Assembly: GCA_040899645.1 (NCBI GenBank)
Contig: JBBEAB010000064.1
Coordinates: 14,164 to 68,865 of the forward strand
Source of the DNA: Steroidobacteraceae bacterium
GTDB lineage: Bacteria > Pseudomonadota > Gammaproteobacteria > Steroidobacterales > Steroidobacteraceae
Reading direction: 5' to 3'
Length of the DNA stretch: 54,702 nt
Shown here: in pieces, positions 1 to 54,702 of the stretch
How positions within the stretch are numbered: the stretch's first letter is position 1
Layout: each line of letters begins with the position of its first letter
Notes under the pieces: generated by a model
Seen by the model: the letters and a program-made list of their open reading frames with translations, nothing else
The model's database searches: none
What the model was told of the DNA's origin: nothing
Made by a program: the position numbers and the translations under genes

Positions 1-435
1 GGCTTGCGAAGCGATGTGCCGGGCTTGCTCCGTCGCCCGGCGCCGCCGGCTCGCCACCCGGTTGCGCTCACGCCGAAATGGCCCCGGAACGCGCGCGCGA
101 AGCCGGCAGCCGAGGCGAAACCGGAGGCCGTGGTGGCGCCGCCAGCCGCGCGCGACCCGCGGTTCCGGACGATGGACCGGCTCGAACTGGGCACGACCTC
201 GATCACCGGCAACCAGGAACTGCCGAAGGTCATGTACGTCGTGCCCTGGAAGAAGGCCGAGCTCGGCGACCTGTCGGGCCGGCCCGCGCGGTCCCTGATC
301 GACGAGATTCTGGCCCCGGTGGACCGCGACGTATTTCGCCGGGAAGTCGGCTATTTCGAGACGCTGAGCGAGGAAATCCAGGGCTCGGCGGCACAGGGCG
401 AGAATCCGGTCACGCCGCAAACGGCGCGGCCATAG
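1..435 (+). CDS. hypothetical protein, possibly 5'-truncated at the window edge; first gene of the exbB-exbD-exbD-tonB array
   Basis: ORF 4..435 begins at a TTG. Frame 1 is open back to base 1, so the true start may lie upstream. It sits 40 nt upstream of exbB on the same strand. I recognise no family. Confidence 0.35.
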   Translation, partial: GLRSDVPGLLRRPAPPARHPVALTPKWPRNARAKPAAEAKPEAVVAPPAARDPRFRTMDRLELGTTSITGNQELPKVMYVVPWKKAELGDLSGRPARSLIDEILAPVDRDVFRREVGYFETLSEEIQGSAAQGENPVTPQTARP

Positions 436-475
436 CATTTTGGGCAACGGCTAGGGAGACACCAGGAGTCACCCC

Positions 476-1120
476 ATGGATATGTATTCAACGATCGTCA
501 AATTCTTCCAGGAGGGCGGGGTATTCATGTATCCGATCGCCCTCATCGCGGCGCTCGGTGCCGCGGTCGCGCTCGAGCGCTGGCTCCACCTGTGGCGCAC
601 CGAGAGCGCCAATCGCCGCATGTGGGACGAGGTCGCACCATTCCTCAAGGCAGGCGACTACCGGCGCGCCATTGCGGCGACCTCGACCTCCGGATCGGCG
701 ATCGGCCAGATCCTGGGCTACGGACTCGCGCGCGTGCAGACCGCCAAGCGGCGCGACGACGTCGAGAAGGCGATGGAAGAGAGCCTCATGGAGGTCGTGC
801 CCAAACTGGAGAAGCGCACGCACTACCTTGCGAGCTTCGCCAACATCGCGACGCTGCTTGGCCTACTCGGCACGATCATCGGCCTGATCCAGGCCTTTCA
901 GGCGGTGTCGAATGCCAGCCCCTCCGAGCGCGCGGACCTGCTGTCCGCATCGATCTCGGTCGCGATGAATACGACGGCATTCGGCCTGATGGTCGCGATT
1001 CCGCTCCTGCTCGTGCACTCGGTGCTGCAGTCGAAGACCACTTCGATCGTCGACAGCCTCGAAATGGCGTCGGTCAAGTTCCTGAACACCGTCGTCGAGA
1101 AGCGGGCGGAGCCGGCGTGA
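476..1120 (+). CDS. exbB: MotA/TolQ/ExbB proton-channel family protein
   Basis: 214 aa with a typical ExbB/TolQ topology and a conserved C-terminal TM2-TM3 region (ATLLGLLGTIIGLIQAF...AMNTTAFGLMVAIPLL). An aggagt RBS lies 8 nt upstream of the ATG. Confidence 0.85.
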   Translation: MDMYSTIVKFFQEGGVFMYPIALIAALGAAVALERWLHLWRTESANRRMWDEVAPFLKAGDYRRAIAATSTSGSAIGQILGYGLARVQTAKRRDDVEKAMEESLMEVVPKLEKRTHYLASFANIATLLGLLGTIIGLIQAFQAVSNASPSERADLLSASISVAMNTTAFGLMVAIPLLLVHSVLQSKTTSIVDSLEMASVKFLNTVVEKRAEPA

Positions 1121-1632
1121 GCCTGACGACCCGCGCAGCCCGACGCCACCGGCACCGCGAGGCGCCGGAGCTTTCCATCACGGCCTTCATGAACCTGATG
1201 GTCGTGCTGGTGCCGTTCCTGCTGATCACGGCCGTGTTCGCGCGCATGACGATCCTCGAGCTCAACCTGCCGAGTTCCAGCCAGGCCCAGACCGAAACGC
1301 CGCAGGCGATCAACCTGGAGATCGTCGTGCGGCAGTCCACCATCGAGGTTGCGGATCGCGGCAGCGGGCTGTTGCGCGCATTCCCGGACACCGAAAAGGG
1401 GCGCAACTACGAGGCGCTCGGCAAATACCTCGCCGAGGAGATCAAGACGCGCTTCCCGGACCTGGCGGCTGCGACGATCCTGATCGAGCCGGACGTCCCG
1501 TATGACACGGTCGTGCAGGTCATGGACCTGACGCGTGTGCGGACGGTCATCGACGGCAACCGCGTGTACCAGCTCGAGCTGTTCCCGGAGATCTCGATCG
1601 GCGATGCGCCGGAAGTTGAGGAGCGGTCGTGA
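1117..1632 (+). CDS. exbD: ExbD/TolR biopolymer transport protein
   Basis: Basic N-terminus (RRHRHRE), a single TM (MNLMVVLVPFLLITAVFA) and an ExbD periplasmic domain. The GTG at 1117 overlaps the exbB stop by 4 nt; ATG 1189 is an alternative start. Confidence 0.75.
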   Translation: MSLTTRAARRHRHREAPELSITAFMNLMVVLVPFLLITAVFARMTILELNLPSSSQAQTETPQAINLEIVVRQSTIEVADRGSGLLRAFPDTEKGRNYEALGKYLAEEIKTRFPDLAAATILIEPDVPYDTVVQVMDLTRVRTVIDGNRVYQLELFPEISIGDAPEVEERS

Positions 1633-2150
1633 GCCACTCGGCACGCGCGAAACGCATGGCCCGCCATCACGCGCGCTCGAAACCGGCGTCGCTGTCGCTG
1701 GTCTCGCTGATGGACATCTTCACCATCCTGGTGTTCTTCCTGCTGGTCAATTCGGCGGAGATCCAGACGCTCGAGCCGCCCAAGTCGCTGACGCTGCCCG
1801 AATCGATCGCGCAGGACAAGCCACGCGAGACGGTAATCGTACTGGTCACGAGAGACGCGGTATTCGTGCAGGGAGAGGCGGTCGTCAGCATTGCCGACGT
1901 TGATCGCGCGGACGGCGTGATCATCGCGCCGCTGCGGCGCGCGCTGAAGGCGCAGGGCGACCGTGCGCTGCTGCGCGCCTCGGCGACTGATCCGAGCGCA
2001 CGTGAGATCACGATCCTCGGCGATCGCGATGTTCCGTACCGGGTGCTCAAGAAGGTCATGGCGACCTGCACCGATGCAGACTTCGGCAAGCTGTCGCTGG
2101 CGGTCATGCAGAAGGAAGAGGCGATGAACGTCACCGTGACGGAAGGCTGA
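1629..2150 (+). CDS. exbD: ExbD/TolR biopolymer transport protein (second paralog)
   Basis: 173 aa with an ExbD-type N-terminus (HHARSKPASLSLVSLMDIFTILVFFLL). The start overlaps the preceding stop (ATGA-type coupling). Confidence 0.8.
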   Translation: MSHSARAKRMARHHARSKPASLSLVSLMDIFTILVFFLLVNSAEIQTLEPPKSLTLPESIAQDKPRETVIVLVTRDAVFVQGEAVVSIADVDRADGVIIAPLRRALKAQGDRALLRASATDPSAREITILGDRDVPYRVLKKVMATCTDADFGKLSLAVMQKEEAMNVTVTEG

Positions 2151-2162
2151 GCCGGGAACGCC

Positions 2163-3116
2163 ATGAGCGCACATGTCATGAGCCTGTACCGGAGTTTCGA
2201 CCTGCCCTGGGACGTCCCGGCGGAGGAGCGGGAGAGCTTTCGCCGCATGTGGCGCACGGCGCTCGGCATCGTGCTGGTGTTCTCGATCGCGATGCCCTGG
2301 CTGCCGGTGCCGGAGCGGCCGTTCGACGTCCCACCGCCGATCCCGCCGCGGATTGCGCAGCTGGTGCTGGACCGCGCGATCCCGCCGCCGCCGCCACCGC
2401 CCGTGCAGCCTGAGCGCGTCGAGCCGCGCCGCGACCAGCGGCCGGTCGAAAAGCCTGTATCGGACCTCGCGCGCACGCAGGACGCGCGCAAGAAGGCTTC
2501 CCAGGCCGGACTCCTGCCGTTCGTCGACCAGCTCGCCGACCTGCGCGACCAGTTCGACGTCAAGAAGGACGACCTGAAGCCGCTCGCGAGCGCCAAAGGC
2601 GACGGCGCGACGCCGCGCGCCGAGCGCGCGCTGATCACCGCGCGCACCGGCACATTGACCGGCGGCATCAATACGTCCGGCGTCAGCCGTGGTTTCGGAT
2701 CCGGCACCGGCACGCTCGATGGCCATGGCACGACGCGCATGCAGGTGCCACTCGGCGGCTCGGGCAGCGGCAACGCGCTGTCCGGCGGGGGCGGCGATGC
2801 CAGCCGCACCGGCGGCGGCAAGAAAGCCTCGCGCAGCCAGGAAGAAATCGAACTGGTATTCGACCGCAACAAGTCGGCGATCTACGCACTCTATAACCGG
2901 GCACTGCGCGACAATCCGGCGCTGCTCGGCAAGGTCGTTTTCGAGTTGACGATCGCGCCCTGGGGCGAGATCACCGATATCCGCATCGTCTCGAGCGAGC
3001 TCAAGGATCCGGAGCTCGAACGCAAGCTGGTCGCCCGCATCCGCATGTTCCGCTTCGAGGACAAGGATGTCGAGGCGATGACGACCACGAAGCCGATCGA
3101 GTTCTTCCCGGCCTGA
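2163..3116 (+). CDS. TonB-family energy transducer (TonB C-terminal domain protein)
   Basis: One N-terminal TM segment, a Pro-rich spacer (PPPIPP, PPPPPPP) and a C-terminal TonB_C-like domain (LYNRALRDNPALLGKVVFELTIAPWGEITDIRIV). Confidence 0.7.
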   Translation: MSAHVMSLYRSFDLPWDVPAEERESFRRMWRTALGIVLVFSIAMPWLPVPERPFDVPPPIPPRIAQLVLDRAIPPPPPPPVQPERVEPRRDQRPVEKPVSDLARTQDARKKASQAGLLPFVDQLADLRDQFDVKKDDLKPLASAKGDGATPRAERALITARTGTLTGGINTSGVSRGFGSGTGTLDGHGTTRMQVPLGGSGSGNALSGGGGDASRTGGGKKASRSQEEIELVFDRNKSAIYALYNRALRDNPALLGKVVFELTIAPWGEITDIRIVSSELKDPELERKLVARIRMFRFEDKDVEAMTTTKPIEFFPA

Positions 3117-5387
<2,271 letters not shown>

Positions 5388-5393
5388 GCCCGC

Positions 5394-7583
5394 TCAGTCA
5401 AGCGTCGCGGAAACCGTGATGGCCAGGTTGCGGCCGGGCTCCAGGTAGAGGGGCAGCAGCGGGTCGCCCGGCGCTCGGCCGCGTACCGTCGCCCACTCGT
5501 GGTAGGCGCGGTCGCCCAGGTTGAACAGGCCGGCATCGACCGCGATGTGTTCGTTGACGCGCCAGTGGAACCGCAGGTCTGCAATCGTGTAGCCGCCCGG
5601 CCGGTACTGCGGCGCCGCCGACTCGTCCACCCCATGCTTCGCCGCGACCAGCGTGAGGTCGAGCGCGATTCCGAACGATCCGGAGGGCGCGTCGTAGCGC
5701 AGCCCGACGAAGCCGCGCGGCGGGTCGATGCTGTTGAGCGGACGGTCGCGCACCGTGTCTTCGCCCTCGGTCCAGCCGAACGCCACGCGCGCCCCCCAGT
5801 CCGCGAGCGACGGATGCCAGGCACGCAATGCCAGGTCGAGCGCTGCCTCGGCGCCGTAGATCCGCGCCTCGGCGACGTTACGCGACTGGAACAGGGTCGT
5901 GCCAGTGCCCGGCTCGGCGCCGATGTTGACGCGCGACTCGATGAAATCGCGATAACGGCTGCCGTACAGGCTCACGGCGCCGGTCACGGCCGCGGATGAC
6001 AGTCGCAGGCCCAGTTCGAGGCTGTCGCTGCGTTCCGGCTCGAGATCCGGGTTCGGGATCGCGCGCGTGTTGAATTGCGGCAGGTCGAGGCCAATGTTGA
6101 CGTCGTCGAACGGCGGCGAGCGGAAACCATGGGCGTACTGCAGGTAGATCGCGACCTGGTCCGTCGGCCGCCAGCCGACGCCGAACTTCGGCGAGACCGA
6201 CGCGTGATCGATGGCGACGGGCGGCGCATTCGGGTTGTCGGCCACGTACATCGTGTCCACGACCGGCCGCAACCGGTACCAGTCCGCGCGCAGTGCCGGG
6301 ATCAGCGACCAGCGCCCGTCGCCGGGCCGCCATTCGTCCTGCAGGTAGAGCCCGGTCTCCTCGATGCGCGAGATCGGGAAGTCGCGCACCGGCAGCGCTT
6401 CGCCGAGGATCGTCGCGGTGGTCGCACCGGTCGCAAGGTTGGTCTGCAGGCCGTCGCGCCGCTCGACCACGCGTTTCTCCGTGAACTCGATGCCGCCGAC
6501 CAGGCGGTGCGTGCCCGTCGCAGTCGCGTATTCGCGCGCCAGCGTGGTTTCCAGGCCGGAAACGCGCTCGCGATAATGGAACTCGCGCTCGATCGCGAGC
6601 GGCGGCGTCGCCGGCGGCGCCGCCCGGCGCTCTTCGTGCGTCAGCTGCCGGATCTGCGTCTCATTCCAGTAGGCGCGCCACTGGCCCTCGATGCCGGAGC
6701 GCAGCCCGAAGGGCTGGTCGAGCACGAGTTGCAGCGATTCGCCGCGATCGTCGCCGCGCATGAAAATCGTATTGGCAAAACGGCCGCCGGACAACTCCAG
6801 CGAGTCGACTTCGGTCCGGTCCTGCTGCCGGTTCCAGGCCGCACTCAGCCGCAGCGGCTGGCCGAACCCCCCGTAGATCGCGCGCGCCAGCAGCGCATCC
6901 GATGCGGCATCGCGCGGATTGGCCGGCGGCGAGCCCCCGGCATGCCCCAGTTCGTCGCCGGTGCGGTGCGCATAGGCGAGCAGGGCTTCGAATGGCCCGG
7001 CGCGCGCTGCGCCGGTGATTCCGGCAAACGACGACCCGTCGTCGGTTGCGTGACCCGCGCGTGCGCGGATTGCGTGACCGGCATCCCCGCGCAGCAGGTC
7101 GGATGGGTCCACCGTCGTAATAGCAACGACACCCGCGATCGCATCGCTGCCGTACAAGGCGGAGGCCGGGCCGCGCAGCAACTCGATGCGCTCGATCACG
7201 GCGAGGTCGGCGAACTGGCGCCCGGTATTCGAGAAGCTGCCGACGGCGAAGGCCCGGGCCGCGGGCACACCGTCGGTTTCCGCCAGCACGCGATTGCCGC
7301 CAAGGCCGCGCACTGTCGGGCTGCCGGCGCCAAATCGATGCGGGTCGCGGGCCAGCGAAACTCCCGGTTCATGTCGCAGGACATCACGCAGGTCGAAGGC
7401 AACCGCGATCTCAATGTCGTCGGCGGTGATGACGGAGGCGGTCGCGGCCGCTTCCTGCAGGAGCTGCGGGCGCTTGCCAACGACCGTGACGTACTCGAGT
7501 TCTGCCATGTCACCGGCCAGGGCAGGGCCGACGGCGATGGCGAGCAACGTCGCAGGAATCAGCACGAAGCATGCCGGCATCAT
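5394..7583 (-). CDS. TonB-dependent outer-membrane receptor
   Basis: Signal peptide MMPACFVLIPATLLAIAVGPALA, a TonB box and plug domain (YVTVVGKR, LLRGPASALYGSDAIAGVVAI) and a C-terminal beta-barrel. The start was set at the internal Met with a signal peptide, not the ORF-track start at 7682. Confidence 0.85.
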   Translation of the reverse strand: MMPACFVLIPATLLAIAVGPALAGDMAELEYVTVVGKRPQLLQEAAATASVITADDIEIAVAFDLRDVLRHEPGVSLARDPHRFGAGSPTVRGLGGNRVLAETDGVPAARAFAVGSFSNTGRQFADLAVIERIELLRGPASALYGSDAIAGVVAITTVDPSDLLRGDAGHAIRARAGHATDDGSSFAGITGAARAGPFEALLAYAHRTGDELGHAGGSPPANPRDAASDALLARAIYGGFGQPLRLSAAWNRQQDRTEVDSLELSGGRFANTIFMRGDDRGESLQLVLDQPFGLRSGIEGQWRAYWNETQIRQLTHEERRAAPPATPPLAIEREFHYRERVSGLETTLAREYATATGTHRLVGGIEFTEKRVVERRDGLQTNLATGATTATILGEALPVRDFPISRIEETGLYLQDEWRPGDGRWSLIPALRADWYRLRPVVDTMYVADNPNAPPVAIDHASVSPKFGVGWRPTDQVAIYLQYAHGFRSPPFDDVNIGLDLPQFNTRAIPNPDLEPERSDSLELGLRLSSAAVTGAVSLYGSRYRDFIESRVNIGAEPGTGTTLFQSRNVAEARIYGAEAALDLALRAWHPSLADWGARVAFGWTEGEDTVRDRPLNSIDPPRGFVGLRYDAPSGSFGIALDLTLVAAKHGVDESAAPQYRPGGYTIADLRFHWRVNEHIAVDAGLFNLGDRAYHEWATVRGRAPGDPLLPLYLEPGRNLAITVSATLD

Positions 7584-7674
7584 GGCTATCAGTGTAATCC
7601 GGGCGCCCGGCAGGTACCGCGGCACGCTGCAAACGGCTACCATTCGCCTCCCGCCGGCTGCGCAGGGGCCTGAC

Positions 7675-8157
7675 GTGCACATCGAGAAAAACCGCGTCGT
7701 ACAACTGCATTACACCCTGCGTGACGACCAGGGCACCGTGGTCGATTCGTCGAGCGGTCGCGAACCGCTGACCTACCTCCATGGCAAGGGCAACATCATC
7801 CCGGGGCTGGAGCAGGCGCTTGCCGGCAAGGCGGCCGGCGAGAAGTTCGACGTCATCGTGGCTCCCGAGCAGGGATACGGCCTGCGCGACGACCGGCTCG
7901 TGCAGATCGTGCCGCGCAGTAGATTCGGCGAGGCCGCGGAGCTCGCGCCGGGCATGCAGGTCCGCGCCAGCGGTCCGCAGGGCGCGCGCCTGGTGATGAT
8001 CACCAGGGTGGAGCGGGATTTCGTGACGATCGACGCCAACCACCCGCTGGCCGGCCGCACGCTGCATTTCGCGGTGGAAGTCGCCGAGGTGCGCAAGGCC
8101 ACGCACGACGAAGTCACTCACGGCCACGTACATGGCCCAGGTGGCCACCATCATTAG
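7675..8157 (+). CDS. slyD: FKBP-type peptidyl-prolyl cis-trans isomerase SlyD with His-rich tail
   Basis: FKBP fold with an insert-in-flap domain and a C-terminal HGHVHGPGGHHH metal-binding tail. GTG start at 7675. Confidence 0.8.
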   Translation: MHIEKNRVVQLHYTLRDDQGTVVDSSSGREPLTYLHGKGNIIPGLEQALAGKAAGEKFDVIVAPEQGYGLRDDRLVQIVPRSRFGEAAELAPGMQVRASGPQGARLVMITRVERDFVTIDANHPLAGRTLHFAVEVAEVRKATHDEVTHGHVHGPGGHHH

Positions 8158-8187
8158 GCGATCCACCGCAAGGCGCAGGCCGCCCGC

Positions 8188-10908
8188 GTGATTCATCGCC
8201 AGAATCTCGAGTTTCCGACCAAGGAGTCGGCGCTCCGCGAGGACGTGCATGCGCTCGGCGGCCTGGTCGGCGAAGTGCTGCGCGACCAGGGCGGCGAGGA
8301 ACTGTTTGCGCTGGTCGAGGACGACCGCGTTTCGGCAATCGGGCGCCGCGATGGCAATCCAAACTGCGCGGTCGAACTGCTGGTGCGCACCGCCGACCGA
8401 CCGGCGCCGCTCGCGCGCGACCTGATCCGCGCATTCAGCAAATGGTTCGAGGTGGTCAACCTGGCCGAGCGCGTGCATCGCGTGCGCCGCCGGCGCGAGT
8501 ACCTGATCGAGGACGAGCGGCCGCAGCCGGGCGGTATCGGCGACTGCCTGTATCGCCTGAAAGCCGCCGGTCTCGACGCGCAGCAGGTACTGGATCTTCT
8601 TGCGGGCGTGACCATTTATCCCGTGTTCACGGCGCATCCGACCGAATCCACGCGCCGCACGATGTTGCGCAAGCAGCAGCAGATCGCCGACATGATGATC
8701 GAGCGGCTCGACCCGACTCTGACGCCCTCCGAGCGGCGCTCGGTGTGGGAGCGGATCCGCATGGAGGTCACCTCCGGCTGGCAGACGGAAGCGCATCCGC
8801 ACGAGCGCCTCACCGTGGCCGACGAGCGCGAGCATGTGCTGTTCTATCTCGCCGAAGTCGTCTACCGCGTGGTCCCCGCGCTGTACGAGGAGATTGCGCT
8901 GTGGATGGAGACGGTATTCGGGCTGCCACCCGAGCACGAGCGCATCCCGCTGATGCTGCGTTTCGGCACCTGGGTCGGCGGCGACATGGATGGCAATACG
9001 GAGGTGCATGCCAAGGCGATCCGTGAAACGCTGCACCGCCAGCAGCAGCGCGTGATCTCCGCCTACTACGACGACTGCCGCTCGCTCGCAGGCAAGCTGT
9101 CGCAGAGCGCGGGGCGGGTCGGCGTCAGCCGCGAGCTGGAGGCGCGGATCGCCGAGTACGACATCCTGCTGCCAAAGGCACGCGAGGCCGCGTCGACGCG
9201 CCACGACCGGATGCCATATCGCATTTTCCTCGCGCAGGTCGCCGAGCGGTTGCGAACGACCTACGATGGGCGACCGAATCACTACGAATCCGCCGCGCAG
9301 TTCGTCCGCGACATCGAACTCGTGGCCGCAAGCCTGCGCGCCAACCTCGGCCGGCACGCCGGACTGTTCCCGGTCGAGCGCCTGTTGTGCCGCGCACGCA
9401 CGTTCGGCTTCCACCTGGCGACGCTCGATGTGCGCCAGCATGCGTCGGTGCATCGGGAAGTCGTGCGCCAGGGCCTCGGTCGCGAGGACTGGCCAGGCGC
9501 GACGCCGGCGGCGCGCAGCGCCGTGATGTGCGAGTCGATCACGCGCGACCGCGGCCCGGTCGGCGAGTTCGACGCAGTCGGACGCCGCACGCTTGCCGTG
9601 TTCGAGGCGATGATGCAGGTGCGCTACAAGTACGGCGAGCGGGCCATCGGCGACTACGTGATCAGCGGCACGGAGTCGGCCGACGACGTGCTGTCGGTCC
9701 TGCTGCTGGCGCGCTGGGCCAATATCACCGACCGCGAGAGCGGCGAGGTGCCGCTCGATGTAGTGCCGTTGCTCGAGTCCATGAGCGCGTTCGAGGGCGC
9801 GGGGCCGGTGCTTGGCACGCTGCTCGCCGAGCCGGGCTACCGCCGGCACCTGGCCGCGCGCGGCGGCCGCCAGACCGTGCTGCTCGGCTATTCGGAAAGC
9901 AACAAGGCGGTCGGCATCGCGGCATCGCGCCACGCGATCTACGAGGCGCAGGTCGAGCTGATGAAGACCGCGGGCGCGGCCGGCGTCGACCTCACGCTGT
10001 TCTACGGACGCGGCGGCACGGCAAGCCGGGGCGGCGGCCCGCTCGACCGGCTGGTGCAGAGCGCACCCGCGGGCGCCACGCGTGGCCGGCTGCGCGCGAC
10101 CGAGCAGGGCGAGGGCATCAGCAACAGCTACGGCCTGCGGCGCATCGCGTTGCGCACCTTCGAAAAGGCGGTGTTCGCGGTGCTGCTGGACCGCTTCGAA
10201 TCGCCCCAGGCGGCGGGCAGCGCGCAGCAGCAGCAGGCACTGATGGCCACGATCGCCGCCGCAAGCCGCGCGCAATATCGCGCACTCGTTTATGAGCGGC
10301 CCGACTTTGAGGCGTACTTCCGCGAGGTGACGCCGATCGACGTGATCGAGCGCATGCAGATCGGCGGCCGCCTCGCACACCGTGACGGTGCCGGAATCGA
10401 GGCCCTGCGCACCGTGCCGTGGGTGTACGCATGGATGCAGAGCCGGCACGTGCTCCCGGGCTGGTACGGCATCGGCACCGGCCTGGATGCCGCGGCGCGC
10501 GAACATGGCGCAGCCACGCTGGCGAAATCCTGGTCTGCCTGGCCATTCCTCGCCAACCTGCTGGACGACGTCGAGATGGATCTGGTGCGCGCCGACCTCG
10601 ACATCGCTGCGCACTACGATGGGCTGGCATTGGCAGACGCGAGCGCGATCATCGACCTGATCCGCCGCGAGCATGCGCTCGCGAAACGCTGGATCACCTG
10701 GATTAAGGGCGAGGTGGACCTGCTCGACAGCCGGCCGCAGATGCAGCGCTCGACCATCCTGCGCGCTCCGTACCTCGATCCGGTCCACCTGATGCAGGTC
10801 GACCTGCTGCGCCGCTGGCGCGCCACGGATCGCACCGACACCGCGCTTTACGATGCGCTGCTCGCGAGTGTCGTGGGCATCGCGCTCGGACTGCAGGCAA
10901 CCGGCTGA
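8188..10908 (+). CDS. ppc: phosphoenolpyruvate carboxylase
   Basis: 906 aa with the PEPC signature VFTAHPTE and a C-terminal ...GLQATG end. Full length. Confidence 0.93.
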   Translation: MIHRQNLEFPTKESALREDVHALGGLVGEVLRDQGGEELFALVEDDRVSAIGRRDGNPNCAVELLVRTADRPAPLARDLIRAFSKWFEVVNLAERVHRVRRRREYLIEDERPQPGGIGDCLYRLKAAGLDAQQVLDLLAGVTIYPVFTAHPTESTRRTMLRKQQQIADMMIERLDPTLTPSERRSVWERIRMEVTSGWQTEAHPHERLTVADEREHVLFYLAEVVYRVVPALYEEIALWMETVFGLPPEHERIPLMLRFGTWVGGDMDGNTEVHAKAIRETLHRQQQRVISAYYDDCRSLAGKLSQSAGRVGVSRELEARIAEYDILLPKAREAASTRHDRMPYRIFLAQVAERLRTTYDGRPNHYESAAQFVRDIELVAASLRANLGRHAGLFPVERLLCRARTFGFHLATLDVRQHASVHREVVRQGLGREDWPGATPAARSAVMCESITRDRGPVGEFDAVGRRTLAVFEAMMQVRYKYGERAIGDYVISGTESADDVLSVLLLARWANITDRESGEVPLDVVPLLESMSAFEGAGPVLGTLLAEPGYRRHLAARGGRQTVLLGYSESNKAVGIAASRHAIYEAQVELMKTAGAAGVDLTLFYGRGGTASRGGGPLDRLVQSAPAGATRGRLRATEQGEGISNSYGLRRIALRTFEKAVFAVLLDRFESPQAAGSAQQQQALMATIAAASRAQYRALVYERPDFEAYFREVTPIDVIERMQIGGRLAHRDGAGIEALRTVPWVYAWMQSRHVLPGWYGIGTGLDAAAREHGAATLAKSWSAWPFLANLLDDVEMDLVRADLDIAAHYDGLALADASAIIDLIRREHALAKRWITWIKGEVDLLDSRPQMQRSTILRAPYLDPVHLMQVDLLRRWRATDRTDTALYDALLASVVGIALGLQATG

Positions 10909-10927
10909 GCCGGGCGACGGGGGCGGC

Positions 10928-11539
10928 ATGGGAAACCTGGTTGCTTTGACGAGCCCGGAGCGCAGCGTATGCGTCTACTGCGCGTCGAGTTTCGCCTGCG
11001 ATCCGCATTTCCGCGAGGTCGCGAAACTCCTGGGCGGACTGCTGGCCGGCGCCGGCTGGTCCGTCGTTTACGGCGGCGGGCGATCCGGATCGATGGGCGC
11101 GCTGGCGGAGGGCGCGCTGGCGGCAGGCGGCAGGGTGATCGGCGTGATCCCGCGCTTCATGGTGGACCTCGAGTGGGGCAACAACGACCTTTCCGAACTG
11201 CACGTGGTCGAGGACATGCGCACGCGCAAGCACGAGATGCTGACCCGCGCCAATGCGGTCATTGCGCTGCCGGGCGGGACCGGCACTCTCGAGGAGCTGT
11301 TCGAGGCGATGACCCTGAAACGCCTGGGCCTCTTCCTCGGGCCGATCGTGCTCGTCAACACGCGTGCCTATTACGATCCGCTGCTCGCGCAGATGGCCGC
11401 AGCGATCGACGGCCGGTTCATGGACGAGCGTCACGCGGGCCTGTGGACCGTCGTGCCGGATCCGGAGGAGGCGCTGAAGGCGCTGGAAGCCGCGCCCGAG
11501 TGGACCGCGGCGAGCAGGGATTTCGCGGTCGTGCGCTGA
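10928..11539 (+). CDS. LOG-family protein (cytokinin riboside 5'-monophosphate phosphoribohydrolase-like, TIGR00730)
   Basis: PGGTGTLEEL and GGGRSGSMGAL motifs; about 200 aa with a Rossmann-like fold. Confidence 0.85.
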   Translation: MGNLVALTSPERSVCVYCASSFACDPHFREVAKLLGGLLAGAGWSVVYGGGRSGSMGALAEGALAAGGRVIGVIPRFMVDLEWGNNDLSELHVVEDMRTRKHEMLTRANAVIALPGGTGTLEELFEAMTLKRLGLFLGPIVLVNTRAYYDPLLAQMAAAIDGRFMDERHAGLWTVVPDPEEALKALEAAPEWTAASRDFAVVR

Positions 11540-11557
11540 ATCGGATAAAATCGCTGC

Positions 11558-11947
11558 ATGAACAATGAAAGACCCGGCGACCCGCAGATGAATGCGGCGG
11601 CGCTGTTCCGTGAGGATGTGTTCACCGACCAGCGCGTCGGCACCGTGCGTCGGCTGACGCCGGTCCGGTCGGACGGCAGCGACGATCCGTCGCGGCCGAT
11701 GCTGTTCATCGGCCAGGCGACGGTGATGACGCCGATGGGCTCGTTGCCGCTGTCGTTCGAGCTGGATGCGACGGATCTTGCCGGCGCGGTCGCGAAGTTC
11801 GGCCCCGCCGCGCAGCAGGCGATCGAGGAGGCCGCACGCGAGTTGCAGGAGATGCGCCGTCAGGCGGCATCGTCGATCGTGATTCCGGATGCCGGTCCCG
11901 CCGCGCTGAAGGGCATGGGCGGCAAGGGCGGCATCCAGCTGCCGTAA
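11558..11947 (+). CDS. hypothetical protein
   Basis: 129-aa ORF with a plausible ATG and no recognisable family. It is followed immediately by the composite palindrome. Confidence 0.4.
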   Translation: MNNERPGDPQMNAAALFREDVFTDQRVGTVRRLTPVRSDGSDDPSRPMLFIGQATVMTPMGSLPLSFELDATDLAGAVAKFGPAAQQAIEEAARELQEMRRQAASSIVIPDAGPAALKGMGGKGGIQLP

Positions 11948-11948
11948 G

Positions 11949-12061
11949 AGGGGACGCATCCCTAATAAAAGGGGACGCATCCCTTTTCTGCGACGCGCGC
12001 CCGCATTCCGGGTTTCCGGCAGAAAAGGATGCGTCCCCTTTTATTAGGGATGCGTCCCCTT
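11949..12061. repeat. composite REP/BIME-like palindromic element built from four copies of the GGGGACGCATCCC unit
   Basis: Left arm 11949-11990 (two direct units) and right arm 12021-12061 (two inverted units) are reverse complements apart from a 1-nt indel. They are separated by a 30-nt GC-rich spacer that contains its own CCGG-GTTT-CCGG hairpin. The element lies between convergent genes. Confidence 0.7.
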
Positions 12062-12068
12062 TGGTCGA

Positions 12069-14162
12069 TCACGGCGCCGCCAGGTACTTCGCCAGCCAGC
12101 CCTGAACCTCCTGGTAGAAGTAACGGCTGTTCTCGCCCTTCAGGATCCAGTGGTTCTCGTCCGGGAAGATCACGAGGCGGCTCTCCACTTGCTGCCGCTG
12201 CAGCACGGTCCAGAATTCGAGGCCGTTGTTGTACGGCACCCGAAAGTCCTTTTCGCCGAAGGTCACGAGGATCGGCGTGCGCAGGCGCTCGGAGCGCCAG
12301 AACGGACTCTGATCCCGCCAGATCGCGCGGCCGTCCCACGGCGGCCCACCGAGGTTGCGCTCGCGCGACCAGGCGATGTCGCTGGTGGTCCACTGCGTCT
12401 TCAGGTCAAAAAGGCCCGCGTGGCTCACAAGCGCGCGATAACGCGTCGTGGACACTGCGAGCCAGTTGGCCAGGTGCCCGCCATAACTGGCGCCGCCGGC
12501 CGCCTGGCGACTCGCGTCAATGTTCGGGTAGCGGCGGATCGCCTCGTCCGCGGCCTGATTGATCTCCGCCGCGGGACCCGCGAGCGGATCGCCCTGGATG
12601 GCCTGTGCGAACTCCTCGCCAAATCCCGTGGAGCCCGAATAGTTCGTCATCAGCACGACGTAGCCCGGCTGTGCCAGCAGGTGGTAATTCCAGCGTACGA
12701 AGAATTCGTCCTTGTACATGCCGTGCGGTCCGCCATGGATCAGCACGAACAGCGGGTACTTCTTCGCCGGATCGAAAGCCGGCGGCAGGGCGACGAGATT
12801 GTGGATGCGACGGCCGCGCTTCGAGGTGAACCAGAACTGCTGCACCGGCTGCCAGTCGATTTTCGCCGCGCGCGCGGCGTTGAACGTCGTGAGTGCGCGC
12901 CGCGCGCCGGTCTCCGGATCGATCCGCGTCAGTTCCGCGGGGCTGACCGCGCTGCCCCAGTTCGCGACCAGGACCCGGTTGCCATCGCTGCCGCCGACCT
13001 GGAGGCCTGCGAGGCTGCCGGCGTCGAGGCGGCCGACTTCGCGCACTTCGCCGCCGGATGCCGGCACCGTGAACAGGCGATCATGGCCCTCGTCCTCGGC
13101 AAGCAGGTAGATGCGTTCGCCATCGGGCGCCACCTCGAAGCTGCCGACTGAGCGGTGAAAACCGAAGGCGACAGGGCGCGGCACCGGGTTCGCCCAGTCA
13201 AAACGCACGAGGCGCGCGTCGTTGTAGACGAAGCGCGTCTTGGGAGTCGATCGGGCGTAGAGCGCGGAGCCATCCGGCGCAAACTGCGGATCCGAGTAGC
13301 TGGCCTCCGCGCCGGTCAGGCGCCGCGGCTCGCCGCCGCCGGCCGGGATCACGAACAGCGACTGGATGACATCCGCATAGGCCGCCTGGTCGCGATTGCT
13401 CGTCGCCGCAAAGACTATGGCGCTGCCGTCGGGGGACCAGGTGGCATTGATGATCTCCCCCTCGTTGCCAAGGTTGCCGCCAAAGCCGCCGCCGCGCGCA
13501 AGTTCCGTGCCGGCGAGCAGATCGCGCGCCGCGGCGCCCGCGGCCAGCGGCTGCAACATCAGCGTCGGGCGCCGCTCGTCGAGCCAGCGGTCCCAGTGCC
13601 GGATCGGAAAGCTGTCGAATGCGCGCGCGTTGTACTTCCGCTCCTTGCGTTCCGCGATGCGGGCGCGATTGGCATCGTCGTCCTGCGCATCGGGAAAGAC
13701 CATGCTGGTGAACAGGATCGCCTGGCCATCCGGCCGCCACTGCGGACGCGAGGCGCCGGTCGAGACATTCGTCACGCGCTCGGCTTCACCGCCGCCGGCG
13801 ATGTCGAGCACGTAGATCTGCGATTCATCCTGGCCATCGCGCCTGGCGGCAAAGGCGATGCGCTGCGAATCCGGACTCCAGGCGGGAGCCGATTCGGATG
13901 CGGTCGAAAACGTCAGCTGCCGTGGGGCGGCGCTGCCGTCCGCGGGCACCAGCCACAGGTCGCTCGACTTGGCGCTGTCATCGTAGGCCGGCTCCGACAG
14001 CGGCAAGATGACCAGACGCCCGTCGGGACTCAATGCCGGCGTGCCGATGCGTTTCATCAGCCAGACGTCTTCATGCGTGATCGGGCGTTTCGCCGTCGCC
14101 TCGGCCGCAATGGCGGCAGGCGCGATCAGCAGGAGCGACAGGCAGGCGATTCGAAGCTTCAT
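12069..14162 (-). CDS. S9 family peptidase (prolyl oligopeptidase / dipeptidyl-peptidase-like) with N-terminal beta-propeller; signal peptide
   Basis: Signal peptide MKLRIACLSLLLIAPAAIAA, TolB-like propeller repeats and a catalytic Ser in GGASYGGHLANW. The start was set at the internal Met (14162), not the ORF-track start at 14627. Confidence 0.85.
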   Translation of the reverse strand: MKLRIACLSLLLIAPAAIAAEATAKRPITHEDVWLMKRIGTPALSPDGRLVILPLSEPAYDDSAKSSDLWLVPADGSAAPRQLTFSTASESAPAWSPDSQRIAFAARRDGQDESQIYVLDIAGGGEAERVTNVSTGASRPQWRPDGQAILFTSMVFPDAQDDDANRARIAERKERKYNARAFDSFPIRHWDRWLDERRPTLMLQPLAAGAAARDLLAGTELARGGGFGGNLGNEGEIINATWSPDGSAIVFAATSNRDQAAYADVIQSLFVIPAGGGEPRRLTGAEASYSDPQFAPDGSALYARSTPKTRFVYNDARLVRFDWANPVPRPVAFGFHRSVGSFEVAPDGERIYLLAEDEGHDRLFTVPASGGEVREVGRLDAGSLAGLQVGGSDGNRVLVANWGSAVSPAELTRIDPETGARRALTTFNAARAAKIDWQPVQQFWFTSKRGRRIHNLVALPPAFDPAKKYPLFVLIHGGPHGMYKDEFFVRWNYHLLAQPGYVVLMTNYSGSTGFGEEFAQAIQGDPLAGPAAEINQAADEAIRRYPNIDASRQAAGGASYGGHLANWLAVSTTRYRALVSHAGLFDLKTQWTTSDIAWSRERNLGGPPWDGRAIWRDQSPFWRSERLRTPILVTFGEKDFRVPYNNGLEFWTVLQRQQVESRLVIFPDENHWILKGENSRYFYQEVQGWLAKYLAAP

Positions 14163-14172
14163 GCGGGATTCC

Positions 14173-15606
14173 TCAGGCACGCCATTGACGGGCGCGGACA
14201 TTCTGCAGCAGCCAGGGCTGGTCGGCGACCAGCTTCTCGTTGAACAGTTCGCCGCGTCCCTGCAATGGCGTCCAGTCGGTGTAGGCGCCGACCAGCGAAC
14301 CGAGGTAGGGGCGCGCGATCTCGAGCACCTCGCGGAAATCGAGATCATCCGCCTCGCGCAGTCCCTCGCGCGGATGCCGCATCGCCCAGATCGTCGCGCC
14401 GAGCGCGCCGGCGGCAACCTGCAGGCAGGTCGCGTTGGTGTAGGGCACGTGGCGGCGCGCTTCGGCGATCGAGAGTTGCGACCCGAACCAGTAGGCGTTC
14501 CGGGCATGACCGGCGAGCAGCACCCCGAGTTCGTCCATGCCGGTGACGATCTCGGCGCGGATGATGCGGCGCACCGGCTGCGGCATCCAGCCGCGGCCCT
14601 CGAGCTCGAGCGCGGACAGCATCGCATCGTCGCAGGGGTGGTAGACGAACATCACGGTGGGCCGGTACTCGATCTTCGACGCCTGCCGCAAGGTCAGGTG
14701 ATCCGCGATCGAGAACACTTCATCGTGGGTCATCAGCAGGCCCTGGAATCCGCCGGACGAGGGCAGCCAGCTGCGTGCAAACGTGGCCCCGCCCGGTCGA
14801 TGCAGGTAGACCGAGCCGCAGCGCGGCCGGTGCCAGTGCGATCCGGGCGGCTTGCCCGGTTCCGCAGTGCCGAGCGAAAGTTCGGAGGGCTGCATCAATT
14901 CATCGATGAACCCGTCGATCGACCAGGTGTTGACGAACTCATTCGGGCGCTTTGGCCGGTCGGTCGCCTGCGTGTCGCGCTCGGAGATCTGGATCAGCGT
15001 GACGCCCAGGTCGCGCGCGAGCGTCGCCCAGCCGCCGGCATCCGCGGGTGCGTCGCCACCCTGGCCCACGCCGCTCGCCAGGTCGAGCAGCGCCTGCTTG
15101 ACGAAATGCGAGACCAGGCCCGGATTCGCGCCGTGATCGACGACCGCCGTCGGCGCGCCGGCTTTCAGCCGACGGCCGAGCTTCAGCATGTCCTCGCGCG
15201 TCCGGTAGTTGGTGCGCTCGCGCATCGTCAGCATCGGATTGTCGAATACGCCCGGCCAGGGCTCGATCGAGGTGTCCACGTACAGCACGCCGTGCTCGGC
15301 GCACCACTCGACGAGATCGAGGCTCGACACGTCGACCGAGAGGTTGAGCAGCAGGTCGCCCGGTTTCAGGCGGCGCCGCAGTTCGCGCTGATAGGTAGAG
15401 GGCTTCAGATGACAGTGGACGAAGCGCGCCTGGTTGGCGGCGGCGAGCGCGCGGCCCTGTTCGCTTGACTCGAGCACGGCGAGACCGTCCTCGGGCAGGG
15501 TCAGATGGCGGCGCAGCAGCGGCAACATCGCCTGGCCGATGCTGCCGCAGCCGACCATCAGGACGCGCCCCGGGAAATCGGCGGTTTCGATGCGGTTTGC
15601 GGGCAC
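14173..15606 (-). CDS. hss: homospermidine synthase
   Basis: 477 aa, collinear with bacterial HSS (VLMVGCGSIGQ, NLSVDVSSLD, GANPGLVSHFVKQAL, ISERDTQ, FVNTWSIDGF, YHPCDDAMLS, DELGVLLAGHARNAYWFGSQLSI, ADDLDFRE, YLGSLVGAYTDWTPL). It lies 10 nt upstream of the peptidase on the same strand. Confidence 0.85.
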   Translation of the reverse strand: MPANRIETADFPGRVLMVGCGSIGQAMLPLLRRHLTLPEDGLAVLESSEQGRALAAANQARFVHCHLKPSTYQRELRRRLKPGDLLLNLSVDVSSLDLVEWCAEHGVLYVDTSIEPWPGVFDNPMLTMRERTNYRTREDMLKLGRRLKAGAPTAVVDHGANPGLVSHFVKQALLDLASGVGQGGDAPADAGGWATLARDLGVTLIQISERDTQATDRPKRPNEFVNTWSIDGFIDELMQPSELSLGTAEPGKPPGSHWHRPRCGSVYLHRPGGATFARSWLPSSGGFQGLLMTHDEVFSIADHLTLRQASKIEYRPTVMFVYHPCDDAMLSALELEGRGWMPQPVRRIIRAEIVTGMDELGVLLAGHARNAYWFGSQLSIAEARRHVPYTNATCLQVAAGALGATIWAMRHPREGLREADDLDFREVLEIARPYLGSLVGAYTDWTPLQGRGELFNEKLVADQPWLLQNVRARQWRA

Positions 15607-15686
15607 ACGGGAACCCTAACAAAGTGCCGCCCGGCGCGCACCTGCGGTGTGCCATCGTGCGCCGCGCGGTGCATAATCGACGCGCG

Positions 15687-16370
15687 ATGATCACCAGGCG
15701 GAGGGCGGTCGGAATGCTGGGAGCGGCGGGCTGTGCCTGGGGCGCGGCGATCCCGGCAGCGCAGGCGAGCGCGACTGCGAGTTGCGTCGTGCGTCCGGCG
15801 CAGACCGAAGGTCCGTACTTCGTCGATCGCATGCTCGAGCGCTCGGACCTGCGCGTCGATCCGGCCGATGGCAGCATTTCGCCCGGCACGCCGCTCGTGC
15901 TCGTGCTGGCGGTATCGCGGGCCGATGCCTGCGTGCCGCTCCCAGGCGCGCAGGTGGACCTGTGGCATTGCGATCACCGTGGCATCTATTCGGGCGTGCG
16001 CGATCCTGCAATGGACACGACCGGGCAGCGCTTCCTGCGCGGTTACCAGTTCACGGATGCCGCCGGCGAGGCGCGGTTCACGACCATTTACCCCGGCTGG
16101 TATCCGGGACGCGCAGTGCACATCCATTTCAAGGTGCGGACCGCGGCAATTGCCGGCAGATCGCACGAGTTCACCTCGCAGCTCTATTTCGACGACTCAC
16201 TCAATGAACGCGTGCACGCGGCGGGACCCTATGCGGGCCGCGGTTCCGGCCGCCGCCGCAACGCCAGCGATCGCATCTTCCTGCGCGGCGGCGACGAGCT
16301 GATGCTCGACCTGCAGCCACGGGACGGGGTACTTGCGGGACGCTTCGAACTGGCGCTCGATGGCGTCTGA
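15687..16370 (+). CDS. intradiol ring-cleavage dioxygenase family protein (protocatechuate 3,4-dioxygenase beta-like), TAT signal
   Basis: Twin-arginine motif (MITRRRAVGMLGAAG) followed by a dioxygenase core (GPYF, LWHCDHRGIYSG, GWYPGRAVHIHFKV). Confidence 0.75.
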   Translation: MITRRRAVGMLGAAGCAWGAAIPAAQASATASCVVRPAQTEGPYFVDRMLERSDLRVDPADGSISPGTPLVLVLAVSRADACVPLPGAQVDLWHCDHRGIYSGVRDPAMDTTGQRFLRGYQFTDAAGEARFTTIYPGWYPGRAVHIHFKVRTAAIAGRSHEFTSQLYFDDSLNERVHAAGPYAGRGSGRRRNASDRIFLRGGDELMLDLQPRDGVLAGRFELALDGV

Positions 16371-16824
16371 GCGCACCGCAGGCATCGACTCCGTTGCCCG
16401 ATCGCGCAGGTCGGGCGGCGTGATCGCGATGCTCCTGCTGGCAGGCGTCGCCCTGGCAGCCGACCTGCCGCGCACCGCGGCGCCCGCCGATGCAGAACTC
16501 TATTTCATCTCGCCGCGGGACGGGGAGACGGTCACCAGCCCCGTGACGGTGCGATTCGGACTGCGCGGCATGGGTGTCGCGCCGGCCGGCATCGCGATGG
16601 AGCACACCGGCCATCATCACCTGATGATCGACACCGGGCTGCCGTCATTCGACCTGCCGGTGCCGGCCGATGCGCAGCACCTGCATTTCGGCAAGGGCCA
16701 GACCGAGGCGACGATCGAACTGGCGCCGGGTCCGCACCGGCTGCAACTGCTGCTGGGGGACTTCCGGCACGTGCCGCATGACCCGCCGGTCATTTCCAGT
16801 GTCATCATGGTAACGGTCCGCTGA
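16360..16824 (+). CDS. DUF4399-like secreted protein
   Basis: Signal peptide (RSRRSGGVIAMLLLAGVALAA) and a HTGHHHLMIDTG motif. Overlaps the dioxygenase stop by 11 nt. ATG 16427 is an alternative start. Confidence 0.6.
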   Translation: MASERTAGIDSVARSRRSGGVIAMLLLAGVALAADLPRTAAPADAELYFISPRDGETVTSPVTVRFGLRGMGVAPAGIAMEHTGHHHLMIDTGLPSFDLPVPADAQHLHFGKGQTEATIELAPGPHRLQLLLGDFRHVPHDPPVISSVIMVTVR

Positions 16825-16848
16825 CGATCCGGTGATACCGGCAAGGTC

Positions 16849-19800
16849 GTGCCTGTGGAAGTCCGGGGCATCGCATTGCTGAAGATGCTCGCGATTGCGG
16901 CCGGCTATTTTGCCGCTGCCGAGCTGGCGCGCTGGCTGGCGGTAGCCGGCGGTGCTGCCGTGCCACTGTGGCCGGCGGCCGGCGTGGCGCTCGCCGGGCT
17001 CCTGTTGTGCAGCGTGCGTTGCTGGCCGGGTGTCTGGCTCGGCGCGTTCGCATCGGACCTGCTGCATCGCGCGCTCATTCCCGGCCAGGAACTGACGCCC
17101 GCGCTGGCATTGCTGCCGGCTGTCATCGCCTTCGCCGCCTCGCTGCAGGCGCTGGCCGGCGCCTGGCTGACACGCTCGTTAATGCATGCCGCCGTGCCGC
17201 TCGGATCGCCAGCGGATGCGCTGCGTTTCCTGCTGCTCGGCGGTCCGGTCGCCTGCCTGGTTGCGGCGAGCATTGCCTTTGCTGCACAGGCGGTGCTCGG
17301 CGGGCTCGCGCCCGCCGGACAACAGGTGCGCTGGCTCGACTGGTGGGCGAGCGACGTCATTGGCGTGCTGCTGGTCGCGCCGTTGATCTTCGTGCTGTTG
17401 CCGGGAGTGCAGACTGCGCGGCGCTGGCGGGCGCTGCAGTTTCTCGTGCCCCTGCTCGTCACGGCCGCGTTGATCGCGGGTGCGCAGATCTGGCTCGAGC
17501 GCGCGGAGAATGCCGCACTGCGGGCGCGGGCCCAGGCGGAAATGGAAGAGGCATTCGAACTCGGCACGCGCAGCCTGCCGTTCGACGTCGAGGCGCTGCA
17601 TTCGATTGAGCGGTTGTTCGCCGCCAGCGACCAGGTCTCGCGGCAGGAGTTCGAGACCTTCACGCAACGCGCGGTGGCACAGCCCGGCGTGCAGGCCATC
17701 GAGTGGGCGCCACGGGTCCTCGCGGCCGGCCGCACCGCATTCGAAGCGGAACTCGCAAGCGAGGGCCGTGCGGACGGTGGGATCCGTGCCGTCACCAACG
17801 GCAGGGGCGAAGCGATCGGCGCGGTGGCGGGCGCCGAGCTGTACTTCCCGGTTCGCTACGTCGTGCCGGCCGATCGGCTGAGTTCGCGCCTCGGACTCGA
17901 TCACTATTCCGAGCCGCAACGTCGCCGGTCGATGGAGCGCGCCATCGATACCGGCGCGGCCAGCGGCACGCCGCTGCAGGTGTTTGTCACGACGCAGCGT
18001 CCGGCGATCCTGGTATTCGTGCCCGTGTACCCGCGTGGATTCGAGCCGACGCTTGCGTCGCAGGTACAGCGCCGCGAGCGCTTGCGCGGATTCGTGCTGG
18101 CCGCGTACGACATCGAGGCAGTCCTGGCGACGCTCGCCGGCGAGGCCGCGCGGCGCGGCCTGCGTTACTGCGTCACGGACGTGACGTCGGATGAACTGCC
18201 GACGCTGATTGCGGGCAGGCTGGCCGACCATGCCTCTGCGTCACTGTTCCTGAATCGCGAGGTCGAGTTCGTCGGGCGGACCTGGCGTATCGAGCTGCAG
18301 GCAGCAGAGGCCGCGTGGTTGCCGTCGGAAAGCTGGCAGGCGAGGCTGCTGCTCGCCGTCTCGCTGTTCGCGGCCCTGCTCGTGGCCTTCACCACGCTGA
18401 CCGCCGCCGGCCGCACGGCCAGCGTGACGAGCGAGGTCGATCAACGCACGGCGGAACTGGCACGGGAACTGGCCGCCCAGCGCGCGGCCGAGGTCGCGGC
18501 GCGCATCAGCGAACAGAACCTTGCCGTCACGATGGACTCGATCGGCGATGCAGTGCTGGCGACCGACGTCGCGAGCCGCATCACGCGCATGAATCCCGTT
18601 GCCGAGCGCCTGACCGGCTGGACCCAGGCCGAGGCGCTCGGCCGGCCGATTGAGGACGTCCTCCGCATCATCAAAGAGAAATCCCGGGAGCCGGCGGTGA
18701 TTCCGGTGGCGGAGGCGCTGCGCACCGGGATGGTCCAGGGGCTGGCAAACCATACGACGCTGATCGCGCGCGATGGCACGGAGTACCCGATCGCGGACAG
18801 CGCGGCGCCGATCCGCGACGCCGACGGCGCCATCATCGGCGTCGTGCTCATCTTCCGCGACGTCTCGAAGGAGCGCGCGGCAGTCCGCGCACTGGCGCAC
18901 AGCGAAGGGAAATACCGCCGCTTCGTCGAGCTGGCGCCGTTCGGCGTCTTCGTCAATGCCGGCGGCCACTTCGTGTTCGCCAATCCGAAGGCGCTCGAGA
19001 TCCTGGGCGCGCGTTCATCGGCCGACGTCATCGGCCGCCAGGTAATCGATTTCGTGCACCCGGACAGCCAGCAGGCGGTGCGCAAGCGGATCCGGCTGCT
19101 GTTCGAGCAACGCGAGTCCGTGCCGGCGCTCGAAACGAGGTGGGTGCGCGTCGACGGAAGCACGATCGATTGCGAGACGATCGCCGTGCCGCACGAATAC
19201 CGTGGCCGACCGGCGGCGCTCGTGATGATTCAGGACGTCACGGCACGCAAGCAGGCCGAGCAGCAGCGCGACCGCTTCTTCGAACTGCCAGTGGACATGT
19301 TGTGCGTCGCCTCCACCGACGGCTACTTCAAGCGCCTCAACCCGGCATTCAGTGCGACGCTCGGGTGGTCGATCGAGGAGTTGCTGGCGCGGCCGTTCAT
19401 CGAGTTCGTCCACCCCGATGACCGCATTGCAACGGGCGCGGAGGTGGAGCGGCTGACCTACGGGCAGCCGACCTTGAATTTCGACAACCGCTACCTGTGC
19501 AAGGACGGCTCCTACCGGTGGCTGTCGTGGAAGGCGCAGCCACAGCCCGACGAGGGTCTGATCTACGCGACCGCCCGCGACGTCACCGAGAACAAGGCGA
19601 TGGAGACCGCGCGCGAGCGCCTGACCGAGGAACTCGTGCACGCCCGCCGGGACGCCGAGCAGGCGAATCGCGCCAAGTCGCAGTTTCTCGCGACGATGAG
19701 CCACGAGATACGCACGCCGATGAACGGCGTGATCGGCATGGTCGACGTGCTGCAGCAGACCAGCCTGCGCGGCTACCAGGTCGAGATGGTGGACCTGATC

Positions 19801-21606
19801 CGCGAGTCGGCCTACTCGCTGCTCGCAATCATCGACGACATCCTCGATTTTTCCAAGATCGAAGCCGGCCGGCTCGAACTCGACGAAGGCCCGGTCGAGG
19901 TCGCGGCCGTCGTCAAGGCCACCTGCGGCATGCTCGAGCACATGGCGGCGCGCAAGGGCGTGGAGCTCACGCTGTTCGTCGATCCCGAGATTCCGCGCGA
20001 CCTGGCCGGCGATGCGATCCGGTTGCGACAGGTGCTGGTCAACCTGCTCAGCAATGCGATCAAGTTCTCGAGCGGCGCGGACCGGCAGGGCAAGGTGTCG
20101 CTGCGCGCCGTGCTGGTGGCGGCAGAGGAGCAGCGGGCGAGCATCGAGATCCGCGTGAGCGACAACGGCATCGGGATGGACGAGTCGGTCGTGTCGAAGC
20201 TGTTCACGCCTTTCACGCAGGCGGATGCCTCGACGACCCGCCAGTTCGGCGGCACAGGCCTCGGCCTGACGATCGCGCGGCACCTGGTGCACTTGATGGG
20301 TGGCGAAATAGCAGTCGCCAGCACGCCGGGCGCCGGATCCGTGTTCAGCGTGCGCCTCGCGCTCGCCCGCACCGGTCAGGAAACGGCCGAAACGGACGAG
20401 TCGCCGGTCGATGGACTGCGATGCGTGGTCGTGGGCGGTGCCGAAGGTGTGGCGGACGACCTGGCGAACTACCTGCAGCATGCCGGCGCAAACGTTTCCC
20501 GCGCGAGCGACCTGCAGGTCGCCGGCACATTGCCCGCGGACCATGGCGGTGAGCGGCCGGTCTGGGTGATCGACGCCGATCAGCAGCCACCGGCTCCCGA
20601 GGAACTGCGCACGGCCGCGACTGGCCAGCCGGCAGTCGAGCCGCGCTTCGTCGTGATCGGGCGCGGCCAGCGCCGCAAGCCGCGCAGCGAGTCGTCGGAT
20701 CTCGTCACGATCGATGCCAACGCGCTGACCCGGCGGACGTTCATCAATGCGGTGGCGCTCGCCGCCGGTCGCGGCGAGCTCGATCGCACGGTCATTCTGC
20801 CTGGCAAGGGCGAAGAGCAATTCCGTCCGCCGGAGAGGAACCAGGCGGCGCGCACCGGACGCCTGATCCTCGTCGCGGAAGACAATGAGACCAACCAGCA
20901 GGTGATCCTGCGCCAGCTCGCGGTGCTCGGCTTTGCGGCGGACCTTGTCGGTGACGGGCGCGAGGCCCTCGAGCGCTGGGAGCGCGGTCACTACGCCCTG
21001 GTGCTGACCGATCTGCACATGCCGCGGATGGACGGCTACGATCTCGCGCGCGCGATCCGCATGGGCGAGTTCGGGCGGGCGCGCACGCCGATCGTCGCGT
21101 TGACCGCCAACGCACTGCGCGGCGAGGCGGAGCGCTGCAAGGCGGCGGGCATAGATGACTACCTCAGCAAGCCGGCGCAGCTCAAGGAACTACAGGCCGT
21201 GCTCGAGCGCTGGCTGCCCGCTGCCGGCGAGACGCATCCGCAGGAACACAAGCTCGCGGCCGCCGCGGCCGATTCCACGCAGGCCATCGAGCCGGGCGTG
21301 CTGGCCGGCCTGGTCGGCAGCGACGAGGCGGCGATCGAGCGGATCCTCGGTATTTTCCGTGATAGTCTCCCGGAGACTGTGACCGAGGTGCGCGAAGGCT
21401 GCCAGAGTGGCGACGCGGCGCGCGTGCGCAATGCGACGCACCGTCTGAAGTCATCGGCACGCTCGATCGGCGCGCTGCGGCTTGGGCAGATCTGTGCCGA
21501 GCTCGAGCGTGCGAGCCGTACGGGAGAGGTTTCAAAGTTTGCGGATCTCCTTGCGCTGTTCGAGAAGGAGTCCGCGGCAGTGACTTTGCAACTGGGTGGT
21601 CCATGA
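16849..21606 (+). CDS. hybrid sensor histidine kinase: MASE1 - CHASE - TM - 3x PAS/PAC - HisKA - HATPase_c - (degenerate REC) - REC - Hpt
   Basis: Multi-TM MASE1 N-terminus, a CHASE-like domain (YFPVRYVVPA...LVFVPVY), three PAS modules, an H-box SHEIRTPMNGVIGM, G-boxes (GTGLGLTIAR), a REC domain (LILVAEDNETNQQV...TDLHMPRMDG) and a C-terminal Hpt (HRLKSSARSIG). The GTG at 16849 is uncertain; ATG 16885 is an alternative start. Confidence 0.85.
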   Translation: MPVEVRGIALLKMLAIAAGYFAAAELARWLAVAGGAAVPLWPAAGVALAGLLLCSVRCWPGVWLGAFASDLLHRALIPGQELTPALALLPAVIAFAASLQALAGAWLTRSLMHAAVPLGSPADALRFLLLGGPVACLVAASIAFAAQAVLGGLAPAGQQVRWLDWWASDVIGVLLVAPLIFVLLPGVQTARRWRALQFLVPLLVTAALIAGAQIWLERAENAALRARAQAEMEEAFELGTRSLPFDVEALHSIERLFAASDQVSRQEFETFTQRAVAQPGVQAIEWAPRVLAAGRTAFEAELASEGRADGGIRAVTNGRGEAIGAVAGAELYFPVRYVVPADRLSSRLGLDHYSEPQRRRSMERAIDTGAASGTPLQVFVTTQRPAILVFVPVYPRGFEPTLASQVQRRERLRGFVLAAYDIEAVLATLAGEAARRGLRYCVTDVTSDELPTLIAGRLADHASASLFLNREVEFVGRTWRIELQAAEAAWLPSESWQARLLLAVSLFAALLVAFTTLTAAGRTASVTSEVDQRTAELARELAAQRAAEVAARISEQNLAVTMDSIGDAVLATDVASRITRMNPVAERLTGWTQAEALGRPIEDVLRIIKEKSREPAVIPVAEALRTGMVQGLANHTTLIARDGTEYPIADSAAPIRDADGAIIGVVLIFRDVSKERAAVRALAHSEGKYRRFVELAPFGVFVNAGGHFVFANPKALEILGARSSADVIGRQVIDFVHPDSQQAVRKRIRLLFEQRESVPALETRWVRVDGSTIDCETIAVPHEYRGRPAALVMIQDVTARKQAEQQRDRFFELPVDMLCVASTDGYFKRLNPAFSATLGWSIEELLARPFIEFVHPDDRIATGAEVERLTYGQPTLNFDNRYLCKDGSYRWLSWKAQPQPDEGLIYATARDVTENKAMETARERLTEELVHARRDAEQANRAKSQFLATMSHEIRTPMNGVIGMVDVLQQTSLRGYQVEMVDLIRESAYSLLAIIDDILDFSKIEAGRLELDEGPVEVAAVVKATCGMLEHMAARKGVELTLFVDPEIPRDLAGDAIRLRQVLVNLLSNAIKFSSGADRQGKVSLRAVLVAAEEQRASIEIRVSDNGIGMDESVVSKLFTPFTQADASTTRQFGGTGLGLTIARHLVHLMGGEIAVASTPGAGSVFSVRLALARTGQETAETDESPVDGLRCVVVGGAEGVADDLANYLQHAGANVSRASDLQVAGTLPADHGGERPVWVIDADQQPPAPEELRTAATGQPAVEPRFVVIGRGQRRKPRSESSDLVTIDANALTRRTFINAVALAAGRGELDRTVILPGKGEEQFRPPERNQAARTGRLILVAEDNETNQQVILRQLAVLGFAADLVGDGREALERWERGHYALVLTDLHMPRMDGYDLARAIRMGEFGRARTPIVALTANALRGEAERCKAAGIDDYLSKPAQLKELQAVLERWLPAAGETHPQEHKLAAAAADSTQAIEPGVLAGLVGSDEAAIERILGIFRDSLPETVTEVREGCQSGDAARVRNATHRLKSSARSIGALRLGQICAELERASRTGEVSKFADLLALFEKESAAVTLQLGGP

Positions 21607-22811
21607 CAGATCAGGCCACGCTGCGGATCCTGGTGCTCGACGACGAGCCGCTGATGCTCGTGCTGCTGGACCGCATGCTGACGAATCTCGGCTTCCGCAA
21701 CGTGACGACCTTCGGGCGCGGAAGACAGGCGCTTGACTGGCTGCAGGAAACCGCCAATACCGCTGACCTGATCGTGCTCGACCTCAACATGCCGGAAATG
21801 GACGGCGTCGAGTTCCTCAGAAACCTGGTCGCATTGCAGTTCACCGGCGGCGTCATCCTGGCGAGCGGCGAGGACGAGCCGATCCAGCAGGCTGCGGAGA
21901 CGCTGGTGCAGGCGCACCGGATTACCGCGCTCGGTCACCTGCACAAGCCGGTCCAGCCACAACAGCTTGGCGCACTGATCGACAAGTGGCGGCCGGGCAT
22001 GCTTCAGGCGACGCGCGGCGCAACGCAGACCTACCCGTCGGCGGAAGTCGGCCGGGCCATCAGCAACCGCGAGCTCGTCAATCATTACCAGCCGAAGGTG
22101 TCGGTCGCGACCGGCCAGGTGGTCGGCGTCGAGACGCTGGTGCGCTGGCAGCATCCCGTGGATGGCCTCGTGTACCCGGACCGGTTCATCGGCGTCGCCG
22201 AGGAACATGGTCACATCAATGGCCTGACGCAGGTCGTGATCGACGCCGCAATTGCGCAGGCGCGGTCGTGGATGGACCAGGGAATCAAGCTGCAAGTCAG
22301 CATCAATGTCTCGATGGACAATCTGGCGACACTCACGTTTCCGGATGTCCTCGCGCGGCAGGCAGAGCGCGCGGATGTGCCGGCTACGAACATCGTGCTC
22401 GAGGTTACCGAGAGCCGGCTGATGTCGAAGATCGTCACCGTGCTGGACGTATTGACCCGGCTGCGATTGAAGCGGTTCCGCCTGTCCATCGACGACTTCG
22501 GCACCGGGCATTCGTCGCTCGCGCAACTGCGCGACATTCCGTTTGACGAGCTGAAGATCGACCGTGGCTTCGTCCACGGTGCCGCGGGCAACGACAAGAA
22601 GCGCGCGATCTGCGAGGCGAGCCTCGGACTGGCGCGCCAGCTGGGCATCGTCGTCGTCGCCGAGGGCGTCGAGGACCTGGAGGACTGGCGCTTCCTGCGC
22701 AGTGCAGGCTGCGATTTCGCGCAGGGCTATTTCATCGCCAAGCCGATGCGCGGCGACGAACTGCCGGCATGGCTCGATACCTGGGCGGAGCGGGTCCGTG
22801 CGGGGTTCTGA
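21603..22811 (+). CDS. response regulator with EAL domain (c-di-GMP phosphodiesterase)
   Basis: REC domain (LRILVLDDEP...LDLNMPEMDG) fused to an EAL domain (ELVNHYQPKV, EVTES, DDFGTGHSSL). The ATG overlaps the kinase stop (ATGA). Confidence 0.9.
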   Translation: MTDQATLRILVLDDEPLMLVLLDRMLTNLGFRNVTTFGRGRQALDWLQETANTADLIVLDLNMPEMDGVEFLRNLVALQFTGGVILASGEDEPIQQAAETLVQAHRITALGHLHKPVQPQQLGALIDKWRPGMLQATRGATQTYPSAEVGRAISNRELVNHYQPKVSVATGQVVGVETLVRWQHPVDGLVYPDRFIGVAEEHGHINGLTQVVIDAAIAQARSWMDQGIKLQVSINVSMDNLATLTFPDVLARQAERADVPATNIVLEVTESRLMSKIVTVLDVLTRLRLKRFRLSIDDFGTGHSSLAQLRDIPFDELKIDRGFVHGAAGNDKKRAICEASLGLARQLGIVVVAEGVEDLEDWRFLRSAGCDFAQGYFIAKPMRGDELPAWLDTWAERVRAGF

Positions 22812-24558
22812 GCGGCTGCCGTCCTGGACCGGCGGCTGGCAGGGACTCGCGCCCGGCCTGCTCGTCGTCCTAGCCGCCGCGTCCTGCACGCCGGCTCCGG
22901 AATACGACCTGCTGGTCCGCGGCGGTACGGTCATCGACGGTTCGGGCCAGGCCGGATTCACCGGGGACGTCGCGATCGCGGGCGAGCGCATCGCCTATGT
23001 CGGGCCCCGGGCCCCGGGCGCGGCGCGGCGCGTGATCGATGCGCAGGGGCGGACCGTGGCGCCCGGCTTCATCAACATGCTTTCCTGGTCGAACGAATCG
23101 CTGCTGATCGACGGCCGCGGGCAGGGCGAACTGCGCCAGGGCGTGACACTCGAGGTGATGGGCGAGGGCGATTCGATGGGGCCGCTGACGCCCGGCATGA
23201 AGGATGAGCTGACCGCGCAGCAGGGCGACCTGAAGTACCCGGTCGAATGGACCACGCTTGGCGAGTACCTGGAGACACTCGAGCGCAAGGGTATCTCGCT
23301 GAACGTCGCCTCGCACATCGGCGCTGCGACCGCGCGCATGAATCTGCTCGGATCCGAAGACTTGGACCCGACGCCGGAGCAGCTCGCAGAGATGCAGGAC
23401 GTCGTGCGCGTGGCGATGGAGGAAGGCGCGCTGGGAGTCGGCTCCTCATTGATCTACGTCCCCGGCACCTTTGCCGAGACCGACGAACTGGTAGCGCTCG
23501 CCGCGACAGCGGGGCGCTGCGGCGGCATCCACGCGACGCACATGCGCAGCGAAGGCGCCCGTCTGCTCGAGGCCATCGACGAGACGATCGAGATTGCGCG
23601 CCGTTCCGGCGCGCCGGCGGAGATCTACCACCTGAAGGCGGCGGGACGCAGCAACTGGGGGAAGTTGGAAGCTGCAATCGCACGCATCGATGCGGCGCGC
23701 AAGGCGGGCCTGCGCATCACGACCGACATGTATGCTTACCCGGCGGCGAGCACCGGTCTCGACGCCGCGATGCCGCCTTGGGTGCAGGAGGGTGGCAACG
23801 CGGCCTGGTATGCGCGGCTGCGGGATCCCGCGATCCGGGCCCGCGTGGCGGCGGACATGCGCAGTGACGATGCGGGCTGGGCCAACACGCTGCGCGAGGC
23901 GGGCGGCGCGGAAAATGTGCTGATCTCGGGGTTGCGGAAGCCCGCACTCAAGCCGCTGATCGGCAAGACGCTCGCTGAAATTGCACGCCTGCGCGGTACG
24001 ACACCGGAGGAAGCGGCGATGGACCTGGTCGCCGAGGACGAGAGCCGCGTGCAGTCCATCTATTTCCTGATGTCCGAGGACGAGGTGCGCCGCAAGGTCG
24101 GGTTGCCATTCATGAGTTTCGGCTCGGACGGCTCGGCGGTATCGGCCGAAGGGGTGTTCCTGAAAAGCAACCTGCACCCGCGCGGCTACGGCAACTTCGC
24201 CCGGGTACTCGCGCGTTACGTGCGCGATGAGAAGCTCGTGACGCTGGAAGATGCGGTCCATCGCATGACCGCGCACCCGGCCGCGGTGCTCGGGTTGCGC
24301 GAGCGCGGCAGGCTTGAGCCAGGCTACTACGCCGACGTGGTCGTGTTCGATGCGGCGACGATCGCGGACCACGCGACCTATGTCGAGCCCCACCAGTATT
24401 CGACCGGTGTGTCGCACGTGATCGTGAACGGCATCGAGGCATTGCGTGATGGCGAACCGACCGATGCGCGGCCCGGCCGCGTGGTCCGCGGCCGCGCCTG
24501 GACCGGCTGGCCGGACGGCGGCTGCCGCGCCTCGCCCCGTGACTGGGACTGGCGCTGA
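22798..24558 (+). CDS. N-acyl-D-amino-acid deacylase (D-aminoacylase) family amidohydrolase, probable lipoprotein
   Basis: Lipobox LLVVLAAASC, D-aminoacylase-type motifs (GGTVIDGSG, GFINMLSW, IHATHMRSEG, EIYHLKAAG). GTG 22798 was chosen because the ORF-track ATG at 22564 would overlap the EAL gene by 248 nt. Confidence 0.75.
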   Translation: MRGSERLPSWTGGWQGLAPGLLVVLAAASCTPAPEYDLLVRGGTVIDGSGQAGFTGDVAIAGERIAYVGPRAPGAARRVIDAQGRTVAPGFINMLSWSNESLLIDGRGQGELRQGVTLEVMGEGDSMGPLTPGMKDELTAQQGDLKYPVEWTTLGEYLETLERKGISLNVASHIGAATARMNLLGSEDLDPTPEQLAEMQDVVRVAMEEGALGVGSSLIYVPGTFAETDELVALAATAGRCGGIHATHMRSEGARLLEAIDETIEIARRSGAPAEIYHLKAAGRSNWGKLEAAIARIDAARKAGLRITTDMYAYPAASTGLDAAMPPWVQEGGNAAWYARLRDPAIRARVAADMRSDDAGWANTLREAGGAENVLISGLRKPALKPLIGKTLAEIARLRGTTPEEAAMDLVAEDESRVQSIYFLMSEDEVRRKVGLPFMSFGSDGSAVSAEGVFLKSNLHPRGYGNFARVLARYVRDEKLVTLEDAVHRMTAHPAAVLGLRERGRLEPGYYADVVVFDAATIADHATYVEPHQYSTGVSHVIVNGIEALRDGEPTDARPGRVVRGRAWTGWPDGGCRASPRDWDWR

Positions 24559-25746
24559 TTGCCGGTTGAATTCCTGATTTTCGGGCTGGCGCTCGCGGGC
24601 GTCGCCATTCTGCACCGCCATGCGTTGCCGATCGCGGCCACCGGGCTCGCTTGCATCGTCGCCTTCGAGTGGCTGGTCACGCAGTTTCCGACCGGCCCGG
24701 GGGGCGCGGGCCTTGCGGAGCACTTCGCGCACGAGTGGGTGACGCTCGTCAACCTGCTGTGCCTGCTGGTCGGCTTCGCGATGGTCGCCGCGCACTTCGA
24801 GAAGAGCGGGATTCCGGCCGCGCTGCCGCGCTACCTGCCGGACGACTGGACCGGCGCGTTTGCGCTGCTCGCGATCGTGTTCCTGATCTCGGGCTTCCTC
24901 GACAACATCGCCGCGGCCCTGATCGGCGGCGCGATGGCGCACACGCTGTTCCGTGGGCAGGTTCGGGTCGGCTACCTGGCGGCAATCGTCGCCGCCTCGA
25001 ATGCCGGCGGCGCGGGCAGCGTGATCGGCGACACGACGACGACCATGATGTGGATCCAGGGTGTGTCGCCGGCCGAAGTGATCCATGCCTACCTGGCATC
25101 GGCCGCTGCGCTGCTCGTGTTCGGGCTGTCGGCCGCGCGCCAGCAACAGCGCTTTGCCACGATCGTGCGCGACGCAGACGAGACGCAATCGATCGACTGG
25201 CTGCGCGTGTTGATCGTGGCTTTCGTGCTGGCAAGCGCAGTCACGGTGAATGTCTTCGTCAACCTGCGCTACCCCGAACTCGCGGACCGCTTCCCGTTCA
25301 TCGGTGCGACCGTCGCCATGAGCTTGCTCATGACTATCGGCATCCGCCAGCCGGACTGGCGGGCGCTGCCCGCGGCTTTCAAGGGCTCGATCTTCCTGCT
25401 GTGCCTCGTGGCGTCGGCGTCGCTGATGCCGGTCGAATCGCTGCCGGCGGCATCCTGGAAGACGGCGCTGGCGCTCGGCTTCGTCTCGGCCGGCTTCGAC
25501 AACATCCCGCTGACCGCGATGGCGCTGCAGCAGGGCGGTTATGACTGGGGCGTGCTGGCCTATGCCGTCGGCTTCGGCGGCTCAATGCTGTGGTTCGGCT
25601 CCTCCGCGGGCGTCGCGATCTGCGGCATGTATCCAGAGGCGCGCTCCACCGACCGGTGGCTGCGCGAGGGCTGGCTCATCCCGGTCGCCTACCTGGCTGG
25701 TTTTGCGTTGCTGCTGCTGGCACTCGGCTGGCAGCCGGGCGGCTGA
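24559..25746 (+). CDS. ArsB/NhaD-superfamily membrane permease (NhaD-like antiporter family)
   Basis: About 12 predicted TM segments with Gly-rich repeats typical of the ion-transporter superfamily. TTG start immediately after the aminoacylase stop. Confidence 0.65.
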   Translation: MPVEFLIFGLALAGVAILHRHALPIAATGLACIVAFEWLVTQFPTGPGGAGLAEHFAHEWVTLVNLLCLLVGFAMVAAHFEKSGIPAALPRYLPDDWTGAFALLAIVFLISGFLDNIAAALIGGAMAHTLFRGQVRVGYLAAIVAASNAGGAGSVIGDTTTTMMWIQGVSPAEVIHAYLASAAALLVFGLSAARQQQRFATIVRDADETQSIDWLRVLIVAFVLASAVTVNVFVNLRYPELADRFPFIGATVAMSLLMTIGIRQPDWRALPAAFKGSIFLLCLVASASLMPVESLPAASWKTALALGFVSAGFDNIPLTAMALQQGGYDWGVLAYAVGFGGSMLWFGSSAGVAICGMYPEARSTDRWLREGWLIPVAYLAGFALLLLALGWQPGG

Positions 25747-26464
25747 CCCGGTTCCAGGCCGCCCGCAGGTCGGTCTCCGCGCGATGCAAGTGCCGCCAGG
25801 GACGCTCGACGCGATGCTGTACGAGCCGTTCGAGCAGTCTGCGGGTTGCATCCGCGCCGAGTCCATAACCCGCGATCCACTGCGCGCAGCCCTCCAGTGG
25901 CCGCATGCGTTCGATCGTGCGCAACATGTCGAGCAGGTCGAACATCGCCGGTCGCGTGCCAACGATGTCGGTTGCGAAGCGGCAGCCATGCGCCAGATCA
26001 ATCAGATGGTACGTGGGCGAATACAGGGCGGGCGTTTCGACCAGGACGTTTGCCGGATAGAAGGCGCCGTGCGAGATCCCACACTCGTGCATGCGGCGCG
26101 CCAGCAGGAAGAGTGGCGCGAGATCGGGCGGCTGCGCGCCTGCGCGCAGCAACCAAGCGAGCGGCGCGGCCCCGGCGATTTCGCGTGTTGCAAGTATCTC
26201 GTGGAGACCGTGTACGCGGCTATGCCCGTGCGACCACCAGAGGGGCTCCGGGCACGAAACGGCGTGCTCGCGTAGTCGCGCCAGCAGTCCAAATTCCCTC
26301 GCCACGCGATACGGCACCGCCAGGCGGCGCAACGGATCATGGAGCGACCGGTGCCGATACATCTTGACGACCGCACGGCCGCCGCCGGCAAGCGGCTCCG
26401 ACCAGATCAGGGTCGTCGGCTCGGCCTTGATCAGCGCGTGATCGTATGTGTCGTAAGCGGTCAT
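25676..26464 (-). CDS. Kdo / lipopolysaccharide kinase (InaA/KdkA/WaaP-RIO-like) family protein; catalytic loop reads HGAFYPAN (no Asp)
   Basis: Kinase-like architecture with a catalytic-loop-like HGAFYPANVLV and a metal-binding-like LIDLAHG. The ATG overlaps the methyltransferase stop (ATGA). Its 3' end overlaps the convergent permease by 71 nt. Confidence 0.6.
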   Translation of the reverse strand: MTAYDTYDHALIKAEPTTLIWSEPLAGGGRAVVKMYRHRSLHDPLRRLAVPYRVAREFGLLARLREHAVSCPEPLWWSHGHSRVHGLHEILATREIAGAAPLAWLLRAGAQPPDLAPLFLLARRMHECGISHGAFYPANVLVETPALYSPTYHLIDLAHGCRFATDIVGTRPAMFDLLDMLRTIERMRPLEGCAQWIAGYGLGADATRRLLERLVQHRVERPWRHLHRAETDLRAAWNRVSRPAASRVPAAATQNQPGRRPG

Positions 26465-27345
26465 GATGCGCGATCCCTCTCCTTGAGGATCAGCGCGTAG
26501 CGGTGACCGGAACCGATCCGCGAGAGCGGCGGGGCGGCAACGAGATGCGCGCCGTTCTTGCGGGCAATTTCAGCGACCCGCGCGGTCGTCATTGTCATCT
26601 TCGGCTCCTTGCGATTGAAGGGCCGACGCAGACGCCGAAAGATGTTTTTCAGGGAGTGGTGGTCGAAGTAGGTGACGATGACGAAGCGGCGCGAGACGCG
26701 CAACAGTTCCTGCAGCAGGCGTTCGCGTTCGGCTGCGGTTGGCAGGTGATGGGAAAGCCGGACACAGATCGTTCCGTCTACGGCATTGTTGCTCAGCGGG
26801 ATATGAAAGGCGGAGGCCGTCATCCAGGTCCGCGGCGTGGCGACATTCGAAGCGATTCTGCCGTAGAGGACCTGGCCGAGCCCGATGTCAGCCTCGATGA
26901 TGCGTTCGGCCGCATCGGCGAATGCGGGCGTCAGTCGACCGCCGCCGCAGGGCAGGTCGAGGATGATCCCGGACCGGCCCAGCCGGCGCATGTGGCGGCC
27001 GATGAGACGAAACTCGCGCCGCGTGCTGCTGCGTTTCAGAACCTGCCGCTGGTATTCGAGGTTGTAGGCCGCGGCTCGTTCGACGCGCTGGTATTCCGCC
27101 TGATAGCCCGCGCTCTGCTCCAGATCCTGCGGCTTGTCCCAGGTTTCGGAGGTGCCGGCAATCGCGAGCAGCGGCACGCCATCGCGCATGGCAAACCGGC
27201 TGGAACAGCGGGGGCAATGAATGGAATCGGTTTCGATCGCCAGCGGCCCGCGGCAGGCAGGGCAGGCCAGGAGATCGGCGATCGCTGCGAGATCGCCGTT
27301 GCCGTGCTTCGACCCGGTCGCCGCAACCGCATTCGATGAATTCAT
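26461..27345 (-). CDS. class I SAM-dependent methyltransferase with N-terminal Trm112-like zinc ribbon
   Basis: CPACRGPL...HCPRCSSRF zinc ribbon followed by SAM motif I (ILDLPCGGGRL). The start was set at the internal Met (27345), not the ORF-track start at 27399. Confidence 0.75.
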   Translation of the reverse strand: MNSSNAVAATGSKHGNGDLAAIADLLACPACRGPLAIETDSIHCPRCSSRFAMRDGVPLLAIAGTSETWDKPQDLEQSAGYQAEYQRVERAAAYNLEYQRQVLKRSSTRREFRLIGRHMRRLGRSGIILDLPCGGGRLTPAFADAAERIIEADIGLGQVLYGRIASNVATPRTWMTASAFHIPLSNNAVDGTICVRLSHHLPTAAERERLLQELLRVSRRFVIVTYFDHHSLKNIFRRLRRPFNRKEPKMTMTTARVAEIARKNGAHLVAAPPLSRIGSGHRYALILKERDRAS

Positions 27346-27399
27346 GCGCAACGCCCATTCCCCGGCCTGTTCCGGGTTGGACGGACGCTGCCGGGGCAA

Positions 27400-28401
27400 T
27401 CAACCGGCGGGCGGGGCCCGGGCCTCCTGGCTGCTGACGAGGATGCGGCCATCCAGCACGATGGCGCGCACGCGCGTGGTTGCGAGCACGGCATCGAGGG
27501 CCTGCCGCGGCGTCAATCCGGCGATGGATCCGTGCAGTACCACGCCTGCCGCCTCGCTGGCGATTTCGGGCGTCACATAGGCGACTTCGCAACCGAGCTC
27601 GCGCGCGGCCCAGGACAGGAAGTCACGCAACTGCAGGCCTTCGATGGCGATGCCGGGGCTGGTCCCGGCAACCCAATCCCAGGATTCGCCGTAGGGTGTC
27701 GCCGCCGCGCGCTGCACCTCACCATCGTCGGCGATCGTGAGTTGTTCGCCGGTGACACCGTGTTCGCGACGTCCTGACTTTGACTGCCACTCGACGCGGC
27801 CCTCGCGCACGCGCAGCCGCAGCTTTGATCCCACGAGTCGCGCTTCGTACTGCGTGCCGACATGCCGCACGGCACCGGCCGACGTGACGACCACGAGATC
27901 TTCAGCGGCCGCATCGCCGCGCCCTGCATCGACATACAACGCGCCGCGCTCCAGCGTGATCTCGTCCGGCGCCGTCAAAGCGAGGCGCGTGTCATGGTCG
28001 AGCCGGACCGAGATGCCATCCCGCAAGCTCAGTGCGCTGCGGCCGGCAGGACCGGTCTCGAGCGTCGTCCCGGTCATCAGCGCCTGTCCCGTGGCAGTTG
28101 CCCGCCAGCGCGCGAAGCGTCCCTGCCGGGCGCGCACCTCGCCGGAGGCCAGTGCCAGGGTCGCGGCAGTTTCGGTTGATCCGCCGAACGGCGGTGCGAC
28201 CATCCAGGTGCCGATGGCCGCCGCCAGTACGCTGGCGGCAAGCGCAAATGCCACGCGCCGCTGGCGGCGGCGGCTCTCGTTCGCGACCACGGCGCGCCAT
28301 TCGTCACGCAGGCGCTCACGCATCGCCCGCTCGAATCCGGCGTCGGGCTGTTCACGCGGTCCCGCGGCCTTCAGTACCCGTTCGATATCCTTGTCATTCA
28401 T
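27400..28401 (-). CDS. FecR-family anti-sigma factor / transmembrane sensor
   Basis: N-terminal cytoplasmic anti-sigma region, a single TM (VAFALAASVLAAAIGTWMV) and a periplasmic FecR domain. It lies 9 nt downstream of the ECF sigma gene. Confidence 0.8.
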   Translation of the reverse strand: MNDKDIERVLKAAGPREQPDAGFERAMRERLRDEWRAVVANESRRRQRRVAFALAASVLAAAIGTWMVAPPFGGSTETAATLALASGEVRARQGRFARWRATATGQALMTGTTLETGPAGRSALSLRDGISVRLDHDTRLALTAPDEITLERGALYVDAGRGDAAAEDLVVVTSAGAVRHVGTQYEARLVGSKLRLRVREGRVEWQSKSGRREHGVTGEQLTIADDGEVQRAAATPYGESWDWVAGTSPGIAIEGLQLRDFLSWAARELGCEVAYVTPEIASEAAGVVLHGSIAGLTPRQALDAVLATTRVRAIVLDGRILVSSQEARAPPAG

Positions 28402-28410
28402 GTCGGATCC

Positions 28411-29043
28411 TCACGCGCCGAGGCTTGCGGCGATGTCGCCGGCCTCGGCGCCGAACACTTGCTCCAGTGCTTCGCGAAAGGCGATGCGCGCCCGCGCCAG
28501 CAACGACTGCGCGGCGATCGTGCTGATTCCCAGGCGTTCACCGATGAACTCGACCGAATGTCCCTCGATGTATTTCAGCTCGAGCGCATCGCCGTAATTG
28601 GCGGGCAGGCGATCGAGCACCGCGCGTACCAGGCGGCCGACCTCCGCGCGCCCGTGGCTCTTGACCAGGTCGTACTCCTCGGACGCCTCGACTGATTCGA
28701 TGGCGACACGCAGCTCGGGCTGGTCGTCGATCAGCACGACATGCCTGGATCGCCGCTGCGAGCGGATGTGATCGACCACCTCATGGCGACAGATCTGGCA
28801 GATCCAGGTGAACAGGCCGGACTCGCCGCGGAAGTCCGCGATCTTGCGCATGGCCTTGGTCAGAGCGGACTGTACGACTTCCTGCGTTGCCTCGATGTCG
28901 CCATTCAGTCGCGGCAGGGCGAAGCGGTACACGCGCGCGAAATACGCGTTGAAGAACGCTTCGAACGCCCGCTCGTCGCCCGCGAGCATGCGCCGGATGA
29001 GCTGCTGGTCTTCTGGCAATGCCTGGTCCACGTGGCGGGACAC
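28411..29043 (-). CDS. ECF (sigma-70 family group 4) RNA polymerase sigma factor
   Basis: Region 2 (FEAFFNAYFARVYRFAL) and region 4 (ELKYIEGHSVEFIGERLGISTIAAQSLLARAR). GTG start at 29043. Confidence 0.85.
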   Translation of the reverse strand: MSRHVDQALPEDQQLIRRMLAGDERAFEAFFNAYFARVYRFALPRLNGDIEATQEVVQSALTKAMRKIADFRGESGLFTWICQICRHEVVDHIRSQRRSRHVVLIDDQPELRVAIESVEASEEYDLVKSHGRAEVGRLVRAVLDRLPANYGDALELKYIEGHSVEFIGERLGISTIAAQSLLARARIAFREALEQVFGAEAGDIAASLGA

Positions 29044-29782
29044 TATCCGGTGGTGGGACGTTGGCGCGAGCGGGAATCAATCGCGCGGGGTCCGTGGCCC
29101 GTGATTCTAGCAGTACGCGGTAAAGGGCCAGCAGCAGGAACCAGTCGATAGCGGCTGCGGCGAGATCGTGAGACAGGAAGTGGGCGCCGCGCGCCTGCTG
29201 GCCGAACGAATAAAGCATGCCGATCCCGATTGCCGCGGCCAGCGCGCCTCGGGCGAGGCGCGGACGCGCGCCGAGCAGCACGAAATAGAACGACATCAGT
29301 GCAAAGCCCGAGGATGCGTGCGAGCCTGGATAGCAGCGCCCGCGAGGCAGCGAATCCGGCCGGTCCGCCAGCAGCGACACGTAGGGGCGCTCGCCACCAT
29401 AGCGGCGGAGGTCGCGCGGACAATCCACGTTCGAAACCTGCTTCAACGCCCCGACCGCTGCCGTGCAGAGGATCAAGCTTGCGGCGACGAATGCGGCGCC
29501 GCGACGCAGGGGCCGCAGCCGCGGTACGACATGCCCGGCGGACAGGACGCCGAGCGAGGTGAGGCCGATCAGGCGCACGAACAGGGCGCCTCCGGTGTGG
29601 ATGGCATCCACCGCCCACCAGGTATCGGCCCCGATCCAGGCTCCAGCCGCCTGGTCATAAAACCAGGCGTCGGCGATCCGCAGATCAAGATGCCCCGCCG
29701 CGACCACGAGCGATGCAGCGAGGATCGCCACGCCCGGGATCCACGCATGGCTCCGCCAGAATTGCTGCCGTTCCAGTGACAT
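28781..29782 (-). CDS. PAP2-family (type 2 phosphatidic acid / lipid A phosphatase-like) membrane protein
   Basis: PAP2 motifs KQVSNVDCPRD, YPGSHASSGF and SRxxxxxHxxxD (GAHFLSHDL) with multiple TM segments. The ATG shares 1 nt with the upstream Omp85 stop (TGATG). The reading frame has no stop until 28781 and therefore overlaps the sigma gene by 262 nt; the true C-terminus is uncertain. Confidence 0.65.
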   Translation of the reverse strand: MSLERQQFWRSHAWIPGVAILAASLVVAAGHLDLRIADAWFYDQAAGAWIGADTWWAVDAIHTGGALFVRLIGLTSLGVLSAGHVVPRLRPLRRGAAFVAASLILCTAAVGALKQVSNVDCPRDLRRYGGERPYVSLLADRPDSLPRGRCYPGSHASSGFALMSFYFVLLGARPRLARGALAAAIGIGMLYSFGQQARGAHFLSHDLAAAAIDWFLLLALYRVLLESRATDPARLIPARANVPPPDSVPPRGPGIARRPAAHPAHARGRRAGVRSVLQRVFRARVPLRPAATEWRHRGNAGSRTVRSDQGHAQDRGLPRRVRPVHLDLPDLSP

Positions 29783-31434
29783 CAAAAGCTGCGCTTGGTC
29801 TGGATCAGGAGCTGCGCCCGATTGAGCGACCGGGGCCCATCGAGCGGGAAAGCGACGTCGATGTGCAGCACATTGCCGCGTGCGGTGCGTGTGCTGCCGA
29901 GCCGCAGGCCGATGCCGATGTCCTTGAGCAGGCCCAGGTCGGCGGTCGGGCCGAAGGCGGAGTCGCCCCAGCTGCATCCCATGTCGAAGAAGACGGCGCC
30001 GCCAATGTCGGCGAGCTTCCACAGCGAGCGATTTGTGTAGTAGCGCTGCTCGAGCGTGAGGAGGGCGCGACTGCTGCCGTTCTGGTAGCGCAACGGGTAA
30101 CCGCGCAGGCCCGTGTCGCCGCCGATCGTGAGTTCGTGGTCGGCATCCAGCGCGTGACCTAGTTCGCCGCCCAGGGCCGCGAAAAAGGTGCTGCGCGGCC
30201 CTGTTTCACGGTAGTAGCGCACGCCGCCCGCCAGCAGGCCGTCGGCCAGCGCGCCGTGTTCGATACGGCCGCCGAGCGTGCCCTGGACAAACAGGGATTG
30301 CCGATCGCCGAAGCGGTAACCGCGACTCGCCTCGGCGCGCAACAGCACTGCACTGCGGTCGGCGCCAAAGGCCGCATCGGCCAGGCCGAGTTCGATGGCG
30401 TAGCGCAAGCCGAAATGCAGGTCCTCCGTGCGCTCGATCTGGTCACGATTGCGCACGGTCTCGAAATCATCCTGCACGCTCTCCAGGCGCAGGAACGGAT
30501 AGTCGAGCCGGCGGTTTTCCGGCAGCGTGAATGGTGCGGTCTCGCCCGGCGCCAAATTGAACGCTGCCTGCTCGTGGCGCAGGCCGAGCACGATGCGGCG
30601 CGTCCAGCCATCCTGCAGGCCGCGCGACCAGCCGAAGCGCAGCTCGGCACGGTCCTTGTCCTGGCCATAGGCGGCGATCGCCTCGCCCAGGCGGTAGACC
30701 TGCTCGACCGAGTCTTCCTGCGCGAATTCGAATCCGGCACTCCACCGGGTGTCGAGCGAATAGAACGGCCGCTCGAGGGCGACGAAGATGCCGGCGCCGT
30801 CGTCGCTGTCGCGCAACGCCAGCTCGCTGCGCCAGCGACTGCCCCAGACATCCGGGTCGCGCCATCGGACCGTATAGGAACTGCGATCAACATCGCTCGA
30901 GTAGTCGACCGCCAGGTGCTTGCCGAAGCCGAACAGGTTGAGTTCCTCGAGCTGGATGCCGGTCGAGTTCTCGCCGCCGCTGCGGCCGAAAGAGATGCCC
31001 GGGCTAGTGCTCCAGACCTCGTGCGTGATGACCTCGAGGTCCACCAGCCCATCGCGATAGCCGACGATGCGGATTTCGGGTTCGCGGATGAAGCGGAGCT
31101 CGCGCAGGTTGCGCGCGGTTTCGTCGATGCGCCGCCGGGAGTAGAGGTCGCCCGGCCGGAACAGCAACTGGGACTCGATCACTGAGTCGCGGGTGTCGAT
31201 GTGAACCCGGTCGGCAAGCCGGTAAATCGCCTTGCGCTCGCCTTGCGCGTCGGGGTCGAAGATCGGGCGTTCCTGGACGGTCACGGTGCCGATGCGCGTG
31301 CCGCGCGCTTCGAGCTCGGCATCGTCGGGCCAGGCTGGCGCAAGCACGGGACCTGTTCCCGGGTTGTCCGCCGCGGCGGCTGCAGCCGTGAAGGCCAGCA
31401 GCAGCACGCCGGCGAGTCGAATGCCTTGGCGCAT
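29782..31434 (-). CDS. Omp85/BamA-TamA family outer-membrane protein (bacterial surface antigen D15 domain)
   Basis: Signal peptide MRQGIRLAGVLLLAFTAAAAAA, a POTRA-like N-terminus and a C-terminal beta-barrel (GGDTGLRGYPLRY...NVLHIDVAFPLDG...LLIQTKRSF). The ATG overlaps the upstream stop (ATGA). Confidence 0.75.
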   Translation of the reverse strand: MRQGIRLAGVLLLAFTAAAAAADNPGTGPVLAPAWPDDAELEARGTRIGTVTVQERPIFDPDAQGERKAIYRLADRVHIDTRDSVIESQLLFRPGDLYSRRRIDETARNLRELRFIREPEIRIVGYRDGLVDLEVITHEVWSTSPGISFGRSGGENSTGIQLEELNLFGFGKHLAVDYSSDVDRSSYTVRWRDPDVWGSRWRSELALRDSDDGAGIFVALERPFYSLDTRWSAGFEFAQEDSVEQVYRLGEAIAAYGQDKDRAELRFGWSRGLQDGWTRRIVLGLRHEQAAFNLAPGETAPFTLPENRRLDYPFLRLESVQDDFETVRNRDQIERTEDLHFGLRYAIELGLADAAFGADRSAVLLRAEASRGYRFGDRQSLFVQGTLGGRIEHGALADGLLAGGVRYYRETGPRSTFFAALGGELGHALDADHELTIGGDTGLRGYPLRYQNGSSRALLTLEQRYYTNRSLWKLADIGGAVFFDMGCSWGDSAFGPTADLGLLKDIGIGLRLGSTRTARGNVLHIDVAFPLDGPRSLNRAQLLIQTKRSF

Positions 31435-33413
31435 CAGCGGTTTCGCGCGAGTCGCGCAGGTGGTTGCGGGGTGCCGGAAGGCTGATAGCGGCGCTCTTCG
31501 AACAGCTCGTAAGCGGTCTGGAAGTAGGCGATGCCCAGGCGCTCCAGGTCCGGGTCATGCGGTACCGACGAGTAGTGGTCCGTGACCGGATCGTAGCGGT
31601 AGGTATTCACGGACTTCTTGAGGCCGAAGACCACGATACGACCGTCGCGATAGATCGCGACATCGTGATTGTGGTTGAACAGCGCGACCCGATGCTCCGC
31701 TGGCGTCGACAGGGCATCCTGGCCAAAGAACGGCGCCTCGTAAGGCAGACCGAGCAAGCCGAGCACGGTCGGCGCAAGGTCGATCTGCGTCATCAGGTCA
31801 TCGACGCGCCGTGGCTCGATGTGCTTCGGTGAATAGATCATCAGCGGAATCTCGTAAGTCTTCAGTGGGATCTGTTCTGCTCCATAGACGCGTGCGCCAT
31901 GATCTGCAGCGACGACGAAGATCGTGTCGTCGAACCAGGCGTGGCCACGGGCATCGGCCAGGAACTTGCCGAGTGCATAATCGGCATAGCGCACGCCCGC
32001 CACCCGACCACCGCCCTCGGCCAGGATGCCGAACTGCTCGAGTCCCGGGCGGAACGTGAACGGCTTGTGGTTCGAGGTCGTCATGATGATCGAGAAGAAT
32101 GGCTTGCCGGTTGCGTGCACCGCATCCAGGTAGCCGAGCGAGTGATCGAACAGGTCCTCGTCGCTGACGCCCCAGATGTTCTCGAAGCGCACGGACTGGA
32201 TGTCGTTGCGGTCCTGCGTTTCAAAGCCGTTGCTGCCAAAGAAGTAATTCATGTTGTCGAAATATCCGTAGCCGCCATACAGGAAGCTCGTGCGGTAGCC
32301 GAGCGAACGCATCACGGCGCCCCAGGTTGCCACGTGTTCGTTGCCGGGACGGCGCAGGATGGAGACGGTCGGGATCGGCGGAATCGAACTGGTGAATGCC
32401 TCGAGCCCGCGCACCGTGCGGGTGCCGGAGGCATAGGCATTCGAGAACCAGAGGCCCTGCTGCGCGATGGCATCGAAGTTCGGCGTCAGGTCGCGATCCG
32501 ACCCGTAGAGCCGGCTGAACTCGGCGCCAAAGGATTCACTCGAGACGAGCACGACATTGAGCCGCCCAAGACCGCCTGCGCGTGCCGGGTAGGCACGGTC
32601 GAGGCGCCCATCCGGGAGGTGGGTGAGCCGGCCACCACCGCGTTTCAGTTCTCGGGCGATGAGCGCGAAGTTCTCGGTCCGGTCTGCGCTGCGATAGTTT
32701 GCGTAGTAATCGATCTCGTTGGTCGTCGCGGCGCGCACGAAACTACTGATGCCGTTCTGCACCAGTTCGTTGGCGACGCGATTGGACGCGACCGAAAGTG
32801 CATCGGTGGGCCAGTAGCCGATCGCCAGGCAAACCGCGGCCGCGTGCAGCGCCAGCGGCTTCAGGCGATGGCGCACTGCGACGGCCGCATGACCGACATC
32901 CCACGACCGGCGCTGAATCCACCAGAGCCCCGCGCTGGCCAGCATGCCGGCGCAGGCGACGACCAGCACGACCGGGTATTCGGCCCATACATCGCCGGCA
33001 ACCTCGGTTGGATAGGCCAGGTAGTCGAAAGCAACCAGGTTGAAGCGGGCGTCGAATTCCTCGAAAAAATAGAACTCCGCAACCGCCAGGAAAGTCAGGC
33101 CGAAGAGCGTGAGCCAGCTGCCGATCGCGAGCACGACGCGATTGGCCTGCGACCGGTACCAGCGGTCCGGCAGCAGTGCCGTGTAGATTGCGAGCGGCGC
33201 GAGCAGGTAGAGCGCGACGACGGCGTCATTCAGCAAGCCACCGGCCAGAATGGCGGGCAATGCCGCCGCCCCGACCCCGGCGGCGATGCCGAACTTCCAC
33301 CAGAGCCAGGCGCGCGAGAACGCGCCGAGCAGCACGGCGGCGGCGCCCAGTCCGAGCAGCAGGCGAAATCGTTGCAGCACGACGGATTGGACGGTCTGCG
33401 CCGCCCGGATCAA
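31434..33413 (-). CDS. LTA-synthase / sulfatase-family membrane protein (LtaS/MdoB/EptA-like phospho-group transferase)
   Basis: Five N-terminal TM helices followed by an extracytoplasmic alkaline-phosphatase-superfamily domain (VVLVSSESFGAE, GTRTVRGLEA, MTTSNHKPF, VVAADHGAR). TTG start at 33413; a GTG 33 nt downstream is an alternative. Confidence 0.75.
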   Translation of the reverse strand: MIRAAQTVQSVVLQRFRLLLGLGAAAVLLGAFSRAWLWWKFGIAAGVGAAALPAILAGGLLNDAVVALYLLAPLAIYTALLPDRWYRSQANRVVLAIGSWLTLFGLTFLAVAEFYFFEEFDARFNLVAFDYLAYPTEVAGDVWAEYPVVLVVACAGMLASAGLWWIQRRSWDVGHAAVAVRHRLKPLALHAAAVCLAIGYWPTDALSVASNRVANELVQNGISSFVRAATTNEIDYYANYRSADRTENFALIARELKRGGGRLTHLPDGRLDRAYPARAGGLGRLNVVLVSSESFGAEFSRLYGSDRDLTPNFDAIAQQGLWFSNAYASGTRTVRGLEAFTSSIPPIPTVSILRRPGNEHVATWGAVMRSLGYRTSFLYGGYGYFDNMNYFFGSNGFETQDRNDIQSVRFENIWGVSDEDLFDHSLGYLDAVHATGKPFFSIIMTTSNHKPFTFRPGLEQFGILAEGGGRVAGVRYADYALGKFLADARGHAWFDDTIFVVAADHGARVYGAEQIPLKTYEIPLMIYSPKHIEPRRVDDLMTQIDLAPTVLGLLGLPYEAPFFGQDALSTPAEHRVALFNHNHDVAIYRDGRIVVFGLKKSVNTYRYDPVTDHYSSVPHDPDLERLGIAYFQTAYELFEERRYQPSGTPQPPARLARNR

Positions 33414-33431
33414 TCGGTCCGGCGTCCGGCC

Positions 33432-35750
33432 TCAGAACTGCCAGAGCACGCCGATTGATGGCACCAGTGGCAGCCAGTCGCTGCGGCGCGTCCTGAAGTT
33501 CACGCCGCCGGCGCCGTCGTCTTCGGCGATCAGCTCCGAGCAACAGGTATTGCCGATGTTGACCGCATTGCTCAGCTCGATGGTGAACGCCAGATTGCCG
33601 ACCGACAGTGGCCGCCGGTACTCGGCGCGCAGGTCGAGCGTCGCACGCGTCGGAAACCGCGCGGCATTGCGAGCGCCAAGCGCGTCGTTCTGCAGGCGCG
33701 TCGTTGGCCAGCCGCCATGTGAACCCACGACCGCGCCGAAACGCCAGGGTCCCTGCGACCAGTCAACGCCGGCACTCGCAGCCCAGGTCTGGTCCCAGCT
33801 GCGCGGCACATGACGCCCGCTGACCTTGTCCAAGGCTTCGGACCAGCTGAGGCCCAGCCACCACGTGAGCTCGCGGCGCTCCGCGATCACCGAGAACTCC
33901 GCGCCCTGCGCTTCGGCCGCAACGGGCGCGACCATCACCCGGTCCGGTGCGATCTCCGGTATCAACGTCAGCGGATCGAGCAGATTCTCGAAGTGCGGAC
34001 GCGGCTCGGACTGGAGCTTGCGAAACAGCTCGAGTCGCAGTGCCAGGCCACCCTGCAGGCGGTGATCGACGCCGACGATCCAGTGTTCCGAGCTTTGCGC
34101 TTCCGGGAAAGCGGAGAGGCCGTCTTCGACCTTCAGTTCGTGCACTTCGTCGGTCTGGTGAAAGCGGCCCCAGTGTGCGCGCAGCTGGGTCGCCGGCCCG
34201 AGCTGCCAGAGCAGGTTGAGCCGCGGGTCGTAGAGCCAGCTCTCTGCAGTCGTGCCGGAGGTGATGGTTCGCTGCGCCCGCAGCCCGACTTCCGATGTCA
34301 CCGAATCCGTGACCCGCCAGCGGTGCGCGGCAAAGAGCGCCACGCGTTCGCGCTTCGGGGCGAGCTCGATCGCGCGCGAAAGCGTCGGCGCTCGCCCGAA
34401 AAGGCCAGCGACGGCATCGGAGTAAGCCGCAGCCGCTGAGTAGTCGTAGTCTGCATCCTCGGTCGTCCATTCGAATCCGGCTTCGAACCAGTGACGCGAC
34501 TGCGGTTGCCAGGTGGCCCTGCCACGCAGTTCCCGGTAGTCCGATGAGCGATCGTCGATGACCGAACCGGTGGCGATGCCCGGTTTGTCGATGCTGCCGA
34601 CGCGGGAACTTTCCACACTGCTGTCACCAAGCCACAGGGACGCCGCTACGCCGTTCTCCCAGGCGCGATCGGCGCGCAGCCACAGGTATCGATTACGACT
34701 CTCGATCTGGGCCACCTCGCCCTGGCCTTCGCGGGAAATCGACAGTTCATCGCGCGACCACAGTAGGTTGGCGGTCACCCGCAGGCGGTCCTCGGTGCCA
34801 AATCCTGCGCGGGCATAGACGTCCGAGTAGGTCGGGCTGCCGGCGTCGTGCGCAAATGCCTCGATGAACGGCTTCAGCGTGCCGACCCGGCCGGCGGCCA
34901 GCCAGTCGGCGTCGAGTGCGTCCAGCGTGCCGCCGCGGCGCGCCATCGCGTTGAAAACGGAGAGGCCGAGCGCGTTGCGCGGTTCGCCGGTGGCCCCGAT
35001 CGTTCGCAGGTCGAAGACGCCGCCCATGCGGTTGCCGTAGCGGACCGGAAAGCCACCGGTATAGATCTCGGCAACATCGATCAGCCCCGGATCGAGCACG
35101 CCAAATACGCTCTGGTAGCCCGGGATATGAAATGCCTGGCGCAGCGGAAAACCATCCAGCAGCGTCAGTTGCTCGCCGGTTTCGCCGCCGCGAATGCTGG
35201 ATTGGGCGGAGAGGCTGGTTTGCGCGATGCCGGGCAATCGGCCGAGCGCACGGATCGCGTCCTCGCCGATGACCGGCTGTGCGGCAATCATCTCACCATC
35301 GACATGCACCGAGCCGAATGAGCGGGTGCCGTCCAGCGCATAGCGGCTGGTCGATACCACGACCTCCGCGAGCTGCACACCCGTCAGTGGCCGCGCGTCG
35401 GCCGCGTCGATCGACTGGCCGTCCCCGTTGCGCCGATCTGCGTCGCCGGTTGCGGTCACCACCGCATAAAGCCCGGGGCGTACCGCGGACAATGCGAGTC
35501 CATGCTCAACGAGGATCTCGCTCGCGATCTCCAGTCGATTGGCCGAGCGCGGCTCCGCAAGGACGCGCAGCGTCGCGGGCACCAGTTCGGAGCTGTAGAT
35601 GAAATCGATTCCCGTGTCGCGCAGCTCGATCAGCACTTCGACGACCGGCCGGCCGGCGTAACGCGGCTCGTCCGCGCCGGCGGGCATCAGCGGGGCGATG
35701 ATGCAGACGAAGAGGGCGCCGAGGATGAACCGGCGAAAGCTTCCGACCAT
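33432..35750 (-). CDS. TonB-dependent transducer (TonB-dependent receptor with N-terminal STN signalling domain)
   Basis: Signal peptide, an STN-like domain (VEVLIELRDTGIDFIYSSELVPATLRV...GLYAVV), a TonB box/plug (LAEVVVSTSR), a 22-strand barrel and a terminal F. Confidence 0.85.
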   Translation of the reverse strand: MVGSFRRFILGALFVCIIAPLMPAGADEPRYAGRPVVEVLIELRDTGIDFIYSSELVPATLRVLAEPRSANRLEIASEILVEHGLALSAVRPGLYAVVTATGDADRRNGDGQSIDAADARPLTGVQLAEVVVSTSRYALDGTRSFGSVHVDGEMIAAQPVIGEDAIRALGRLPGIAQTSLSAQSSIRGGETGEQLTLLDGFPLRQAFHIPGYQSVFGVLDPGLIDVAEIYTGGFPVRYGNRMGGVFDLRTIGATGEPRNALGLSVFNAMARRGGTLDALDADWLAAGRVGTLKPFIEAFAHDAGSPTYSDVYARAGFGTEDRLRVTANLLWSRDELSISREGQGEVAQIESRNRYLWLRADRAWENGVAASLWLGDSSVESSRVGSIDKPGIATGSVIDDRSSDYRELRGRATWQPQSRHWFEAGFEWTTEDADYDYSAAAAYSDAVAGLFGRAPTLSRAIELAPKRERVALFAAHRWRVTDSVTSEVGLRAQRTITSGTTAESWLYDPRLNLLWQLGPATQLRAHWGRFHQTDEVHELKVEDGLSAFPEAQSSEHWIVGVDHRLQGGLALRLELFRKLQSEPRPHFENLLDPLTLIPEIAPDRVMVAPVAAEAQGAEFSVIAERRELTWWLGLSWSEALDKVSGRHVPRSWDQTWAASAGVDWSQGPWRFGAVVGSHGGWPTTRLQNDALGARNAARFPTRATLDLRAEYRRPLSVGNLAFTIELSNAVNIGNTCCSELIAEDDGAGGVNFRTRRSDWLPLVPSIGVLWQF

Positions 35751-35765
35751 CCCTTTATTAAAAGC

Positions 35766-36452
35766 CTAGTCGGCGCCGACTGCCACTGCCGGATGCGCAA
35801 ACTGGCGGCGCGATTCCAGCCAGGCCCAGAGCGCATTCCACTGGTGCAGTTCCGGGTGCACGCGTGCCGGATTCATGTCGTGCAGGCCGAGACCCTGTTC
35901 GCCGGCAAAGACGTAGCTCTGCGAGTCCCGGAGCGTGGTAATCACCGGAATCTGCATCTGGTCCAGGAAACGCATCAGCGTGCGGAAGATGATCGTGTTC
36001 GGCTTGACGCGGTTGGCGATGACCCCGAGCCGGTTCTCGCGGCGCTTGATCTTGCCGGAAATCAGCAGGTGGCCGATGCAGCGCGAGCAGGCGTGGATGT
36101 CGGCATCGGAGGGCATCACGGGCACGAGCACCGCGTCCGCATCGCGCACGTGCTCGATGAACTGCGGCGGCTGCAACGCGGCCGGCGTGTCCACGATCAC
36201 ACGGTCGGTGCCGGGCGGGATACGCAGCTGGAAGCTCCGCGTCACGCCGATGGTGCGCGCGTAGGCGGCAATGCCGTGGATGGCGGGGCGCTCCTGTGGG
36301 CGCTTCTCGAGCCAGCGCGAGCTCGTGCCCTGCGGGTCGAAATCCATCAGCGCCGGCCGGTAGCCACGCGCCGCGTACATCGCGGCGATGCCGGTCGCAA
36401 TCGTGGACTTTCCCGAGCCGCCCTTTGGATTGAGCAGGACAATACGCAACAT
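35766..36452 (-). CDS. ParA/MinD-like P-loop ATPase (orphan)
   Basis: Deviant Walker A motif (LNPKGGSGKST). 228 aa. Sits 15 nt upstream of the transducer gene. Confidence 0.75.
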   Translation of the reverse strand: MLRIVLLNPKGGSGKSTIATGIAAMYAARGYRPALMDFDPQGTSSRWLEKRPQERPAIHGIAAYARTIGVTRSFQLRIPPGTDRVIVDTPAALQPPQFIEHVRDADAVLVPVMPSDADIHACSRCIGHLLISGKIKRRENRLGVIANRVKPNTIIFRTLMRFLDQMQIPVITTLRDSQSYVFAGEQGLGLHDMNPARVHPELHQWNALWAWLESRRQFAHPAVAVGAD

Positions 36453-36578
36453 GGCACCCCCGCGCCCAACCCCGAGACTACGCCGCGACCTCGATCAGGG
36501 CAAGGCAGCCAGGTTGCGGCTCGCCACCCGGGCCAGGCGCTTATACTGGCGGAATTCGCTGGTTTATTAAGGTGTTAG

Positions 36579-37820
36579 GTGCAGCGTCCCCGGGTTGTCG
36601 TGGTTGGAGCCGGGTTCGGCGGACTCGCCGCAGTGCGAGGCCTCGCAGGCGTCGCCGTCGACATCACGTTGATCGATCGGCAGAACCACCACCTTTTCCA
36701 GCCGCTCCTCTATCAGGTTGCGACCGCCGGCTTGTCGCCGGCGGAGATCGCCTGGCCGATCCGCCACATGCTGCGCCGCCAGCGCAACGCGCGCGTCCTG
36801 ATGGGCGAAGTCACCGCCATCGACACGGGTCGCCAGGTCGTGATGCTCGGCGACGGCCCCATTTCCTACGACTGGCTGGTGCTGGCAACCGGCGCGACGC
36901 ATGGGTACTTCGGCCATGACGAATGGGCCTCTTACGCGCCGGGTCTCAAGGATCTCGACGACGCGACCGCGATACGCCGCCGCCTGCTGCTCGCATTCGA
37001 GCAGGCGGAGATGGCATCCAACCCGGCAACCTGCATGAGACTGCTGACCGTCGCGATCGTCGGCGGCGGCCCCACCGGCGTCGAGATGGCGGGTGCGGTC
37101 GCTGAACTCGCGCGCCGGGCGTTGGCGGCGGATTTTCGCGAAATCGACCCGCAACGCACGCGCGTACTATTGATCGAGGCCGGGCCGCGTCTGTTGCCGG
37201 GCTTTCCGGAAGAGCTGTCGCGTTACACGCATCTAGCGCTCCAGCGTCTTGGCGTTGAAGTCTGTCTCGGCCAACCGGTGACCCGTTGCGACCCGGAGGG
37301 CGTCACGCTCGGCGGCGAGCTGATCGAGGCAGGCACCATCGTGTGGGCGGCCGGTGTCAAGGCATCGCCCGCTGCGTACTGGCTGGGCGTCGCCGGCGAT
37401 CGCGCAGGCCGCGTCCCGGTCGGCTCACAGCTGAAGCCGCCGGGCCACGACAACATCTTCGTCATCGGCGACACGGCGCTCGTGCGCGACGCTCCGGCTC
37501 CAGGTATCGCGCCGGTCGCCAAGCAGCAAGGTGCCTATGTCGCGCGCGCGATCCGGGCGGCGATGCGCGGCGAGTTGGAGGTCGAGCCTTTTGTCTATCG
37601 CGATCGCGGCCTGCTCGCGACCATCGGCCGGCGCGCAGCGGTCATCACCTACAAGCGGTGGCAGCTGCGGGGGTGGCTCGCGTGGTGGCTGTGGGGCGCG
37701 GCGCACATCTATTTCCTGGTCAGCATGCGAAATCGACTCATCGTGATGACGCAATGGCTGTGGTCCTACCTCGTATTCGAGCGCGGCGCGCGGCTGATCA
37801 CGGGCTTCAAGCGACCCTGA
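36579..37820 (+). CDS. ndh: type II NADH:quinone oxidoreductase (NDH-2)
   Basis: Two GxGxxG dinucleotide folds (VVVGAGFGG, VAIVGGGPTGVE) and a C-terminal membrane-anchoring region. GTG start with an aaggtg RBS. Confidence 0.85.
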   Translation: MQRPRVVVVGAGFGGLAAVRGLAGVAVDITLIDRQNHHLFQPLLYQVATAGLSPAEIAWPIRHMLRRQRNARVLMGEVTAIDTGRQVVMLGDGPISYDWLVLATGATHGYFGHDEWASYAPGLKDLDDATAIRRRLLLAFEQAEMASNPATCMRLLTVAIVGGGPTGVEMAGAVAELARRALAADFREIDPQRTRVLLIEAGPRLLPGFPEELSRYTHLALQRLGVEVCLGQPVTRCDPEGVTLGGELIEAGTIVWAAGVKASPAAYWLGVAGDRAGRVPVGSQLKPPGHDNIFVIGDTALVRDAPAPGIAPVAKQQGAYVARAIRAAMRGELEVEPFVYRDRGLLATIGRRAAVITYKRWQLRGWLAWWLWGAAHIYFLVSMRNRLIVMTQWLWSYLVFERGARLITGFKRP

Positions 37821-38292
37821 ACCGCCGCTGGCCCAGAAAGCCGATTCCAGCGAAGAACACGAATGTCAGCGCGTGCGCGATCGCGAACGGTGGTTCGGTC
37901 TGCGTCGGCGCGAGTGCCATGAAGGGCGGCTGCTTCAGGAACAGCTGTACGACCGCCACGAATGCATTGAGGTACAGGGCGAGCACGGCGGTCACGACGT
38001 AGGCGGTGCGCCATCCACCCGCGAGCCTGCGGCCATAGAGCGCGTACGTGGCGACCAGCAGCACGACCAGGGAGATCGCGCCGACCACATGCGGCGGGCC
38101 GATCTTCACGAATGGCAACATGAATCCTGTGATGCTGGTCAGCCACGTCGTCGCCAGGAAAAACGCCGTGCAGGCCGGCATGCGTCGCGCCGTCAACAAT
38201 CCGAAGCACACGACGAGGCCACTCGCGATGGCCAAGAGGCTGATGACGACATGCAAGTCGATGAATGCTGCCGTGGACATACCGAGTGTCAT
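37807..38292 (-). CDS. hypothetical integral membrane protein
   Basis: Four or five predicted TM helices. ATG at 38292 is preceded by an aaggag RBS. Its 3' end overlaps the convergent ndh by 14 nt. Confidence 0.5.
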   Translation of the reverse strand: MTLGMSTAAFIDLHVVISLLAIASGLVVCFGLLTARRMPACTAFFLATTWLTSITGFMLPFVKIGPPHVVGAISLVVLLVATYALYGRRLAGGWRTAYVVTAVLALYLNAFVAVVQLFLKQPPFMALAPTQTEPPFAIAHALTFVFFAGIGFLGQRRFRVA

Positions 38293-38389
38293 TCGGACTC
38301 CTTTGACGACGGGTGAGCCGTCACCTAGCATGTTGCGCGTTCTGCGTGGCCGTCAACCGGAGAAGTTTTGACGGGGCGCTGACAGACGA

Positions 38390-40690
38390 TCAGTCTGCCA
38401 GCCGCTGCCACCAGGCGCGCACGCGGTCGCGGAAGCGGCCGAAGTCGGGCGTCCAGCAGCCAAACGCATGATCGAGCGGCGTGCCACGCGGCACGACGAC
38501 CGGGATCACGACCTCGGCGCAGCCGGGTTCGGCGATCAGCCCGGTTTCGTAGTCCACCCACACTTCTTCGAGCGAGTCGGGCATCGGCGCCGACCATGAT
38601 TGCGTGCCGATGCGGCCCATCAGCCTGGACCAGACGGGCAGCGCGGCCAGCGATCCGGTGAGGCCGGTCGGCGCATTGTCGTCATGGCCGATCCAGACGA
38701 CGATCAGGTGGCTGCCCGAGAATCCGGCGAACCAGCTGTCGCGCAGGTCCGACGAGGTGCCGGTCTTGCCGGCGGTCACGAGGCCCGCGGGCAGCAGCGC
38801 GGCTGCCGCGCTGCCCGTGCCGTGCGACATCACCTGCGTCAGCATGCGGTTGAGCTGGTAAACCGCATCGGGATCCGCGGCCCGACGCGGCTCGCGCGGC
38901 TTGTGCGGCAGCGTCCGACCGTCGTGTGTCACGACCGCCTGCACCGCATACAGGGGCCGATGAACGCCGCCATTCGCAATCGCGTTGTACAACTGGGCAA
39001 CCTCGATCGGAGTCAGGTCCGCGGCACCGAGCAACAATGCCGGTACCCGCGACGGTTCGCGATCGAGTCCCAGGTCGGTGAATTTCCGCGCTACCGGCTC
39101 GAGGCCCAGTTCGAGGCCGAGCTGGACGGTCGCCAGATTCCGCGAATCGGCGAGCGCGCGCACCAGCGGCATCGGGCCCTGCGACTCGTGATCGAAATTC
39201 CGCGGGCGCCAGTCCTTGCCGGACGCCAGCCGCACGACCACCGGTTCGTCGTAGACCTGGCTCGCCGCGTGGTACTGACTGGACTCGAGCGCCGCAAGAT
39301 AGACGATCGGCTTGACCAACGAGCCGATCGGCCGCTTCGCGTCGAGCGCGCGGTTGAAGCCGGCAAGCTGCGACTCCCGACCGCCGACGATGGCGACGAC
39401 CTCACCGGTGGCAGGCTCCGTGACGACGAGCGCGGCCTCCAGGCGGCTCTTGTTCGATGCGCCACGACGGTCGAGTCGCTTGAGTTCCTCGGCCACCGTG
39501 CGTTCGGCCAACACTTGCACGCGCGGATCGAGGTTGGTGAAGACCTGCAATCCCGGCTCGTCGAGCACTCCGTCGCCGTAGTCGCGTCGAAGTTGCCGTC
39601 GCACATAGTCGAGATAAGCGGGGTAGTAGCCGCCCGCATCACGAGGCACGACCGAGAGCGGCCGCTTCGACGCGGCGGTTGCTTCCGCTTCCGGCACGAC
39701 CCGGAACTCCGCGAGCCGGGCGAGCACAAAATTGCGCCGCGCGGTCGCGCGCTCGGGATTGGCGCGCGGATTGTAGTAAGACGGGCCGCGAACCATGCCG
39801 ACGAGCAGCGCAATGTCGGCGAGGCCCAGCTCGTCGATCGGCTTGCCGAAATAGAAGCGGCTCGCGAGCCCGAATCCATGGATCGCGCGTTCGCCGTCCT
39901 GGCCCAGGTAGATCTCATTGATGTAGGCGTTCATGAGGTCCGCCTTCCCATAGCGGGCCTCGAGCCGCATCGCCATGATCGCTTCCTGCGCCTTGCGCCG
40001 GAGCGAGCGGCTCTCGTCGAGGAAGTAACTCTTGACCAGCTGCTGGGTCAGCGTACTGCCGCCTTGCTCGACGCGCCCGGCGCGCAGGTTGGCCCAGGCG
40101 GCACGGGCGATCGCCTTGAAGTCGACGCCGCCATGCGTGTCGAAGTTGCGGTCCTCGATCACCTTGAGCGCCGCGGGCAGCAAGGCCGGCACGTCGTCGG
40201 GCGCGACCACGATGCGGTCCTCGCCATGCACCGGAAACAGGCTGCCGATCAGGAGCGGTTCGAAGTGCGCCCTTTCAAGCGCGCTGCCGTCCGCGTCCTG
40301 CACCGCTGCGATCGCCTTTGATCCCGCGACCACACGTAATGGCAAGGGCTCGCGCACCTGGCCGGCAAAGCGCGCCTTGCGCAGCCGGATGTCGAACCGG
40401 TCCGCGCGCCGGCGGTAAGTGCCGGGCTTCGCGTCGCGACTGGCGCGGTAGCCGAGCCGCTTCAGTTCGAGTTCAAGCGCCTCCGCTGGCAGCGGCAGGC
40501 CGGCACGCAACTCGAGCGGGCGCGCATACACCTGCGTCGGCACCGTCCAGCGCCGGCCGTCGAACTGGCTCTTGATCACGTTGTCGAGCCAAAACACGTA
40601 GATCGCGCCGGCCATGAGCATCACGACCAACGTGCCAAGCAGGAGCCTGCGCCTGTGCTTGCGGTTGCTCAGCCACGTTCGCATTGCCAT
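38390..40690 (-). CDS. mrcB: penicillin-binding protein 1B (bifunctional glycosyltransferase/transpeptidase)
   Basis: UB2H-like N-terminus, a GT51 domain (EDRNF, GGSTLTQQLVKSYF, RKAQEAIMA) and a transpeptidase domain (SLVKP, SRN, KTGT). Confidence 0.9.
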   Translation of the reverse strand: MAMRTWLSNRKHRRRLLLGTLVVMLMAGAIYVFWLDNVIKSQFDGRRWTVPTQVYARPLELRAGLPLPAEALELELKRLGYRASRDAKPGTYRRRADRFDIRLRKARFAGQVREPLPLRVVAGSKAIAAVQDADGSALERAHFEPLLIGSLFPVHGEDRIVVAPDDVPALLPAALKVIEDRNFDTHGGVDFKAIARAAWANLRAGRVEQGGSTLTQQLVKSYFLDESRSLRRKAQEAIMAMRLEARYGKADLMNAYINEIYLGQDGERAIHGFGLASRFYFGKPIDELGLADIALLVGMVRGPSYYNPRANPERATARRNFVLARLAEFRVVPEAEATAASKRPLSVVPRDAGGYYPAYLDYVRRQLRRDYGDGVLDEPGLQVFTNLDPRVQVLAERTVAEELKRLDRRGASNKSRLEAALVVTEPATGEVVAIVGGRESQLAGFNRALDAKRPIGSLVKPIVYLAALESSQYHAASQVYDEPVVVRLASGKDWRPRNFDHESQGPMPLVRALADSRNLATVQLGLELGLEPVARKFTDLGLDREPSRVPALLLGAADLTPIEVAQLYNAIANGGVHRPLYAVQAVVTHDGRTLPHKPREPRRAADPDAVYQLNRMLTQVMSHGTGSAAAALLPAGLVTAGKTGTSSDLRDSWFAGFSGSHLIVVWIGHDDNAPTGLTGSLAALPVWSRLMGRIGTQSWSAPMPDSLEEVWVDYETGLIAEPGCAEVVIPVVVPRGTPLDHAFGCWTPDFGRFRDRVRAWWQRLAD

Positions 40691-40721
40691 GAGACGTCCA
40701 TAGGACCGGTTCGTTCTGTCT

Positions 40722-40749
40722 TGACACGATAATGAATCGGCGTATATTG
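40722..40749 (+). promoter_or_regulatory. sigma70-like promoter (TTGACA-16nt-TATATT) in the mrcB / tRNA-Ile intergenic region
   Basis: Perfect -35 hexamer and a near-consensus -10 with 16-nt spacing. A 9-bp GC hairpin at 40932-40965 lies about 185 nt downstream of the predicted start, and tRNA-Ile about 390 nt downstream. Confidence 0.3.
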
Positions 40750-41146
40750 CGCGCCCCTATGCGATACCAAAACCAGAATTTTGCTGCGAAAGCCGCGCAT
40801 CTGACCCTCACGCCCGCGCCGTCGTGCGCGCGTGAAGGCAACGCATTCGCGCGACTGGATCGCAAGACGAGCTGACCCTTCCCGTTCCGGGAGGGCGCTC
40901 GTGGAGCAGCCCACCGGAAGTGACTCGACGAGAGGCCCCGGTTGGCTGCTGCCAATCGGGGCCTCGTCATTTGCGGCCCCATCAAACGGAACATGGATTC
41001 GATGCGACGCTTCGGCGCCGCGTCGTAAGGAGGATTGCGCCCACGAATTCGCGACTGCGGTCCGGGCTCTCGTGCCCGGCTGGCATGCCTTCCCGCCGAC
41101 GGGGTTTGGGATCGCATGTGCCGCGCGAAGGCGTGACGCGAACCGC

Positions 41147-41223
41147 AGCAAGCTAGCTCAGTCGGGTAGAGCAGCGGCCTGATAAGCCGTATGTCGCAGG
41201 TTCGATTCCTGCGCTTGCAGCCA
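41147..41223 (+). tRNA. tRNA-Ile (anticodon GAU)
   Basis: 77-nt cloverleaf: D-stem GCTC/GAGC, anticodon stem GCGGC/GCCGU with loop CUGAUAA, T-arm GCAGG-UUCGAUU-CCUGC, discriminator G and encoded CCA. The only irregularity is an A1:A72 mismatch. Confidence 0.8.
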
Positions 41224-41512
41224 CCTGTTACGTGGCTCCAGTCGATGTCGGAGCGCGGGAGACGAGTCCCGCATCGAGATGCCCCGGCATTCCGGCCGCA
41301 GGAAGCGGCACACACGGCGAGTGTGGGGGAAGGACCTCAAGGAATGCAGCGCTTGCATCGCCCTGCGCGGGTGGGTGCGGCGCCGGAGACAGCTTCCGGC
41401 GTGCGACCCGCCATGCCCGCGAGGCGAGCGTGGCAAGCATCTCGACCCATTGGTGAGGTCCGCGCGATGGGCGCGCGGATCGTGTGCGTGGTTGGACGAT
41501 GGAAGAGGAGGA

Positions 41513-42667
41513 ATGACAATGCTTGGAATCAAGCGTGTGACCATCGCCCAGCACGAGCGCGGCCTGAAGTTCCGCAACCGGAGCTTCGTGGCAATTCTCG
41601 AGCCGGGCGTGTACTGGCGTTTTGATCCGCTCAAGCGGACCGACGTGCAGGTCTTCGACCTCACGGTGCCGGAGTTCGCGCACCCGCGTGTCGACTTCCT
41701 GGTGAAGGAAGACCGACCGACGATGGACCGGTACTTCGAGATCGTCGAACTGTCGGACCGCGAAGCGGGCGTCGTCTACAAGGACGGCCGCATTGCGGGC
41801 GTGCTGCCGCCGGGCAAGCGCCAGCTCTACTGGCGCGGTCCGGCGGAGATTCGGGTCGAGCGCTACGAACTCGAAAGCGAGTTCGAGCTGCCGGCCGCGC
41901 TCGCCAGGGTGCTGGCGCGCGCCACCGGTGCGCTGGCCATGCAGGCTGCGGAAGCGGTCTGTGCGGTCGATGTGCCGGATACGGCGATCGGCATGCTGAT
42001 CGTGGATGGCGAGTTCGTGCGGGTCCTGAAGCCGGGTCTGCACGCGTTCTGGAAGTGCCAGCGCGCGCTGAAGACCGAGCTGATCGACCGGCGCGTCCAG
42101 CCGATGGAAGTCCAGGGCCAGGAGATCCTGACCCGGGACAAGGTGAGCCTGCGGGTGAACCTCACGGCGCTCTGGCAGGTGCTGGACGCAGTGACGGCAC
42201 GCTCGGCGGTCACCAACATCGTCGAAGCCGTCTACAAGGAGCTGCAGTTCGCGCTGCGAGGCGCGGTCGGCGGCCGGACGCTCGATGAACTGCTCGGCGA
42301 CAAGGGCGCACTCGATCGCGAGATCAGCGCAGTGGTTGCCGAGCGGCTCCAGGGCCTGGGCATCGTGGTGAAGTCGGTGGGCGTGAAGGACGTCATTCTG
42401 CCGGGTGAGATGAAGGTCATCCTCAACCAGGTAGTCGAGGCGGAAAAGCGCGCACAGGCGAACCTGATCCACCGGCGCGAGGAAACGGCTGCGACGCGTT
42501 CGCTGCTGAACACCGCGCGGCTGATGGATGAGAACCCGACGCTGCTGCGGCTCAAGGAGCTGGAGACGCTCGAAAAGGTGACCGAGAAGATCGACAAGCT
42601 GACGGTCTTCGGCGGCCTCGAAGGCGTGCTCAAGGACGTCGTGCGCATCAGGGTGCCGGATGCGTGA
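41513..42667 (+). CDS. SPFH (band 7 / stomatin-prohibitin-flotillin-HflKC) domain protein lacking an N-terminal membrane anchor
   Basis: SPFH core with a C-terminal coiled coil (KDVILPGEMKVILNQVVEAEKRAQANLIHRRE...). The ~170-aa N-terminal region is soluble with no hydrophobic segment. aggagg RBS before the ATG. Confidence 0.8.
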   Translation: MTMLGIKRVTIAQHERGLKFRNRSFVAILEPGVYWRFDPLKRTDVQVFDLTVPEFAHPRVDFLVKEDRPTMDRYFEIVELSDREAGVVYKDGRIAGVLPPGKRQLYWRGPAEIRVERYELESEFELPAALARVLARATGALAMQAAEAVCAVDVPDTAIGMLIVDGEFVRVLKPGLHAFWKCQRALKTELIDRRVQPMEVQGQEILTRDKVSLRVNLTALWQVLDAVTARSAVTNIVEAVYKELQFALRGAVGGRTLDELLGDKGALDREISAVVAERLQGLGIVVKSVGVKDVILPGEMKVILNQVVEAEKRAQANLIHRREETAATRSLLNTARLMDENPTLLRLKELETLEKVTEKIDKLTVFGGLEGVLKDVVRIRVPDA

Positions 42668-42689
42668 GTAGATGAGGAAATGGAAAAGT

Positions 42690-42730
42690 CCCGGCGGGTC
42701 AATGGGGACCCGCCGGGTGCGTGGTATTTT
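42690..42730 (+). terminator. stem-loop (11-bp GC stem, 6-nt loop) followed by a TATTTT tract between the SPFH gene and rtcB
   Basis: cccggcgggtc-aatggg-gacccgccggg. A T-rich run starts 8 nt after the stem. It may terminate or attenuate transcription into rtcB. Confidence 0.4.
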
Positions 42731-42741
42731 GGAGCGAGATC

Positions 42742-43965
42742 ATGAGCAAGACAGCCTTTGACGTGATGGAAGTGCCGGGTGGCCGGCCGGTCAAGATGTG
42801 GACGCGTGGCGTGCCGGTCGAGGACGGGGCGCGGGCGCAGCTGGCCAACACCGCGCGCATGCCCTTCGTGTTTCGCCACGTCGCGGCGATGCCCGACGTG
42901 CATCTGGGAATCGGGGCAACGGTGGGTTCGGTCGTCGCAACGCAGTCGGCAATAATTCCGGCTGCGGTCGGAGTCGACATCGGCTGCGGCATGATGGCGG
43001 TACGGACGACGCTCAAGGCGGCACAGCTGCCGGATTCACTGGCGGACCTGCGCGCTCGCGTCGAGCGTGCTGTACCGCACGGCTTCGAGACGATTCGCGG
43101 CTGCAGCGTCAAGGGCGCGTGGGCCAATGCGCCGGATCACGTGATCGCCCGCTGGAAGGCCCTGTCGGAGCGCCTGGAACGCATTCGTTCGCGCCAGCCG
43201 AAGATCGGAGTCAAGAGTCCAGAGGACCAGCTCGGAACTCTGGGCGGGGGCAATCACTTCGTCGAGATCTGTCTGGACGGCGAGCAGTTCGTGTGGGTGA
43301 TGCTGCATTCGGGATCGCGTGGCATCGGCAATCGCATCGGTCAGGTGTACATCGAGCTGGCGCGCGAAGACATGCGCCGGCACTTTATCAACCTGCCCGA
43401 CCGCGACCTGGCATATTTCGTGGAAGGCACCGGGCATTTCGACGATTACATCGAGGCAATGTCCTGGGCGCAGGAATACGCGGCGGAAAACCGCCGCGCA
43501 ATGATGGAAAGCGTCCTGGCCGTCATGCGCGAGGCGTTGCCGCCCTTCGAGGAGGGCACGGTCGCGGTGAACTGTCACCACAACTACGTCGCCCGTGAGA
43601 GCCACTTCGGCCAGGCGGTCTGGCTGACCCGCAAGGGTGCGGTTCGCGCCGGCGCCGGCGAACTGGGCATCATTCCGGGTTCAATGGGTGAGCGCTCCTA
43701 CATCGTGCGCGGCCTGGGCAACGCGGAAAGCTTCGAAAGCTGCAGCCATGGGGCGGGTCGGCGCATGTCGCGCACGGAGGCGCGCCGCCGCTTCACGCTC
43801 GAGGATCACGTCAAGGCGACGGCTGACGTCGAGTGCCGCAAGGATGCGGCCGTCATCGACGAGACGCCGGCTGCCTACAAGGACATTGACGCCGTGATGG
43901 CGGCGCAGCGCGACCTGGTCGAGATCGTGCATACGCTAAAGCAGGTTTTATGCGTCAAGGGTTGA
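42742..43965 (+). CDS. rtcB: RNA-splicing ligase RtcB (3'-phosphate/5'-OH RNA ligase)
   Basis: Full-length 407 aa with RtcB motifs (DVHLGIGATVGSV, GGGNHFVEI, HSGSRGIGN, NCHHNY, SHGAGR). No rtcA or rtcR neighbour. Confidence 0.9.
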   Translation: MSKTAFDVMEVPGGRPVKMWTRGVPVEDGARAQLANTARMPFVFRHVAAMPDVHLGIGATVGSVVATQSAIIPAAVGVDIGCGMMAVRTTLKAAQLPDSLADLRARVERAVPHGFETIRGCSVKGAWANAPDHVIARWKALSERLERIRSRQPKIGVKSPEDQLGTLGGGNHFVEICLDGEQFVWVMLHSGSRGIGNRIGQVYIELAREDMRRHFINLPDRDLAYFVEGTGHFDDYIEAMSWAQEYAAENRRAMMESVLAVMREALPPFEEGTVAVNCHHNYVARESHFGQAVWLTRKGAVRAGAGELGIIPGSMGERSYIVRGLGNAESFESCSHGAGRRMSRTEARRRFTLEDHVKATADVECRKDAAVIDETPAAYKDIDAVMAAQRDLVEIVHTLKQVLCVKG

Positions 43966-44956
43966 TGTTCGGCGGCTGCGGGAGGCATTCGGCACTCCTG
44001 CCGCCGTTGGCGCGCAACATGCCGACGTAGTACTCGGCGAACTCCAGCGCCATCCGGCGCATGCGCTCGTCCTCGCCGAGGAGCGGTGCGACGCCTTCGG
44101 TCCACGCGGATGCGCACTGCGACGCCGCGGTCTCGCCCTCGACGCAGTCCATGAATCCGTTGAAGGCGCGGCGATAGGTGTCGAACGCGGCGCGGTCCAT
44201 CGGCCGGCCGTGGCCGGGAATGGCGGTCCGGAAGGGCACGGCCCACACTTCATCGAGCGCGACGCGCCACTGTGCCGGACACGCGGTCTCGAAGAAAGGC
44301 GCCGGCAGCGTCACCAGGTCGCCGAGCACCGCGATGCCGCTCACGTCGTCATAGAGCCAGACATCCGCGTCGGTCACGGCGCGATCCGTCACGCGCACAT
44401 CGAGCGCGCGGCCGGCGAGCGATAGCCGGCCGCTTTTCCCGACGGCAACGTCAGGGCGGAGAGTCTCGCGCTCGTCCATCGTCGTGATGAAGATCTGCAC
44501 CTCTTCCCGTTGGATCTCGCCGAGCTTCGGGTCGTCCAGCATCGACCGGGTCGACTCCAGGTTGCGCGCGAGGAAGCCTCCTTCGGCGAGCGCGCGGTCG
44601 ACCGCCCGCGTCGTGTAGAGGCGCGCATCGGGATACGCAGCCTTGATGCGGCCGTTGCCGCTCGAATGATCGAGGTGCCAGTGCGTGTTGACGATGGCTG
44701 CAATTGGCCGTTTGCGCGCCGCAGCGAACGCGAGGATGGCGTCGCTGTGCCATTCGTGCCGGCCCGTGTCCACGACGATGAAGCCCTGCGGTGCATCGAA
44801 TACGATCGTGTTGCCGTCGGGACCGCGCCCGGGAAGCATGGCGCCGGGCAGCAGGTGAACGCCCGCTGCAATTTCCTCGAGTGGCGGCGCGATGATCGGT
44901 GCGGTCGTTGAAGCCTGGGCCCATGCCGCGTCGAAAGCGGCGATGACGGTGATCAT
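43955..44956 (-). CDS. MBL-fold metallo-hydrolase
   Basis: HWHLDH metal-binding motif. The start was set at the internal Met (44956). The 3' end overlaps rtcB by 11 nt, convergent. Confidence 0.75.
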   Translation of the reverse strand: MITVIAAFDAAWAQASTTAPIIAPPLEEIAAGVHLLPGAMLPGRGPDGNTIVFDAPQGFIVVDTGRHEWHSDAILAFAAARKRPIAAIVNTHWHLDHSSGNGRIKAAYPDARLYTTRAVDRALAEGGFLARNLESTRSMLDDPKLGEIQREEVQIFITTMDERETLRPDVAVGKSGRLSLAGRALDVRVTDRAVTDADVWLYDDVSGIAVLGDLVTLPAPFFETACPAQWRVALDEVWAVPFRTAIPGHGRPMDRAAFDTYRRAFNGFMDCVEGETAASQCASAWTEGVAPLLGEDERMRRMALEFAEYYVGMLRANGGRSAECLPQPPNINP

Positions 44957-45069
44957 GAATCTTCCCCGGTTGCGGTCGCGCCCGGCATGGGCGACGGATC
45001 GATCGTAGGACCTGTCGAGGCGCCCGCGTTTGCAGCTGCGACGGGACGGTTCGCGCGCGAGCCGACCCG

Positions 45070-45918
45070 CTAGCGCTGCGGCGTGCCGAGCAGCTGCACC
45101 CAGTAGATGCCAGCAGTACTGTCCGGCTCGCGCACGTAGGCGACGCCCATTTCGGAAAAATCCGGATCCATCAGGTTGGTGCAGTGTCCGGCGCTCTTGA
45201 GCCAACCCGCGACGACCAGCTCCGGCGTCGCCTGGCCCGCGGCGATGTTCTCGCCGATCGTGCGCCAGACGTAACCGGCGCGCGTGGCGCGCAGCGCGTG
45301 CGTGCTGCCATCACTGCCGACGTGACTCAGGCGCTTCTGCCGGGCCATGTCGCGCGCGTGCGCGAGCGCGGCGCGTTCCAGCACTTCGGACATGAGGAGC
45401 GGCGGCGCGGCGTCGAATCGCTTCCAGCCGCAACGGCGGCGCTCCGCCCTTGCCTGGTTCACCAGCTCGAGCAGCCGGCGGCTGACTGCTTGCGCCTCGT
45501 CCCGCTGCGGGGGGACGAAGGGCGCGGCGAGGACGATCCAGACCGCGTCGTCCTGCTCCGCGAGGCCGACATCGCGATAAACCGGGTCGGCGATGTCTTC
45601 GCATCCACGCTCTGCCAGCGCACGGATGATCGCCGCATCACTGCCGGAGGCTTCGAGCACCGCGGACTGCACGGCGCGATAACCGGAATCATTCATTGCG
45701 TCGCGCAATTTGCGCCCGGACGCAAGCGCCTGCGCGGCGCGGTTGAGCTGCGGATCCGGGCGCAATGCCGTCGCAACGCCGGAACGACCGTCACAACCCT
45801 GCGCACGAATCGAGTGGATCGCGGACATGAGGTTCTGCACCGCGCCGGCAGGACCCGCCGCCGTCCAGGCGATCAGCGTGAGCAGGGCCGCGCTCGGGGC
45901 ATGCATTCGTGCTCGCAC
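45070..45918 (-). CDS. CAP (SCP/PR-1-like) domain protein, secreted
   Basis: Signal peptide and two CAP-like modules (...GHCTNLMDPDFSEMGVAY...). Confidence 0.6.
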   Translation of the reverse strand: MRARMHAPSAALLTLIAWTAAGPAGAVQNLMSAIHSIRAQGCDGRSGVATALRPDPQLNRAAQALASGRKLRDAMNDSGYRAVQSAVLEASGSDAAIIRALAERGCEDIADPVYRDVGLAEQDDAVWIVLAAPFVPPQRDEAQAVSRRLLELVNQARAERRRCGWKRFDAAPPLLMSEVLERAALAHARDMARQKRLSHVGSDGSTHALRATRAGYVWRTIGENIAAGQATPELVVAGWLKSAGHCTNLMDPDFSEMGVAYVREPDSTAGIYWVQLLGTPQR

Positions 45919-45966
45919 GGTGCCGACATGCTACTCCGTGTAGCTTTTTGCCTGTATCGTGCGGCG

Positions 45967-46158
45967 ATGCCGCAAAAAAAGGACCGGGACAAACGGGTAT
46001 TCACGGGCGTGTACTTCGACCGGCCGCAACACGACGCGTTACGCGCCCTGAGCGACCGGACCCGCGTGCCGCTCGCCGCCTACCTGCGCGAAGCGGTCGA
46101 CATGCTGCTGGTCAAGTACGGCGTGAAGATCCCGAAGCGCAAGGCGGGACCTTCATGA
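45967..46158 (+). CDS. ribbon-helix-helix (CopG/ParD-like) small DNA-binding protein
   Basis: 63 aa with an N-terminal beta-strand and two helices (RVFTGVYFDRPQHDALRALSDRTRVPLAAYLREAVDMLL). It lies immediately before the tRNA-like fragment. Confidence 0.5.
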   Translation: MPQKKDRDKRVFTGVYFDRPQHDALRALSDRTRVPLAAYLREAVDMLLVKYGVKIPKRKAGPS

Positions 46159-46160
46159 AT

Positions 46161-46206
46161 TGGTGGCCAGGGGCGGAATCGAACCAACGACACGCGGATT
46201 TTCAGT
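46161..46206 (-). other. tRNA 3'-end-like fragment (T-loop GGTTCGATTCC, acceptor 3' strand, discriminator, CCA) with no complete cloverleaf; putative att-site remnant or tRNA pseudogene
   Basis: The minus strand reads ...GTCGTTGGTTCGATTCCGCCCCTGGCCACCA. The T-stem and the 5' half cannot be paired, so it is not a functional tRNA. It resembles but does not duplicate the 3' ends of the tRNA-Ile and tRNA-Pro genes in the window. Confidence 0.4.
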
Positions 46207-46297
46207 AGCAGGCACGGCCGCCACTGACGATCCTACGCCGAAGACGCGGCAGAGTTTTCCCCCGGAACAGAACTTCGGGAGGCGTCATGGGGGATGC

Positions 46298-54702: not shown

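Follow-up and report, generated by a model that had tools for sequence, protein, structure and literature searches.

A probable cell-surface-signalling/ECF sigma regulon for outer-membrane remodelling in a Steroidobacteraceae bacterium

Gene content of the locus

The 54.7-kb window (the whole stretch of DNA analysed) belongs to a Steroidobacteraceae MAG, and its host is a soil bacterium. Nine co-directional genes lie on the minus strand (Table 1). An earlier note had called these nine genes and their families from the DNA letters; all nine ORFs are confirmed, and profile searches (Pfam, NCBIfam) uphold the family calls, with corrections. The start-stop overlaps (TGATG/ATGA) described at 31434, 29782 and 26464 are present in the sequence. 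Tight packing likewise holds for the other gaps (9-54 nt), but the PAP2 and sigma genes instead overlap by 262 nt. The PAP2 frame is ORF 29782->28781, which has no stop ahead of the sigma start; the conserved domain ends near residue 235 (...LLES), and the tail enters the sigma gene in another frame. This overlap recurs in five related loci (L001, L002, L003, L009, L011). A 191-aa ORF (29618-29043) was rejected as the PAP2 gene because PAP2 lies in the longer frame.

Table 1. Genes, domains and predicted promoter elements of the cluster
Feature	Position	Strand	Evidence or remark
ParA/CbiA ATPase	36452-35766	-	ParA/MinD-type P-loop; Pfam CbiA 1.7e-16
TonB-dependent receptor-like transducer, 772 aa	35750-33432	-	Pfam Plug + TonB_dep_Rec_b-barrel
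STN/N0-fold domain of transducer, residues 31-100	35451..35660	-	AlphaFold2 + Foldseek
LtaS/OpgB-type sulfatase-fold transferase	33413 (TTG) or 33380 (GTG) to 31434	-	Pfam Sulfatase 5.6e-47
Omp85-superfamily protein	31434-29782	-	NCBIfam BamA region 5.6e-14; Pfam Omp85 weak
PAP2 membrane phosphatase	29782-28781	-	Pfam PAP2 3e-10
ECF sigma factor, 210 aa	29043-28411	-	Pfam Sigma70_r2, Sigma70_r4_2, Sigma70_ECF
FecR-family transmembrane anti-sigma factor, 333 aa	28401-27400	-	Pfam FecR 5.2e-12
Trm112 zinc ribbon + class I SAM methyltransferase	27399 or 27345 to 26461	-	Pfam Methyltransf_11, Methyltransf_25, Trm112p
Kdo/WaaP-family kinase-fold protein	26464-25676	-	Pfam Kdo 2.6e-10
ECF-type promoter 1, CGATTGAT-N15-CGTCCAA	33387..33416	-	precedes LtaS-like, Omp85 and PAP2 genes; function from sequence
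ECF-type promoter 2, CGATTGAT-N15-CGTCCCA	29054..29083	-	ahead of sigma-fecR, inside PAP2 tail; putative autoregulatory
ECF-type promoter 3, CGGTTGAT-N15-CGTCCAA	27377..27406	-	spans FecR stop codon, ahead of methyltransferase gene
Putative sigma-70-like promoter TTGCCC-N17-TAGTCT	36475..36503	-	upstream of ParA; position conserved in 12 relatives
Extended -10-like element TGCTAGAAT	29104..29112	-	conserved, upstream of ECF -35

The signalling triad

The transducer comprises a signal peptide, an STN-fold N-terminal domain, a Plug domain and a barrel. Its family is narrow (248 matches), and in relatives an additional CarboxypepD_reg domain separates the N-terminal domain from the Plug. The STN domain ascribed to it is found in the predicted structure, but not by sequence profile: Pfam reports no STN in this protein with the threshold relaxed to E<=1-10, and a PDB sequence-profile search is also negative. 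AlphaFold2 models residues 31-100 with a pLDDT of 93-95, and the best Foldseek matches of this domain are secretin N0, the signalling domains of PupB, FecA and FoxA, and the PupR C-terminal domain (E-values 0.004-0.6), with target-normalised TM-scores of 0.5-0.6 against the free-standing PupB, PupR and FecA signalling domains. The C-terminal part of FecR also gives a weak STN-like match (E 0.039). The ECF sigma factor exceeds the cut-off of NCBIfam sigma70-ECF (79 bits; cut-off 42.9) and its best-scoring models are generic RpoE-like ones rather than those of FecI. The triad families of a fecIRA-type unit are present as proposed, but the sigma factor does not fall demonstrably within FecI-like groups.

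Promoters and transcription units

A conserved ECF-type promoter motif, CGRTTGAT-N15-CGTCC, was derived from the sigma-upstream regions of many loci. It has exactly three matches in the window, against 0.18 expected by chance, all within the cluster: before the LtaS-like, sigma and methyltransferase genes. The first has counterparts before the LtaS-like gene of L001, L002, L081, L082, L085 and L086; the second recurs ahead of sigma in almost every locus with a sigma gene; and L001, L002 and L011 have sites related to the third at the corresponding junction. The motif is absent before the transducer gene in the window clade, where the transducer follows ParA, and the sigma-70-like promoter upstream of ParA probably drives both genes. 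The TGCTAGAAT element is retained in L005, L007 and L010, where PAP2 is deleted, and might serve as a basal sigma-70 promoter for sigma-fecR. Consensus scans inside the cluster reveal no sigma-70 consensus promoter and no excess of terminators. The cluster is at least four transcription units rather than one operon. The earlier idea of nine genes forming a single unit is not borne out, the ParA, methyltransferase and Kdo-like genes moreover being found only in the close clade.

The motif follows the same gene families beyond the window. Within clade A (25 loci), about 30 of 35 matches sit immediately ahead of a sigma, LtaS-like, Omp85 or methyltransferase gene. The clade B motif has a different -35 and the same -10, and 19 of its 22 matches precede sigma, PAP2, Omp85 or EptA, with one before each of the four in L070. 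Sigma region 4.2 changes along with the -35 element from one clade to the other. In many rearranged relatives, the motif or a clade-specific -35 variant stands before sigma, Omp85, PAP2, LtaS-like and EptA genes, and loci fetched independently via the LtaS-like protein carry it in front of the LtaS-like and Omp85 genes where no neighbouring gene encodes a sigma factor. An unbiased metagenome scan places regulon families directly after 64 of 100 motif instances (sigma 29, T_hemolysin-like 20, LtaS-like 5, redoxin 5, methyltransferase 2, Omp85 2, EptA 1). From these patterns we infer that the motif acts as a promoter and that the sigma factor is specific for it. The proposed wiring of the triad to envelope enzymes gains support from a motif shared by the sigma, LtaS-like and methyltransferase genes, and by Omp85, PAP2 and EptA genes in relatives.

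Conservation across relatives

Eighty-four loci were compared, 80 from a genome scan and four fetched by protein look-up. Among the 68 non-close Omp85 loci, 18 have sigma and FecR, and 17 have the full triad. PAP2, LtaS-like or EptA accompanies sigma and FecR in 16 of these 18 distant loci, which are scattered over several Omp85 clades. The gene association survives rearrangement. One carrier, Peristeroidobacter soli JW-3 (locus L041), is a cultured strain.

Three genes behave differently. The ParA, methyltransferase and Kdo-like genes occur in the close clade only and stay in place in members that lack sigma, FecR and the transducer. ParA scores 112 bits on NCBIfam ParA_partition (cut-off 180). 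In this clade it is found even at L004, which has otherwise kept Omp85 alone, and none of the distant modules has it; it is probably a syntenic neighbour, not a regulon member. Their persistence without the triad would suit a conventional CSS unit for nutrient or siderophore uptake lying among unrelated envelope genes, that is, synteny without shared function, as would the labels of cobalamin or iron receptor that JGI gives to some homologues of the transducer. This explanation is very improbable given a promoter motif common to sigma, enzyme and Omp85 genes, an association kept through many rearrangements, a cluster devoid of ABC transporter, periplasmic binding protein and siderophore genes, and a window transducer gene that itself lacks an ECF promoter.

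Envelope enzymes

Counted from GTG 33380, the LtaS-like protein has 648 aa, in an ORF that begins at TTG 33413, and an NCBI record holds a 648-aa product 100% identical to it. It scores 63 and 53 bits on the NCBIfam LtaS and OpgB models, below the cut-offs of 970 and 572. Its best PDB match, and its nearest relative of solved structure, is 3lxq (E 3.4e-67), the uncharacterised VP1736 of Vibrio; LtaP and LtaS follow. In the alignment with LtaS, the metal-binding Glu and the Asp-His pair line up, and the Thr of GTRT sits at the nucleophile position, one residue off register. No CxPxR sulfatase motif was seen in the protein. The window transferase lacks an EptA_B_N domain, and no EptA gene occurs in the window. 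In sister loci the position of the LtaS-like gene is taken by one for a genuine phosphoethanolamine--lipid A transferase (EptA), as the orders Omp85-LtaS-PAP2 (L014) and Omp85-EptA-PAP2 (L015) illustrate.

Among NCBIfam models, PAP2 matches "PAP2 family lipid A phosphatase" (1.2e-22) and PAP2_near_MCR1 best, without attaining either cut-off; on the curated lipid A phosphatase model it reaches 80.6 bits, far below the cut-off of 275, and its third PAP2 motif is atypical.

The same wiring might instead act on another periplasmic or outer-membrane substrate, such as osmoregulated periplasmic glucans (OPGs), exopolysaccharide or surface proteins. The window enzyme belongs to the LtaS/OpgB type, its homologues are listed by JGI as "phosphoglycerol transferase MdoB-like", and OpgB, its named relative, modifies periplasmic glucans; LtaS-type enzymes are not known to act on lipid A. 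E. coli OPGs receive phosphoglycerol (OpgB) and phosphoethanolamine (OpgE), a pair that mirrors the LtaS/EptA alternation among the loci. The sister EptA proteins nevertheless score 564 bits on the NCBIfam phosphoethanolamine--lipid A transferase model (cut-off 500), against only 185-217 on EptB and 107-129 on CptA, the PAP2 proteins have lipid A phosphatase families and LpxF as their nearest matches, and the cluster holds no opgGH-type glucan synthesis genes. Another substrate is therefore possible but rather unlikely.

The remaining two candidates for lipid A or LPS modification fit less well. The methyltransferase (294 aa from ATG 27345) has as its best solved relative RlmA(I), an rRNA methyltransferase (E 6.6e-6); two further methyltransferase genes follow the ECF motif in metagenome loci. 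The protein likened to Kdo/LPS kinases does belong to the Kdo/WaaP fold family, but its HGD motif reads HGA in 11 of 11 orthologues, so that the catalytic Asp is lost in all of them, whereas their Lys and DFG-type Asp remain; it is a probable pseudokinase. A PDB sequence search with it returned no match. The suggestion of lipid A/LPS modification draws its strength from EptA and PAP2.

The Omp85 protein

The Omp85 protein is predicted to have one POTRA domain and a 16-strand-type barrel (AlphaFold2 pLDDT 84.9), with TamA and BamA as best Foldseek matches at 12-15% identity. Its L6-type GLRGYP motif is invariant. The family is not confined to the regulon, since 45 of 84 loci have Omp85 without another cluster gene nearby and the motif precedes it in only 2 of the 44 scannable loci among these.

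Omp85 might itself be the main effector, in an outer-membrane stress or biogenesis response that would install an alternative insertase or export pore, with the lipid enzymes as accessories. It is the most constant partner of the triad, often with its own promoter copy, the arrangement met most often in distant loci places it next to the transducer, and the fold is BamA/TamA-like with a conserved L6 motif. We consider this unlikely, in view of the lipid enzyme found in nearly all distant sigma-FecR loci and of enzyme genes that can each own a promoter copy; moreover, no TpsA-like or autotransporter substrate gene and no TamB-like partner was found near Omp85.

Comparison with known systems

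The module resembles FecA-FecR-FecI and PupB-PupR-PupI in its STN-fold TonB-dependent protein, single-pass FecR-family anti-sigma factor, ECF sigma factor and ECF-type promoter. It departs from both in that its ECF promoters front envelope enzymes and an Omp85 paralogue rather than an uptake system, that Pfam STN misses its N-terminal domain, and that its sigma factor favours RpoE-like over FecI models. Unlike in Fec, the transducer gene follows ParA and has no ECF promoter. fecIR is Fur-controlled, whereas the window sigma-fecR pair appears positively autoregulated.

Helicobacter pylori LpxE/EptA and mcr-1/pap2 accomplish lipid A 1-dephosphorylation followed by phosphoethanolamine addition. 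The pairing of PAP2 with an alkaline-phosphatase-superfamily membrane transferase is shared, with true EptA in sister modules. Unlike in those systems, the window transferase is LtaS/OpgB-type without EptA_B_N, PAP2 falls below curated cut-offs, control is CSS/ECF rather than constitutive or two-component, and an Omp85 gene is always included. PmrAB/PhoPQ control lipid A modification (eptA, arnT) in Enterobacteria, and signal-dependent covalent decoration of lipid A phosphates is the outcome proposed here too. An outer-membrane transducer, anti-sigma factor and ECF sigma factor nonetheless replace the inner-membrane histidine kinase and response regulator, and there are no arn genes.

VreA lacks a barrel, and the PUMA3 regulon covers Hxc secretion, PdtA/PdtB and phosphate-starvation genes; the window transducer is full-length (Plug and barrel), and the Omp85 protein of the window, with a single POTRA, is of the BamA/TamA type. 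PUMA3 (VreA-VreI-VreR) of Pseudomonas aeruginosa is, like the present module, a CSS system with a non-iron-uptake regulon that includes an Omp85-superfamily protein, there a TpsB protein (PMC2729926). The transferase shares with Gram-positive LtaS/LtaP and E. coli OpgB (MdoB) an N-terminal multi-helix membrane domain and an extracytoplasmic sulfatase-fold domain, and with LtaS the aligned metal ligands and Thr nucleophile position. It differs from LtaS/OpgB in lying far below family cut-offs and in its genomic partners, PAP2 and Omp85.

Proposed mechanism

The region is probably a CSS/ECF regulon for outer-membrane remodelling, with lipid A or LPS the most probable object, because of the shared promoter motif, EptA in the sister slot and PAP2 proteins closest to lipid A phosphatases. 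By analogy with Fec/Pup, the transducer would be made together with ParA from a housekeeping-type promoter and, on receiving a signal, would act on the FecR-type anti-sigma factor, whereupon the ECF sigma factor would be released. Promoter 1 would then drive the LtaS-like, Omp85 and PAP2 genes, promoter 2 sigma and fecR in positive feedback, and promoter 3 the methyltransferase and kinase-fold protein. PAP2 might remove a lipid A phosphate, and the LtaS-type enzyme might add a phospho-alcohol head group (phosphoglycerol-like) to lipid A or core, a step that would replace the phosphoethanolamine addition carried out by EptA in sister modules. The Omp85 paralogue with its single POTRA, a constant regulon member, may place outer-membrane proteins into the remodelled membrane or act there as their partner.

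No description of this system was found in the literature searched, in agreement with the novelty first claimed for it. A sensor/anti-sigma/sigma switch with a shared promoter suggests a so far undescribed way of controlling envelope remodelling.

Gene content of the cluster

The window has a base composition of 67% G+C, and nine ORFs lie head to tail on its minus strand from 36452 to 25676, flanked by genes for a type-II NADH dehydrogenase (divergent) and an NhaD-type antiporter (convergent). The encoded Omp85 and LtaS-like proteins match those of a Steroidobacteraceae MAG at 100% identity. Pfam and NCBIfam place the first four products among the ParA/CbiA ATPases, TonB-dependent receptors (Plug and barrel), LtaS/OpgB-like sulfatase-fold membrane enzymes and Omp85 proteins, and the last five among PAP2 proteins, ECF sigma factors, FecR proteins, SAM methyltransferases with a Trm112 zinc ribbon and the Kdo/WaaP family. 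The nine co-directional genes of the earlier note and their families are borne out by the ORFs and by both databases, with some corrections, and the TGATG/ATGA overlaps that it placed at 31434, 29782 and 26464 are found in the sequence. An Rfam search of the window returned only two tRNAs, distant from the cluster.

The PAP2 gene occupies the frame from 29782 to 28781. Because this frame has no stop before 29043, where the sigma gene starts, the two genes overlap by 262 nt in different frames (28781-29043). Overlaps of 50-314 nt recur in five relatives (L001, L002, L003, L009 and L011), and PAP2 genes in distant loci stop normally. The conserved PAP2 domain ends ...LLES, and the tail beyond it also contains the sigma promoter. 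A 191-aa ORF at 29618-29043 was rejected as the PAP2 gene, having no family match in Pfam or NCBIfam.

Elsewhere in the window, Pfam matches nothing in an 839-aa ORF (46298-48817, minus strand) at E<=1e-4. At 16849-22811 (plus strand), the gene for a 1585-aa hybrid histidine kinase (MASE1-CHASE-several PAS-HisKA-HATPase-REC-Hpt) overlaps by 4 nt with the following one, which encodes a REC-EAL phosphodiesterase. At 3183-7682, the gene for a NirS-like cytochrome cd1 protein extended by two c-type cytochrome domains adjoins one, on the other strand, for a second TonB-dependent receptor.

Promoters and transcription units

A fixed-spacing two-block motif lies 5' of nearly every sigma gene of the family, in a layout typical of ECF promoters; ECF sigma factors are commonly autoregulated. 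The motif reads CGATTGAT-N15-CGTC(C/T)AA in clade A, the group of sigma loci that includes the window, and GCGACGG-N~16-ACGTCTAA in clade B. Searched with at most one mismatch, CGRTTGAT-N15-CGTCC matches the window exactly three times against 0.18 expected; this pattern was shaped partly on the three sites themselves, so independent motif tests weigh more.

ECF-type promoter matches in the window
Feature	Position	Strand	Context
ECF-type promoter match	33416-33389	-	directly 5' of LtaS-like gene
ECF-type promoter match	29083-29056	-	5' of sigma gene, within PAP2 tail
ECF-type promoter match	27406-27379	-	spans FecR stop codon, 5' of methyltransferase gene

A pattern derived from sigma-upstream sites matches the 974 kb of clade-A sequence 35 times, in about 30 cases just 5' of sigma, LtaS-like, Omp85 or methyltransferase genes. 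Most clade-B matches (19 of 22) likewise precede sigma, PAP2, Omp85 or EptA genes. The motif also stands in front of the LtaS-like and Omp85 genes in two loci that were retrieved by way of the LtaS-like protein and have no sigma gene in the vicinity. When metagenomes were scanned with the motif alone, 80 loci with 100 instances came back; 64 of the instances are directly followed by regulon-type genes (sigma 29, T_hemolysin-like acyltransferase 20, LtaS-like 5, TlpA-like redoxin 5, methyltransferase 2, Omp85 2, EptA 1) and 14 lie at contig ends. Sigma region 4.2 (AAQS versus AAES) changes along with the -35 variant, while the -10 element and region 2 are common to both clades; this covariation fits direct recognition by the sigma factor and is confounded by phylogeny. 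The ECF sigma factor of the cluster would read this motif. The core of the earlier note, an ECF-controlled envelope module, stands, since sigma and effector genes have a promoter motif in common and their association is conserved. Control of the cluster genes by cell-surface signalling through an ECF sigma factor is considered highly probable.

The ECF motif was not found 5' of the transducer or ParA genes in the window clade. A conserved sigma-70-like promoter, TTGCCC-N17-TAGTCT, lies in front of ParA, and the transducer gene starts 15 nt after ParA with no ECF motif between. A TGCTAGAAT element is conserved 5' of the sigma promoter and may be the source of basal sigma expression. As to internal promoter and terminator structure, a consensus scan of the cluster detected neither a sigma-70 consensus promoter nor more terminators than expected. 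The promoter map argues for at least four transcription units, three of which would be tied to one sigma factor, in place of the single unit proposed earlier.

Effector genes often start just 4-9 nt past the -10 element (window 33372-33393, minus strand; loci L013-L017 and L029), a spacing that suggests leaderless or near-leaderless mRNAs. The likely start codon of the window's LtaS-like gene, GTG at 33380, lies 6 nt after CGTCCAA; that of the methyltransferase gene is ATG at 27345.

Further gene types accompany the motif in other loci. A TlpA-like periplasmic thiol-disulfide oxidoreductase (Redoxin/AhpC-TSA) gene stands directly behind it in L120, L124, L127, L144 and L160, and in L158 a redoxin gene is divergent from a motif-preceded sigma gene; two redoxin genes near the LtaS-like gene of L085 have no motif matches of their own. 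In another branch of the same sigma family, sampled from metagenomes (L123, 1501-8638; also among L092-L164), the motif precedes an operon divergent from sigma that encodes a T_hemolysin-like acyltransferase, an AMP-binding enzyme, a heme-oxygenase-like iron enzyme, an SDR, a TPR protein, PAP2, Omp85 and EptA. This operon may encode a pathway for lipids or small molecules that has been added to the same regulon.

Conservation in relatives

A genome scan with the Omp85 protein yielded 80 loci, mostly from Steroidobacteraceae and related Gammaproteobacteria. Within the close clade, which shares the flanking synteny of the window, all nine genes are present in L001, L011, L081 and L082, and L002, cut at its 5' end, has the last seven. 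Reduced versions hold ParA and Omp85 only (L004), or ParA, Omp85, the methyltransferase and the Kdo-like gene (L005 and L006); others lack LtaS/PAP2 or the transducer. The ParA, methyltransferase and Kdo-like genes occur only in the close clade and are kept there even without the triad of transducer, FecR and sigma factor, which likewise speaks against the nine genes being one unit. Where PAP2 or sigma-fecR has been deleted (L005, L007 and L010), a short remnant with TGCTA(A/C)GAT is kept at the Omp85-sigma or Omp85-methyltransferase junctions; the differing gene sets of the close clade thus came about through precise deletions around promoter sequences.

Among the 68 distant loci, sigma and FecR genes lie beside Omp85 in 18 and the whole triad in 17, and 16 of these 18 also hold PAP2, an LtaS-like gene or a further gene, X. 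The arrangements include transducer-FecR-sigma divergent from Omp85-LtaS-PAP2, PAP2 divergent from sigma-FecR-transducer-Omp85-X, and PAP2-Omp85-sigma-FecR-transducer-X, and the triad loci are scattered over the Omp85 tree. Gene X, with EptA_B_N and Sulfatase domains, takes the slot of the LtaS-like gene in L020, L070 and L029 and scores 564-569 bits against NF028537 (cut-off 500), well over its own EptB or CptA scores. By these family scores, X in the sister modules is EptA, the phosphoethanolamine--lipid A transferase. The sister loci L014 and L015 differ solely in whether an LtaS-like gene or EptA lies between Omp85 and PAP2. Gene-neighbourhood comparison, one of the checks proposed in the earlier note, shows that the triad is conserved in association with Omp85, PAP2 and an LtaS-like or EptA transferase through rearranged loci.

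Transducer, FecR and sigma factor

Residues 31-100 of the transducer form a conserved domain, modelled by AlphaFold2 with pLDDT 93-95. It is structurally most similar to secretin N0 domains, to the signalling domains of PupB, FecA and FoxA, and to the C-terminal domain of PupR, an anti-sigma factor. The E-values are weak (0.004-0.6), yet the set is coherent, and for this reason an STN-fold signalling domain ahead of the Plug is accepted, by predicted fold only. Pfam STN gave no match, nor did a PDB sequence-profile search built on ten aligned transducer N-termini, so structure prediction was needed to see it; the STN domain described earlier holds as a fold and fails as a sequence match. The transducer family is narrow (248 matches among 5.8 billion proteins) and occurs in two forms, with or without CarboxypepD_reg between the STN-like domain and the Plug.

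The FecR protein matches Pfam FecR at 5.2e-12, and its gene is separated from that of the sigma factor by 9 nt. The sigma factor matches Pfam Sigma70_r2, Sigma70_r4_2 and Sigma70_ECF and exceeds the NCBIfam sigma70-ECF cut-off. Its best NCBIfam models are generic (PRK11922, RpoE-like), and none for FecI appears among the top matches. FecI-like ECF groups are ECF239-243.

The window resembles Fec/Pup cell-surface signalling in having a FecR-family transmembrane anti-sigma factor beside an ECF sigma factor and a transducer whose N-terminal domain is predicted to be of STN type. It differs in that the transducer gene of the window clade has no ECF motif in front; in distant loci, the transducer gene sits 3' of sigma-fecR, behind the autoregulated promoter. 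The transducer would signal to FecR.

Effector enzymes and the possible target of modification

For the sulfatase-fold domain of the LtaS-like enzyme, the best match is VP1736, an uncharacterised Vibrio protein (3lxq, E 3.4e-67), with LtaP and LtaS next. Its Glu and Asp-His metal ligands align with those of LtaS and LtaP, and the Thr of GTRT corresponds to the nucleophile, though the LtaS alignment as printed puts it one residue off. The scores on the LtaS/OpgB equivalogs of NCBIfam, 63 bits against a cut-off of 970 and 53 against 572, make the enzyme, by sequence, a family-level relative and not an orthologue of LtaS/OpgB. Pfam finds the Sulfatase domain alone, with no EptA_B_N. An arylsulfatase proper, which would have counted against an envelope role, was rejected: no C/S-x-P-x-R formylglycine motif is seen in the translation, where the nucleophile region reads SGTRTVRG, and arylsulfatase models give only marginal partial matches.

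The PAP2 protein is a superfamily member (Pfam 40.4 bits against 27.2). Its best-matching family is NF028538 ('PAP2 family lipid A phosphatase'), but at 80.6 bits against a cut-off of 275. For PAP2 proteins of the window and its relatives, the best matches, all below curated cut-offs, are 'PAP2 family lipid A phosphatase', 'PAP2_near_MCR1' and LpxF. The relative in L041, a Peristeroidobacter soli JW-3 locus with the order FecR-sigma | transducer-Omp85-PAP2, matches LpxF at 4e-06. A PDB sequence search with PAP2 was empty.

These enzymes may act on lipid A or LPS in the window organism, and the LtaS-like enzyme would then chemically stand in for EptA. The main rival leaves the regulatory wiring unchanged and takes periplasmic glucans, or some other envelope polymer, to be what the enzymes modify. 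Beside the family-level kinship with OpgB and the sub-threshold PAP2 scores stands the EptA of the sister modules, and the case for lipid A or LPS as the target is evenly balanced. The full reading, in which cell-surface signalling through the ECF sigma factor acts on lipid A or LPS, is somewhat favoured.

The methyltransferase has RlmA(I) as its nearest solved relative. The protein encoded next to it (25676-26464, minus strand) matches Pfam Kdo at 40.5 bits against 21.3; a PDB sequence search with it was empty. All 11 orthologues carry HGAFYPxN, with Ala for the catalytic Asp of HGD, and keep the ATP-binding Lys and the DFG-type Asp. The product, earlier called a kinase, is probably a pseudokinase, conserved in a pair with the zinc-ribbon methyltransferase. 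A WbdD-like 'methyl-phosphate capping' by a kinase and methyltransferase was dropped for these last two genes because the kinase-fold protein lacks the catalytic Asp. ParA has the Walker A motif KGGSGKS and scores 112 bits against the NF041546 cut-off of 180; no ParB-like gene is adjacent to it.

The Omp85 paralogue

The Omp85 model (pLDDT 84.9) comprises one POTRA domain and a barrel. Its top structural matches are TamA and BamA (E 1e-15 to 1e-13, 12-15% identity), the L6-type motif GLRGYP is invariant, and the NCBIfam score is 51 bits against a cut-off of 297. The protein is a member of the Omp85 superfamily and not a BamA or TamA orthologue, and no TamB gene lies near it. More than half of the Omp85 loci (45 of 84) are solo, with no other cluster genes nearby; a search around them for conserved neighbours, a TamB-like gene included, was empty. 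Of the 44 solo loci open to scanning, only 2 carry the promoter motif, so that membership of the regulon does not define the Omp85 family at large.

Implications

Literature searches found no description of a cell-surface-signalling/ECF system controlling eptA, PAP2 or an Omp85 paralogue, and nothing relevant came from searches on the gene combination, on 3LXQ/VP1736 and on eptA with FecR. PAP2, Omp85 or sulfatase contexts go unmentioned in the main text of the paper that reclassified ECF sigma factors. The regulatory kind is known; the regulon, with its Omp85 member, is unusual. Resistance to cationic peptides and polymyxins and tolerance of metals are set, in model bacteria, by lipid A modification, which is under two-component control there. 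Tentatively, an external or envelope signal at the outer-membrane transducer might act through FecR and the ECF sigma factor to switch on the covalent remodelling of lipid A along with a dedicated Omp85 paralogue, which would add a third regulatory route to those through two-component systems and sRNAs. On this view, the LtaS-type enzyme would represent a novel type of lipid A/LPS phospho-alcohol transferase able to replace EptA, and the role of the Omp85 protein would be tied to the lipid state of the membrane.

If such a route exists, a surface-bound signal could directly reprogramme the outer leaflet. The constant presence of the Omp85 paralogue hints that lipid remodelling and the assembly of outer-membrane proteins may be connected, and the exchange of LtaS-like enzyme and EptA points to a testable new enzyme activity. 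With a defined promoter motif, the regulon becomes predictable in any genome of the group.
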